A DNA stretch of 60,885 nt, filler included, from Sphacelaria rigidula (lineage: Eukaryota), in the NCBI GenBank assembly GCA_964200075.2. It is 6 parts of 6 records of this genome, joined end to end, with 100 filler letters (N's around TTAATTAATTAA, not from the genome) between each part and the next. Parts side by side here need not be neighbours in the genome. Positions count along the whole stretch, not along the records: positions 30,496 to 40,559 come from CAXNAA020007220.1; 5 more parts are not named here. One strand, given 5' to 3'. The translations under genes and the position numbers were made by a program. The notes under the pieces are model-generated. The model was not told the DNA's origin, made no database searches, and saw only the letters and a list, made by a program, of their open reading frames with translations. Of the stretch, positions 1 to 60,885 are shown piece after piece. Numbering within the stretch: position 1 is the first letter of the stretch; every line of letters starts with the position of its first letter.

Positions 1-273
1 TTTCGCGTTTCTGGCCATTTTTCGTACCTTTCTTGGGCAAAAAAACGAGAAGGTATACCTTTTCTAGTCCATTGCTCCCCACTAGTGGACACCGCAGAGC
101 CACCGACTACTGACACAATCAACAACCGATATGAGCAGACAGGATTCTTCGATTGGACTCTATACTCGTTGCCTGTCTGGAGCATCTGACTTTCGTCGTC
201 GGATACGCGAGAAGGTTAGTGGTGAAAAATTGTTCATATCACACTCGGCGCGGTGCGGGAGCGCCGATCCAAT

Positions 274-1071
274 ACACGACACCAAAAGTGTCGGGCAGGT
301 CCTATCGATTGCGAGAAGGGTTGACTGATCCCTTGAGACTTCCACGGATTTTTCCCGAGGAAGGGGACGGAGGGACTTCGGGCTTGCAAGTATGGCGAAA
401 AAGAAATAAAGAAATAGTATACGTCGCTACGTAAGTGTTGAGAGCTATGAGATCACGCAGGGCAAGGGGAGGAGCCGTCCCTACACAGCGCACAGTACAG
501 TGCATATCAGACCCAGTAATGATGGCAAGCATGAGTGACGGTACAGCAAGTTTCAGACCGGGCCAGCTAACTATGTACAGCTGCAAAAGCGGTTGGAGAA
601 CCAAGCAGCGAGTCCGGTTCGAATAAGATGAACTGTCTCGATATTTGCGCGTTAAAAGCTGCGAGATGTTGGTTCTGAGCAAGCCGGAAAAAGGCGATGG
701 GGCCAGTTTAGAGGGGGGCGGGTACTCATGGCAGCGAAATGTGTGTGGTACTCACTTGTAGACATGCTGTGCAGGTCGAGTAGGGTATTTCTACTCTTGG
801 TCATTTTGAAAAATCGTAATCTAGGTACACCCAGAACTTCGGAAGATAATTCAGATCGTGCTCAACAACATCCAGATATTGGCTAGAGCGTTGCGAACGT
901 ACCTAACTCCACCCAACATTCGGGTAGAGTTTGGGAATCGGACCATCGCACCACAACGTTCGGGAGAGAAAATACTCGGGTAGTATTTACCCTACCCGAC
1001 CTGCTCTCGCTTGCAGATACGTAGTCGGATGGGGTGCCCCGCGCGGGCCAGTCTGATACGTCATCTGGACA
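274..1071 (-). mobile_element. Possible 5' LTR plus primer-binding site of an LTR retrotransposon reading off the left end of the contig
   Basis: Minus strand reads ...CCCGACA (LTR end at 289), then CTTT, then TGGTGTCGTGT (PBS-like; resembles the tRNA-His PBS TGGTGCCGTG). The far LTR boundary (~1071, TGTCCAGA) is a guess. Confidence 0.35.
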
Positions 1072-2304
1072 AGACTTATAATAATCCAAACCGTCGCTCT
1101 CTGTCGGTACTCGTATCCACAGTGCTATTAGCTCTGTAAACGCAACAAAGCCCATCTGCTGAACCGGGACGGTCGTCAAATACGTGGTGAAACATGAATG
1201 AATGAATACACACAGAGTGCGGATGAAGGCGAAGGGTCGTCGTTGCGGCGAAAGCCGTCGATGGCGTTACAAGAATGCCGACGAGATGCTGAGAGCAGGC
1301 GAACTTCAATGCTCCCGCGTCATAATTCGACGACTGGCCTCGACTCCGTATCACGGTGAGTTAGTTAGCTGTGGAACATTGCTTCTCGGTGTGCGTCTCA
1401 TCAAACGTTTTGGACCGCGGAGGAATGTTGCTGCTGACTTTTCATTTTGATTGATTGTCGGACTTTAACTGACCCCCCAGGTAGTCATGATCCAGTCGTG
1501 GTCTCATGATAGACGTACCCAAAAAAGACGAAACTGAAACACGCTCTGGGAAAAAGAAGGAACAGAGAACAAAAAATCTGCTGCGAACAAAAAACGAGGA
1601 TCCACCCTGCTGGGATTCACATGATATGGTTTCCTTTTTCCTCTTCTGTCATTTCCCCTATGTTTTATTTCCTTCTTCGAAATATTTCTCGGAACATTCT
1701 CTAGTTCCCGCTCGTGACGCCCGCTTCTTCGTAGGGGGTGGGAAGGTTTTCGATTCGCAACGGCTGGACCTTTGGGAGGCCAGTAAAAGTGCGACAATTA
1801 ATCAGTCAATCAATCAACCAATCAATCAATTAGTTTTTGATACCGTTTTCTGAATTCCGAAAGGCGAAATACTGCCACCAATTGCTATGGGCACATTTCA
1901 TCAGATCACCGAGAGGAGTCTGTAGTAGCCCACCTTTCTGATTGGTTAGAGTCCTAGGTTAGGCAAAGGAGCACTTCGCGAAAAAATCCAGCCGGAAATA
2001 GGAAAATGTGAAGATGTGGAATAAAAAGAAAATGTCACCACAGACGCGCAATATTTTTGCCTGTCCGGTTGAGGTTTCGCGGAACGAATACTTACGAAAA
2101 ATAAGAGCTTAGCGGATTGGAAAAGTGGACTAGGGCTGGGCTCCTTTTTCTGAGGTAGTATCCAATATATGTCGTGGCGATATTTCCTGTTCTGGGGTGA
2201 AAAACGGTGCCCAGAATAAACTTTTTCCAGAAAAAATGTTTTTCTCCCCTATGCTCGTTGCACGCTGTGGCCACGGGTTCGAGAGATCAAGCTAAGGCGA
2301 CGGA

Positions 2305-2323
2305 AATGATAATAATGATAATA

Positions 2324-2361
<38 letters not shown>

Positions 2362-2378
2362 AATGATGATAATAACAT
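2305..2378. repeat. (GAT/AAT)n microsatellite
   Basis: Run of gat/aat triplets; source of the spurious poly-M and poly-S ORFs. Confidence 0.95.
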
Positions 2379-2400
2379 CAACGATGGAATGATAATAAAA

Positions 2401-2495
2401 GGCCGTCGCCCCGGTGGCTCAGTTGGTAACCCCCAAACCTTCTGACGGTTGGGTCGTGAGTTCGATTCTCGGAGAGATCTGGGATTTTTCCTCAC
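2401..2495 (+). mobile_element. tRNA-derived SINE head (truncated)
   Basis: Pol III A box TGGCTCAGTTGG and B box GTTCGATTC. Matches the 5' ends of the copies at 49031 (+) and 59378 (-), including the downstream ctgggatttt. Confidence 0.75.
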
Positions 2496-2509
2496 AGAGC
2501 GGACCCCCG

Positions 2510-3028
2510 ATCGGGTTGGCTTCGGTTGGCGATGACGCTGTATAACACGGCACTCACTGCGTAAGCTAGACAACCACGTTACCGATTGGTTTTGCGCGCT
2601 CTCGCTTTCTTTGTGGCAACCATGGTGGTGGTCGAGCTAGATCATACTACGCGGTGTGGAAGAACCTCAACTCCGCGCGAAGGGGATGATCGTACTGCGT
2701 AGTGTTTAAATGGTGAGACACTGATGAGGCAGTGTGTAAGCCGTGGCTGTCTCTGGAAGTGGCGATATCAGAAAATGAAGCAACTCACCGCAGGCTGTCA
2801 TCCAAATGCAAGATATTCAGCACGCTTCGGGCGGAACAATCTTCGCAGGACGCAACTCATCCTTCATGCGACTCGCCGAACACATGACGGTGCTTCCCGC
2901 TTGGTGATTGATCGCGAGCCTGGTCCGGCGAAAACCCGGCGTTCTCTGTCCCGGCTTTGTAGGGATGCGAAGTCAATGATTATATGACTGCGATATGCAA
3001 GATCATGAGTACACCCTCCCCCTCCCAC
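2510..3028 (+). mobile_element. 5'-truncated poly(C)-tailed non-LTR element, subfamily B
   Basis: Aligns over ~500 bp with 15480-15989. Ends gggatgcgaagtcaatgat...gatcatgagtacaccctcccc. Confidence 0.75.
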
Positions 3029-3532
3029 CTCTATCGTAGCATCACTCATTAGAGGACACTCATACAAATAAATGTTTTGAATGTAAGCATTCATGTAATA
3101 ACATTTACAGTGTGCCAAGATATTTCAGAGGCGTTTTGGATACATCGTCCGAATGAGTTGTTGTTGTTGTTGCTGCTGCTGCTGCTGTTTGTGGCTAGTA
3201 GGGTTAGTAGTATGTTCTAAGAAACATAACATTCCACACGCACAAAACATACGCGATATTTACAAACGAAAACGCCAACGTGGCGGTTACAAAAGGAGTG
3301 ACCGTCTTCGAAAACCTTGGAGTCCACCCAATCGGAAAAAACGGTCTAGACCACCTCAGCAGAGTGGCGCACAGTGTCCGAGAGAGATGGCGGTGGCATT
3401 CCGTGCTCCTTCACGGTCAACCCCTCCGGCAGATGTCTCACACAAAAAAACTCCACACAAAAGAGTCCAAGTAAATTCCCATGAGACTGGGTAACAAATA
3501 GTGATAACTGTTGGTGTCCTGTTGTCTTAGCG

Positions 3533-3931
3533 CCCGCGCGCACACACACATTATTCAACACACAACTTCTGCGCGGGGAAGCGCCGCGGTATGGAACTCC
3601 AGCTAATCCTGGCTGAACGCATGAAACAACAGCCAAACCCATACATCCATCGACAATGATTTTTCGACCCGTCGGCCGACTGCTCCTGAAAAGCATGGAA
3701 TCCCGCTTGGTTGGGCGAGTGCGCGCGCGCGCGCGCACACACACACACACACGCACACACATGTTTTCAGCACACAACTTCCGCGCGGGGAACCACCGCG
3801 GTATAAAACTCCGGCTGATTTCGATTGAACGCATGGAAGACAACAGCAAAAAGACATGCATCCGTTGATAGTTTTTTTCTGCCCCTCGGCCGACTGCTCC
3901 TGAAAAGTATGGACTCCCGCTTGTCCGGGCG
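3533..3931. repeat. Degenerate tandem duplication (~211-bp unit, 2 copies) with a (GC)n(CA)n junction
   Basis: cacacaactt..gcgcgggga..ccgcggtat..tcggccgactgctcctgaaaag..cccgcttg occurs from ~3560 and again from ~3771. Confidence 0.8.
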
Positions 3932-3967
3932 CATACGTACCGCTTGCGTGACCATCACTGCCGCGAG

Positions 3968-4029
3968 ACCGAACCTGAAAAAGGGATCAGCAGCGGAGAG
4001 GCTCACCACCTACCTCAACTACATTCTAG
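3968..4029 (+). CDS. Soluble adenylyl cyclase (ADCY10/sAC)-like class III nucleotidyl cyclase, internal exon (5' boundary uncertain)
   Basis: Translates PNLKKGSAAERLTTYLNYIL(G), like sAC 'GAEQLVEILNYHIS'. Donor G|GTGAGG, phase 1, compatible with the next exon. The acceptor (GAG at 3965-3967) is weak. Confidence 0.7.
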
Positions 4030-5077
4030 GTGAGGAGAAAGGACGGCCTTCAAATCGGCAGCAACCGCAGGGTGGGTAGGTCAGTGGTGGAGAATGACAC
4101 CCCCTCGATTTTGATTGCGTGGTCACATGATAGACATGCCCGAGATAAAACTAAACCGAACTACTCGCTGTAGGAAAGCGAATAACGCAGAAAAAAGTGG
4201 AACCGACACGAGGGCTAGACTGAAAGAAAGAAACGAACAAACAGACAAACAAAGGTAAAAAAACAAACAAACGGAGGAATGGCTGGGCTCTGCAACATGG
4301 CTTCAGGTTAAAAAGGTCTTGAGCAAACAGCAAACGAACGCATTTCATACTCAACCGAGAGAGAGCAAAATAAAAATCCGGGGGGACAGATTGCCGCCCT
4401 CCTGTTTCGGCCACATTCTTTTGGGTATGAGCTCTCACCCATGAACCCTAGGGAAGCGGTTATTGGCAAGTGTTTTTCGTGTGTACCTCCGCATTGTCCC
4501 GAAATCTTACGACGAGCCCTGCGTCGTCGAAGATTGTGATGTTTTATTCCCATCGAAGCAAGATCCCGTCGTCATGCTTCTTCCTTCGGGGTTTATGCTG
4601 CGAAATCTTGTGGCGACAAGCGCAATTGTATCGAGGGTGTGGGGGAGAGTATGCCTTTTGTTTTTGTAGGAAAAAAAAAAGATGTTCGAAAAGCGCTAGC
4701 TGTCATGCACCGAGACTTGCAGCTCGAAGCCGGAAACAGCACATCACGATCGTTGACGACGAATGAAGCAGTGTCCTCTACACTGTATATGAAGTGCGGG
4801 GTATGCGGCGGTATCCTCACACTCAAGAGTCATCCTACGATACGGGAGGGGGGGGGGAAGGGGTATTCCTGGCCATTTTTCCGACGAAAATACCACTCCG
4901 AATCGTCGTTGACAGCAACAACTTACTTCGAACGCGCTTGATACCAATAAGAACACTCATTCAGAGTGATTGATGCTGTTTTCACACAAAACCCAGCGCA
5001 CCACGAGTGTGTTAGGTCGCCGGACACACCTATGAGCCCTGTTTGTCGCGGAATCAGACCCCCCCCCCCTCCCCCCC

Positions 5078-5134
5078 AATGGTCTGATGACTACGGCACG
5101 CATGATCATGAGTACATCCCTCCCCCTCCCCCCC
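5078..5134 (+). mobile_element. Very short poly(C)-tailed element, subfamily B, in a C-rich TSD
   Basis: aatggtctgatgactacggcacgcatgatcatgagtacatccc, flanked by ccccctcccccc on both sides. Confidence 0.75.
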
Positions 5135-6727
5135 ATATCATAGGATCACTCTAAGTAGCACATCATGTACGTAACATGCGCCCAAGACATTCCCCACGGC
5201 CGTGGCGCTTGGAGTCATGGTGAGCGCACCTTTTGAATATACACACACATTGCCCCTCCCCCCCCCTCCTTGATCTTGAGTACCCGGAGCGGAGTCGTCT
5301 TGTTAAGCGTACGCAACTGGTTTGCATACTTGGCATTTGATTTTTCTGGACAGTAAACAATGCAACGACAAACGACAAACCCTCGCGCATGAGCTCCAAA
5401 CTTCCGTGAAAATGATCTGGACCTCACGGAGTTGAAGTATTGTCCCGTCACCATTAGAGCGCTGTGGTGGTAGATTCCGACGTGGACACTACATATCAGT
5501 ACGGAAATATATATCTAGCGCAAAAACGTTAACGTCCGGGTCGTGCAGCATTATCGCAGTTTAATCTCCGATTTATGCTCTGTCGCCGCGCGTTCACGCC
5601 TTTGATGTTTCACCTGTGAAGTCGTTTTTCACCATTGTTGCTACGAGTCATGCGTTTTGCGTCACATCAAATGAAGGCGGCATCTGAGATTGTTGTGTTC
5701 TACGAATGAGTGTGACCTACGGGCGGCAGTCCTGCCAGGGTACACGATGTGACGGGGGATAACACCCCTTAGGTGGTTTAGTCATCTGACGTGGACTTCA
5801 ACGGTTAGAAAGAGGCGTTTTATGCACCCTGTATCACATACGGGTTATCCAAAGAGAGAAAGAGAGAGGAACAGACAAACGGGGACAGGGAAAGGGATAG
5901 GGACAGGGACGGGTACAGCGACAGTGGCAGAGACAGGGACATAAATAGAGACAAAGACAGAGACAGAGATGTCCCTCGACACAACTCTGCATTAACTTTG
6001 CGGAGAAATTCCGCGGACCGGACCAGTACCCTAAACTATACAAAAAAGAGCCAGGCATGAGCTTTTAGATTTTCACGGCACTATGTTGGGAAATGAGGAG
6101 ACGTTATGAATTACTACTCGTTTTCCATATTCGCATCAGTTCTACAATGTATCAGATCGCTCACGATTCAAAGCACTTCGCAGTACACACCTGCAAGCAC
6201 CTGGGGGAGGGGTAGTGTCCCCCGTGGGCACAGGTTGCCTGGGGATATTGTACTCGGTGCTCACAAATTACCAGGGGCGTGTTGCGCGCATAAGTCAAAA
6301 GTTCCCCAGGCAGGTGTTACTTGGGGTAGAAGGGCCCATGCGATTTCGTAGCGCGCACTTCCGTCCTGTTTTTTTAAGAAGTACAATATTCTACGGAAAA
6401 TGATTCATTTATTTAGTCCGGTATTCACCCTATTGGTCAGGCTACACAAAGTGGTAGTAGAACCCATTTTCAATGCAGTAACCTGCGTTTTTTCTCCCAC
6501 TTCGTTGTTCCTGGCGTATCATACCGTCCTCTCCAGAGCATATCGCGCATTTGTTGTGCCGTATCCATACCCCTACCTGTTTGCTCAGTCATCGGTTACA
6601 TCGCATTCGCTGGATCTTGCGCCAAGACACAAGGAACAGACGTGGCTGGACAAAACGTGCCATTTATTTTACTATTTTTTCTTCTTGTGCATTTTGTACT
6701 TCGTGGACACGGTCCCGCACGCGACAG

Positions 6728-6831
6728 GAAATCTGACGGACATTGTCGAGCTCCACGGCGGGGATATCCTCAAGTTTGCGGGAGACGCAATCTTAGTCTG
6801 CTGGACACCAGCGGCGGAGCTTGACGTTAAG
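6728..6831 (+). CDS. Soluble adenylyl cyclase-like cyclase, catalytic-domain exon
   Basis: CAG|GA...AAG|GTAAGT. Translates (G)NLTDIVELHGGDILKFAGDAILVCWTPAAELDVK, containing the class III cyclase GGDILKFAGDA motif with the metal-binding Asp. Phase 1 matches the 4029 donor. Confidence 0.88.
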
Positions 6832-7171
6832 GTAAGTCATCCACTATCACATCAGGACTTGTATGATACCTCCTCTACTCCTCCCTGTATCTATGGTAGC
6901 CACACAGGGGAAACCACACCACCAACAGTGTAGGTCACAGAGTACATAACCCCGGAGTGATTAGAAACCCCACGTGGACGTTTTTCTAGGAGTGATCAAG
7001 GCCCCGTATTTCCATGCAAAACAGGTCCTGTTGTTTCCCGGATCGATCTGGACTGGATTTTCGCAAACGTTACAGCTCTTGATGGCGTGATCGCCGCACT
7101 GACTGATCGATTGATTAAATAATTGGTTGCGTGCTCTTGTGAGTCCTTGTGTGCGTTGTAACCCGATCTGT

Positions 7172-7385
7172 TCCGGACGCCAGTCTACACCTTTCGGTGT
7201 ATGTGAGCAACTCAGTCGGGGTCGCAGAAGGAAGGTCAACATAGGATTTTTTTATCAAGTTGTATCTTGGCACTCCGCCTTCCGACCGCGATGCCTGTCG
7301 TACTTTTTTTATCGCTAGAAAGGCGCAGCAGTCCCTTCCCCTCGTCGACCGTGAAGTCGAATTTGGTGAACCAAATTGATTGTCG
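7172..7385 (-). mobile_element. tRNA-derived SINE body fragment
   Basis: Matches 59040-59240 (ggacgcca..ctacacc..ttcggt...ttatcgc.agaaagg..cagc.gtccctt.ccctcgtcgaccgt.aagtcga). Confidence 0.65.
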
Positions 7386-7729
7386 CACATTCATCGATCC
7401 CCGAGGACAGTATACGAGTAATTAAACTTATGTTTTCCCATCGTCTCCGGTGATGTGAGGATGATGCCTCGCCGCAAGTTGCAGTGGTGACATGATCTCC
7501 CTCGATGTGCACCGCCGTGCGGTACTCTGGACAGCGCATGGGCACGTGCTCAAGCTTCAGCAGACCGCGCCATTGCGTGTATGTATATGCTCTTATGGTA
7601 CGAGATTCGGGGGGAAAGTAACTTCTCATAAACTGATGAGCTCATTATAGCTTTGTGTGGGTGCTTTGAGCAGGTTGATCTCAACCATTACCCTGTTTAG
7701 TGCTGGGAACAACCACCCCCCGCATCCCT

Positions 7730-7880
7730 CCGCGCTTGGTGATTGGTGGTTGATTGCGAGCCTGGTCCGGCGAAAACCCGGCGTGCTCCATCCCGGCTTT
7801 GTGGGGATGCGAGGTCAATGATCATATGACTCAGGCAAGCAAGATTACGAATACATGCCACCCCCTCCCCACCCCCTCCC
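7730..7880 (+). mobile_element. 5'-truncated poly(C)-tailed element, subfamily B
   Basis: gcgagcctggtccggcgaaaacccggcg...gggatgcgaggtcaatgatcatatgact... followed by C-runs; also preceded by a C-run. Confidence 0.7.
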
Positions 7881-8503
7881 GTCGTTGTTTCGGTCGATCA
7901 CAGCCTCGCGGTTCTGCAGACAAATCGGCCGCCACACTTCAAGGCGAGAAGCTGGAAATTCCGTGCTTTCGGGCTGCATTGTGCGCTCGCGATGCAATGA
8001 GGATCTGCAAAGAAAAGGTTCGCTCGGCAGATGAATGATGCAATGAACCAAGGTTACGGCAAGCGACAAATATGGAGTGCCCCCCCCCTCCCTCCCGCCC
8101 CCCCCGGGTGGGTACCTCTTCTTAAACATCGATTTTCCTCGACAAAATATGTCCTGGACTCCCCCGAGAGATCTGGTCACACTGCTCTGTCCCCACATTA
8201 CTCTTGTTCTGTCTCTCTTTTATCTTTTTCCTTCCTTTAGCTTCCTTCAGCGAGCGCTTCCGCTGGTTCATCTTGGATACGTCTATCGTGTAGATGATGA
8301 CCACGGCTGGATTTCTCGGGGATGAGTTAAGGCTTGACGAACAATTCACCCATCCGTCCTTCCTTTCATACATCAACTAATCACTTGAAAGATCCTAACA
8401 AAATAGTCTCTTTGAATAATCACAACATGATTTGGTTCCCATCTGAGACTCCAACGAAATCGTGAGGTGATATGGAAGTATCAGCCCCTGTATCATCAGA
8501 ATA

Positions 8504-9100
8504 CTTCCTCTGTCCCATAAGTAAAGGTCCTTATGATTACAGAGACCCTTAACGGTGTCCGACGCCGTAAGCGTTAATTTTTTTCATCTTCGGTGTCTTT
8601 TTAGCGGTAAAACCATTTTTTTTTTATGCGTGCGCACCACCCTGCATGCATAAACGGCCGATGAAAAAGGAGTCGGCCCCCAAAAGGCCGTATTTCGCCC
8701 TTTTTCCAGGGGAAAAAGTGTCGAAAATGAAAGAGAAATTTTTTTTCGGTAGTCGTGCTCGCCGTCACTGGGGCTTGATGCTAGATAGTCCCAGGCCTTT
8801 GTAAAGGCCCTTATACATTTTTACCACCATTCCTCAAGTTCCTGCCTTCTGCCGCACCGATACGCCGGTATGCTCCACACCAAACTCATTATCGCCCATT
8901 GACAAAACAATTCGCAAACCCCGCCAAATTTTCCACTTTTTGACTCACTAATTCTCAGCAAGTCCGAGTCGGTTTTTTTTTGTATGAGCATCGCCGTATC
9001 AATAGCTCTTCAGCGAACCTGACTCGAGCATCGTAGACAACTCCATTGGCGAGATATGATCTGCCCCCCATAAGAACCTTCACCAATGGGACAGAGGAAG
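8504..9100. mobile_element. Tc1/mariner (Stowaway-like) MITE, 597 bp
   Basis: TA at 8502-8503 and 9101-9102. Imperfect ~32-bp TIRs: CTTCCTCTGTCCCATAAGTAAAGGTCCTTATG and reverse complement CTTCCTCTGTCCCATTGGTGAAGGTTCTTATG. Confidence 0.85.
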
Positions 9101-10066
9101 TATGGCCCTAGCATTCGATTATTGGTAAATATACAAAACGTCACGACACATGTTCCAACAAAACAACTGAATTTTCGTCACTCGCAGGACATATAGGGTC
9201 GCTGAAGACCGAATCGCGGTCATGGGGTCGGACGGGGGGTGCTATACAGCGTCACCTACTCGACGGCGGCGTCTCTGTTGTCGCCTGCTTGACACCACCT
9301 GCCTTTTTCTCGTTTACCCACTACCCCGCTACGTAGTTCGTCCATGTGTTTCTTTGTGGGACCCCTCGCGGTACGATTTTTTTTTTGTGTTTTGTACGGA
9401 GCAACTTTTTTTTGCGCTCCCACTACAGTGTCTTGCATTTCACCTAGGGCAATGCATAGCCGCGGGGTATCCTCTAGTCCGACGTCTTCAAGGGTACACC
9501 CTTTGATCGACGCACCTGCCTCGCCTGTCCGTTAATCACCATTTGGGGTTGAGCTTATTGTGTGTGTGCTGCAGATGATCATTTCCAGAGGACGTGTGCA
9601 GAATACGCTCTTCAGTACTTCGTTCTAAGAATTGTTGAACACTTGACGGATTATCTTACATAAACTGATGATCATCGACGAGTCCAGTCGCGCTTAAAGT
9701 ATGGAATCGCCTAAGGCATTTCAACGGAAGCACGTGCGAATTGAAAAAAACGGTCGAACTTCTGAAGAAAAAAATCACTCTCTCGCGGATACGGTTTATT
9801 ATTTGGTGTCCCAGACACGGCTGGTTGTGCTTGTTTCTCAAGGCGGACCTGACACACACGCACACACACACATTGCAGATCTTCTCCAACTTTCGACTCT
9901 TGGACCCTGTCATAGTCCTGAAACCCGAAACCCTATCAGGGTGCCGGGCACCATGGAATCCTTTCGAAGCTGTACTTTTGACACTTGTGTGGGTGACCCC
10001 CCCCCCCCCCCCCGACCTATTTTCCCTCGGACCCTCACTTTTTCTGGCTGCTGCCCGCATCGGCCC

Positions 10067-10166
10067 NNNNNNNNNNNNNNNNNNNNNNNNNNNNNNNNNN
10101 NNNNNNNNNNTTAATTAATTAANNNNNNNNNNNNNNNNNNNNNNNNNNNNNNNNNNNNNNNNNNNN
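10067..10166. other. Artificial contig spacer (N44-TTAATTAATTAA-N44)
   Basis: Exactly 100 bp, with a 12-mer carrying stops in all six frames at 10111-10122. The same spacer recurs every ~10,164 bp. Confidence 0.98.
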
Positions 10167-10710
10167 TCACACATGCCTTTACGCATGCCTCACTCAGGCC
10201 GGAGTGGTTCGTTGTGAATCGCAGCGAGATGTACCGTATTTGAACAGCATCGCCCTTACTCTTGTTCGTATTGTTGCCTTGTTTTGCGGCTAGGTCGACG
10301 GAGCCACTTTCGTGTCATTTGACTTTTGGTGCCGTATTTCACGTGCGTTCGCTAGGCTATGCGAACGACATTGCTTGTGGGGGGGAACATGTTGGAAAAC
10401 ACAACATGTAGAGCAATGCGCTGTAGCACTCTGGTGACCAATCATCGGTTTGGTGGTAGCGCTCATCATCTCATTACCCAACAGGGACTGACATGTCATG
10501 AAGGTAAACGGTAGTTGGATGTAGGGAGGAACGGAACAAGATCGACAGTTTTCATCTCGGGTTGCCTTCTATCTTCAAGAACGTAGTCCCGAAACAACGC
10601 CGAGGCTTTCAAACAAACGAACGTCGATGGTTCCCACCAGTCGATTTGACTGTGTGTCGTCAGTTTCCTCGACAGGTAAGTGATGCCGCGATAACCCCCC
10701 CCCCCTAAAG

Positions 10711-10793
10711 TGCTCCGTCTCGAAAGGGATGCGTCGTCAATGGTTAAACGGCAAGCAACAAAAGAGTAACCCCCTCCCCCCCCCCCCCCCCCC
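10711..10793 (+). mobile_element. 5'-truncated poly(C)-tailed element, subfamily A
   Basis: tgctccgtctcgaaagggatgcgtcgtcaatggtt...gcaagcaacaaaagagtaa plus a C tail. Flanks are C11-taaag and Cn-tagag (degenerate TSD). Confidence 0.8.
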
Positions 10794-12557
10794 TAGAGAG
10801 GGCCGAAACACTGCGTTCACGAAGAATTGGACATACAGAGCATCGAGATGACGGGTGGTTTCAAAAACCAGGTCGTGGGATTTATTATGAAGAACGCAAA
10901 TATAGCTGATTTCAGAAATCAGGTCTGAATACTTCACGTGTGGATTTGCCTCGGTCTCCGCTACACGTTTTTGGGGAAACTATCGCGGGATCACTCAGGT
11001 GCGACACATATATGTACAAAGGAGAATGTCTGGTGGGGGGTGTAAATCTTGCGTACTTCATCAATGCACATATTGGCTGAATACGGTAACGAATTTTTGA
11101 AGCACCAGCAGTCCCCAATACGTGCACGAATTGTACTGCTGTTTCTACTTTCATTACCAACTCTCCCCTCGGAGGTCGAACATCTCACGTACGATGAGCT
11201 GTGTATCGGGTTCATCTCTTGGCTATACATGTTTCTATTCCTCCCTCTCAGTCCTTTTTGCTAATTTGCTGACGAGGGGCATGCGAACTAGTCCCTGCGA
11301 ATGAGAGAAAATCGAATCTCCGGCGATCGTCGCTCATTCGGTGTTTCCAGAGTCAGGACATGAGTTTTCGAAATAAAGAACCGGTCCTTTGAGGGTCTCC
11401 GTCAACCTAGTCTTCTCTCAACTCTTTCTGACACAGTTTTATCCTGGCCTTTTTCTCATCACGTTGGCCTATCTGACCAAAGGTCATCGATGGAGATCCG
11501 TCTTGTTCTCCCCAAATGTATAGTAGAGGCAGGTAGAGGAAATAATTGCTGCGATGCGAGAGGTCATGTAATAATTGATTCACTCCTGCTCTCAAAGGTT
11601 GTGATCCTACTTGCTTCCAAAACTCGAGTGAAAATAGGCAGGGCAAGGTGTAGATGGAGATGGAAAACAAGTCCAGGCAGTTGAAAACATATTGTGAAGC
11701 CTACACTGGCTTCGTGGATGCGGAGGGCAGGGAATCAGGGATGCTTCGTCGCAAGTCTCCACGAACAGACGGGTGGTTATTATGGCGCCAGATGGGAGCG
11801 TGCTGTGGGAGGCTATGCCAAGAGATTGTCACAGTGAAAGTAGAAGCGTCTACAATATCAGCGGCTCTCGGTAACAGGGTTCAGGGTGGATCTTGGTCGT
11901 TCTTCTCCTCGTTTGTCTCTCCTTTGGCCGCTTGCGGCGATTCGTCCCGACCTCGTCTTCAGGCTTGCGTGCGTCGCGTTGTTTCAGTATCGTGCTCGTG
12001 GTATGTAGGTAGTATGATTTTGGGTTGGCTGGGCTGTGTTGCTTCACCGTTTGGTAATAGCCATTTCAATGATGCTCCAGAAGAGCTCACCCTCCCTTCC
12101 TGTAGATATTTATGCGTGAGCGTCGATCATTCCCGCGCGCTCCTGAAAGGTACCACGGCTTACAGTTGCGCTTGCGAACTTAAAGGGGCCACGGACGTGG
12201 ATGTTTTGGGTGCCCGTGTTTAACTGTGAGCCCTAGGGAATATCTAGACTGATGGGACTTCGGTTGGAAACCTTCATCATTGGCAAGTTCTCGAATCATT
12301 TCAAGCTCTTGGTATAAATGATGGTGAAGGACCTGGAGCCTTGGGTATTAATTCACGTACCTCGTTGGAAATGTCCGGCGTCTTGTCGTTCGACGTCTTG
12401 TCGCGTAAAGTATTGTGTCACATAGAACTCCTTTTCTCAAGATTGTAGGCTTGTTAGTTATAATTTTGTGTGCACATAGTGGGCATGATGGCTGGCTAGA
12501 TGTTGCCAGTTGGTGCGTGGTATATATTTGCTGAGACAGCAGCAGTTACATGTGCGC

Positions 12558-12590
12558 CAAAGGGTATGACTGCTAGAGTCATATCCTTTG
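12558..12590. mobile_element. 33-bp hAT/P-like micro-element
   Basis: 14-bp TIRs (CAAAGGGTATGACT, 1 mismatch), 5-bp centre, perfect 8-bp TSD ATGTGCGC (12550-12557 and 12591-12598). Confidence 0.85.
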
Positions 12591-13848
12591 ATGTGCGCCT
12601 TGCGCAGCTGCGTTGTTTTTCTTCACGGCACTTTCTGGTCGCTCTTTGGAGAACCGGAAGATGGAAGTGGTACATGCAGGATAATATTGTCAAAAGGAAA
12701 AACTCTTCTGTGAGAACGAGCTTGTGGTTGCAATGAATGGTCATTTTCTGTTCAACTTGCTGCTCGTGTACTGTACGGAAAAGGCACCAGTGAGTGTATG
12801 GATGGGCGCGCCATTGCTTGACATCGTCCGCCAACTTCGGTAGGGTTACGCGCAAGTTTCACACCCGGAAGAAATGCGTACTAGAAGTCGAACCTTCGAA
12901 TCCTCGGGTCACCCAGCACTGCTGCAAATGAACATATGGAACGATGGATCCAATCCCGGACGATGAGTGGTTATGCAAACAAAAGCATGCCATCGCCCGT
13001 GAGAATAAAGACCTTTCGTCAAGGGTACGGCGATCTCATGATCTCTTGATATAACCGGACACTAGTTGTAGAACCTTTGTACCACCACTGATCCAGGAGA
13101 ACCTCCATCAGAACTGAACCCTTTCACGATATTCACATGATTTTCAGAACATTAAACGATATAGCCCCAGCTTGCCGTTCACCGACCTCCCAGTGCAGTG
13201 CAGTGGTGCACCTTGACCAATCTTCCTGTCTACACTTGATGACGGCACGGACAAGCTACCGAATCTTGTCTGCCATCCTTGTGGTGAACATAGTCGTCTG
13301 GCGCGGTCGCACAGCTGCACTTTCTATGCTGGCTAGCTCAGCGGTGCGAAGCAGCAGCAGGATAATAGCACGGCGCTGGTGGATTGAGGCTCCTCACATC
13401 GCAGGCAAGTCCTCGAGAAGGGCAACGCCGACAACGCCCACTACACCAGGCGACAGCTTTGTTCTCACGGGTAAAGGCTGGGCAATGGCTGCGGCGTCGG
13501 CATCTACCGTGACTCTGCAGACTCATGTTGAGGACGCAAGAAGGTGACACTGGCACTTAGTTTCCCACAAGTACAAGTAAACAAGGCACGGTACTGTGTT
13601 GTGTAACAGTCTATAGTCGAACAGCACGTCTAGCAGTCATGTTCATACAGTACTTGTATAGGTTAAGTGGCCGCGTGGTTGAGTCGGATCATGAGCTGGT
13701 TGCCTTCAGCTGAGGATGGTCACTTGGGGTTAGTGGTGTGTGCTGTACAGGACGTCAATGAAAGAGTCGCTACGCAGAATGTCTCGAGGCACTTCAGTCT
13801 CGTTCTCCAGCACGGTAGTTTGAATTTTGGTAAGTGGTTTGAATTTTC

Positions 13849-14420
13849 CAAGGTTGTGTTCGGTAAGGTACGTTTTTCTGTATACCCGGGGTATTTTTCC
13901 GGGTATGTACCGTACCCGNNNNNNNNNGCTGTAAGACTTTCATACCGGTACCCGACAGTTCTTAAATCTCTGTAAGACTCTCATACTCTTACCCGATAGT
14001 TCTGTGAGTTCTGTACATAACATTTACCCGAACCCGAAGGGCGGGTATACCCGAAAAGAGTTACCCGATTGCCGGTACCGGTTCTCTGTAAGCCTCCCAT
14101 ACCGTACGCGACAAGTTCTGTAAAGTCTGTAAGACTTTCATACCGGTACCCGAAAGTTCTGTAAGTTCTGTACACAATATTTACCCGAACCGGAGGGGCG
14201 GGTACACCCGAAGAGAGTTACCCGATTGCCGGCACCTGTTCTCCGTAAGCCTCCCGTACCGTACCCGACAAGTTCTGTAAAGTCTGTAAGACTTTCATAC
14301 CGGTACCCGAAAGTTCTGTAAACTCTGAGACTTCCATACCGGTACCCGATATTTCGGTAAACTCTGTACGGAATCTCATACCCAACAGAACGTACCCGTA
14401 CCTTATAGAACACAACCTCG
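13849..14420. mobile_element. Non-autonomous hAT/P-like element with internal GTACCCG-rich tandem repeats (9-N gap at 13919-13927)
   Basis: Perfect 8-bp TSD GAATTTTC (13841-13848 and 14421-14428). 24-bp TIRs CAAGGTTGTGTTCGGTAAGGTACG and rc CGAGGTTGTGTTCTATAAGGTACG. Interior has repeated ctgtaagactttcataccggtacccga blocks. Confidence 0.85.
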
Positions 14421-15419
14421 GAATTTTCGTTTCACACTGAACAAAGATGGCACAACAGTAGTTGAGGGTGACTGGATGACTGCTACATGTACACACACGT
14501 ATGGCACAGCTTTTCCAGCCTTATTTTTTTCATCTCTCCAATCGACATGAGTGCACAACATATAGCAGCTACAACAGCAATTGTTTGCATTGAGTAATCG
14601 TGGGCATCCAGTACATGTGGATTAGATGAGGCAAAACAAAAGATGTGAACGCCGAGCCACAGATTGACTGAAGTGGAGAAAAGCGACACGAGCTCATGGG
14701 CGCAAGCAACACCTACGGTAAATAAACAGCTCGGATCGCTAATTTCAAGCTTCTACTCTCGGCGCCGACATTTGCGCAAAACAACCAGATCTGAGTGCTT
14801 CACGTGTGACTTCATCCATTGAAATAGGGACGGTGCTTCGAGTGAGAACCTTGGGGAAGCACGACCACACGGGAGTGGGCTCCCAAAGGGAGGGAAGCCT
14901 GACGGACTGGCGCCTGCCAGTACCACCGGTATGCTGGCCCGTATTGTGCCCGCTGAGGAACCGTGGTTGACGGAGGCTGGTGGGCGACTTCGCGAGGGAA
15001 AGTTGGTGGCGTTCCCCACAGGTGATCAATACGGAGAAATTAACAAATGCGTTTTGTGATGAGGCTGTAAGCTGGCGGCTCTGGTCAGTTAAGTTCAAAC
15101 TGGTCGCGCCAGCGGCCAGTACATGAATGTTTTTCACACGTCGTACAGATCGTGATTCGTCTGAAGCAACAAATCTAAGAAGACTCTCGGACCCGTTGAT
15201 CCCAACGCACAAAAAATGCGACCGCGGAGTGAGAAAAGCCAAACCGCAACCTTTGCGCTACTCGGCGTCCTCGGCGTCCGGCGCTGTAGAGAGCAAGCAC
15301 GGAAAAGGGGGGTCAAATGATCCGGATCATAATCCGGATCAGTATACTGAGAGGAAGTAGTTTTCAGACAGATCGTCGTCTGTCCGACGTGTGATGTTTT
15401 CGATTAACTTAATCGTCGA

Positions 15420-15989
15420 TTAACTGGTGAAGCATCGACGGCGAGTGATGGAAGCTGGGAGCCCCAACGCCCCTCCCATTCGGTTGGCGTCGGTTGGCGA
15501 CGACGCTGTAAAACACGCCTCTCACCGCGTAAGCTAGCCAACCGATTTGCCGTGTTTTTCTGCGCTTGCGTTTGTTTGCGGTAACCATGATGGTCGAACT
15601 AGATAATGTTGTGCGGAGTGGGAGAACCTCTATTCGGCGCAAAGAGGATGATCATACTACGTAGTGTTTTCATCGTTAGACACCCATGAGGCAGTGCTTA
15701 ACCCAAAGCTGTCTCTGGAAGTGGCGGTACCAGAAAATGAAGAAATTCATTAGAGGGTGTCATCCAAATGCAAGATAATTGGTACGCTTCGGGCCGAACA
15801 ATGTTAGCGGGATGCAGCTCACCCTTGATGCGACTCGCCAAGCGCACCACGGCGCTTCGCGCTTGGTGTTTTAGTGCGAATCTGGTCCGTCGAAAATCCG
15901 GCGCGCTCCGTTCTGGCTCTGTAGGGATGCGAGGTCAATGGTCATACGACTACGGCATGCAAGATCATGAGTACAACCCCCCTCCCCCC
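15420..15989 (+). mobile_element. 5'-truncated poly(C)-tailed element, subfamily B (longest copy; 5' edge approximate)
   Basis: Aligns with 2510-3028. Ends gggatgcgaggtcaatggtcatacgactacggcatgcaagatcatgagtacaacccccctccccccc. Confidence 0.75.
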
Positions 15990-18900
15990 CGGGCTGGTGA
16001 GGGGGTCTCGCGGGGGGCCCGCGGGAGCGCCGCCGGAGGCAAAACGAACGCGGTGTTCTGGTTGTTTCCCCTTCAATTTTTTTTCCCGTGGTATCTGTAA
16101 CCCTGTTGAGAAAAAATACATGTATCATCACTAGTTGGAGTAGAGTGCACCTTTTCTATTGGTACCGGGCACGAGCTCAGATTTCGTGTTGTCCGGCCAC
16201 AAATATATCAAACATTGGATAACGCCCCCTTTCGACGAGATTGCTACGGGGGAGACGCTTTGATTTTTTCCCAGGGAAAAGGAATGGGGGGAGAAGGGGA
16301 TCATAACGGAATTGTATGTGGTGGGTATGTTGCTTCTGTGTGTGTGTGTTTTTTTTTTCTTGTAGTCTACTCTGCTTGTTCTATCTTGCGTGTTCGGGGG
16401 CATCGCTATCCATCTGTAAATGCCTACAGTAAATATATAGCGAAAAGGGTAAATTTTACCCTCCATCGTCTCTGGAGACGGGGTAGAGTAATTTCATTCT
16501 GGGTGGGGAGAAATGGGGGCGGGGGGGCGGTGGTAAATACGCTATCGTTAACACATTTCATTGACGTTTTCGTGTTGTTTGGGTGTATCGCGATTGGTGA
16601 CATTTGATTTGGGGAAACGGTGCGTATATTGAAGGGCCGTAGGCAAAAGTGACTCGACCCACGCTTTTTTCAACCATAAAGGGATCTGGGCAAAACACAG
16701 GTACGGGCTCTGTACTCGCGCCTCTGAAATAGATCGAAATCCAATCCTTACGCCAAGACAAGTCAACCACGGCCTCGACAGAGCACGGAAGTCGACTTTC
16801 ACGGAAATTTCGGGCGCGCCCACGGACAAAATAGTGCCGCGGGCATTTGATCTCCGGATGAGGAAGTATTAGTCATATATTGTTTTTCCCATGTTTTTAG
16901 TATCGCGACAAAACTTTTTCCATTTGCACAGTATAGGCCAAAACGGTGGATACCACCCCTAAATTCAGCGTAGAAAGCCCCCCCACCCCTGCCCCCCCCT
17001 CTCGTGGACAGCTGTTTTCATATCCCCTGCGCCACCATACACCCCCCCACCCAAATTCGACTCCACCAATGTTGTTGATGAACTATTATGCGCCACCTGT
17101 TATTTTTTTGGCTCTTGATGAGTTCCGTAAATGATTGAAGTCGAAAATCTCAGAAACGTGGCCTAGAATAGAGTTGAACCACCCCATTCAAAAATCCTTA
17201 TGAAATATAGCCGATGATGGGAACTTCAAATAAACTGGACAGCTGGCGCCCCGTTGCCAGTTCCAGTTTAACTCTTGTTCCAGTTTAAACGGTGGTATCA
17301 ACTGGTCCAGTTCACAGCCCTACTTCCTGAGGTTTTCGAATCCAACAGAATTGCGGCAAGACAACCCAGAACGCTGGTGTTATCTCCCATGTTTTAGTGC
17401 TGACGAAGTCCATCGGCAGTGTCTGGGTTTGCATTGGATTTGTTCAATGCAGAACGAGCTGGTGATATGTATGTGTACCTATTCGATATTGAATGGTACT
17501 CGATACCCGATGAAAACTGCACCTTTTGTAGCTTACTTCTGGGCACTGCGAACAAACCAAATAGCGACGACGGTAAAACTTAGCGTTGTACGTATCCCTT
17601 GAGAGAACTGCCCTATTTTTTCACCGGTCGCCGTGCCGTTACCTTAACAGAGTCGCGTCCCAACGTCTGTGTGTGAGAATGTATCCCAGACAATCTCCTC
17701 AGTAGTGTGTTCATGATCCCGTCGTTTGCTTCTCCGCGTGTTGGTGCGTCCCTTGTCTTATTTGTTCCCCGTCACCCAGAAACAGTGTATGGATTAGGCG
17801 CGAACGCTCTGTCTGAATCGGCCGTGCTCAAGATTTTTGAGGTGAGATAGTCAAGTGAGACAAGCATGCAGACTGACTGCCGACGACCCGACTGTTGGAA
17901 AGCTGCTGTCTTTATGGAGTTGAAGAGGTTTGAAGGCGAGCCCCTGCAAGGCACGAGAGGTTTCCATATAGAATCGGCGACGGCCTTCCGCGACCTCGAC
18001 TGTTTTTGCCGTTTATACGCCATGCTCCTCGCGAGTCGGCAGCGGTGAGACGACTTTTTCAGATCTTGTGCCTGCCGAGCACATTGGCTACTGTTCTGAG
18101 GCGCGTTCATGGGTAAAATCCTGTCACCGAATCATTTATTCTATTTTTCGGCCCCAACGTGAAGTTCGAAGAGATGGACAAAAAATTGGACCGTTTGAAC
18201 TCGTCACGCCCACACGTATCACGAATGACCGCATGAGTTGTGCGGGGAATTTGACAAGACTGCGATGTTTTGCACGCCGCTGTAAGAGTTTTCCGATATC
18301 TTCCGCACCTAAACCGTTCTCATAGCACAGTCATTCATGTCACAGCGCCCGGCGTGGGTTTGGCAAAGAGCTTTGCTGTCGTATAACCGGAGATGCACTG
18401 AGATGGAAGTATCATAGAGACCGTGTATCAGTGTGTCAACACAGAGGTAGACCTCAACGAAAATATGCATGGATCTGGGAACGTAAACCGTAACAGTACG
18501 CCATCATATGCTAGAATGACTCGCAGCCCATGAACGTCCCAACCGCAGATGAACAAGCACCACATTCCTATTTCGGTGCACTCTGCATTTCTTGGAACTT
18601 TGAAAAGGTCCGAAGACTCCTACCGCAGCAGTACCAGCATCACCCATGCCACACAGCGCGGGGTGATGGTGGTGAGGTGGTGTACGCCCGAGTACTACCT
18701 GGCATCTGGTTCGCAGCGATGACCGAAGCAGCGTAGAGATGCCTCCCTCGGCTTTGTGCACGAGGATGAGATAATGTGCTTGTCTCTTCAGACCCTCTCG
18801 CACATATGATTTTCTCAGATCTTGATGCACCACACATACATGTATACTGTCTCTGAGAGCCACCGTCAATGTGAGATGACATGCACCACACCAAGGGAAC

Positions 18901-19651
18901 GGAGGAACTATAAGTATCAATAGACTCAAGGGAACACCGTCGGAGCGTTGTGGTTACTTGAAAATAGTGACCTCACGCTTGCCGTCGGCTCGAGGGCATC
19001 CAATTCCCGACGACTCAGATGTCGATCACCACAACAGGAAATGTCGCACGGCTCGTTGCGTGGTGCTCTCTGTCAGCTGATATTTGGTGTCAAAAATATG
19101 TTTTTTCTTACGCACATCCATGAAAAACGCCGATCAAATAAAAGATATGTTGCAAAATAGTGCTTTTTTGGTATGTACGTCACTGTGGAGGGATGAAGGC
19201 AAAATTATGATTTTCACCTAGAATACCAAAAATGACACCTGTCCAGAGGTGGTGCCTTCGCCTTTGACACCAGCCAGATCATCGCCAGAGGGTAGAACTG
19301 CTCGATCTGCGATTTTCGATTTTCCTACAGTGTAGTTAAATAAATAACTTCTTTACGGTGTAGCCTTGAATATATTTAGGGGGCGTACTTGCTCTGGTCG
19401 CGGGGACTGGGTTTGAGGGGTCGAATAGGCTGCAGAACCAATGCGAACAGCACCAAGTCAATGACTCCAGAATACCGCACACGACCATCACGACCATGCA
19501 CCGGCAGTGTTGTCAATACCGGTGATCTTGACTAAACCCGTAGCGCTACTGAAATGTGTCACCGGCAGCCACTAGCGATACCCCCTACTGCAGCCCTGAA
19601 GCTTGGACAGATGTGTCGTTTTCTCCTTGTCCCCCCCGCAAAAAATCACAG

Positions 19652-19799
19652 GCGAAGCAGCGTCCATTGACGGATCCGCTGATCGTGCACGTGCCGGACA
19701 CCGCGAGTGCCCTGGCGTTCTTGGACTTTGACGGCGAGGGAGGGGGGGGGGACAAAGCTCGCCGCTTGCTTGCTCTGCTCGGAGAGAAGTTGTGGCCCG
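19652..19799 (+). CDS. Isolated internal exon of an unidentified gene
   Basis: Pyrimidine tract then CAG| acceptor, G|GTGAGT donor. Open GC3-rich frame AKQRPLTDPLIVHVPDTASALAFLDFDGEGGGGDKARRLLALLGEKLWP(G). No partner exon found. Confidence 0.5.
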
Positions 19800-20231
19800 G
19801 TGAGTGAGGAAAGTGCAAACAGGTACAAGCTGGGCCGGCCAAAAAGCCAACAATCCTTCAGTCGGGTCTAGCTCTACGGCTGTCACGAGTTTGGGCTTCG
19901 AATTTGGAGGCTGATTTCATCAGGCAATACAGGAATGATGGGCGCCGGAAAAAAAATGCTTTGCACTGATGTAGGGAAATTGCGGCAAATTGGCGGCGCG
20001 GTGGAGAGTTGTCCAACTGTAAAATTGACTGAAAGAAAGTATCCCCGATCAAGCTAAAATTTGGTGTGTGCCTGCGTGATGGCATTGGGATAAGATGCAT
20101 GGTAGTTGTGAGGCTCAATTCGTCTTGTACCAAGAGTTATGGCCTCGTACATATTCCAGTCAATACACCAGTCAACGGAGGAAATGCAGGAATATCGCCG
20201 CGCGCCACTCATTTCTTCGAGGTGGGACCTC

Positions 20232-20331
20232 NNNNNNNNNNNNNNNNNNNNNNNNNNNNNNNNNNNNNNNNNNNNTTAATTAATTAANNNNNNNNNNNNN
20301 NNNNNNNNNNNNNNNNNNNNNNNNNNNNNNN
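20232..20331. other. Artificial contig spacer
   Basis: Same N44-TTAATTAATTAA-N44 structure. Confidence 0.98.
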
Positions 20332-20650
20332 TGGGACGCGGGCGGCCCTGGAAAGGATCACCTCAATGCAGGCTTCCCTCGAGAAGGAGCGACGGACGAC
20401 GGCAGACGCTGAGGGCAGGACGCGGGCGGCCCTGGAAAGGATCACCTCTATGCAGGCTTCCCTTGAGAAGGAGCAACGGACGACGGCAAACGCTGAAGGT
20501 AGGACGCGGGCGGCCCTGGAAAGGATCACCTCTATGCAGGCTTTCCTCGAGAAGGAGCGACGGGTGACGGCAGACGCTGAGGGCAGGATGCGGGCCGCCC
20601 TGGAAAGGATCACCCATCTAGAGGCCGAGGCGGCGCAGCGTGAGGCCAAG
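20332..20650 (+). CDS. Coiled-coil / C-terminal TM protein, first visible exon (5' end cut by contig edge), with 28-aa repeats
   Basis: MQASLEKERRTTADAEGRTRAALERITS x~3.3, then HLEAEAAQREAK and AAG|GTAGGA donor, phase 0. Confidence 0.8.
20335..20614 (+). repeat. Coding tandem repeat, 84-bp unit, ~3.3 copies visible
   Basis: Units start at 20366, 20450 and 20534 and are near-identical in DNA. Confidence 0.95.
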
Positions 20651-21881
20651 GTAGGACGCCGTACTGACAGGGGGTGTCACGTTCATGGCCTTCCGGGGTT
20701 ACTGGGAGAAGATTCCTCCTTGCGCCGACTCGACACACTCGACAAAGCCACAGCGGCCTCGCTTCGTATTGTTCATTGTTCCTGGTGTATCACTATACAC
20801 TGGACAGACGCGCAAAGCTAAGCAACATATTCTCCAGCAGATGTACACTTATTTGCCGGAGAGGAACACAAAGGTGTACATGTTTCAGCTGATGAAGAAG
20901 TATATATATATATATGTGTGTATATAGTTCACCTTGCATGTTGCAATGAGAGCTGTGCATTTTCAGACAAGAATGTTCCATGGGAAGATTGAATCGTTAC
21001 CGCTTGGTGCGCATGCAGCACTGCACCGTGGCACCCCGAAACGGGCGGTAGCGGAATGGCTCTTGTGCTGCGATTCGCAATGATGCTCTCTATCTCTAGC
21101 ACCCATGTCGGGCGCCGCGATGCAGCTCCTAGACGATGCTCACGAAATTGAAAAAAACAAGTTGCGCCCTTGCCTCGCCTCCCCTTGTCCGTCGCTGAGC
21201 GGCTCGGGGACGCTTGCTGACTGAGCGCGGGTTAGTGAGCGAGGAAAATATGGTGTCCATGGAGAGCGACTTGAGCGCCGCGGCGTCGCGAGATGTCGAG
21301 GCAAGTAGTCTGACTCAGGGCAACTGGTATGACTCAAGGCAACACTTGAGCCACTTGCCTTGGCATCTTGCTCTACCGCAGCGCTGATCTCGTTATCCAT
21401 GGTCACCATCTTTTCCTTGCTCGCCGATCGGCGCTCAGCCAGCTCGTGCACCTGAGCCACTCCGCGACGGGGCAAAGGAGGGTCGGGGAGGCTAGCGCCC
21501 ACGTCGTCATCAAGTTTGTGAGCACCGTTTCCAAGCTGCACTGCGGCGTCGGGGACTAGCCGTTTGACAGAGAGAATCACCGTAAGGCATAATGAGTGAA
21601 GTATTGCGTTACCGTTCGTTCCTGAGCACCATGTGCAATACTACATGCGCTCCGGGCGATGGCTTCAACTCCTACACATGGCGTTTGCCCTTGATGTTGT
21701 GTTGTTGAAGCTCATACCGTGATGGTGGAAACTACGTATCCCGGCACATTGCTCCCCGACGAGCCGGGTGTTTCTGAAAGACATTCGTACGCCGCAGTAG
21801 CTCTGCCGTAGATACTGACGTAATTCTCAAAGTTCCCTCCCGCTCTCGCTTTATCCCTCCCTCCGTGGCTGAATGTGTCAG

Positions 21882-22061
21882 GTCCAAGAGCTCAACGAGT
21901 ACGTGGTCGCTACAGAGGCCAAGGCTCTCCGGGACCTCGAAGGGGTCAGAGAAGACCGCTCAGAGTACGAGATGCTGGCCGCGGAGGCTAGGGAACGAGC
22001 TATTGGTATGAGGGCGGAGAGGAATCTCGCGTTCGAGGTGGCACAGGACGCGGAAAAGAAG
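21882..22061 (+). CDS. Coiled-coil / TM protein, exon 2 of visible model
   Basis: CAG|...AAG|GTAATA, 180 bp, phase 0/0. VQELNEYVVATEAKALRDLEGVREDRSEYEMLAAEARERAIGMRAERNLAFEVAQDAEKK. Confidence 0.8.
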
Positions 22062-22785
22062 GTAATAATCATGTCGGTGACAATGATTTCTTCGTTGTGG
22101 TACTCGATGCTGCTTCCGGAGGGGGGGGGGGAGGGGGGGAAGAAAAGCGGTTGCGAAGCTTGGGTGCTGTGCTGTCTCATGCAGCGCTGTGACGTGATTG
22201 GTTTCATTGTCGCACATGACCTGATCCCAGTCGTGGTGACGGGACAGACGCCTCCAAGATGAGTCAAACGAAAACCCTGGTTGCAGATGAAGGGAAGTCC
22301 AAAAAACATGAGACGGAGGGGAAACAATAGACGAAGTGGCCTCACAACAACAAACCAGGACCAGGAATCAAGTAGGATAACGAGAGGGAAGAAACGGAGA
22401 AGCGTTGGAAAATAAAAGAAGTGTTGCGACGAAAAAGAATAACGAAATACAACTAGAACTGGCCGGTCGATGCAGCACGGCTTCAGGTGAGAAAGGTTGC
22501 GCCCATACGCCTCACGAAATTAAAAGGCCGTGGGAACGAGCGGCTTGCGGCCCAGCGGTTTCGGACGATACTATTTGGGCACAAGCTCTGACCCATCCTG
22601 AGCCCCACGGAAACAAGGCCCCACATTTATTTTGTAAAACACTGAGAGGAAAGAAATAGAGAGAGAGACAGAGAAAGGGAGAGCAGAGAAGAAGGAAAAT
22701 GCGGAAGCGGCGAAATCCGCGGACGAGAGGGAGCATGTACAATAGCACAAATCAACAATACCGCAAGACCACAAGCCAAGGGGGG

Positions 22786-22835
22786 GGGGTGTACTCATGA
22801 TCATGCATGCCATAGTCATCAGACCATTGACCTCG
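22786..22835 (-). mobile_element. Short poly(C)-tailed element, subfamily B, intronic
   Basis: G-run plus tgtactcatgatcatgcatgccatagtcatcagaccattgacctcg, flanked by direct repeat CAAGCCAAGGGGGG (22772-22785 and 22836-22849). Confidence 0.85.
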
Positions 22836-23623
22836 CAAGCCAAGGGGGGAGAAGGCACTAATCGATGAGAGAAGACAGGGGTATATATAGCATATCACTC
22901 TCCGTGCTAACCCAGCTTCCCCTACTCATCCCTGACTAGTTACAAAGCGGGACACTCTCTCGACCATTTCCATCCTGAACTCCTCGCGAGCTGTTGCTGT
23001 AGCCGTTGCTGTATCATCAGTAGGGGCTTTCTCTCCGATTGGCGGCTCTCGGCGCAGAAGCCTTCCGTTTGTGGTGAAGGTTCTATTGGAGTTTGTCTTC
23101 GCGTCGCCGCGTGCCCTCGAACTGTTCCCCCACGTTCTCGACTCCAAGATGCCATTTGCTCGTATTCTTGGCCGCAGTTACCCATTTCGTGGTGTCGTTA
23201 TTTTGAGCTTGCTGTTGTAACTCTTGTGTACTCTACTGCATCAACTATATTCTTGTGGCTGAGCTCTCTGTGTACCGTATTCTAGCGGTTGACGCTGTGC
23301 TTTGCTACGCTGTGGTGTACCGCTGCTGTGCCGGGCTGCACTACTGTATTCTTTGTATAGCGTGTTGCTGTTGGGTCGATGCCATGGCTTCAGCTACACG
23401 CTGCACGTGGCACGTTGACAGAACACTCGTCTAGGGCGCCCAGTTACGTGATCACAAATGTGATGTATTTCCATCTCCACCGCAACATATGCCATCAAGA
23501 CACAATACTACTGTACTGTGCTACCATACTACATGCTACCATGCTGTCATGCTATCATGCGGTGGTGTTTGATCGCGCTATCGGATGACGCCTCTTCCCT
23601 TCCAACATGTGCATCGATCGCAG

Positions 23624-23700
23624 CTCGACGTGTGCACTACCGGCTTGGCCGCCTCCGAGGGCCAAGTCACCGCCCTGACCAAGGAAAACAAGGGCATGAG
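23624..23700 (+). CDS. Coiled-coil / TM protein, exon 3
   Basis: CAG|...AG|GTGGGT, 77 bp, phase 0/2. LDVCTTGLAASEGQVTALTKENKGM(R). Confidence 0.72.
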
Positions 23701-24928
23701 GTGGGTGGACGGCTGGCTGTGGTTCCCTTCTTACATGCGAGCAAGCCACGGGTAGTATGTACGTGCGATGCGTTGAGGTGCAGCATGCGTGTATACTGGA
23801 AGAGGAGGAGAGTAGTGTGCATTCAGTCTCTGTGAGTTGTGCCTGCAAAGGAAAAAAGGAACCAAGAATGGTGTGTTCCGGGGTCTGGATAGAATCGACA
23901 GTCTCCGCTGAACATCATGTAGAAAATTCAAGGCCGACTGCAGTAGTAGCTAGATGTCCATGTGTCCTCAGTCTTTGGTATTTGTCTCTGTACAGTTGAC
24001 CCGCTCTCCTCTTCTGTAAGAGGAGACATCACGTGCTATCACAAAAATAATGCTTGTGTGTCGAAGCGTGTGCCCACTGAGCAAGTATTGTTTGTGGACA
24101 GCCAGTACGTATAGACATGATGATTCTGCATGGGCTCGGTTTCCTGGGTGGTTGTGATGCGTGTTTTGTTTTTGGATCCATTGATGTGCGCATAAATTTA
24201 TGTGGAACGACTAAGAGGGCTATTGGAAGTAAGAACGTTTTGCTGCAAGGATGATGAAGTGGGGCGGGGGCAGAAGATGTATGATACCAAAATTTGCTTA
24301 GCGGCTGGAGGATGGTAATCGCAGGTGCCTCAGTGAAGCTAGAGCGACCTGTTTCGCGTCTCTTGAGTCTGACTCAATGAGACGGATGTTTCGGTGCTGC
24401 TCTATGATTTTCTGTCGTACAACACTCCTGAATTACCTCTCTCTCCAACCCCGTCCTCAGGACGAGTGTAGTTTCGTGGTACCAATCGATCTGTCCTCCA
24501 GCGTGCTACATGTGTTCCACCCCGTTCACTTTGTACCGAATTCCGTGGCAGCCGTTCGTCGGTTACTCCGCGGTCGATATACTGATCCTTCCGACAGGGG
24601 TGTCTATTCATTATTTATTTAGTATCCACTGAGGCTATGCATCTGCCTTCACGTGTCCTTCGCCGGGTCGAGTTATTTTCTTCTTCTCTGGTCCAGAATT
24701 CGCCTTTTTGAATCTGTCTACGATAACTGACCCGACAGATTCCTCCCCAAACATTCTCAAGAGAATATCTGCATTTATTTCGAGCAAGCAGACGCCTGAT
24801 CCAGTCAGAATACAGGTCACCCTTGTGAAAAAGCCACGCCAGTCCCCTTCTCTTTAGCTGACAGCTCGCTGGGTCTCCTCGCCGTGCTGTGTTGTCATTG
24901 TCCGGCAATGCTATTTACACGTCAACAG

Positions 24929-25040
24929 GGACGGTGTCGATAACCGGGCTGCCACCATCAGCGGGATGAGCCAGGAGATCGTGGCGATTTCACTTCATCT
25001 CGAGGACATCAACAACCCAGTGGGCTACACCCTATCCCAG
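24929..25040 (+). CDS. Coiled-coil / TM protein, exon 4
   Basis: CAG|...CAG|GTGCGT, 112 bp, phase 2/0. (R)DGVDNRAATISGMSQEIVAISLHLEDINNPVGYTLSQ. Confidence 0.75.
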
Positions 25041-25064
25041 GTGCGTGCGTGTGTGAGAGAGAGG

Positions 25065-25165
<101 letters not shown>

Positions 25166-26048
25166 GTTGATCGATCGATTTCCTCGCATTGGCTGATTCG
25201 CTGCAAATACAACGACATGGTCACAAAGTGGACGTGCTTGAGGCAAATGAGCGGAGACATTTGCTTGAGAAAAGCAGAATAGGAAAGGCAAAGGAAGAGG
25301 GGAGGTACCAAGAGACGATCGACCGATTGATGATGTTGATGTTCCTCGTTCGTGTTTTGGGATGTCTGCTCGAACCTACTCCACAGAAATGACCTTCGCT
25401 CGATCAGAGTTTGAATCAGGAATGCCACACTACCAGTAACCGCATGGCATCGTCTATCCGGTCTTGATTTTTCGCGCTCTCACTTCCATCCCGGGGCATC
25501 TGCACATTCGTTTGGGGTGTTTTTCGTGTTTGATCGAAGTGTGTCAGGTCGACTTTGACTTTCGCCAGACTGGCTCCGTTGAACCCGAAAACTGTAAATG
25601 TGGGGAAGCAGAATGTTTCATGACGTAGACGCGTGAGCGTGGTTTTGCAAGGGCGGTGTGGGTATTGTTGTATTACAGGCCGTCACGTCTGTTTCTCGCT
25701 CGATCAAACTGAACGCATTTCGTGGACACTGGAAAAGCTGACGGCGGGTTGCTGTTGAGCTCTCACCCTCTCGTCCTGTCCGCTTCGGGGTCATCTCTGG
25801 TCGTGACTAGCGATCCCTTCACAGCACGTGCTGCCGAGAAGGGTTTGCTTTCAGTGACGTCGCGACCGAGCAAATTACGCTTGACCAAGTTCGATGTGTG
25901 TTGGTAACCAACATTGACTTGAACGTGATCCATATTGCACTGATTACCTGGTCCAGCATCGTGGCGAAACCGTCAAACTCATTTTCCTGCTCCTGCCCTG
26001 CCTCTGACTGCCTGTGCGCAACGCACACACGCGAAAAAACACGTGCAG

Positions 26049-26675
26049 GGCACGATGTTGCGGGCCTTCATTTCGTCGTTCGCCACCCTGCCGGCCACGA
26101 CTCGCCGAGAGCTGGACGAGGTGGTGATGGTAGATCTCTGTGGTTACCACGGGCCGAGAAATGTTCGCAATCTCACGGCGGCGATGGAGTCCATCGCTTC
26201 AGCCACCGGCTTCAGGCTGGTGAAGTGGGTTCCAGGCAGCAGCATCTTCGCCGTGCTGGTCCACGAGACTGGCCTGCCAGAGGTTGTTGTCATCGGTTGG
26301 GTGACTGGCGTGACGGTTTACGCGGCCATAGTCATCGTCACTAGCATCTGGCTGGTTATCGCTCGCCTGCTTGCCGTCGCCAGGCACACCGTCCCGTCAG
26401 CCCTCGGACGGGGGTTATCGGCAGCCAGGCACGCCATGGCCAGCGCGTTGCAGCGGTTCGTGAACAGCGTCCGCGCAGTCGATGACCTCTTCGCTCGCGG
26501 TCGCCACAGGATCGAGGCAGCCTGGAACCACCCCGTGCAGGCAGCAGACGACCTATTCATGTTCCTGCTGGCGGTGCTGAGGGTGGATGGCCGAGTGTTG
26601 TCCGCGATGTTCGGGGTCATGACCGGGACAGTGCTGGTGCTTGGGTGGCTGGTGGTGGGCGTGGGGCAGGGCTAG
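26049..26675 (+). CDS. Coiled-coil / TM protein, terminal exon with hydrophobic segments
   Basis: CAG| acceptor, phase 0, 208 codons to TAG. Hydrophobic stretches VVVIGWVTGVTVYAAIVIVTSIWLVIA and VLSAMFGVMTGTVLVLGWLVVGV. Confidence 0.75.
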   Translation, partial: GTMLRAFISSFATLPATTRRELDEVVMVDLCGYHGPRNVRNLTAAMESIASATGFRLVKWVPGSSIFAVLVHETGLPEVVVIGWVTGVTVYAAIVIVTSIWLVIARLLAVARHTVPSALGRGLSAARHAMASALQRFVNSVRAVDDLFARGRHRIEAAWNHPVQAADDLFMFLLAVLRVDGRVLSAMFGVMTGTVLVLGWLVVGVGQG

Positions 26676-27050
26676 GGAGCGGCGACTCGGTCGGTGCCGT
26701 GGTGAAGGGGTCGGAGGCGGCTTGTGTGTGTGTGAGCGGCGACATACTGTAGTCGGGAAATGTTGACATTTGCTTTTGTTTTTGTTCCCCCCAACAGCTG
26801 AGAACATGAGGACCAACAGATCGAGCGTGTGCCGTTTAGGACAAAGCTGTTGCCGTTGTCTATTAATAGGTGGTGTAGGTGGGAGCACGCCTTTCGTCGT
26901 CAGCTGGTCTGTATTGCTCAGCACGGTAGTCTTGTGGGAAGGAGCCGCTGTTTGAGCGTCATCGTCCTCGGCGGGGGCTCTCCCTTGAGATACTCTACGA
27001 CGTCAGAGGGCCATGTTCTCTGTGTATTGTGATGAGCGCTGTAGGCATAA

Positions 27051-27127
27051 GGGGGGGGGCGCACTCATTTGTTGCTTGCCTTAGTCGTGTGACCATTGTC
27101 CGCGCATCTCTTTCGAGACGGAGCACC
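27051..27127 (-). mobile_element. 5'-truncated poly(C)-tailed element, subfamily A
   Basis: G9-cgcactcatttgttgcttgccttagtc...gagacggagcacc. Degenerate TSD gctgtaggcataagggg / gctgcaggcatgggg. Confidence 0.8.
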
Positions 27128-30100
27128 TGCTGCAGGCATGGGGTGAGAAAGGGGGTGAACGACGAAAGCAGGGTGTGTATGGGCTTGCAGGCCTCTACAT
27201 TGACACAAAATGCGCAGGGAGTGGGGAGAAGCGCGCCAGTCGATTCGGCTGCTGGGTTTCCGGGTAAAGCGTTCCTTCATGATGATGCACTGTCACCTTT
27301 GGCATGAGTGACGCCACTGCGTGCATGCCATGTCCCACGGAAAACACGAGGAGACTGAGGGATGTATCTCGGGGCCGGGGGAGAGGGGTAGTCATTAGTG
27401 CGGTGTGGTGATGATGTCCACATTTCGTTTCCTTTTCGTTCCCGTTTGTTTTCTCGGTTTGTCATCAGTCGTTTTCTGCCAGACAACCCTCCGGTGCACT
27501 AATTTCGCGTTGCACTTGGGATATGTGCAGTACTATCCAAAAATTAGTTTTATTTCATTTCCGTTCGATTTGATTCGATCTGATTTGTCCTTTCGTTTAT
27601 GCTGTTCGATGCTTGTTTATTTTCGTTTTCATTTTCGCGCTGACAGCGTGGCTACTTATTTTGTTTTTGCAGTTTTGGCAGCGTTTCGGGGCGCCTTCAG
27701 TCCCACCTGTGCAGAGGTCTTGTGATTATTTGTAGCGGTGTTCCCTCGCAGCGGTCTATATTCTGTCGCCGACTCCTTCTACTTCGATCATGTTATCCCC
27801 AGAGCCCGGAAGATGGGGGGGCGATCTCTGGACATGCTTAAGTTAGCGTTGGGGTGCGTGATGCAAGTGCGGAGATAGGTCGGACATACGAAGGTGAATC
27901 TCGCACACTTGTCACACTTGTCACGTGCTAAGTTACGTTAGGTCCTCTGAAGTAACCATTTTTCGATTTTCCCCGCTCCTGGGGATGGAAAATCGGCGGG
28001 CGATAAAAGACAACTCGACTGCCAGCATCATGTTCTTTCGTCAACCCGCGATGCGGGAGGATGGTACTGTTTGTATGTGTCTGGCGAACACCACGCCACG
28101 TGCCGTTGTTGACAATCGAATGCATGTGACTGGCATGGACTTCATACAGGGCTTAAAGCGTGGGAGAGAGAGAGAGACAATATGTGTGTGAGAAGCTAGT
28201 CAGTGATGAATGGCGCAAAATACTGTTGAAAGGGATCGATATGTGCGGTAGAGATGAACATGGTGATGGGCACAGTTCAAACCCCACGCCTGATGAGTCG
28301 CCGCCTCGACGCAAGACCTCTGGTCGAACGGCTCACTGTACCTATTCGGCGGCGTTCCACTGCGTCAAAGCTTAGACCTCCTAAAAGGAAAGCTTCGTTT
28401 GTCAGACGCGAAGGCGGACAGGTTCGATTCCGTGTTTGATGCTTCACACTGGAGAGCCGGTTGTTCTCCGTGGCTTCGTTGGTTCCAGACCTGAGGAAGG
28501 GGCTGGTTGTAGGTTGTGTTGCACGAGGCCTAAACCGCGAGCATCGTGTCTGTTGCGGTTAGGGGCGTGGAAATCACGATGCCGCTTCCTGTGTTCGTCA
28601 AGATTGTTGCAAGGTCACGAGCGTGCTCGGCGTTGGCTCGGCACCCCGACGATTTGGTAATGCGTGTTGCGATAACAGGGAGTCACAACCTCGATTTGTG
28701 TAAGAGATACTGATGTATGTCTCGGTCGCCACAGGGTTGAAGGAAGTAGAATGGCGAGCATCGCTTCTCGTATTTGACACGTTCATGATGATGTACGCGT
28801 TTGCTTGCGACGTGTTATAGGTGATGGTTGATGTTCCCGTGTGGATTGGCTTAAAGATTTCGCCGGTGTGCTGTATACACGACAGCAGAGGAATCTTGCA
28901 AACTTTTCCATCTCTTCACGCTATTTTTTGTTTGTTTGTTCCCGTGTTCCCAAAAAGTACAGAGATGAAGAGTGGGGGTAACGCCAAGCGTCTGTGGTGT
29001 AGGGCAAGTGACGCTGGAGGTACTTTGTTTGGAGGGTTGTAGGTCATCATCCGCTGTGGCCGTTGTTCGGTTGAGATGTAGTTCATGTTTTGAGTCGGAC
29101 AGGATTTTGCTGCTGACGTTTCTTCCAGCATCATTTTGCCCATTCAGTTTGTGCAGTAAGTGGGGAAGTGAGTGCCCTTGACCATTGCAGTGGAGGTGAA
29201 AAAACGATATCATACGCCATGGGTGAACTTTGATAAATGAACACCTCGTTGAGGCACGTGCTGTGCTACGTCGGCCGCGAAGTGTGCTGCGTGCTTTTGT
29301 ACGACGTCTTACGCGCATGTCTCGGTAAAGCTCACCAGACAGCGAGAGCGTGGCGGTTGTTGTGCGTGTATGCACCTCAAGCCACCCGTCGAGGGCCTCC
29401 AGTATAAATAGTGTGTTTTTTTTCTTGGTCTAATTGTCAGAATCATTGTTTCGGTTGTCGTACAGTGTGCCATTGCCGAAGGGGTGGGCCCGTTTGTTTG
29501 TTTGTTACTCGGTAGGTTGCGCCCCTGTTTCCTTCACTCCGCTTTTGCTCTTACTTGGTGGTTTGTATGAGCCCAGTGGAGGGGAGCACCGCGATATTTG
29601 CAAATCACGATTTTGCCGTTTCTGAGAATATCCTCTACTGAACACGTCTTGTCCGTACCTCGTCGCCTGGGGTTCCCGAGGTCTTGGTAGTGAGGAGGAT
29701 GCTTGCCGTAGAGGACTGTTGCTTAACAGCGAGCTCGAAGACCTGCCGTGTTGATGTGTGTGTGTATATCTGACGCGGACCGCCATCGTATGTACCAAAC
29801 AAAGTACGAGTGCGACTGAGAACCATTTCTTTGGAGATGTCGTGGACAGCAATCTATGATATTGTGAAGTGCCGCCGTTTGTCTTGTCTTGTATTCAGTC
29901 CCCGTTATATCGTTATTTGAGACTTACTACGGGACACCCGGAAACCGAACACAAAGGGGCTTGTGTTTGTGGCGGGCACAAAAGCGTTTCGTGTGTTTTG
30001 GCGACGTGTCTCCTAGCGTGGAGCGCGCCTCGTCGTTCGGGTTGATGTAGACACATTCATAACGTTCCTTATCGGATGTATGTACCGTATTCGCACGCTG

Positions 30101-30321
30101 CACATCAGATCGAGCGCGTGCGTCAATGACCGCTTGACGTGTTTGTTCCTCGAGACGCAGCAGGAGCAATCCACACAATGGTCCACGTTTTAGGTGGAGC
30201 ATGTCTCCTAGCACCAAGCAAGTATTAAACTCATCACGCTTGTGAAAACATGATCAATTCTGGCTGCAGATCTCTTCTCTAGCTCCCCTACTGCTACTGT
30301 CCTGGACTGTAAAAAGCTAGT

Positions 30322-30395
30322 AACAGCCTGGATTCGTTTTTGAGGTTCAACATTTGGGTGAGGTTCAACGGACCATCGAAATTTCATTTATTTTG
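30322..30395 (+). repeat. Dispersed repeat terminus shared with 60536-60610 (inverted)
   Basis: aacagcctggattcgtttttgaggttcaacatttgggtgaggttcaacggaccatcgaaatttcattta matches the reverse complement of 60536-60610 on another contig. Confidence 0.75.
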
Positions 30396-30495
30396 NNNNN
30401 NNNNNNNNNNNNNNNNNNNNNNNNNNNNNNNNNNNNNNNTTAATTAATTAANNNNNNNNNNNNNNNNNNNNNNNNNNNNNNNNNNNNNNNNNNNN
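30396..30495. other. Artificial contig spacer
   Basis: Same N44-TTAATTAATTAA-N44 structure. Confidence 0.98.
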
Positions 30496-30569
30496 GGAGA
30501 AAGTACTGTTTTGGGCTCGAACCTCATTTCATTGATGAACCTCATTATATAGAACTGTCTGTTATTTAT

Positions 30570-33430
30570 GTCTTTGATGTACGGAGCGCGTTACATTAGA
30601 TCCCAATAGCGGAGGAGGAGAAAGAAAAAACGGTCTTTGTTACAGAGAAAGGTAAGTGGGTTTTCAACAGGCTGCCCTTCGGCTTGGCATCCTCCCCCTT
30701 CATTTTCTCGCGAATAGTGACTCTTACTTTCTCACACTTTGGACCGAAGACTGGTCTGTTAGTGTCATGGATGAATTAATCGCTTGCTCCTCCACATGGG
30801 GCAGTCCCCTGACTCTACTGGAAGACATGTTCAAAGCACTGAAAAAGCAGGTCTTACTCTCAAGCCCTCTATAGCACAGTTTGGCCCTACGGAGGTCAAG
30901 TACCTCGGCTACACTTTGTCCGCTGACGGGATCAAAATTGGGGAAGACCGCGAAAAAGCCATATTAGATTTACACACACCAACGAACATCAAGCAATTAC
31001 GTTCGGTGTTGGGGACGATCAATTTTGTGAGGAAATGTATTCCGAACCACGCACAGGTAATCGCTCCCTTGGTAGATGGATCGCACGAAAAAAGAGGCAG
31101 CCAAGGAAGTAGCAAAACGCTTGAATCACGAACACGATGCAGCTTTCGCGGAAGTCAAAAAGCTTCTCATCACTGCTCATGTCCTTCATTTTCCAGACTT
31201 TTCGAAGGAGTTAACCATTCAGGTGGACGCGTCTGGAGAGGGCGCCGGGTCGGTGCTGACGCAGGATTAGGGGGGCAAAACTGCGATCGTAGCGTATTTC
31301 AGTCAGCATTTCAATCATGCTCAGCGGCACTACTCTGCTACACTTAAAGAGTGTTATGCAGTTGTATTAACTATACAACACTGGAGATCCTTTTTATGGG
31401 GAAGTCATGTCACGTGTGTGACAGATCATGCAGCACTACGGTACCTTCATTCCATGCAAGACACGAGCAATACGTTGACAAGATGAGCGATAGCTTTACA
31501 GTCATTTGTCTTCCCTGTGAAGTATAAACTGGGAAAATTCAATATCGTTCCGGACACTCTGTCAAGGATCTTTCGGTACGAAAAAGACCAGAGTAATGAG
31601 GTCAAACCCCTGCTTGCGCCAATTTGTCGGAACATCCCAGAGGACCCCACATTGCACGTGAAGAAACCGCACCAACCGTTTCAAATTTCATCGTATAAAT
31701 TGAATAATCTAAAACCAGTACAGAGCGACAGAGAGCTCTTTACCTTCAATGCTACCCACACAAGCGCTACACATATTTTCACGTCTGTCAACGAAGACAA
31801 GTTGCGAACCGAGCAGGAAAAGAAGATAGCTCTTATATCCAATATCTAACAGACGACGACGCACCGTTACCGGAAAAGGAGACACTGAACTTTTTGTCCT
31901 ACGTTTTGTTCCGTGACGATATTTTGTTTAGGTCAAACTTGTCGGGAAACCTTCAAAGAAAAGGCACCGACCGCGATAGACTAGTGCTACCAGAAGCTCT
32001 GGTTAATCTTGTTTTGAACTCATTTTACGATCATGTGTTGTCTGGAGGTCACCTTGAATTCAAATCGGCTTATGAAAAGATTGAGAACAAATATTATTGG
32101 CCGACATTGAGCCAAGATGTTCGAAAGCGGTGTCAACGTTGCCACTCGTGTCAGAGAAGAAAGACGACCCATTAACGTCCGAAATTGCCCGTAGGCCACG
32201 TACCTGTGAACAGACCTTTTGAGCGGATATCGATAGATCTTGTCAAATACGATTTCAAATTCGTCAGCCGGTGTGCCGTGTAAGTATGTAATACCTGTGA
32301 TGGATTATCTGACACGATATGCACTGTTTATTCCCATACCGAACAAATCTGCCAATACTGTGGCAAGAATGTTGGTAGACCGCGTCTTCACGAAATTTGC
32401 GAAACCCGAAAAACTACATTCCGATCAGGGTGAGGAGTTCGAAAACCGGGTAATACACCAGTTGCAGTTGATCCTTAAATTTGACAACATACGCACGACA
32501 CCATCCCGCCCTCAAGGCAACTCTGTTTCAAAACGCGTACACTCGAATTTGCACGCCATGTAAGCCTTGCATAGCTCTGTCGAACAAGACAACTGGGCGT
32601 CTATGCTACCCTTCATGCAAATGGCGTATAGTACTTCATTCAACACCTCAGTGCAAGAAAAACCCTATTTCCTCATGTTCGGACGTCAACCGAAATTACC
32701 TGTCGATATTATTTTGGGCATTTCCGAAAAAGGGCACGCTGTGGATGCTGAACAATACGCAAAATAGACAAAAGACAGCTTGAAGATAGCTTTCAAAATT
32801 GCAAGACGCAACTTGAAAAACGAGCAGACAAACAAAAGGCAAGCAATGATAAGCTCAAGCCATACTCTGTCTTGAAACCTGGCCAACAAGGGCTACTGCT
32901 CAGGCCACACCAAGACACAGACAATCCTAACCCAAAGTTGGTATTACCATGGCGGGGGGCATACAAGGTCGTCAAGCGAATTTCTTCGGTTCTCTATAAG
33001 GTCGGGATAAGCGAAGATGCGAAAGAGACGTCAGTATACCTCGCCTACCTTAAGCAACATTATCCACGAGAACGACCCCCAGCTCCCGAGTTTGACCAAC
33101 TCCACGAGTATTTCCTAGGCAAAAAATTACCCCTGGCCCAACTTGACCGTCCGGAAGTAACGAAACCAAGAATTGAACGTTACGTCATTGACAAGCTGGT
33201 GGGCCACAAACGAGGCTCGGGAAGAAAGAGTCATCAAAATTACAAGTACCGTCTCCGTCTTCAAGGCTACGGGCCTTCAACAGATTAGAGTACCGAGTGG
33301 ACGAGATGCCAAAATATCAACAACTCATACACGCGTATGGAATAAAACACAAGTTGAAAAATACGCGCTAATTTGACTCGCCATCTCGAAGTTCGAAGAA
33401 AAAGAAGAGAGAAAGCTATAAGGCGAGCTG
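30570..33430 (+). mobile_element. Decayed Ty3/gypsy pol (RT - RNase H - integrase - chromodomain-like), many stops and frameshifts
   Basis: IPIAEEEKEKTVFVTEKGKWVFNRLPFGL, VKYLGY, LRSVLGTINF, IQVDASGEGAGSVL, HVLSGGH...YYWP...C..CHSCQ zinc finger, LHSDQGEEFEN, PWRGAYKV, YVIDKLVGHK...YRLRLQGYGP. Domain order RT-RH-IN. Confidence 0.93.
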
Positions 33431-34032
33431 AAAAAAATCGTGTCATACTTACACGACTAACAATGATATCGGGACAGATTTCACGATCGAATACAGATCG
33501 ACGGTGAAGAGAGACTTGGTCTTTGAATCAAGCTCTTATCAGCTAGGGGAACTTGTTGACGAGGATTACCGTAAAAGCTCTTCCTACTCCGAGCAAAATG
33601 CTCCGAGAAAAGAATAAGCATATTTTCACCACCGCTGTACCCGATATCAACCTCTCCCTGGTTATCTAATATATCGCGTAGCCATCATATCTCCACTCCT
33701 CTGCAAGTCATGAGCGGACCTCAGTGGTACAGACCGTCGGATACGGTAATCTATGCAGATCATTCAGCTGATCACTGAACGAAGCTTGCACGAAATTTCT
33801 AGGAAAACAAATCACGTTTCCAATTTTTGCTTTACACGACCCTGGAGGAAAATGTCGATAATATTCGCTGGTCAGTGTTTCTCAACACCCATTCTAGAGG
33901 ATATGACGCGTTCAACTTCAGGCTACTATGAAAGTATCTCAGAAGCACGTACAAATCAGACTCCCAAAACATTTAATTTTCATTCTCCCAAATGCCCGCC
34001 ACGAGCCTTCACAGTTGGCCTCGCGGCGCATC

Positions 34033-34378
34033 AAAGGGGGGGGTGACGTGGAGATCGCCATTTGGGTATGTGCGGCGAGATTTCCTTTTATGACGTGTAA
34101 CCTAGTGAACCGTTGTTACAGGGGTAGTTGTCGCAGGAGCCCCGAAACTTTCATATCTGTACAGCCCAATTGCTGGCTATCCCTGGGGATCCCTTTTTGA
34201 CTTGGATTCTTAGACTTCGTCTTCGAACTAAATCGCTCGCGCTCGTCGAGCTTTCTGAGTGATCTACTTGCCTCAACCGCACAACTTCCGGTCAATCCTT
34301 GACTACATAACCCGAGGAAAGTCATCGGCCGCCTTCGGCGGTTTCTACCGTCACCGGGAGTTTCACGACTTCCACATA
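34033..34378 (+). mobile_element. Probable PPT and 3' LTR of the gypsy element (3' edge uncertain, possibly 34645)
   Basis: AAAGGGGGGGG immediately followed by TGACGTGGAG at 34044. Confidence 0.5.
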
Positions 34379-34953
34379 TACCTGCAAACTAAAATGGGGC
34401 AGATGTATTTCTGATACAACTGAAAAATCAGCGAAGTACAGGTTCACCGTCGGTCGGCTGATACAGCAAAAGGTGCGCGGCCAAAAGAGGTTGAAGAGGG
34501 GACGGGGACGAAAGAAGACGAAGTAGCGCGTCTAGAAGCGTGTGTAAAACACGGTTTAGGTGAAGGCGTGCGGCAGAAAAAAGCTGGGCGGGACGAACAG
34601 CAGGAGGCGCGCTGTTGGGAAAACTGCGTGTGCACCTGTACGTCACTGTAGACTATACTGTAAAAATCGATCAAACGGAAAGAAAGCAATTGACTCACGC
34701 AACAAAAATACAAAACAAGGCTAGAGCAAGATGGGGAAACAGCAACCAGAGGGCGGTACAGATGGCTGATAAGCAAGCAACTCCTCTACTATGAAAAAGG
34801 GAAAACAAGCCATCAAGCACGCAGATTCTCCAAGTCGAACGCCAATCGTGATAAGATTGTGATAGAGTTGTCAAGCATGCACCACTGTGTATACGCGGGT
34901 CAAATCGGGTTAAGTCTGACAGGTCCTAGCAAGGTCCTCGCAGGTCACAAGCG

Positions 34954-35328
34954 TGTCCGAAACAGTTCACATCTCAATATCTTCACGCAGTAAGCTATAT
35001 CCACTCAAAACAAAACACTCTTGTTCACTCGTATTCGTTATCGCTCTGTTCGATGCTCTCTTACGGTGCTCAGCGGCTATAGCAATTGTTCAGCTGTTGG
35101 CTCCATGTTAGCAAGTGGGCCGGGAGGGCTGATGGGTATGTAGCTAAAAAAGCCTCGTCCAAAGGGTATGACATATAGACCTACGACATATAGACCAGGT
35201 CTATATGTCATACCCTTTGGCCCCGTCTATCCCCTTTAGCTTACTTATATCTGACGTAGTCAAGCTTGATCAGACCCGCAACCCTAAAATCCCAGGTTTG
35301 ATCATGAACGCCTTCTAGCTTCATGACA
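34954..35328 (-). mobile_element. Solo LTR of the gypsy family seen at 45873 and 48018
   Basis: Reverse complement begins TGTCATGAAGCTAGAAGGCGTTCATGATCAAACC and ends ...GTTTCGGACA; aligns with 48018-48301. Confidence 0.8.
35160..35219. mobile_element. 60-bp hAT/P-like micro-element inserted in the solo LTR
   Basis: Perfect 23-bp TIRs CAAAGGGTATGACATATAGACCT. 8-bp TSD GCCTCGTC / GCCCCGTC (35152-35159 and 35220-35227). Absent from the other LTR copies. Confidence 0.85.
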
Positions 35329-35948
35329 CGCGACCGGCCTCATTGGGCCCTCGTGTGCTCAACCGACCGTTCATGACGCGCTTAGGAAAGCGCGTTTCCT
35401 TACCTGTACTGCACATTGCCCGCTTCTCTTTCACACCCTATACTGTATGGAACACGCAAGCACGCACACTCTGCTCTGGCTGACACTATTACAGCAACGC
35501 GTGTATCGCAGCTGACGGCACATAACACCCCCGATCGAAACTTGCACGCGTGCAAACTGAAACGATGCGTAGCGTATACCGCGTACTCTGCAGTACGGCA
35601 CCGCACGTTTCTGCACGGTATGGTACGGGTATGGTGCAGTCCAGTACAGCACCATACCGTGCTTTTAGTGATTCGTGTCCCTATCGAAGTACAAACCGCG
35701 GTCAAAATAATTCGATAGCGGCCTTGTGTTCGATCCTCTTGTTCGATCCATTGGCTTGCTTTTTTGAAAAGGTAAGGTCTGCAGTACGGGCTTTTCAAAA
35801 ATAGGCATACATACATAGCGCGTACATGGCAGAGATCCTCCATCAGCGGTTCTTGCTCCGTAGCATGGCCGTGCGTACATTGTTAGAAAATGAGGCTATG
35901 GAGCCATGCTCTTCAACGCTTCGTATGGTATTGACTTGATATATGTAG

Positions 35949-38900
35949 TGTTGGGATCGCAGGTACCGGTCACGAAGGTTTGGTCTGATGTGGGGGCGTG
36001 TAATGTGGGATAGCAGTTGTTATACATGAATTACTCTTCTCTTTGACCGTGTACCCCGGTGGGTGGTTTGTATCTGTCTTGCCCAGAAGCGGCACCTTGA
36101 ACACTATCTTCTTTCTACACTCTGAAGCAGCCTGTCTGCTAGCTTGGCTTAACTGCCATTGCGCCAACTCTAGCGACCACGACAAAGGGGTTCTGAGTGA
36201 ATCCTTCAACAGGTTATGAGCCTCGATCGTGTTGGTGCTGACGGAGCGGTGGACCTAGGAAGAAAGGGCAGCAGCAAAAGGACATATCTTTGCTGGAAAA
36301 CAACGTGAGTTGAGTCAAAGTAATACGGCACTGTGTGTGTCTGGCACTACAACAGTGCGTTGTACTACGATTGAGGACGGCACTCACTTTGTGCGTACCT
36401 GGCATCATCGCAGTACGGAGATCGCTGCGGTACGAAGTGGTATTTTTTTTAAAAGCAGGATAACTGCAGGTGAACAGGAGTAGCTCTGCATTGCGACTAC
36501 TCTCGACTGGCGCTACAGCAGGGTACCACAACCTGAACCGAGTAGGGCGTGTGATCTATTCTTTGAGGGGACGACACCAGCGTGCGCAGCACCACGGCTG
36601 ACCTGCGGGAACAGTAACAGTAAGTAGTCGGATCCTTTTTTTCGGAAATAAGTTTTCCCGCGCCTACTACAGACGTGCCCAACCATGTACGGTGTGCGTG
36701 ACAACTTGTAAGCTATTTTCCGTTCCAGTGCTGCCCAGCTGGTCACATTAAGCGGTGTCACCAGGTGCCGCTGTTGTGGTGGGGGCCATATCTGGACTCG
36801 ATTCTTTCGGTGTCTTTTTTTTCGCGACCTCCCTTGACAAGTCAAGCGGCGGTGACCAAGGCCGATTGTGTGGTGGTATCGGAACACTTTATATACTATA
36901 CGCGTTACGTTGGAGCAAAGCGACGAGGAGGATTATCATGGCGGACAATGAGAGTATTAGTGCGGTACTTAAGTTGTGTACAAGATTTGATGGCAAAGAC
37001 AAGGCTAGTTTCCGAGAGTACCAAGACAAACTACGGGTGATCCTCTCCCTCCACCATAATGCGGCCGCAGAAATTCTGCAGGGGGGGGGCGTACTCATTT
37101 GTTGCTTGCCTTAGTCATTTGACCATGAATTCTGCAGGGGCGGCAGAGACCCGCACGCACCGTAATTGGTGATGAACCGTCAACCCGTGATACGGCAGCC
37201 TCACTGGCTTGGAATCGCGCAAACAGTGACCTGTTCACCATCTTATTTTTCACCACCGAGAAATCAGCGAACAATACCGTGAGACCTTTCATGGGGAAAA
37301 TCCAGGAGGATGGAGTTGGTAATGGCCGAGCAGCGTGGGTAGTGCTGCAAGAAAAATATGACGGCAACACAAAAGAGGCCCGTAGGGAATTCCATGATAA
37401 ACTCCACAATACGACGATGCAGTCAGGGGACGATCCGGAAGATTTTTTGTTTGTCATGGATGGCTACCGTGACCGCCTGGAGGAAATGGGGCAGTCGACG
37501 GAGAGGAGGCCGGGGGTCCGGGGTTCTAGCGCACAGCTCGCAACCTACTGTGGGGGATCAGGAAGACACTTTCCCCACTAGTGCGCGCGCTGGCCGTAAT
37601 AGCCGTAGTCCACTACGTCTGGTTGATGTTTGGGAGCTCATTATATCCCCGGGCCACGTCGAACCTCGACGACACCGCTGAAATATTTGGCGGGATCACC
37701 GATGCTGATGATGGGACGGCTCTCGCGGCAGGACCTGCTCTTGACAAGTGGACTGAGGGTAGCAATAGCCATGTCAGTGTCATGGTAGACAGTAGTGCGT
37801 CGGGACATTACTTCGACGATACCCTCATCCCGGGGCTACGGTATAAACTCCACAACTACCAAGAACTGGCTACCCCGCGTACTATCACCACCGCAGGGTG
37901 GCATCACCTGGCAGTGGTTGGTAAAGGACTGCTCCGCGGCCACATCCAAGACGGCGAAGAGGTCAAACGCCTGGTTCAGATTTCGTGTTTGGTCGTGCAT
38001 GGCTTGGGGCGGAACTTGTTCTCCGTCAAACAAGCAACATGAAATGGTGTTGTGTCTATTTTTGACATGAACAACCCAAGACTGGAGACGAACAACTTCA
38101 CCGTTCCGCTCCAGGAACTGGAGAGCGACTTGTATTTCTTCTCTCTGGAACTAAGCAGCGGCAACAACGCATCTGGACTGGCTTTGCAAGCTGCAGACGC
38201 CGCCACGCTGTGGCATGGGAGGATGGGACACTTAAACAGCAATAGTTTCAATCTTCTCAAGAACGTCGGAAGAAACGGGGTGGGTTTCGGTGAAGTCGTT
38301 CCGGACTGCGATATTTGTGCCGTTGGGAAAAGTCATCAACTGGCCCACCCGAAGACAGCCAACAACAAAGTGCAACGCGCTTTTCAACTGGTCATGATAG
38401 ATTTGATGGGACCGATCATGCCGGAAGCGCTGGGAGGCTTCAAGTACGTCTGCAAGATCTCCGATGAGTATAACAGATGGACAGAGATTTGCCTTCAAAA
38501 ATCCAAGGACGGCACTCTTCATGCATTTCAGTCCCACGTACAGTCAACGATCATTCCTGGCGGTATTCGGATCGAACGACTAAGGGCAGATAAAGGCGGT
38601 GAGTTCATCGGCAACGAGTTCAAGTCGTACTGCCGACAGACGGGCATATTGTTAGAGTTTGCAAGCACCAATACACCACAACAAATCGGCCTGTCAGAAG
38701 GCGTGGGAAGGACGCTTGCAGCCATGGTCCGGTGCATGCTTGCTGACAGTGGTTTGCCGACCTTTCTCTGGGGGCAATTGATGTTCACAGCGGCCTATCT
38801 TGCAAACAGATCACCGCATTCGGCGCTTGACATGCAGTCGCCTCATAAGATGTGAAGGGGACAGAACCGAATCTCAAACACCTTCGAGTTGTCGGAGCCA

Positions 38901-40133
38901 GGGCTTTCGTACATATCGAGCGGCATACTCCGAAAACTTGCTCTCAAAGCAGTTGAAGGACGACTAGTTTGGTACAGCAATGACAGTCAGAGCTACCGAG
39001 TCTACAACCCGGCCACGCGACGTATCATTGAGAGCAAGAACGTCGTCTTCATCGAGACTCCGACACACCTTACCCCGACGGGAGAGTCACAACTTCGGAT
39101 ACACACATTTTCACTTGGTGACCAGGAATGCAACAACAGAGAGGGCCACAATTACGTCACCGACGACGACTTCTTCCGTGATCTTCGCGACCACACCTCC
39201 GTACAAGCTCAACTGGCTCACACCTCCGTTGATCATACCACTGCCAGCGGGACTTCTAACGATCCACAGGTGACCGAGCTTCTGGAAAGAATCAGCGCAA
39301 TCACCAAGCGGGACATGCTGCACGACGATGACACACCTTGTGAAGAGACGTCGCCAACAGCATCACCGGAGAGCCGTTCGCCGCTGGAACAACCTGCACC
39401 CCCTTCTCGGGACGAAGTTAGCCAGTCCACATCATCAGCCGAATCACCACTGCTCTACCGCTCTCGACACTCTCGCCATCAAGTAACTCCCGCCGTGACA
39501 CGCGCAGGCACTGCAGCGCGCTCCTTCCGGGGACGCAACATCAACGACAGCGCAGCTTCTGCGCACCTTTCAGCCACTGTGGACGACTAAATGCTCTCCG
39601 AGCTACGGCGACTGCAAATACACACCAACGCGCTCCTACCAGATGTCGTGCACCAGACGTTTGGGGCAGAATCAATCGTGGAGTACGCCCACACAACTAC
39701 CAACCTCTCGAGCTGTCCAGTGGGGGAGAAACCCGAAAGAACCCCAACCACGTTCAATGAGGCCATGAGTCTCCCCGAAAAGGAATCATAGAAGGCGGCA
39801 TCAGATAAGGAGATGGATAGCCTAAGAAGAAATAACGTGTATACTCTAGTGCCGTCAAGCTCCGTCCCAACTGGACACAGGTTAATCGGGTCCCGATGGG
39901 TGTACAAGAAGAAGCGGATTCCTCGCACAAGGCCCGAGTCGTCATGCAGGGTTGGAGACAAGTCCCTGGCGTCGACTGTGGCAGCACTTCCGCACCGGTC
40001 TGCAGGATCCAAAGCTTCCGCATGGTATTAGCTGTAGCGGCGGAGTATGACTTGGGGTGTTGGCAACTGGACTATAACACCGCCTTTCTGAACGCCGAAC
40101 TCAAGGAAGAAGTTTACGTCAAAATGGCGCCAG
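35949..40133 (+). mobile_element. Decayed Ty1/copia element: 5' LTR (35949-36211), PBS, gag, protease, integrase, start of RT
   Basis: LTR TGTTG...CAACA, then GGTTATGAGCC (copia-type PBS for a tRNAi-Met fragment). gag from 36938 (AWVVLQEKY...MQSGDDPEDF), VDSSASGHY, LWHGRMGHLN..CDICAVGKS, DLMGP, RLRADKGGEF, KARVVMQG, WQLDYNTAFLNA..EEVYVKMAPG. Confidence 0.93.
37085..37127 (-). mobile_element. 43-bp poly(C)-tailed insertion (subfamily A) disrupting copia gag
   Basis: Perfect 13-bp TSD AATTCTGCAGGGG (37072-37084 and 37128-37140). Removing it restores the gag frame AEILQGRQRPART. Confidence 0.9.
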
Positions 40134-40559
40134 GAGGATCACCCCGCAGCGCACGACGAAACGCGTTGACGCGGCAATGCAATATGCCGCGCAGGCGCTC
40201 CGCTTTTGAGTCGCTGAGGCCTTTCGCCACAGCGTCCGTCACGCTCTCCACCAGCGCGACCTTCCGAGCAGACTCCTCTTCCGCCGGAACCTTATACATA
40301 CCCGGGCCGCGCTCTACTAAGCGTTCCACCGCCGCATCCCTCTCTTCGGCCACCTGCCCCCCAGCCTCCTGGAGAGCATCAACCGACAAGCGTACGCCAC
40401 GACTGCCCAAAAAGGCGGGCGTCTCCAAACGTGGACCACGCGGAGACATCTCTGCCTTCATGGAGTCCCACAACCGCCCAGCGTTGGCTCCAATATCGTG
40501 AAGCACAGGTAACTCCTGAAGAATAGCGCCATCCGACCCCGGCATGATCGCAAACGAGA
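40134..40559 (-). mobile_element. Ty3/gypsy pol fragment (protease-RT linker) abutting and truncating the copia RT
   Basis: ORF IMPGSD...AVERLVERGP...RLRGILHCRVNAFRRALRGDPP resembles the pre-RT region of gypsy elements. Abrupt junction after copia VYVKMAPG. Confidence 0.6.
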
Positions 40560-40659
40560 NNNNNNNNNNNNNNNNNNNNNNNNNNNNNNNNNNNNNNNNN
40601 NNNTTAATTAATTAANNNNNNNNNNNNNNNNNNNNNNNNNNNNNNNNNNNNNNNNNNNN
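40560..40659. other. Artificial contig spacer
   Basis: Same N44-TTAATTAATTAA-N44 structure. Confidence 0.98.
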
Positions 40660-40735
40660 GGGGGGCGTACTCATTTGTTGCTTGCCTTAGTCATTTGACC
40701 ATTGACCACGCATCCCTTTCGAGACGGAGCACCGG
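40660..40735 (-). mobile_element. 5'-truncated poly(C)-tailed element, subfamily A (tail at contig edge)
   Basis: ggggggcgtactcatttgttgcttgccttagtcatttgaccattgaccacgcatccctttcgagacggagcacc, followed by a G-run. Confidence 0.85.
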
Positions 40736-40884
40736 TGGGGGGGGCGAAGAAGCACCGCAGATCCCCGTCGGTAGTGGAGGGTGCGAAGTGCCTTCACCGC
40801 CCCCGCGAGGGGGGGGGGAAAGGCGGGGTGGTACCAGAGATCCCCGTTCCACATTTTGTCAAAGGAGGGGATGAGGGATAGCTG

Positions 40885-40887
<3 letters not shown>

Positions 40888-40932
<45 letters not shown>
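40888..40932. repeat. (TCA)n microsatellite
   Basis: About 15 TCA units; gives a spurious poly-D ORF. Confidence 0.95.
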
Positions 40933-41110
40933 ACGCCAACATCAGCGCCGACGCCGACACCAACGCCGACGCTCACATCGGCATCGAACACTCCCTCGTC
41001 GCCCGCACTGTCAATATCTTCCACGGGTCCCTCGCAAGACGGCGGGGGGGAGCGGCGACGCTCCCCAACTCCCGAGGACCGAGTAACACCGTCTTACGTG
41101 GACCGACGAG

Positions 41111-43220
41111 TTGCCAAAATCAAAGGCGGGGCGTACGAGGAGCCAAACGAGCGAGGTCATGGAGTCGGCAAACACACGAGGTGAAACGCTGGTGGCTAAC
41201 GGAGCGGAGGAGAGCAGAAAGGAAGCGGAGATGGTGCTGGTGGGAATCGCCGACGACAAATGCTCAACCGTGGAGATGATCCCCGCGGCAGCAGGACAGG
41301 TGGCAGGACGAGACGCAATCGCCTCGATCCAAAACGAGTTTGCCGAAAAACAGTTTTTTTCTTTTGTTGCTGAGGAAGACAGAGTAGGACAGCCTGCATT
41401 CGGTTTCCGTTCACCGGTCGGCCTACACGTAAGCGAAGTAGAGGCAGCACTCACCAGTATGGACGGCATAGCAAAAGCAGACTTTCGAGAGGCATGGTTA
41501 GGCGCGATGCAGACCGAACTGGGAGGTCATGAAAAGGCTGGAACATTTTCGATTGGTCCTGAACCGGAAGGAGTAAACGTGATTTCAGCGAAGTGGGCTT
41601 TTAGTCGGAAACCTGACGCAGATGGTACTATAACAAAGGCAAAGGCTAGGTTAGTAGCACAAAGATTCGGATAACCTGTCGCAGTCGACTATTTCGAGAC
41701 TTTCGCGGCAACGCCTCCATGGCCTCCATCAAACTGGTTATGGCAGTGGCAATTCAGGAACAGCGGCTACTGTACCATTTCGACGTAAGACAGGCTTTGT
41801 GCAAGCAAAGATGGACACTGACGTATACAGTACATGAGGCTGCCTGAAGGTTGCCACGTTTTGACAGACATAACCGTGAAGCTGGAACAGTCTATTTACG
41901 GGATCAAGCAAGCAGCAGGCAGTGGTCTCGTTTTCTGTGCCAAACTCTACTGAAGGATGTCGGGATTGTGCAGTGTGAGGCTGACCCTTGTGTTTTCAAA
42001 ATGGGGGATGCAGGAGACGTGCGTGTGATTTTAGTCATCCATGTGGACGACATTCTATTCAGTGGTACAGAGGAAAATGTGCAAAAATTGGGCAAACTTC
42101 TGAACGGCAAGTTCCCCACGAACAATCTCGGAGAGATCACATGGTATACATGGGGTGTGCGGTGGATATAGACTGGGATAGAGGCACGCTGTCGGTGACG
42201 CAAACCACGTTTACTGACACGCTCCTAGAGCGTTTTGAGGTGACGGGATACTCGGAAATCCCTGCCTCTCTTTCTGTGGAGTTGGGGCCTACAACGGGCG
42301 AAGACACAGTGGTAAATCGCCCATACCGTAACGCAGTGGCGGGACTGATGTGGCTGGAAACAGTCACTAGACCTGAAGTAGCGAATGTAGGACGAGTCCT
42401 CGCTCGCCAATCACACGACCCGTGCGAGAGGCACTGGGAAGCAGTGGTAAAGGTGCTGAAGTATCTAAATAGGACAAAGGAGTTTGGACTTACATTCAAG
42501 AAATCACGACAGGCTTTCAGCTTACTGTAATGCAGACTACACGGGTGGCCACTGGGGTGCCTGCAACCTCAATGTTGGACCTTACAGACGTTGCACAAGG
42601 TCTGTAACGTCCAAATTTGAGGTTACAGGCATGCCAGTGGCCACTCGTGTACGCTAAGAAGGAAACAGACATACGTTCAGTTTCAGGGGAAGCTGTGGTG
42701 TATGGTGGAGTGGTAGTGTCGGCGACAAGCCGCACGCAACACTGTGACTCTATCAACCACGGAGGCAAAGTATGTCGCAATAGCCGAGGGGGCAAAGTAG
42801 GGACTGTTTGTGACGGCAGTGTTGACGTTTCTGCGACCTCAGTCTGTGTCGGGATGTGGGGAGGACCACGGTATTGTTTTGTACGAGGACAACGAGGGAG
42901 CAAAGGCTCCGGCCGAAAATCCCCTCAGTTTCGAAAGGAGTAAGCACATCTACGTGAGGTATCATTTCACTCGAGAGCTGGTGGGGACGGGAAAGATCAG
43001 GGTTGTGCATGTAGATTCAGGATGGCAGCATGTTGATATTTCAACGAAGCCTCTCTTGATCAACTTGTTTACGAGATACACAAGGTTTTTGATTAACTTG
43101 GAAGGTGACAAGTAGACAACGCTTCGTGTGTACCCTTGTGCTATCTCCGGATATTTTCAGGTCTTAGTAATCCATTTATGCGCATATTGGCTTAAGTCAC
43201 CCACGCTACTTTGGGGGGGC
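41111..43220 (+). mobile_element. Decayed Ty1/copia RT - RNase H region with PPT (second copia family)
   Basis: AWLGAMQTEL, VISAKWAF..K.DADG...KAKARLVA, LVIHVDDILF, PYRNAVAGLMWL..TRPE, ADYA..D.RSVSG, YEDNEGA...NP..ERSKHI.VRYHF.RE, DISTKPL. Stop at 43115; G-rich PPT near 43213-43219. Confidence 0.92.
42540..42649. mobile_element. 110-bp foldback Tc1/mariner-type MITE inserted in copia RNase H
   Basis: TA duplication (42538-42539 and 42650-42651); ~50-bp imperfect arms with a 10-nt loop. Removal restores ADYAKKETDIRSVSG. Confidence 0.88.
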
Positions 43221-45080
43221 ATGGGGTTTGTCGGGCGTTGCCTGACATGACGTGTATCTGCCTCGACCGGCGTCCATACATCACCTAGATGGAGCACAAC
43301 CACTTGACGGGAGGGTGGCTTTGCTCGGACGGCTGGGTTTCCCCTTGTATCGTTTTTTTTCAGAGAGAGATAGCCATGGCGGCTGATGTACAGTTTCAGA
43401 AGGGTTGTTCATGTGAATGGGTACACTGAGTGAACATGCACATGTGCGGATAGATTGATGCTGACGCACGGGTACTGGTAGTAAAGTGTGTGTGACTACA
43501 GTACCATGTTCGGGCCGGCAGCGTCACCGCCGCAAGTCCTTACTCCACATCTGATCCCTCTACTATACGATCGACTCCTTCGAGGCACTCTCCAACAACA
43601 CAACAAAAATGATATCTGTCCTTCGTCGCGGGTCACGGAATAATACTCAGTACAGTAGAGCAACGAAAGCTAGCTATGATCGGGTTTGCCTGCCGTACTG
43701 CCGTCAGCTTTGCTTGAAAGCCACAAGACCTTTGCGGTCGGCGGTTGATGGCGTGGGTGTCAAAATCAACCACAAGTGGTTGATCGTAGAGCACTCTTGT
43801 TCCTCGTGGGGTCATATGTCGCCCTAGCCTGTAATGATTCTGAAAAGCTGCTTGCTGTACCGCGGGGTTCACGTAGCGGGTGTGTCCTCCAGATTGCAGC
43901 ATGGACGCATCCCTCTGCACCACGCTAGAAACAGTCAGGTCACCACCACAGGTACTTGTTTTCACTCCGCATGTCAAGAAGGTCTCCACAAGTGTTTGAT
44001 CTCTCATACACCCCCGCAATTGGTGTTTGGCACGCTCTTCTCGTCGCGCACCCAGATGGTCACATGTCGGGGAAAATGAACGATGAATAACACGCCCCAA
44101 ATTCAAATTGAATCTACTATTGCCGCAGCATCGTCCTCGCTGGCATGTGTGCAACAGAGAGCAGTAGTAGCGGTGACGGGAACGTTGCCCTGGTTTTCAA
44201 CAATATCTTTTTGGTGCACAGAGGCGCGTCCTGTCCAAAAAGAGAGGCAGAGAGAAATCGATCTTCGCATTGGTGAGCTCCACAGGCAGGAAGAGACGAG
44301 AGACGAGATCCCTCCGCACCTCGATGTTCTTTGAGGGTCTGTGCACAGCAGTACAACATACCTACCGTCACATGTGAAATGAGGTACATACCGATAACAT
44401 GCATGATGCCAGTCTCTCGAGGAATCGGTAATCGCCGAGCGAGGACACGCAAAGGACACGGGCGAGGAGCTCCCTCTCTGTCGTTGCTTCTCTCTCCGGT
44501 GATATCGTCATCGACACGCGTGTACACCGCATTCGTTCGGAGCATCTAGCCACAACTGCTTCATTGCTGCAGACTTTTGGGGGGAACGATGTTTTTGCTC
44601 TGTGTGACTGTTTCGCGTCATCCCTGCAAAAACGATATGCCACTTGAACCTCCTCCTAGAGATCAACCCCAAAAATTGGGATCCGCTGTTATGTACTGTA
44701 CATCAACTGAGATTCCGATTAGTGCCACTGCGAAGATTGGGACTGTATGTTTCGGTCCACTGGCAACCCTGGGCGTAACGTTGCCAAATGCCAGTACAAG
44801 GTAGCAACCACGATCATACATGCCGTGGCGTGTAAACCAGTGGCCACCTGTGAGAGGGTGCAACGTTGAAGAACTCACCATTATTGTGCACTGCGCTCTC
44901 CCGGGCAGGAGCTGCTGAAAGTAGTCAGCATCAGAAGGTTTCAGAATTCGTAGTTGTTGTAATTCTTGTGTTTTTCCCGAGTATTATTCTTCATTACTAC
45001 TTGAAAGTGATAGCGCCGGTGGATTTAGCTGAAAGCGTAGGCCGCGCTCAAACTGCAGTGTCGAAGTTGGTGTTTTCGAG

Positions 45081-45512
45081 GCGATACGGACTAGATACCC
45101 CGTTTATCAGGAGGGTGTTATTGACCGGTTTCGATCCAATAAAACAGTTTTCCGGCTCTTTCGCAACGAAACGGTAAATATTCAGATGAAACAAATACGT
45201 ATACAATTCCTCACAATAACGATCGAGATCGTGTTCCCCTCCTATACTGCACAGACCTCAGTCAAGTATTTTCTGCGGATGGCCTCTTCCCGTTTTTTTT
45301 TCGCATAACATTACCCATAAGCACTCGAAATGGCTAGCGTCGAGAGTTTCGGCAAAAGAAGCAGATCGTGCTCAAATAACAATGCCCAAGTTGGTTTTAT
45401 GAAGGCGATACGGAGTAAAGACCCCGTTCATCAGGAGGATGTTATTAACCGTGAATGGTCCAAAAAACATAGTTTTCCGGCTTTAGCGCAGTGAATAGGT
45501 GGAATTTCAGAA
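45081..45512. repeat. Degenerate direct repeat (~105 bp x2, ~324 bp apart)
   Basis: ggcgatacgga..accccgtt.atcaggagg.tgttatt.accg...agttttccggct at ~45081 and ~45405. Confidence 0.65.
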
Positions 45513-45872
45513 ACACAATCCTTTTTGAGTCTTCAATTTTATGATTGGGATCGAGTCGCTCCACCAAAAATACTCAAAAGCTACAATCTGGGGTTGAACT
45601 CTCGCAGGACCCCCGGAGACCGGTCAAGCCCGTAAGTTACTCAATATCGATTGCCGATATTTTTTCTTTCAATGTTTATCTAGGGGCATCCAACAGTCAC
45701 TGTCATGAGCGGTGTCAAGGGAACCAAGTTTGAAAATCTTCAAGAAACTAAGAAATCACGAATTCTGCATACTTCCGACGCTGGCTACTGTATCATGATA
45801 GATTATACCACCACAATGAATAAAGCTCATGTATCATTACTATCTGGCTGAAATTATTTCATGTAGGATCAG

Positions 45873-48301
45873 TGTCATGAGGCTAGGAGGCGTTTATGAT
45901 CAAATCCGGGATGTTATAGTTGCGGATTTGATCAGGCTTGACTAGGTCGGATGCAAAGTCGATAAAAGGGAACAGGACACGGGTTTAGCAACCACCCATC
46001 GTTTACTCGCAAGGTGGAGCCTACAGCTAAGCATTGTTATAGCCGGTGAGCAACGTGAGAGAGCATTGAACAGAACTACACCGAATAGGAGTGAACAAGA
46101 GTCTTTTAGATCAAGTGGGTCTTTCCGAACGAGTTACATCTCAGCCGTCACCCCCGTCTACCCATCACCGTGTTTGAGGGATACACATTCGATGGCCACC
46201 AAGGCTTCGATCAGGATCAGGTATCCTACCATGACCTCGCACGTGCACGCCAGCGCAAAGCTTTCACTCTCGTGCGTCAACAACATGCTATCAACGCTTC
46301 GCGCCTCGAGTGATCTGATAATGCTCTCTACAATTTGATGCACAAACGTCCTACTGGAAGGTTGGTGATTGAGTCTGGGTTTACAACAATTTATCGACCG
46401 TCCGCCGAGGCGCCGACAGAGGCGCCGAAGAGACAGTCTTCAAGACTAAGTTATCCTCAACTGGACAGAACCATTCAAGATCCTGATCGTAGGGCCCTCG
46501 CCATCGTCACCTGATGGCAACCCTGTTCGTGACAAACTTCTTTATCGCGATCTCCCTCGCGATCCTCAGGGACATGGCGCCAAACCTCTCGTCTCTGTGC
46601 ACCATTGCAAACCTTGCACAAACTCGCATGACACAAGCAAAATGCCCAAATATCTGCCTGCCCGTCTTACGCAATGCGTGCTTAATATAGCTATTCGACC
46701 AAGTCACCGCCTCATCACGTTACCACTGACATGACCGAACGACCCCTTAGCCTAGCCGTATCCCATATCTCTGGTCACCAGATCACTCGCGGTCGAGAAG
46801 GTAAAATTTCTGTCATGTACAAAACGCACTGGCAAGGCCTTCGGAGAGCATTCTGGGAAATTTGAATCCTACCTGTGTTGGACACAACCCCAGCAGCAAT
46901 ATCTCGCTAACAACAAGAAATGTCGCAACATGCGCCGCGGCGCAGCAGCCCGCGAACTTCACTGTGACAAAGGTTTGCACTTTGTCGCCGGTGTTTGTGA
47001 AATGATACCCACTAAGCATTGGGAAGCAAAGAATTACGCAAAACAGGGAGTCCTCCCCAAAGGCGCCTATCTGTGGTACAAAGGCAGCGACAACCTCTGG
47101 TGGCTTGGCCAGACGCACTTCGCCAACCTGAACGCGACTGACACATCCATTGCGCGCTTAATCGATGACCCTGGACCCGTGCAGCTCAAGCTCCGACCAG
47201 AGCTATATACCACCAGTCCATCCGCACCACGAAAATATTGGTTTCCCCAGCGACTCAAGTCCAATGGCCTCCGCCACGAAATCTAGCATAACATCGATCG
47301 CACACATGATGTCAACGCACCACCTTTGAGCTTCTAACGACCCCCTGCTTTTTGATCCACTACATTTTCCTCTTTTCTCCGTCCCCTATCATTTGGATAT
47401 TTCTCCCTGCTTCCATAGTTAAGGACACACCAGTACCACCCACCGACTTCTTCAACAGCCTGCAACCGGGGCTCCTTAGGCGCACAACAACGCACCGCGA
47501 ATGAAACTTGCCTGGAGCCCCCTCATCTTCGGTTACTGGAGCTTTTCGTATTCTCGCTTTTGATTTATTGTGTCTTTGGGGCTGGACCCCTTGCAGCCTT
47601 AGTCACTGATTCCTTTGCTTTTCTCAGCCACCATGTGCTCGCCGCATGTGAATGACCTTTTGGCGGCTGAGTTTGGTATCAACCACGTAGACGTTGTGCC
47701 CCTGGTATGTCTTCGCGTTTGCCTCTTTACTTTGGCTAGCGCGTCGAAGCACTTTTGTGTTCTGCGTCTTCAAGCGCATTTGGTCGCAGATTCTGCTTTC
47801 CTTGTCCGAGGTGTGGGAGGAGCGGGCAGCGGAGTGGGTATTGCCCTCCTGGTCTGGGGTGTTCCTTTGTTTCCAGCCACTACGGCCGAATGCCTTTACA
47901 GCATTTGAGTTTGCCTTCTTTGCCGTTCATGACTTCATGTGGACAAAAAGCTCGATTTTCGCTCCCTATGGAGACTCCTCATCGCAAGTGTAATATAGGT
48001 TCTTCTGGGTGGGCTAGTGTCATGAGGCGTTTATGATCAAACCCGGGATTTTATAGTTATGCGTCTGATCAGGCTTGACTAGGTCGGATGCGAATTCGAT
48101 AAAAGGGAACAGGATAAGGGTGTAGCAGCCTCCCATCGTTTACTCGCGAGGTGGAGCCCATCGCTAAGCATTGCTATAGCCGGTGAGCAACGTGAAGAGC
48201 ATTGAACAGAGCGATAAATAATACGAGTGAACGAAAGTCTTTTAGGTCAAGTGGATATAGCTTACCGTGTAAAGCTAATGAGGTGTGAGCTATTTCAGAC
48301 A
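45873..48301 (+). mobile_element. Internally deleted Ty3/gypsy element: truncated 5' LTR (45873-~46118), integrase C-terminus, chromodomain-like and tail ORF remnants, PPT, 3' LTR (48018-48301)
   Basis: Two homologous TGTCATGAGG... LTRs. Internal NWTEPFKILIVGP (GPF/Y), ISGHQITRGREGKISVMYKTHWQG, VLPKGAYLWYKGSDNLWWLG...IDDPGPVQLKL. PPT-like GGGTGGGCTAG before 48018. Confidence 0.85.
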
Positions 48302-49030
48302 CAATCCAATTTACAGTACCCTCGCGGGGACTGTCAGACCAAGCCTTCTGCACTCTCCGACGTGCGTTAAAGTGCAAGCTTCACAACGTCAATACATCAA
48401 CACCCAAATCATCAGTGGAATACATACAAGCTCTGCGCCATCGCGAAGAGAGCTCAAACTTCCGCAGATGATGTGAAAGATGCGCGGCCACATGAGCGCA
48501 GAAAATGAACCTGTTCTCGGGATAGAGTCGCACTGCACGGGTGGACACTTTGCCACACCCTCGGGACGTTTGAAGGAAGAGACCCTATGGTGACCCTCTA
48601 CAAGGTATTGAATCCTCTTACGACTCTTTGGCGACTATCTCTACAATGTACTGCTTGTTGTATGAACCCTGTTGCGAGAGGAAAAATCTACCGATGTGGT
48701 GAACATGATTTTCACGACGGGAGAACAATGCGGAGAACCGGAAAATGATGTCGTCCATAGCAATTCAAGGATAATCAATGGAATAGATAGTCACAAGCTA
48801 CGTACTTGCTTATTCATCTGGGCATCAAAACGATGGACACGAGACGTCAAACAAACCTGGGCATTTCCCCAACATATCTCACACACCCCTTTCCTCAGAC
48901 TCGTAGCCTCCAAGCGCATATTCGATCACAACTCAACTTCGGTGTCCTTTACGCCACACCCTCTACGCACCCTCGACAATCCTCGGCTTCCAGTTTGCTA
49001 GTCCCGTGATGCGTGTACTTTACTCGTAGA

Positions 49031-49405
49031 GCCGATCGCCCCGGTGGCTCAGTTGGTAACCTCGAAACCTTCCGACTGTCAGGCCATGGCTTCAAATCTC
49101 GGTGTAGTCACACGATCTGGGATTTTTTCTCGCACCATGTCGAAGAGTGGGTAGCGGCTATGTCGTAGGTACACAATATTCGACTTCACGGTCGACGAGG
49201 CAAAGGGACCACTTGACCCCTCTCGCGATAAAGAATGAGGCAAGCACCGTAGAAGGACGGTGGAGAACAAGAACGAAATTAACTCAATTATTTATATGTA
49301 TAATCCCGGGTTGGTTTTTCTCCTGTGTGACCCCGGTTGAATCGCCCGCATATACCGGGAGGCTTGGACTGGCGTCTAGAATTGATGGGATGACAACACA
49401 CACAG
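49031..49405 (+). mobile_element. tRNA-derived SINE, near full length (~370 bp)
   Basis: A box TGGCTCAGTTGG, degenerate B box, body shared with 59010-59378 (rc), tail gggatgacaacacacaca. Confidence 0.8.
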
Positions 49406-50364
49406 TGTATTACCCACTTCCAACTATTAGGATATGTAACTTGCCCCTCCGACAATGTCAAGATATCAAACGCGAGTGAACGCAGAATCAAATACAACTT
49501 ACACAACATGTCCAGAGCAATGCTACGGTAGAGAGGGGTTGCGCTCTTTCAGCGAAAACGATATTCGGGGCTGCTCGAGGTTTTGCACGGATCATTTTGA
49601 TAACCGCCATCACTTTTACTTGAGTATAAATACTGATAATGATGCCGATTTACGGAAGGGCCTCTGTGTGCAAACAGCACGTCTCTTGGAGTCCGGTCCT
49701 CGGGGTAAGTAAGCCCCATATATTTGGGCTCTTACAAAAAGAAACCTAGAAACAAGAAGTGTAACCCCTACCAAAGCATTGCTCTCCACCGCAGACCGCA
49801 CAAACCGGTTTGACCCTGCAGTGGGGGGGTCTTTTCTGGCGCGTTGCGTACCGATCGGGACGTTCCCCTGTACATACGTTTTTGGCCGATGGGGCGCGTG
49901 CTTTCGACCCCCGCCGACCGAATCCTACAAAACAATGCTGATACCTGACGTCAACGCCCCATCCCTGCACTGACGCACGGGCGATAGTTTGAGCGCTAAG
50001 GGAAGCGAAACAGAAGAACCCTTATACCACGTCTTCCAACGGTTGTGGGCGGATCGATACTTGCGTGAAACCGACACCAGGAGGTAGGTTCACTTCCCTA
50101 TGCGTTGTTTACACCAAGCGTACAGCCTGGACACGTTCTACGTAACTACGCAGGCTTTGCATCCACCCGCACCACAGATTCCACAGAGAACGCATATGAG
50201 AATCAGCCACATCACGAAGCTCTGTCCTAGAGAAAAGTCCCCCGTACCTGAACAGGAGTATGCGGAGGGGGTATAGAGAGCATAGTGAGATAATGGGTGA
50301 GCACATTTTGAACGATACCAGAGAGTACCAGAGAATGGTATTTTGACAAAAGACAAAGCCAACG

Positions 50365-50434
50365 AGCTCCGTCTTGAAAGGGATGCGTGGTCAATGGTCA
50401 AACGACTAAGGTAAGCAATAAACGAGTTCGCCCC
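50365..50434 (+). mobile_element. 5'-truncated poly(C)-family element, subfamily A (diverged)
   Basis: gctccgtcttgaaagggatgcgtggtcaatggtcaaacgactaaggtaagcaataaacgagttcgcccc. Confidence 0.7.
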
Positions 50435-50618
50435 ACCTCAACAGGCTGACACTTTGCTACACTCTCGAAACACCTTCTGGAGGTAACGACCCTATGGCAA
50501 TCATCTCCAAGGTATAAGACCCCCTTGCGACCCTGTGGCGACCCTGTTTAGACCCTCTACCATGTGCCGCCTTTACGTACCCTGCGGCGAGAGCAAAATG
50601 TTCACCTGTCCCCCCCCA

Positions 50619-50722
50619 CTGGCATGAAATCGTTTGATGCATTAGACAGTAGGAAGAAAACGATGGCTATACTAGGAGATAGATGGTGGCCAGAGACGGC
50701 GAAACAGAACGGGGATAAGATA
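50619..50722 (+). mobile_element. Probable LINE ORF2 C-terminal fragment (runs off contig end)
   Basis: GMKSFDALDSRKKTMAILGDRWWPETAKQNGDKI begins right after a C8 run, as expected for a 5'-truncated insertion of the poly(C) family. Family link is inferred. Confidence 0.5.
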
Positions 50723-50822
50723 NNNNNNNNNNNNNNNNNNNNNNNNNNNNNNNNNNNNNNNNNNNNTTAATTAATTAANNNNNNNNNNNNNNNNNNNNNN
50801 NNNNNNNNNNNNNNNNNNNNNN
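50723..50822. other. Artificial contig spacer
   Basis: Same N44-TTAATTAATTAA-N44 structure. Confidence 0.98.
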
Positions 50823-51875
50823 AGAATCGTTAGGAGCCCCTGAACCAGACAAAATTTCGCGAAAAAAGTGCACCCCTACCGTAGCATTGCTCATATAACA
50901 TGTGTCAGAGGTTCACCATCGGATGTCAACTGAAGATGGTGAATTGGCCAACTGAAGAGAGATGTTCAGCTAAAGCATAGGAGCTTCCGGTGAAGGTCAG
51001 CTAAGCGGTATTCAAGGAGGGAGTCTTACTCCCAAGGAGTTGATTTCACGCCAATCTTGGAGTGGTGTTTATTTCTTTCAGCGCGTGATAGTTTTGGTAC
51101 CTACGCATCAAGTATGTGTTGTTGCAGAGCGAAATACAAAAAGGGGCAGACATAGCTACAGGGAACGCGGCAACCCAGGCGAATACCGCGAAAGATATCA
51201 AGACCTGACGAATATGAGGTAATTTGCCTGTTCGACTAATAGTAGTACGTCCCATCAAATCATCTGTGCTGGTTCCTCTTGTCAACGAGTCACCAAACGC
51301 TGAATACTTGAGTGTATGTCGCGAGTTGTTGTAGGCAAGACGACAGCGGAAACAGACATGGGATGGCTACCGTCGTAATGATGAGCTGGCTGCCTTGTCG
51401 ATAGCTGTAACCTGCACTGAGGCCGTTTCAGAAGACAAGATATTATCAAAATGCGTACACAAACCGATGTGCGCGATAGGCTGCAGTATACCTTAGTAGT
51501 AGTTATTCCGTTCGCATGTACTGTAGGGTCTTCTTTTGCCCTCGTTCTGGATGCGCGTACCCTATTATGACAGAACAAGACGTGGATCTCGTGGGCTCGG
51601 AATCTGCAAAAGAAGGAAAAGAACTGATCGCCTGTGAAAAACAGCGTCAGATACAAGTATCAATGAATAATAGCCATCATCTTCAGAGGGTTACAACAAG
51701 ATGCATATAGTTTAAAACTTGGTAGTGCCAGTCAGTCTGAAAGGAACTCATATGAAGTCTGTGGAACAGCAGCACGCTAAGAAGGATGGCGAAGATGAAG
51801 ACTGAAAAAATTAAAATTGGCTCGTGGTGGATAATTAGGGGATCTTCTTTTTTTCCCTGTTGGAACCGTACATGG

Positions 51876-52149
51876 ATGGCCATTCTGTCAACAGCTATGA
51901 ATTTCGTACAGCCACGGCTTGGTGTCTTACTCTTGCTTGCAGCAACGACTTTGCTCGACGAGTATCTTGTCCCAGCAATACCCGCTTCGCCTAGTCCAGC
52001 GAAAGATCCGAACTCAACCGCTCAAAGCCAGGGAGAAATGGCGGTACGAGTGGCCTGGGCAGGATCTACTCGGGCCGACACGTCATATCCTCTCACACAC
52101 GTACATTTTTGCCGAGGCTGCCCTGACCCTAGTTCGGAAGGTTCCCTCG
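51876..52149 (+). CDS. PA-domain protein, exon 1 (signal-peptide-like N-terminus; start could be 51876 or 51897)
   Basis: MAILSTAMNFVQPRLGVLLLLAATTLL...PLTHVHFCRGCPDPSSEGSL, strong donor G|GTAAGT, phase 1. Confidence 0.6.
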
Positions 52150-53504
52150 GTAAGTGAAAGGATGATAGTTCACCGATGCCTGGGAACATGGAGGGGTTCA
52201 ATCTACTGCTGCTGCTGTACATCGTCCGTCGACGAATATAGGCTTTGCCTGGGGATCCTCAATACGAATTCCTCCCAGCATACTTTATCATGTGCGCGAA
52301 GAATGAGGTATATCAGTAATGATAGTATGCCACATAAAACGCGGTATCCTGAGAAAAGTCGAGAGGATTTTTTTATGGGAACGAACTGAGGTCGAAGCTG
52401 TACGAATGTCCCCGTCAAACTTGCCTTTGAACCCTTCACAGTTCCGACCTCACAGCTCGTTCCCATAGCAAAATCTCGTTCACATTTTTCAGGATCTCGT
52501 GTTCCACAGAAAGCGATAGAGTCATGAGAAGTTCTCCACGATCTTTCATGGCAGAGAAACACAGAAATCTCGGGAGTCGGAAATATCCCCTGCAAACCAC
52601 ATACGTTGCGCTTTGGAGTCCACCGTCCGTTGGATGTGCAGTGTCGTTGGATAGCCACAAGGTCCCCCACGACTTCGGCACCACTAGGCGAAGTGTATTC
52701 GAAAATTCACTGGATATTTCTGTAAAATTGGGGGGGAAGGTACTGCGAGCTAAGGGTTTGACCGCATAAAGTCCGGTAGAGAGCATGCAGATGTTTACGA
52801 AGCGCCTGGACAGCAAAGATAGATGTTGGAAAAAATCACATCAAGCGTATATACGAGACGGATACTCGTACTATCTCCGTTTATCGCTGCCGGGAGGAAT
52901 GACCCCAACGAACTGCCGAAGCGTTTTATCGCTTGCGGCTAATTTTATAGGTAGAACCGCTGTAATCTACTTGCAAAGTCATAGGATAACCACTCTGTTG
53001 TTGTGGTCTGCAGCAACAACAACAGCAGCGGCAGCAGTTTGTGCCCTGCGAGTGTGCACGACGCAATGCGCCACATCTCACGATTGCCAGCCACACATTT
53101 TACTGCGAAGTACTCACTCGCCGTGGGGTGGTGCCAAGGTCGTGCTCTTGTCCTTCTGCGAGTCGAAGTAGTGTGCATCGCTCGCATATCACCAAGTCTA
53201 GTACACTGTGCTTTTTGGCAGGTGCATGTTAGTGTCCGTTCCTTGTCGCGTGCCCTGTCGGTGTGCCTGGTGCGAATGCTCGTCCACCAGTGTCAGGTTT
53301 GGCGCCATATCATGGTCTTCGAGATTTCAGGATCATGGGAGGTGAGGATGTTCACTTGTACTCATCAGAGAAACACCACTGCATACATAGTGTGGACCCA
53401 CTCCACACACCCGTAGTACAGCCGTACCGACTATCGACGTTCGAGGTCTGTGACAACCTGTTGGTGTTTGCTTGAAATTGGCATACGTACACACATACGG
53501 TTTC

Positions 53505-53600
53505 TACCGCCACACCCCGATGGTAAAACTGGCACAACTGAAACCTGTTATGGCCGGAGATTGAGGGTTCAAATCCCGATCGATGGGTGTTTATTTTTCT
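53505..53600 (+). mobile_element. Degenerate tRNA-like SINE head (different family)
   Basis: A-box-like TGGTAAAACTGG and B box GGGTTCAAATCCC; no full cloverleaf. Confidence 0.35.
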
Positions 53601-53745
53601 CCAGTGTCTGATATAGGTCGTTGAAAAGGTGAGGACGCGAGTAGCAATAGAACTTTGTCTGACTAGAGTCAGTGCAGTGCGGAATGCTGATCCACTCTGC
53701 TATACGGAGCATGTAAGGTGTGTGCCGGTGAAGAGATGAAAATAG

Positions 53746-53747
<2 letters not shown>

Positions 53748-53807
<60 letters not shown>

Positions 53808-53829
53808 ATACAAACACACACACATACAC

Positions 53830-53887
<58 letters not shown>

Positions 53888-53893
53888 GCACGC
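53748..53893. repeat. Compound (CT)n(CA)n microsatellite
   Basis: CT run followed by a long interrupted CA run. Confidence 0.97.
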
Positions 53894-54017
53894 AAGTGTT
53901 AGTCTCGAAATGTATACGCCACAAGAAATACACCTCAATAATTAAACGTGCTCAAACTCTGGAGTACTTATTTTTCAGCCTGCCCGTTGTCAATGCTGGA
54001 GGTGATTTCGGAGACTT

Positions 54018-54230
54018 TCCGGTAGATTATCCGTATTCTCTGCAGTGGAGAGTGGGGGAGCAACAGCGGTTTCACAGTATCAGGGTTTGGGCCCTCTCAC
54101 TTGCTACATCAGTTCCCCATTTCCGGTGGGTTATCCGTATTCTCTGCGTTGGAAAGTGGAAGAGCAACAGCGGTTTTACAGTATCAGGGATTGGGCCCCC
54201 TCACTTGCTATAATGTCAGTTTCCCATTTT
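54018..54230. repeat. Tandem duplication, ~103-bp unit x2 (intronic)
   Basis: ttccggt..ttatccgtattctctgc..tgga.agtgg..gagcaacagcggttt.acagtatcaggg.ttgggccc.ctcacttgcta at 54018 and 54121. Confidence 0.85.
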
Positions 54231-54547
54231 TGCTTTCACTTTCCCATCTCTGTCAAAAGAAGCAACTCAGGTGTAAAAAATTACACGATCCCCCCCAAAG
54301 AACAGACAGCAGTAACACCTATACAGTGCAGTGCAGTCGCGATGTGCGCCGCATCGGGATTATGCGTGCGCCGAAAAGCATGAGGCAAGCAGCAGCACTG
54401 AATTTCGGGGATGAGCATTCTCCACCTCCTTGTTAAGGATGCATCCATCCACTTCAAAAGTGCTTGGAAATTCGGTAGCCCGTTCGGTGCTTCATTGGCC
54501 TCCGAAATGCTTAGTATCATCCACGATTACATCCGTGTTGATATCAG

Positions 54548-54702
54548 ATTCGGTGCACCCCATGGTCCTACCCGACGGTTATGGCTGATACGTTTGCCGT
54601 CGGAGAGCAGACATGGTATACGCAGTGCCGAACGATTGCCGATCAGAGCTACTCAATGCAGAGGACGTTCCTGGTCGGATTTTGCTAGTCAACAGGGGCG
54701 AG
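54548..54702 (+). CDS. PA-domain protein, exon 2 (in-frame TGA at 54586-54588)
   Basis: CAG| acceptor, GAG|GTGCGT donor. (D)SVHPMVLPDGYG*YVCRRRADMVYAVPNDCRSELLNAEDVPGRILLVNRGE. The 3' half matches the PA consensus (LVYA.P..C...G.I.LV.RG). Confidence 0.7.
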
Positions 54703-54963
54703 GTGCGTGAGCTACTTTGGAGTAGCAGGCTCACAAACACGAGTATGTTCAACAAGACTCACGTTAGTCCTTCTCTAGATAAAGTCATGAAGTCGGGTGT
54801 TGTTGTTTTTTCCTTGGATGGTGTGTACACTTTTCATCCTCCATGATGAAGCATCTCTGTGACGCCGAACAACGTGACTGGGCCAGAAATGGTTTGGACT
54901 TCCTCTTCCTCGCAATATCCTGTTTGAGGACCAACGCCTCGGCTGACTCACTATATATAGCAG

Positions 54964-55257
54964 GTGCCCATCGTACAGAAGGTGCTTATGGCGCAGGCGA
55001 CCGGCGCAAACGGGATCGTGGTGGTAGATCTTGAGGTAGACAAAGGGGGTTGTGAGGACGGCTTTGCGTATTGTGGGAGACTGGGCGGTGCACGGGACGG
55101 GGGCTTTGCAAAGCGCGACGGAGGACATGCCTGGATAGCCGTGAAAATTCCCGCTGTGCTAATTTCGGCTGCACAAGGAGAGCGATTGAGGGGCATGATG
55201 CCGCGATTGCAGAGGATGGTTGTTGAGGGATACGGCGAGCAGTTTGTTGAGCGATGA
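54964..55257 (+). CDS. PA (protease-associated) domain protein, terminal exon
   Basis: CAG| acceptor, phase 0. VPIVQKVLMAQATGANGIVVVD...VKIPAVLISAAQGERLR matches PA motifs K...AQ..GA..VVV.D and IP.V.IS...G..L. Ends in TGA. Confidence 0.85.
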   Translation: MPIVQKVLMAQATGANGIVVVDLEVDKGGCEDGFAYCGRLGGARDGGFAKRDGGHAWIAVKIPAVLISAAQGERLRGMMPRLQRMVVEGYGEQFVER

Positions 55258-55601
55258 AGGCTGGTGCTTGTGCCAAATCGTCAACGCATATCGTGAGCAA
55301 GAAAAACTTACGCTGCTTGCGCGTATCCTCCCGAACAATACAGACGCTCCTCGTGTAAACATGTCGGTTGAAGTCGATATCGTCAAACTTGTCCGTCCGA
55401 TGAAAGAGTAACTGATTCGATCTTGCCACAGAGGGATGAGGTGAATGCCATCAACCGCCAATAATTATCATACGTCGAATCCTCCTTCATACTCAGTTGA
55501 AGGGATAAGATCAGCAAGTGAAGAGTCACCGAATCAGGATTGCCAGTGCAGGCTGTTGCCCTCTTTGGTGAGGAGATTCAACCTGCAAGATGGTTTTTAT
55601 A

Positions 55602-55801
55602 TCACAGGTTATGGTGGAAATCGTAGGCCTTGTCGGGCTGCTGCCAGCCAAGGATAGCTGGGTTCACAAGCTCGGGTTTCGTTTTAGGTTTAGTAAACCT
55701 CTGATGTAAGTAAAGGCGCAATGATGCAGCGAAACCCACCATTGTTTCTTTTTCCCTACCTTCCGTTTGCTCCACGTGCAAACGATCGCCCATCACCTCA
55801 T
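55602..55801 (-). CDS. SPATA17: Possible terminal exon of the SPATA17 homologue
   Basis: TAG| acceptor with phase 1 matching a donor at 55944, open to a stop at 55602. Alternatively the previous exon reads through to a stop at 55915. Confidence 0.3.
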
Positions 55802-55943
55802 CTACACGCGTCTCCGTTCTTTGACAGCGACCATATTTCACAGAATAAGCAACAATAACGCAACTATGTATTGTATCGCCAATATCCGAACGGCAATCTT
55901 GTCACATGCTAGGGCTATACCGTCCCTGCCAAATGTTGTTTAC

Positions 55944-56041
55944 CTCCTGGAGGTAATTCTCTCGGAGGCGACGGCGGGAAAAACAAAGTAGCACCGGGAA
56001 CAATCTCGTCTGCCGCGTCGCATGTGTCGGGGACCCCATAC
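55944..56041 (-). CDS. SPATA17: SPATA17 homologue exon
   Basis: CAG| acceptor, phase 2. (R)YGVPDTCDAADEIVPGATLFFPPSPPRELPPG. Donor G|GTAAAC, or read-through to a stop at 55915. Confidence 0.62.
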
Positions 56042-56383
56042 CTGCGTGCATTTGTGATACGCCAAACGGAAGATCGGTGGTGTTGGCGACCGTACATGTG
56101 CAGCAGGGACTAATTGGCGATCTGATCGTGCTCGTACGATGCATGACACCTGTCTACGTCGACCCATCACTGTGTCGCAGCACAGCGTGTGTAAACCATA
56201 CGCAGGTTCTCACACACGGAGTAGGCAAAAATCGTAAAATCATAGCGAACATCGACGAACGAGCAGGCAATGGTGCGTCGCACTTGATCGCTTCGCCGCC
56301 TCCTGCACCTCATCCACACAAAACTGATTCTACTCAAGCAACTCAGCGCGCGCCCTCTGAAGGGGACTAGTTATAGTACTCAC

Positions 56384-56532
56384 CGCCGCGATCTTCCGTT
56401 GTGTGTTCGAATGACACCTCCCGTCTGCTCTGCTTCCAAAATGACATCGAAAATCCCGTTGGGCAACACGGTTGACTTGTTCCCTCCCACAGAAACGTAA
56501 AACGGTTTTTCCGGGTATTTCCCCAGTGTTGT
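56384..56532 (-). CDS. SPATA17: SPATA17 homologue exon
   Basis: CAG|...CG|GTGAGT, 149 bp, phase 0/2. TTLGKYPEKPFYVSVGGNKSTVLPNGIFDVILEAEQTGGVIRTHNGRSR(R). Confidence 0.75.
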
Positions 56533-57132
56533 CTGCGACGTGACACATGTAAGCATTCATCCACATAATGTTGTAACCTACACCGGTAAATGAAATACAT
56601 CGAGAGCGATAACTCCGAGGGGAAAAATTGAAGCACGGTAAAAACTAGTCGGGAAAGTCGTGGGCTCAAGTAATGTAGTTCTTGTAGGTTGTGCCGTGCT
56701 AGGCGCCAAAATCTCAGATCTTGACACGACCCTTGCCATGACACCGTGTGGTCTAATATCATAGCGAATGCGAAAGTATGTCCATTTCAACCTTTCAGTG
56801 GACCCTGTTGCTTACGCGACAGAGTAAGTGGAATTTTGCTATCTTGAGCTAGTAGAGGGGTGTATTCAACGCAGATATCCCCAACATTCCGCGAGGTGGG
56901 GTGGTTCAACCTGCTTCATTTTCAGATTGCGCGTGTGTAATGTACTGACTGTTGCTACGCGCAAGCGAATTGTGCTGGTTATTGCGCAGACGCAAACGAC
57001 AGTATCGTACTCGCTGGTTGCACGGTGAGGGTTGCTGCACATGGTCCTCTCTATTTGGCTCCTGGGTAACGACTAGCGCTATGCTCAGCGCGATTCTCTC
57101 CTATAGCTACAGCAGAACCCCGTCTAACACAC

Positions 57133-57291
57133 CTGACTGAGTGGAAGGTTCATCTCCGCTCCTTCCTTTGGCACTCCCCTGATGAGATATGGATTTCGCC
57201 AAGGATCCATGAACTCTGTACCCTCGCTGATTCCGCGCCTGTACGCTGCCAGCGGGACGCGAGTTCCGGCGTGAAATTCTCGGGGTCCGAT
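57133..57291 (-). CDS. SPATA17: SPATA17 homologue exon
   Basis: CAG|...CAG|GTGTGT, 159 bp, phase 0/0. IGPREFHAGTRVPLAAYRRGISEGTEFMDPWRNPYLIRGVPKEGAEMNLPLSQ. Confidence 0.78.
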
Positions 57292-57758
57292 CTGCTCACA
57301 AAAGCATTGAGAAGGTCGTAGCCGGTACGGTTGCATATGAGGAATGCCTTGGACTACGGTGGGGAGGGCGCCTCGCAGTAGTGTTTTTGAAAATTTGTGC
57401 GAGCGGCACAGGCACAAGGGTGCGAATGGACGGCGAGACGATTCCAGCCATAGTAGGGGCACGTTGCTTATAGCATAAACTCCTGTTTTTATGGTGATTG
57501 GGAGCCATCGAAACGCGAGACAAGTGCGTCGAGCTATCTGTCACTTCCTAATTCTAGTCACTGGTTTGACCGTTTCATCTCCTGTACGTCTGTGACCACG
57601 GGTTCGAGAGATCGTATTAGTGTGCGGAAATAATAACCCCTCATCACTCCTTAGGTTACGTGCGCGACAAAGAAAAATCATTTCCTAAGCACCCTTGATA
57701 CACCAAGTGCCTTTGCAGAGAGGGTGTGTGAAACAACTGCATACAGGAGAGCACCCAC

Positions 57759-57921
57759 CCGCTTGAGTCTTGATATAGTCTGCTCCAATGCTGCTCCTTC
57801 GCCTGATACATCGTACGGGTCTTGAGCCTGGACCGAACGGCGATTTGCCCTCCCTTTCAACGGCACCCTTAACTGTCCATTCAGATCTTTTTCTAGACCT
57901 CGCTTGATATAGCTTCGTGTG
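57759..57921 (-). CDS. SPATA17: SPATA17 homologue exon
   Basis: CAG|...CGG|GTGGGT, 163 bp, phase 2/0. (R)TRSYIKRGLEKDLNGQLRVPLKGRANRRSVQAQDPYDVSGEGAALEQTISRLKR. Confidence 0.78.
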
Positions 57922-58568
57922 CTGCAGAGTATAATTTTCGATCGGTCACGCAGGAGAAGGGCACGCCTAAATACGTTATACTGTAAGTCTATTTCTCTGT
58001 CCTCTCGTGTCCGAGTTCAGATCATATACGCTCGGGCGCCGTCGGAGCCATCGGCCGCTACTATTCTCAAGGCGTTTAAGCGTTAGTACGAAGAGAGTGG
58101 GTGTCTGTTTGTCCGTCGATCCATGTATATCTTCCCGAGTTATTATGTGTATGCGCGTATCATCTGAGTGCGCCTGCTTTTAGAAACTACATACGGTTGG
58201 GGGTGCAATTTTTTGTCTAAAGTGATATCGCGAGGTGGCAACATCTGTTCTAGGCTACCCGTACCGTCAGACGCGTGCCTTTCGTCGGCGAGCGCCTTCA
58301 CGATATTAACGCTGGCAGCGTTTAAATAGTCGCATGTGTTTATCTATAGCAGTGGTAACTGCATCTCGACCGCACGCGTACGGGGGTGCTTGGCGTCGTC
58401 TTTTCATCGAAGATACATCGCTTTTGTACGTCTGTAAAACCCGTGCATTGGAAACACACAGGGGTACGAGTACCCGCTGCTTGCCCTTCCTAAGATCGTC
58501 AAGAGCAACCGCCTATTGTCACGGGACTAGAATGACGCATACGATCACTACTTGATCGGTCGGCTTAC

Positions 58569-58720
58569 CGTAGGAGATCCTTGGCGCTGATTGTAAGGTG
58601 CTGTTCCACCTCTACCCCTCGGATTGTCGGCAATCGACCGGCGTCCCTCATGTAAGGCGAGTTGAACACCCCCGTGATGCTCTTGGTGCTCACCAGGTGG
58701 TGCAAGTTCTCCGCAATGTG
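58569..58720 (-). CDS. SPATA17: SPATA17 (IQ-motif flagellar/ciliary protein) homologue exon carrying the family motif
   Basis: CAG|...CG|GTAAGC, 152 bp, phase 0/2. HIAENLHHLVSTKSITGVFNSPY corresponds to human SPATA17 ARKMHYLLSTKQIPGIYNSPF (recalled sequence). Confidence 0.85.
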
Positions 58721-59009
58721 CTGTATGTCGACAGTGCGGTCGATGAGTCAAGTGCGCACGCGGAAAGGGAGGAGAATGGTACCAAACGTGTCGTGCAGGA
58801 AAATTCATTAGTGCGATGTTGAACACGGAAATTTGAACTTCATTCGGTGAATATTTACACAAATTCCTGAAATACTACAGGAGAAGGGGCGAAAAGAAAG
58901 GAGAGTCAGCCAGTGGCTGTTCTTCCCTGTGAGGGAACAGCGAGAAATTGGACCGATGCAGACATTACCCTACACGCTTGCCGTGTAAATCGAGATTGTC
59001 CAAGACTGT

Positions 59010-59378
59010 GTGTATTGTGTGTTGTCATCCCGTCTATTTTGGACGCCATTCTACACCATTCGGTTTATGTGGGTGCATCAGTCGAGGTCACACAGAAGGG
59101 ATGTCAACACAGGAGGTTTTATTTTTCCTTTTGTTTTAGCACTCTACCTTCCTTTTGCGGTGCTGGCCTTACTCTTTATCGCGAGAGGGGTTCAGCGGCC
59201 CCTTTCCCTCGTCGACCGTAAAGTCGATTTTTGGTGCACCTACGACATAGTCGCTCTTCACTGTTGGGCATGATGTAAGAAAAAATCCCAGGTTGTATGA
59301 CCTCACCGAGATTCGAACCCACGTCTCAACCATCAGAACGTTTCGAGGTTACCAACTGAGCAACCGGGACCATCGGCC
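59010..59378 (-). mobile_element. tRNA-derived SINE, near full length, intronic
   Basis: Reverse complement has A box TTGCTCAGTTGG, B box GGGTTCGAATCTC, and body and tail matching 49031-49405. Confidence 0.82.
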
Positions 59379-59542
59379 AAGACCATAACGAATAATGTCC
59401 GGATTACGAAAACCTCCGGAGAACGCAAAAACGGCGGGTCTTGCGTAATCATGGTCCCGAGACATCAAAATAGGACGATGTAAACATAACAAGTTCGCGT
59501 CAAATATCGTTTACATGTCGTTGCCCAGTTCCTCCGTTTTAC

Positions 59543-59650
59543 CTGGAGTTTGGCCTGATCGGCCTCTTCTTTTTTAGCAGCTTCATCCTCCAGCAGCGTC
59601 CGCTCGTGCCGTCGTAGCTGTGCCCGTACGGCATCCCCAGCGTCCACCAC
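59543..59650 (-). CDS. SPATA17: SPATA17 homologue, first visible exon (IQ-motif exons not on this contig)
   Basis: CAG|...CAG|GTAAAA, 108 bp, phase 0/0. VVDAGDAVRAQLRRHERTLLEDEAAKKEEADQAKLQ aligns to SPATA17 VVSETNDAIRKALEEF...EKKRDYQ. Confidence 0.82.
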
Positions 59651-60885
59651 CTGATTTTGAGTGATTTATGCGGCAAATATATATTATCGAAAGTATCTCA
59701 GCGCGATAGGCATTCGCAGCATGTAGTTGTGCCCAACGCAGAATTGTACGCGCTGACCCTCACCGAAGTATGGCGAGGTTGTCACAAATCCTATCTGAGG
59801 GGGAGGGTGCTAGTGGTTTCCGTCGCTGGATCAGACCCCGTTTGGGACCGTCAGGAGGGGTATTCAAACTACAGCTGATGCGGGTTCTAAATTTAAAGAA
59901 ACGGCCCGGATTTTGCAAGCGCGTTGCACTACAGTAGTATTGTTCGACAGCCTCGCTGCGAAACCGGTTCTCAACACAGCCACGGCGGAAGTGGCCATAC
60001 GAGGCGTGATAGCTGGTTCAGACTGGATGAAGCGCCTCGCATGGGCACCACTGGCGAAACAATCCCAAGCATGGGACTAACCCTTACCCCCCTTGTGAGT
60101 GTCTGCAGCTTTATTGTGGGGCATCCATTTTACCCAACTGACGGCTGTACTGTAGTGATGCTGTACTCTGGTCATGGTATATCTCAGCAGACTGCTGAAT
60201 GATGCTGCGTTTCAAAGATCGCTGGCGTCTGTCGCCGCATTGAATCGTTTCGCTGACGGCGGTCGTCGCTGGCGCAACAGTATGAAGTCTCCCTCAGATA
60301 CTCAACAAGAGGCGCTCGAAAACTCGATGACTAGTCCAAAGAAGTATGTTTTCGGCATGCTTTGTTACGTGTTCCGTAGCGCTTAGACGCAGGTCCTGCT
60401 CAAAAAAAGATGCCGCACAATCGATAACGGCGGTTTTTCTGTTGGACTGCTCATAATCATGCTTGCCCTGCCGTGCAGAAACTTCTGGGTTAGGGTTACA
60501 TGGTCGAAACCGGTTGCGAATCCCGAGCCTTTTGGACAAAGTAAATGAAATTTCGATGGTCCGTTGAACCGCACCCAAATGTTGAACCTCAAGAACGAAT
60601 CTAGGCTGTTCTATGTTGTATGTAAGTTTGTATGAAGAGCTACCTCGGTGCAGATATGCGTAGATATCGCCATGCGGAGCTCAGTTTTTCGAGTTTGGAC
60701 CTGAATTCTTACACGTTGTTTTCAAGGTACTCACGGACACATTCCAAATATCCCTGATATTCTTTTCTTTGTTGCCGAGATTCGATCCATCAATTATGCA
60801 ACGCCTTTTCTAAGTGGGAGTCCTGCTACGGTGGGGGGGGGGGGGGGGGGGTTGGGGGCCATTTCTTTCCAGAAATTCCGCTTCA

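Follow-up and report, generated by a model that had tools for sequence, protein, structure and literature searches.

A short insert in a copia gag region

A 43-nt insert (37085-37127, minus strand) interrupts the gag region of a copia retrotransposon in the brown alga Sphacelaria rigidula, within a stretch of six joined genomic pieces of 60,885 nt in all (the window). It is bounded on the left by a 13-bp target site duplication (TSD) with no strand assigned, AATTCTGCAGGGG (37072-37084), whose GGGG is the target's own G run, and on the right by a second, exact 13-bp AATTCTGCAGGGG (37128-37140, no strand assigned). The tail proper (37085-37089, minus strand) is G5, sense C, in excess of what the target supplied, the empty site holding GGGG only; the full G run (37081-37089) thus measures 9 nt, the target's GGGG plus five extra G. 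Next come the last 37 nt of a LINE (37090-37126, minus strand), severely 5'-truncated and including the final codons (...MTKASNK, stop) and the 5-nt 3' UTR, and one extra base at the 5' junction (37127, minus strand), recognised by comparison with the LINE sequence. The minus strand reads ...GCAAGCAACAAATGAGTACG followed by C9. By BLAST this insert, copy A, is 97.8% identical over 46 nt, run included, to the 3' end of the LINE at locus L004.

The copia frame is open from an ATG at 36938 to the left TSD, and again for ~145 aa directly past the right TSD, so that deleting 56 nt would restore a single frame. The interrupted region is gag by position: gag_pre-integrase, rve and RVT_2 lie downstream, and the Retrotran_gag_2 Pfam match is weak (E 0.072, below threshold). 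One contig in each of the public runs X2 and X6 carries the empty site, joining 37072 to 37129 and skipping 56 nt, with 12 letters at the joint compatible with either side. The X6 contig (749 nt) is ~97% alike, so it is probably a different copia copy or an allele of another strain. TSDs, frames and contigs agree with the original prediction of a 43-bp insert in copia gag with a rebuildable empty site, and the perfect 13-bp TSD ending in GGGG that it described is found at both ends.

Copies in the window and the parent LINE

The window holds 12 LINE-related copies, on five of its six pieces; piece 6 is without any. An nhmmer search returned 11 of them at E <= 1.8e-8: eight match by construction, because they had built the model, and three were new (at 50355, 7773 and 2931); four weaker matches (E 0.15-3.6) were left out of the count. 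The twelfth (50620-50722) was added by BLAST with the full LINE. A 20-mer from the element matched the window four times at <=3 mismatches, against none in 100 shuffles, and its recurrence by chance is excluded. The five further places that had been named (10711-10793, 22786-22835, 27051-27127, 5078-5134 and 40660-40735) are all real copies, and presence on five of six contigs also stood; the copy number had been underestimated.

Three copies are LINE 3' ends of 64-70 nt. Copy B (10695-10793, plus strand) has a C11TA 5' flank, an element at ~10706-10769 and the tail CCCCCT+C18. Copy C (27051-27140, minus strand) is 68 nt long with a C9 tail and an imperfect TSD, about CCCC-ATGCCTGCAGC, with 1-2 differences. 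Copy D (40660-40746, minus strand) is a 68-70-nt LINE 3' end (E 2e-21, 97% to L004) with a tail of G6 cut off by the piece start and, on the sense strand, a C8ACC 5' flank. Copies E and F belong to a second subfamily. In copy E (22772-22849, minus strand; element 22790-22835) the tail run at 22780-22789 is 10 nt long, six of them inside an exact 14-bp TSD: the CAAGCCAAGGGGGG predicted for this place was recovered at 22772-22785 and 22836-22849. Copy F (5059-5134, plus strand; element 5078-5117) has a C11TC7 5' flank and the tail CCCTCCCCCTCCCCCCC.

Copy G (15482-15990, plus strand) is a ~500-bp non-coding element with stops in all frames and the tail CCCCCCTCCCCCCC, and has only its last ~52 nt in common with the LINE. 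Copy K (2514-3030, plus strand; tail CCCTCCCCCTCCCACC) is of the same ~500-bp family, 79% identical to G over 516 bp, and copy J (7743-7880, plus strand) is a truncated member with a degenerate C-rich tail. Judged by its sequence, the G/K element is probably a non-autonomous partner that borrows the LINE 3' end. Copy H (8000-8105, plus strand) is diverged, with the tail C9TCCCTCCCGC8, and copy I (50355-50434, plus strand) is older, its tail eroded to CCCC. Copy L (50610-50722, plus strand), cut by the piece end, is a LINE fragment 94% identical to L004 that covers ~150-260 nt before the LINE 3' end and has C8 immediately 5'. Copy lengths are thus 37, 40, 46, 64-70, ~105 nt or more and, outside the window, >4.8 kb, with a constant 3' end.

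The near-complete LINE was found at three loci outside the window: L004, L002 and L058. The L004 open frame (1,426 aa) contains Exo_endo_phos at residues 235-461 (E 7e-13) and RVT_1 at 807-1056 (E 1e-30); those of L002 and L058 span 1,253 and 1,382 aa. RVT_1 was matched in P0001 and P0002 (E 1e-30 and 8e-33), as was Exo_endo_phos (E 7e-13 and 3e-11), and for Exo_endo_phos_2 P0002 passes (29.2 bits, cut-off 27.4) and P0001 falls just under (24.1 bits). The best solved-structure matches to the LINE reverse transcriptase (RT) are L1 ORF2p (E 3e-22) and also R2, and a CCHC-like motif (CPCG-x8-H-x4-C) lies C-terminal to the RT. On the L058 sense strand, whose 5' end was not reached, only one ORF exceeds 150 aa. 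The LINE stop, TGA, lies inside ...AAATGAGTACG, 5 nt ahead of C10, leaving a 3' UTR of 5 nt; this spacing of ORF and C run establishes which strand is sense and that the tail is 3'.

The non-LTR RT, the N-terminal endonuclease, the variable TSDs, the constant 3' end and the variable 5' truncation found here identify the element as an APE-type LINE. The L1 clade does not fit, with none of 15 tails A-rich and no ORF1 in L058, nor does a SINE, the short copies being LINE coding sequence. The insert is therefore the coding 3' end of an autonomous LINE and not a small retroposon of its own. In RTE-X elements one ORF is followed by a very short 3' UTR and by a simple repeat in place of poly(A). The present LINE has this layout (one ORF, 5 nt of 3' UTR and a (C)n tail, in long copies whose 5' ends were not reached), and by analogy with annotations in Ectocarpus and Saccharina it might be placed in RTE-X. 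Among named proteins, LINE proteins from Ectocarpus sp. CCAP 1310/34 come nearest, at 59% identity (99% of the query covered), 66% (70% covered) and 46% (100% covered), and one of them has a nearly identical C-terminal peptide.

No Rfam family reached the gathering score anywhere in the window, and at E <= 10 the regions 2200-3100 and 48950-50500 gave chance-level snoRNA and miRNA matches only. ARAGORN found no tRNA; the stretch 2401-2496 looks tRNA-like by eye only. A dinoflagellate origin was dropped after a search for relics of a spliced leader gave 0 matches. A protein atlas returned generic EN-RT clusters with uninformative taxa; viral contigs gave a single chance DNA match and no protein relatives; 14 of 17 loci in the metagenome scan were chance matches and 55 of 56 in the genome-contig scan were unrelated bacterial sequence. 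The consensus RNA fold of the 3' end was weak (-4.5 kcal/mol, compensatory change in 2 of 14 pairs), and a conserved 3' recognition hairpin was dropped on these grounds.

C tails, target sites and abundance

All 15 readable 3' junctions (11 in the window and 4 external) are C-rich and none is A-rich. The 11 window tails are C9, CCCCCT+C18, C9, at least C6, C10, three T-interrupted runs of 14-17 nt, C9TCCCTCCCGC8, one degenerate run and CCCC; the external ones are C8, C10, CCTC7TCCTCCC and C13, the last in a copy found by an anchor without the tail. Tails also exceed the run present at the target: copy A has 9 nt where the target had 4, E 10 where it had 6 and B 24 where it had 11, A and E being the cleanest cases. 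A-rich or microsatellite tails in most copies, or C runs never longer than the target supplies, would have counted against the original prediction; the junctions and the excess in A and E point the other way. The tails of F and K (second subfamily) are identical over the first 13 nt of the interrupted run, CCCTCCCCCTCCC. From these sequences, the C tail would seem to be templated, each copy inheriting it from its parent as with RTE-type simple-repeat tails, and a special RNA 3'-end chemistry would not be required.

TSDs are readable in 5 of the 12 window copies and measure 13-16 bp; those of A (13 bp) and E (14 bp) match exactly, those of B, F and C nearly so. Read on the sense strand, each of the five opens with a run of C, in line with the variable TSDs with a G/C run on the tail side that had been foreseen. 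The 5' TSD copy of A contains its whole run of 4 C and that of E its whole run of 6 C, each with a non-C base ahead of it, and thus the nick would fall directly after the G run. Within 20 nt upstream of the element, 9 of 12 copies have a run of at least four C, compared with 5.4% of random sites (20,000 sampled; binomial P = 7e-10); such a run is absent in H, I and J, whose 5' limits are uncertain. From insertion sites alone, we infer that the endonuclease prefers G runs. In copy F the 5' run (19 nt) is no shorter than the tail (17 nt), so insertion into a pre-existing long run fits too. The long copies L004, L002 and L012 gave no TSD, and neither L004 nor L058 extended to the 5' end.

C/G runs of at least 9 nt number 14 in the window, against 6 A/T runs. 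Half of them (7 of 14) have no recognisable copy alongside, so either runs have other sources or the stubs are too short to recognise.

The element is abundant in public runs. Its bin depth (summed contigs) is ~630-1,060x that of the preceding bin in X1-X3, and hundreds to ~1,000 contigs per run place the LINE 3' end beside long G runs (three runs, two studies). Loose ends at 37081 (902 contigs in X1, 170 in X2 and 1,033 in X3) carry on, by consensus, as 18-21 more G; the agreement of this consensus is low (0.39-0.48), so that it shows long runs to be common and does not prove that most tails reach at least 20 nt. Beyond 37126, loose ends carry on as LINE sequence (845 contigs in X1 and 1,012 in X3), and copy A is therefore a truncated member.

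Proposed insertion mechanism and relation to known elements

We consider it quite likely that an autonomous APE-type LINE, primed by G runs on oligo(C), gave rise to the insert and its relatives as 5'-truncated copies, and that a ~500-bp non-coding partner accompanies it. The best reading is that the LINE inserts by target-primed reverse transcription, a G run annealing to a templated oligo(C) tail. In this mechanism the endonuclease would nick the target strand immediately 3' of a G run; the exposed G-run 3'-OH would anneal to the C run of the element RNA and prime reverse transcription, a second nick ~13-16 bp off would create the TSD, and reverse transcription would usually abort early, giving copies of just 37-70 nt. 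The C run would be part of the RNA and pass from parent to new copy, slippage altering its length, and would act like RTE-type simple-repeat tails, not as a post-transcriptional tail. The priming of a C tail by a G-run 3'-OH, as originally predicted, is supported by the position of the tail behind the ORF, the uniformly C-rich junctions, the TSDs, the C run at 9 of 12 sites and the tail excess.

Other explanations account for part of these data. A LINE without a tail of its own, specific for pre-existing C/G homopolymers much as microsatellite-specific LINEs are for their repeats, would turn all flanking C into duplicated target, as might be suspected from TSDs that all start in a C run, from the long runs on both sides of B and F (19 nt 5' and 17 nt 3' in F) and from the 14 to 6 excess of C/G over A/T runs in the window. 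Such a LINE is quite improbable, since the site of copy A goes from GGGG when empty to 9 when filled and that of copy E from 6 to 10, every intact LINE copy on an unrelated contig ends in C8-C13, and F and K carry the same interrupted tail pattern at separate loci. It is also improbable that the tail is made anew at each insertion, the RT adding untemplated G to the nicked DNA and the RNA ending at ...GAGTACG. Untemplated addition at the start of target-primed reverse transcription is known for R2, and tail length does differ among copies (4 to ~26 nt), but the pre-existing G run at targets, the recurring T interruptions and the 13-nt tail start common to F and K are left unexplained, and a precise RNA 3' processing would be needed, of which we saw no sign.

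The starts of B, C and D (GGTGCTCC...) lie 2-4 nt apart and several tandem copies in the runs begin near the same point, as would suit a stand-alone ~68-nt retroposon, either a SINE or a retro-copied small RNA. We regard this as very improbable: these 68 nt close the LINE ORF in frame, all four long external copies continue upstream of them, other copies measure 37, 40, 46 and ~105 nt or more, and the window contains no Rfam family and no tRNA. There is next to no chance that the structure is an artefact, whether poly-G noise, a known fault of two-colour sequencers, or a cloning or assembly chimera from G/C-tailed cDNA. The strings at the junction that resemble NotI, EcoRI and PstI sites (GCGGCCGC, a GAATTC-like string and CTGCAG) might suggest one, but they are in-frame copia coding sequence, also present in the empty-site contigs; the architecture recurs with differing TSDs at 12 places in the window and on four contigs of other assemblies, and in hundreds to ~1,000 contigs in each of three runs from two studies. 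Independent assemblies and locus-specific TSDs have already refuted the artefact.

LINE insertion is known mainly from L1, with its A tail and T-rich nick, and from a few site-specific elements. Mammalian L1 has two ORFs and a poly(A) tail, nicks at TTTT/AA and uses the T run as primer on the poly(A). The present LINE resembles it in combining an APE with an RT, in variable TSDs of similar length and heavy 5' truncation, in a homopolymer tail that merges with a TSD start of the same base and in insertion into older tails; it differs in that the tail is C and not A, one ORF is seen, the ORF ends 5 nt from the tail and the sequence relation is distant. Kojima and Fujiwara reportedly described microsatellite-targeting LINEs in 2004. 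Like these and UnaL2, the present LINE would use a 3' simple repeat in priming and would prefer simple-repeat targets, whereas its copy A uses a GGGG in unique coding sequence, which argues for a preference for short G runs rather than residence in long arrays. Slippage of the (TGTAA)n tail is recorded for UnaL2 (PMC3747384, in the part that treats it).

Closer parallels come from RTE-type elements. Which nucleotide opens the TSD of RTE-related SINEs and LINEs correlates with their 3' microsatellite (Nishiyama and Ohshima 2018, PMC6007223). RTE and RTE-X elements and the present LINE have in common one ORF, a very short 3' UTR, a simple-repeat tail instead of poly(A) and a TSD start matching the tail. 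In the present LINE, however, C alone makes up the repeat, and the agreement with the target extends over the whole G run rather than one nucleotide. RTE targets also carry a thymine-stretch signature. The tails of green-alga RTEX elements are non-A in 6 of 6 cases, including (CA)n, (CAA)n, (CCAT)n, (ACAATG)n and (CTTGTAA)n, as listed in Table 3 of PMC3747384, and no (C)n tail stands in the tables. Ectocarpus has the LINEs RTEX-1/2_Ec32 with a ~600-bp non-autonomous partner, RTEX-N1_Ec32, and the account in the main text of PMC12477816 describes a situation like ours: a very abundant LINE and an abundant 500-600-bp non-coding element with only the 3' end in common. Saccharina japonica RTEX-1 was recently active, as stated in the main text of PMC4421812. 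The likeness to RTEX-1/2_Ec32 and to Saccharina RTEX-1 is one of description, not of consensus alignment, and the main texts are silent on tails and targets. Plant Au-type SINEs, which end in (T)2-5 (PMC3747384, Table 2), resemble the present LINE in their non-A homopolymer at the 3' end; they differ in the base, T, in the very short run and in being SINEs, and the section of PMC3747384 on them mentions no matching target homopolymer.

The original prediction knew of no description of such a mirror image of L1. Since a rule pairing tail and TSD is published for RTE-related retroposons (PMC6007223), the principle is not new, and only the base, C, is. Our literature search, which covered open sources and few subscription journals and extended to neither Repbase Reports nor Dfam, brought up no account of a LINE or SINE with a C tail. 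Curated brown-alga repeat libraries and supplements may already record the C tail; if their curators do, this would be a documented mechanism, not a discovery, and the gain would be smaller.

More tentatively, and with somewhat more doubt than confidence, we propose that a brown-alga LINE lineage switched its homopolymer from A to C, such that an inherited oligo(C), with U tolerated since it pairs with G, must anneal to a G run that the endonuclease cuts right after: an undescribed mirror of L1. If so, the LINE would have seeded C/G homopolymers by the tens of thousands, each a possible G-quadruplex or i-motif site, would use its own tails as targets and would provide a natural test of primer-template pairing against endonuclease choice in LINE landing. 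An abundant LINE, recently active by its look, with a C tail and G-run targets, in any case tests the rule on another base pair. To our knowledge, poly(A) polymerase cannot make a C tail, so that tail-primer pairing would be separable from polyadenylation. An APE endonuclease with an assayable G-run preference is predicted. The LINE may account for the window's excess of long C/G over A/T runs; such runs bear on assembly gaps, on G-quadruplex- and i-motif-prone DNA and on mutation in brown-alga genomes, and for annotation the copies show that a C/G homopolymer with 40-70 nt of 'unique' sequence beside it is in many cases a LINE stub.

Because each new copy brings a C/G run, old tails would serve as new targets, and head-to-tail copies and a spread of C/G homopolymers through the genome would follow. 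Head-to-tail copies are indeed present in the public runs as joints that go back, for example from 37126 to 37081 (12 contigs in X1 and 17 in X3), and at locus L058 the C13 tail of the LINE lies just upstream of sequence resembling the 5' start of the ~500-bp element.

An unoccupied form of the copia insertion site

Copy A (37072-37140, minus strand), which splits a copia gag region, reads along the window AATTCTGCAGGGG, GGGGG, 37 nt, 1 nt and AATTCTGCAGGGG again. From the ATG at 36938 the reading frame stays open through the left repeat, and an open frame of ~145 aa resumes at the base after the right repeat, so that removal of 56 nt would restore one frame. To look for the empty site, contigs of four public sequencing runs were aligned to 36500-37700: in one contig of run X2 and one of run X6, 37072 is joined to 37129, a joint that skips 56 nt and in which 12 letters fit either side. 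The X6 contig, 749 nt long and ~97% alike, probably represents a further copia copy or the allele of another strain; whichever its origin, copia sequence exists without the insert. The original prediction of a 43-bp insert with an exact 13-bp target-site duplication (TSD) and a rebuildable empty site was thus borne out by these joints and by the restorable frame.

The host is assigned to gag by position, its Retrotran_gag_2 match being weak but co-linear (Pfam E 0.072). Only six stop-to-stop frames of at least 200 aa occur in the window (G+C ~50%), and three of them carry the copia-type Pfam domains gag_pre-integrase, rve, SH3_retrovirus and RVT_2 (38043-40501). Linkers of the form N44-TTAATTAATTAA-N44 separate the six pieces of ~10 kb (10067-10166, 20232-20331, 30396-30495, 40560-40659 and 50723-50822); the window is a concatenation, and adjoining pieces are therefore not genomic neighbours. 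Copies D (40660-40746) and L (50610-50722) are cut by piece ends. Directly after a 9-N gap (13919-13927) comes a tandem repeat of ~157-bp period whose copies are 82-88% alike (13929-14369), and (ATG)n / (CAT)n microsatellites with (ATA) units at 2295-2375 and 40887-40944 are near-identical as simple repeats. A 243-aa open frame (25944-26675, plus strand) matches Tubulin_C weakly and below threshold (E 0.0075), and could be what is left of a decayed gene.

C tails and G-run targets

The original prediction had claimed a C tail without an A tail, and A-rich tails had been named beforehand as the observation against it. All 15 readable 3' junctions (11 of the 12 window copies and four external copies) ran into a C-rich stretch and none into A. 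The tails in the window are C9, CCCCCT followed by C18, C9, at least C6 (cut by a piece end), C10, CCCTCCCCCTCCCCCCC, CCCCCCTCCCCCCC, C9TCCCTCCCGC8, CCCC in an old copy, a degenerate 25-nt C-rich stretch and CCCTCCCCCTCCCACC; the external ones are C8, C10, CCTC7TCCTCCC and C13. Most interruptions are T, and the first 13 nt of an interrupted tail are common to copies F (5059-5134) and K (2514-3030) at different loci, which suggests that the parent copy supplies the tail pattern. In the public runs, loose ends before 37081 (902 contigs of X1, 170 of X2 and 1,033 of X3) continue with a consensus of 18-21 further G, whose low agreement (0.39-0.48) indicates that long runs are common rather than giving a mean tail length; in other sets, at 37082-37084, a single A, which is T on the sense strand, interrupts the run.

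On the sense strand, all five readable TSDs start with a C run: CCCCTGCAGAATT in copy A (exact, 13 bp), CCCCCCTTGGCTTG in copy E at 22772-22849 (exact, 14 bp), C11TA in copy B at 10695-10793 (near-exact), approximately CCCCCTCCCCCCCA in copy F (near-exact) and approximately CCCC-ATGCCTGCAGC in copy C at 27051-27140 (1-2 differences). In copies A and E the whole run lies inside the 5' TSD copy, with a different base before it, which places the nick in the primed strand directly after GGGG and GGGGGG, respectively. The original prediction had also depended on tails that at least sometimes exceed the run supplied by the target: the 3' run is longer than the target run in A (9 versus 4), E (10 versus 6) and B (24 versus 11), but not in F (17 versus 19). 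As a tail-independent test of the target, we scored the 20 nt 5' of each copy by their longest C run. This run reached at least 4 in 9 of 12 copies, against 5.4% of 20,000 random sites (binomial P = 7e-10); the copies lacking it, H (8000-8105), I (50355-50434) and J (7743-7880), have poorly defined 5' limits.

As judged from sequence, the anatomy of the copies matches target-primed reverse transcription, in which the 3'-OH of a G run would pair with an oligo(C) stretch in the RNA. This stretch is probably inherited from the parent copy as template, with slippage, by analogy to the simple-repeat tails of other LINEs; a U in the RNA would still pair with G and may account for T as the usual interruption. 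The preference for G runs could be set by the endonuclease or by the pairing step. The mechanism originally proposed, a G-rich 3'-OH annealing to a poly(C) RNA end, is supported by the tails, the TSDs and the 5' C runs.

If old tails act as new targets, head-to-tail copies are to be expected. In the runs, joints that go back reveal head-to-tail copies with only a G run between them, the joint from 37126 to 37081 being present in 12 contigs of X1 and 17 of X3. Runs of at least 9 nt in the window are C/G in 14 cases versus A/T in 6, and a recognised copy touches 7 of the 14. The other seven C/G runs (9-19 nt; 4848-4857, 5258-5266, 9997-10013, 19742-19751, 22121-22139, 40809-40818 and 60833-60851) may be tails of undetectably short copies or of other families, or may have another homopolymer source.

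The autonomous LINE, its stubs and its probable partner

Metagenome contigs scanned with an 18-mer gave 17 loci, three of them true copies (L002, L004 and L012), and genome contigs scanned with a 19-mer gave 56, one of them true (L058); the 19-mer sits ~35 nt upstream of the tail, which was thus not selected for in L058. Upstream, all four copies run on into a long open frame (1,426 aa in L004, 1,382 aa in L058 and 1,253 aa in L002, where the contig end cuts it). Pfam places Exo_endo_phos and then RVT_1 in this frame, and a CPCG-x8-H-x4-C motif lies downstream of the RT. The frame terminates ...GAPSRKGCVVNGQMTKASNK, its stop being the TGA within AAATGAGTACG; the 3' UTR is 5 nt and the C run begins at the next base. 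The window copies, truncated to 37-70 nt, are therefore the 3' coding end of an autonomous LINE. L004 and L058 share 78% identity over 4.9 kb and the likeness reaches the L004 start, so the full LINE exceeds 4.9 kb, with its 5' end beyond; no second sense-strand ORF above 150 aa was found in L058. The predicted retroposon therefore stands in its architecture and falls as an element of its own, being stubs of the LINE together with a dependent element. Copies B, C and D have 5' ends (10710, 27127 and 40733) within 2-4 nt of one another, reading GGTGCTCC..., ~68 nt from the 3' end, and the public runs contain several tandem copies that begin near the same point. This point could be a truncation hot spot or mark a minimal mobilised unit.

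The dependent element is represented by copies G and K, 79% alike across 516 bp (15482-15977 and 2514-3013). Both carry stops in all frames and resemble the LINE only in the last ~52 nt; from sequence, the family looks like a non-autonomous partner borrowing the LINE 3' end. In L058, the C13 LINE tail is followed after ~28 nt by sequence (last ~100 nt, sense) resembling the 5' start of the ~500-bp element, a junction that suggests ~500 bp as its full length. The L058 end is also an example of one element at a C/G run beside another.

A second dispersed family, of ~370-450 bp, occurs at 49031-49402 (plus), 59377-59016 (minus) and 7372-7148 (minus), with the head alone at 2401-2496 (plus); copy K seems to lie inside or beside one of its copies. 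Its first ~90 nt are tRNA-like by eye, ARAGORN and Rfam made no call on this head, and its end reads ...GGGATGACAACACACA. The family could be a SINE that relies on a LINE whose tail is of the (CA)n type.

The 20-mer upstream of the tail had four matches in the window at up to 3 mismatches, versus none in 100 shuffles. A profile built from the eight visible copies, which match by construction, found 11 places with E <= 1.8e-8, of which three were new (50355-50430, 7773-7855 and 2931-3013); four weak matches were left out of the count and 50620-50722 was added by BLAST with the full element. The total is 12 copies in five of six pieces, about one per 5 kb. They form two subfamilies, one ending ...GGCAAGCAACAAATGAGTACG and the other ...GGCATGCA(A/T)GATCATGAGTACA. 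Summed contig depth in runs X1-X3 shows that the LINE family is very abundant, the element bin reaching ~630-1,060 times the preceding bin; these values are summed over contigs and do not measure copy number. Loose ends past 37126 carry on LINE sequence in 845 contigs of X1 and 1,012 of X3.

Known systems and protein relatives

In tables of a review by Ohshima, green-alga RTEX tails are (CA)n, (CAA)n, (CCAT)n, (ACAATG)n and (CTTGTAA)n and those of the plant Au SINE (T)2-5; a (C)n tail, as in this LINE, is absent from its tail tables (PMC3747384). For RTE-related elements, the abstract of Nishiyama and Ohshima reports a correlation between the first TSD nucleotide and the 3' microsatellite, and proposes that the 3' repeat helps set the priming site (PMC6007223). 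The principle that the tail repeat pairs with the nicked target is thus already known. In brown algae, excerpts of an Ectocarpus transposon paper give RTE-X as the most abundant LINE group and describe a ~600-bp non-autonomous family with the 3' end of RTEX-1/2, and the main text, in these excerpts, holds nothing on tails or targets (PMC12477816); the Saccharina genome LINEs are named, in the section available, as RTE, RTEX, Jockey, L1 and CRE, without tail data (PMC4421812). A search of literature outside Repbase Reports, Dfam and most subscription journals found no description of a C-tailed LINE or SINE. As far as this search reached, the homopolymer-C form with G-run targets and such abundance is undescribed.

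The RT and C-terminal part had 468 relatives. Among the best 120, the only named ones near the top were from Ectocarpus sp. CCAP 1310/34 (59%, 66% and 46% identity at query coverages of 99%, 70% and 100%, respectively), one of which ends in a near-identical C-terminal peptide. By homology, the window probably comes from a brown alga or a close relative; the public run with the best match bears the label 'algae metagenome'. V[VA]NG occurs in the final 25 residues of 14 of the best 120 (P0003-P0122), some only ~40% identical; because the protein C-terminus overlaps the element 3' end, an RNA signal rather than protein function may underlie this conservation.
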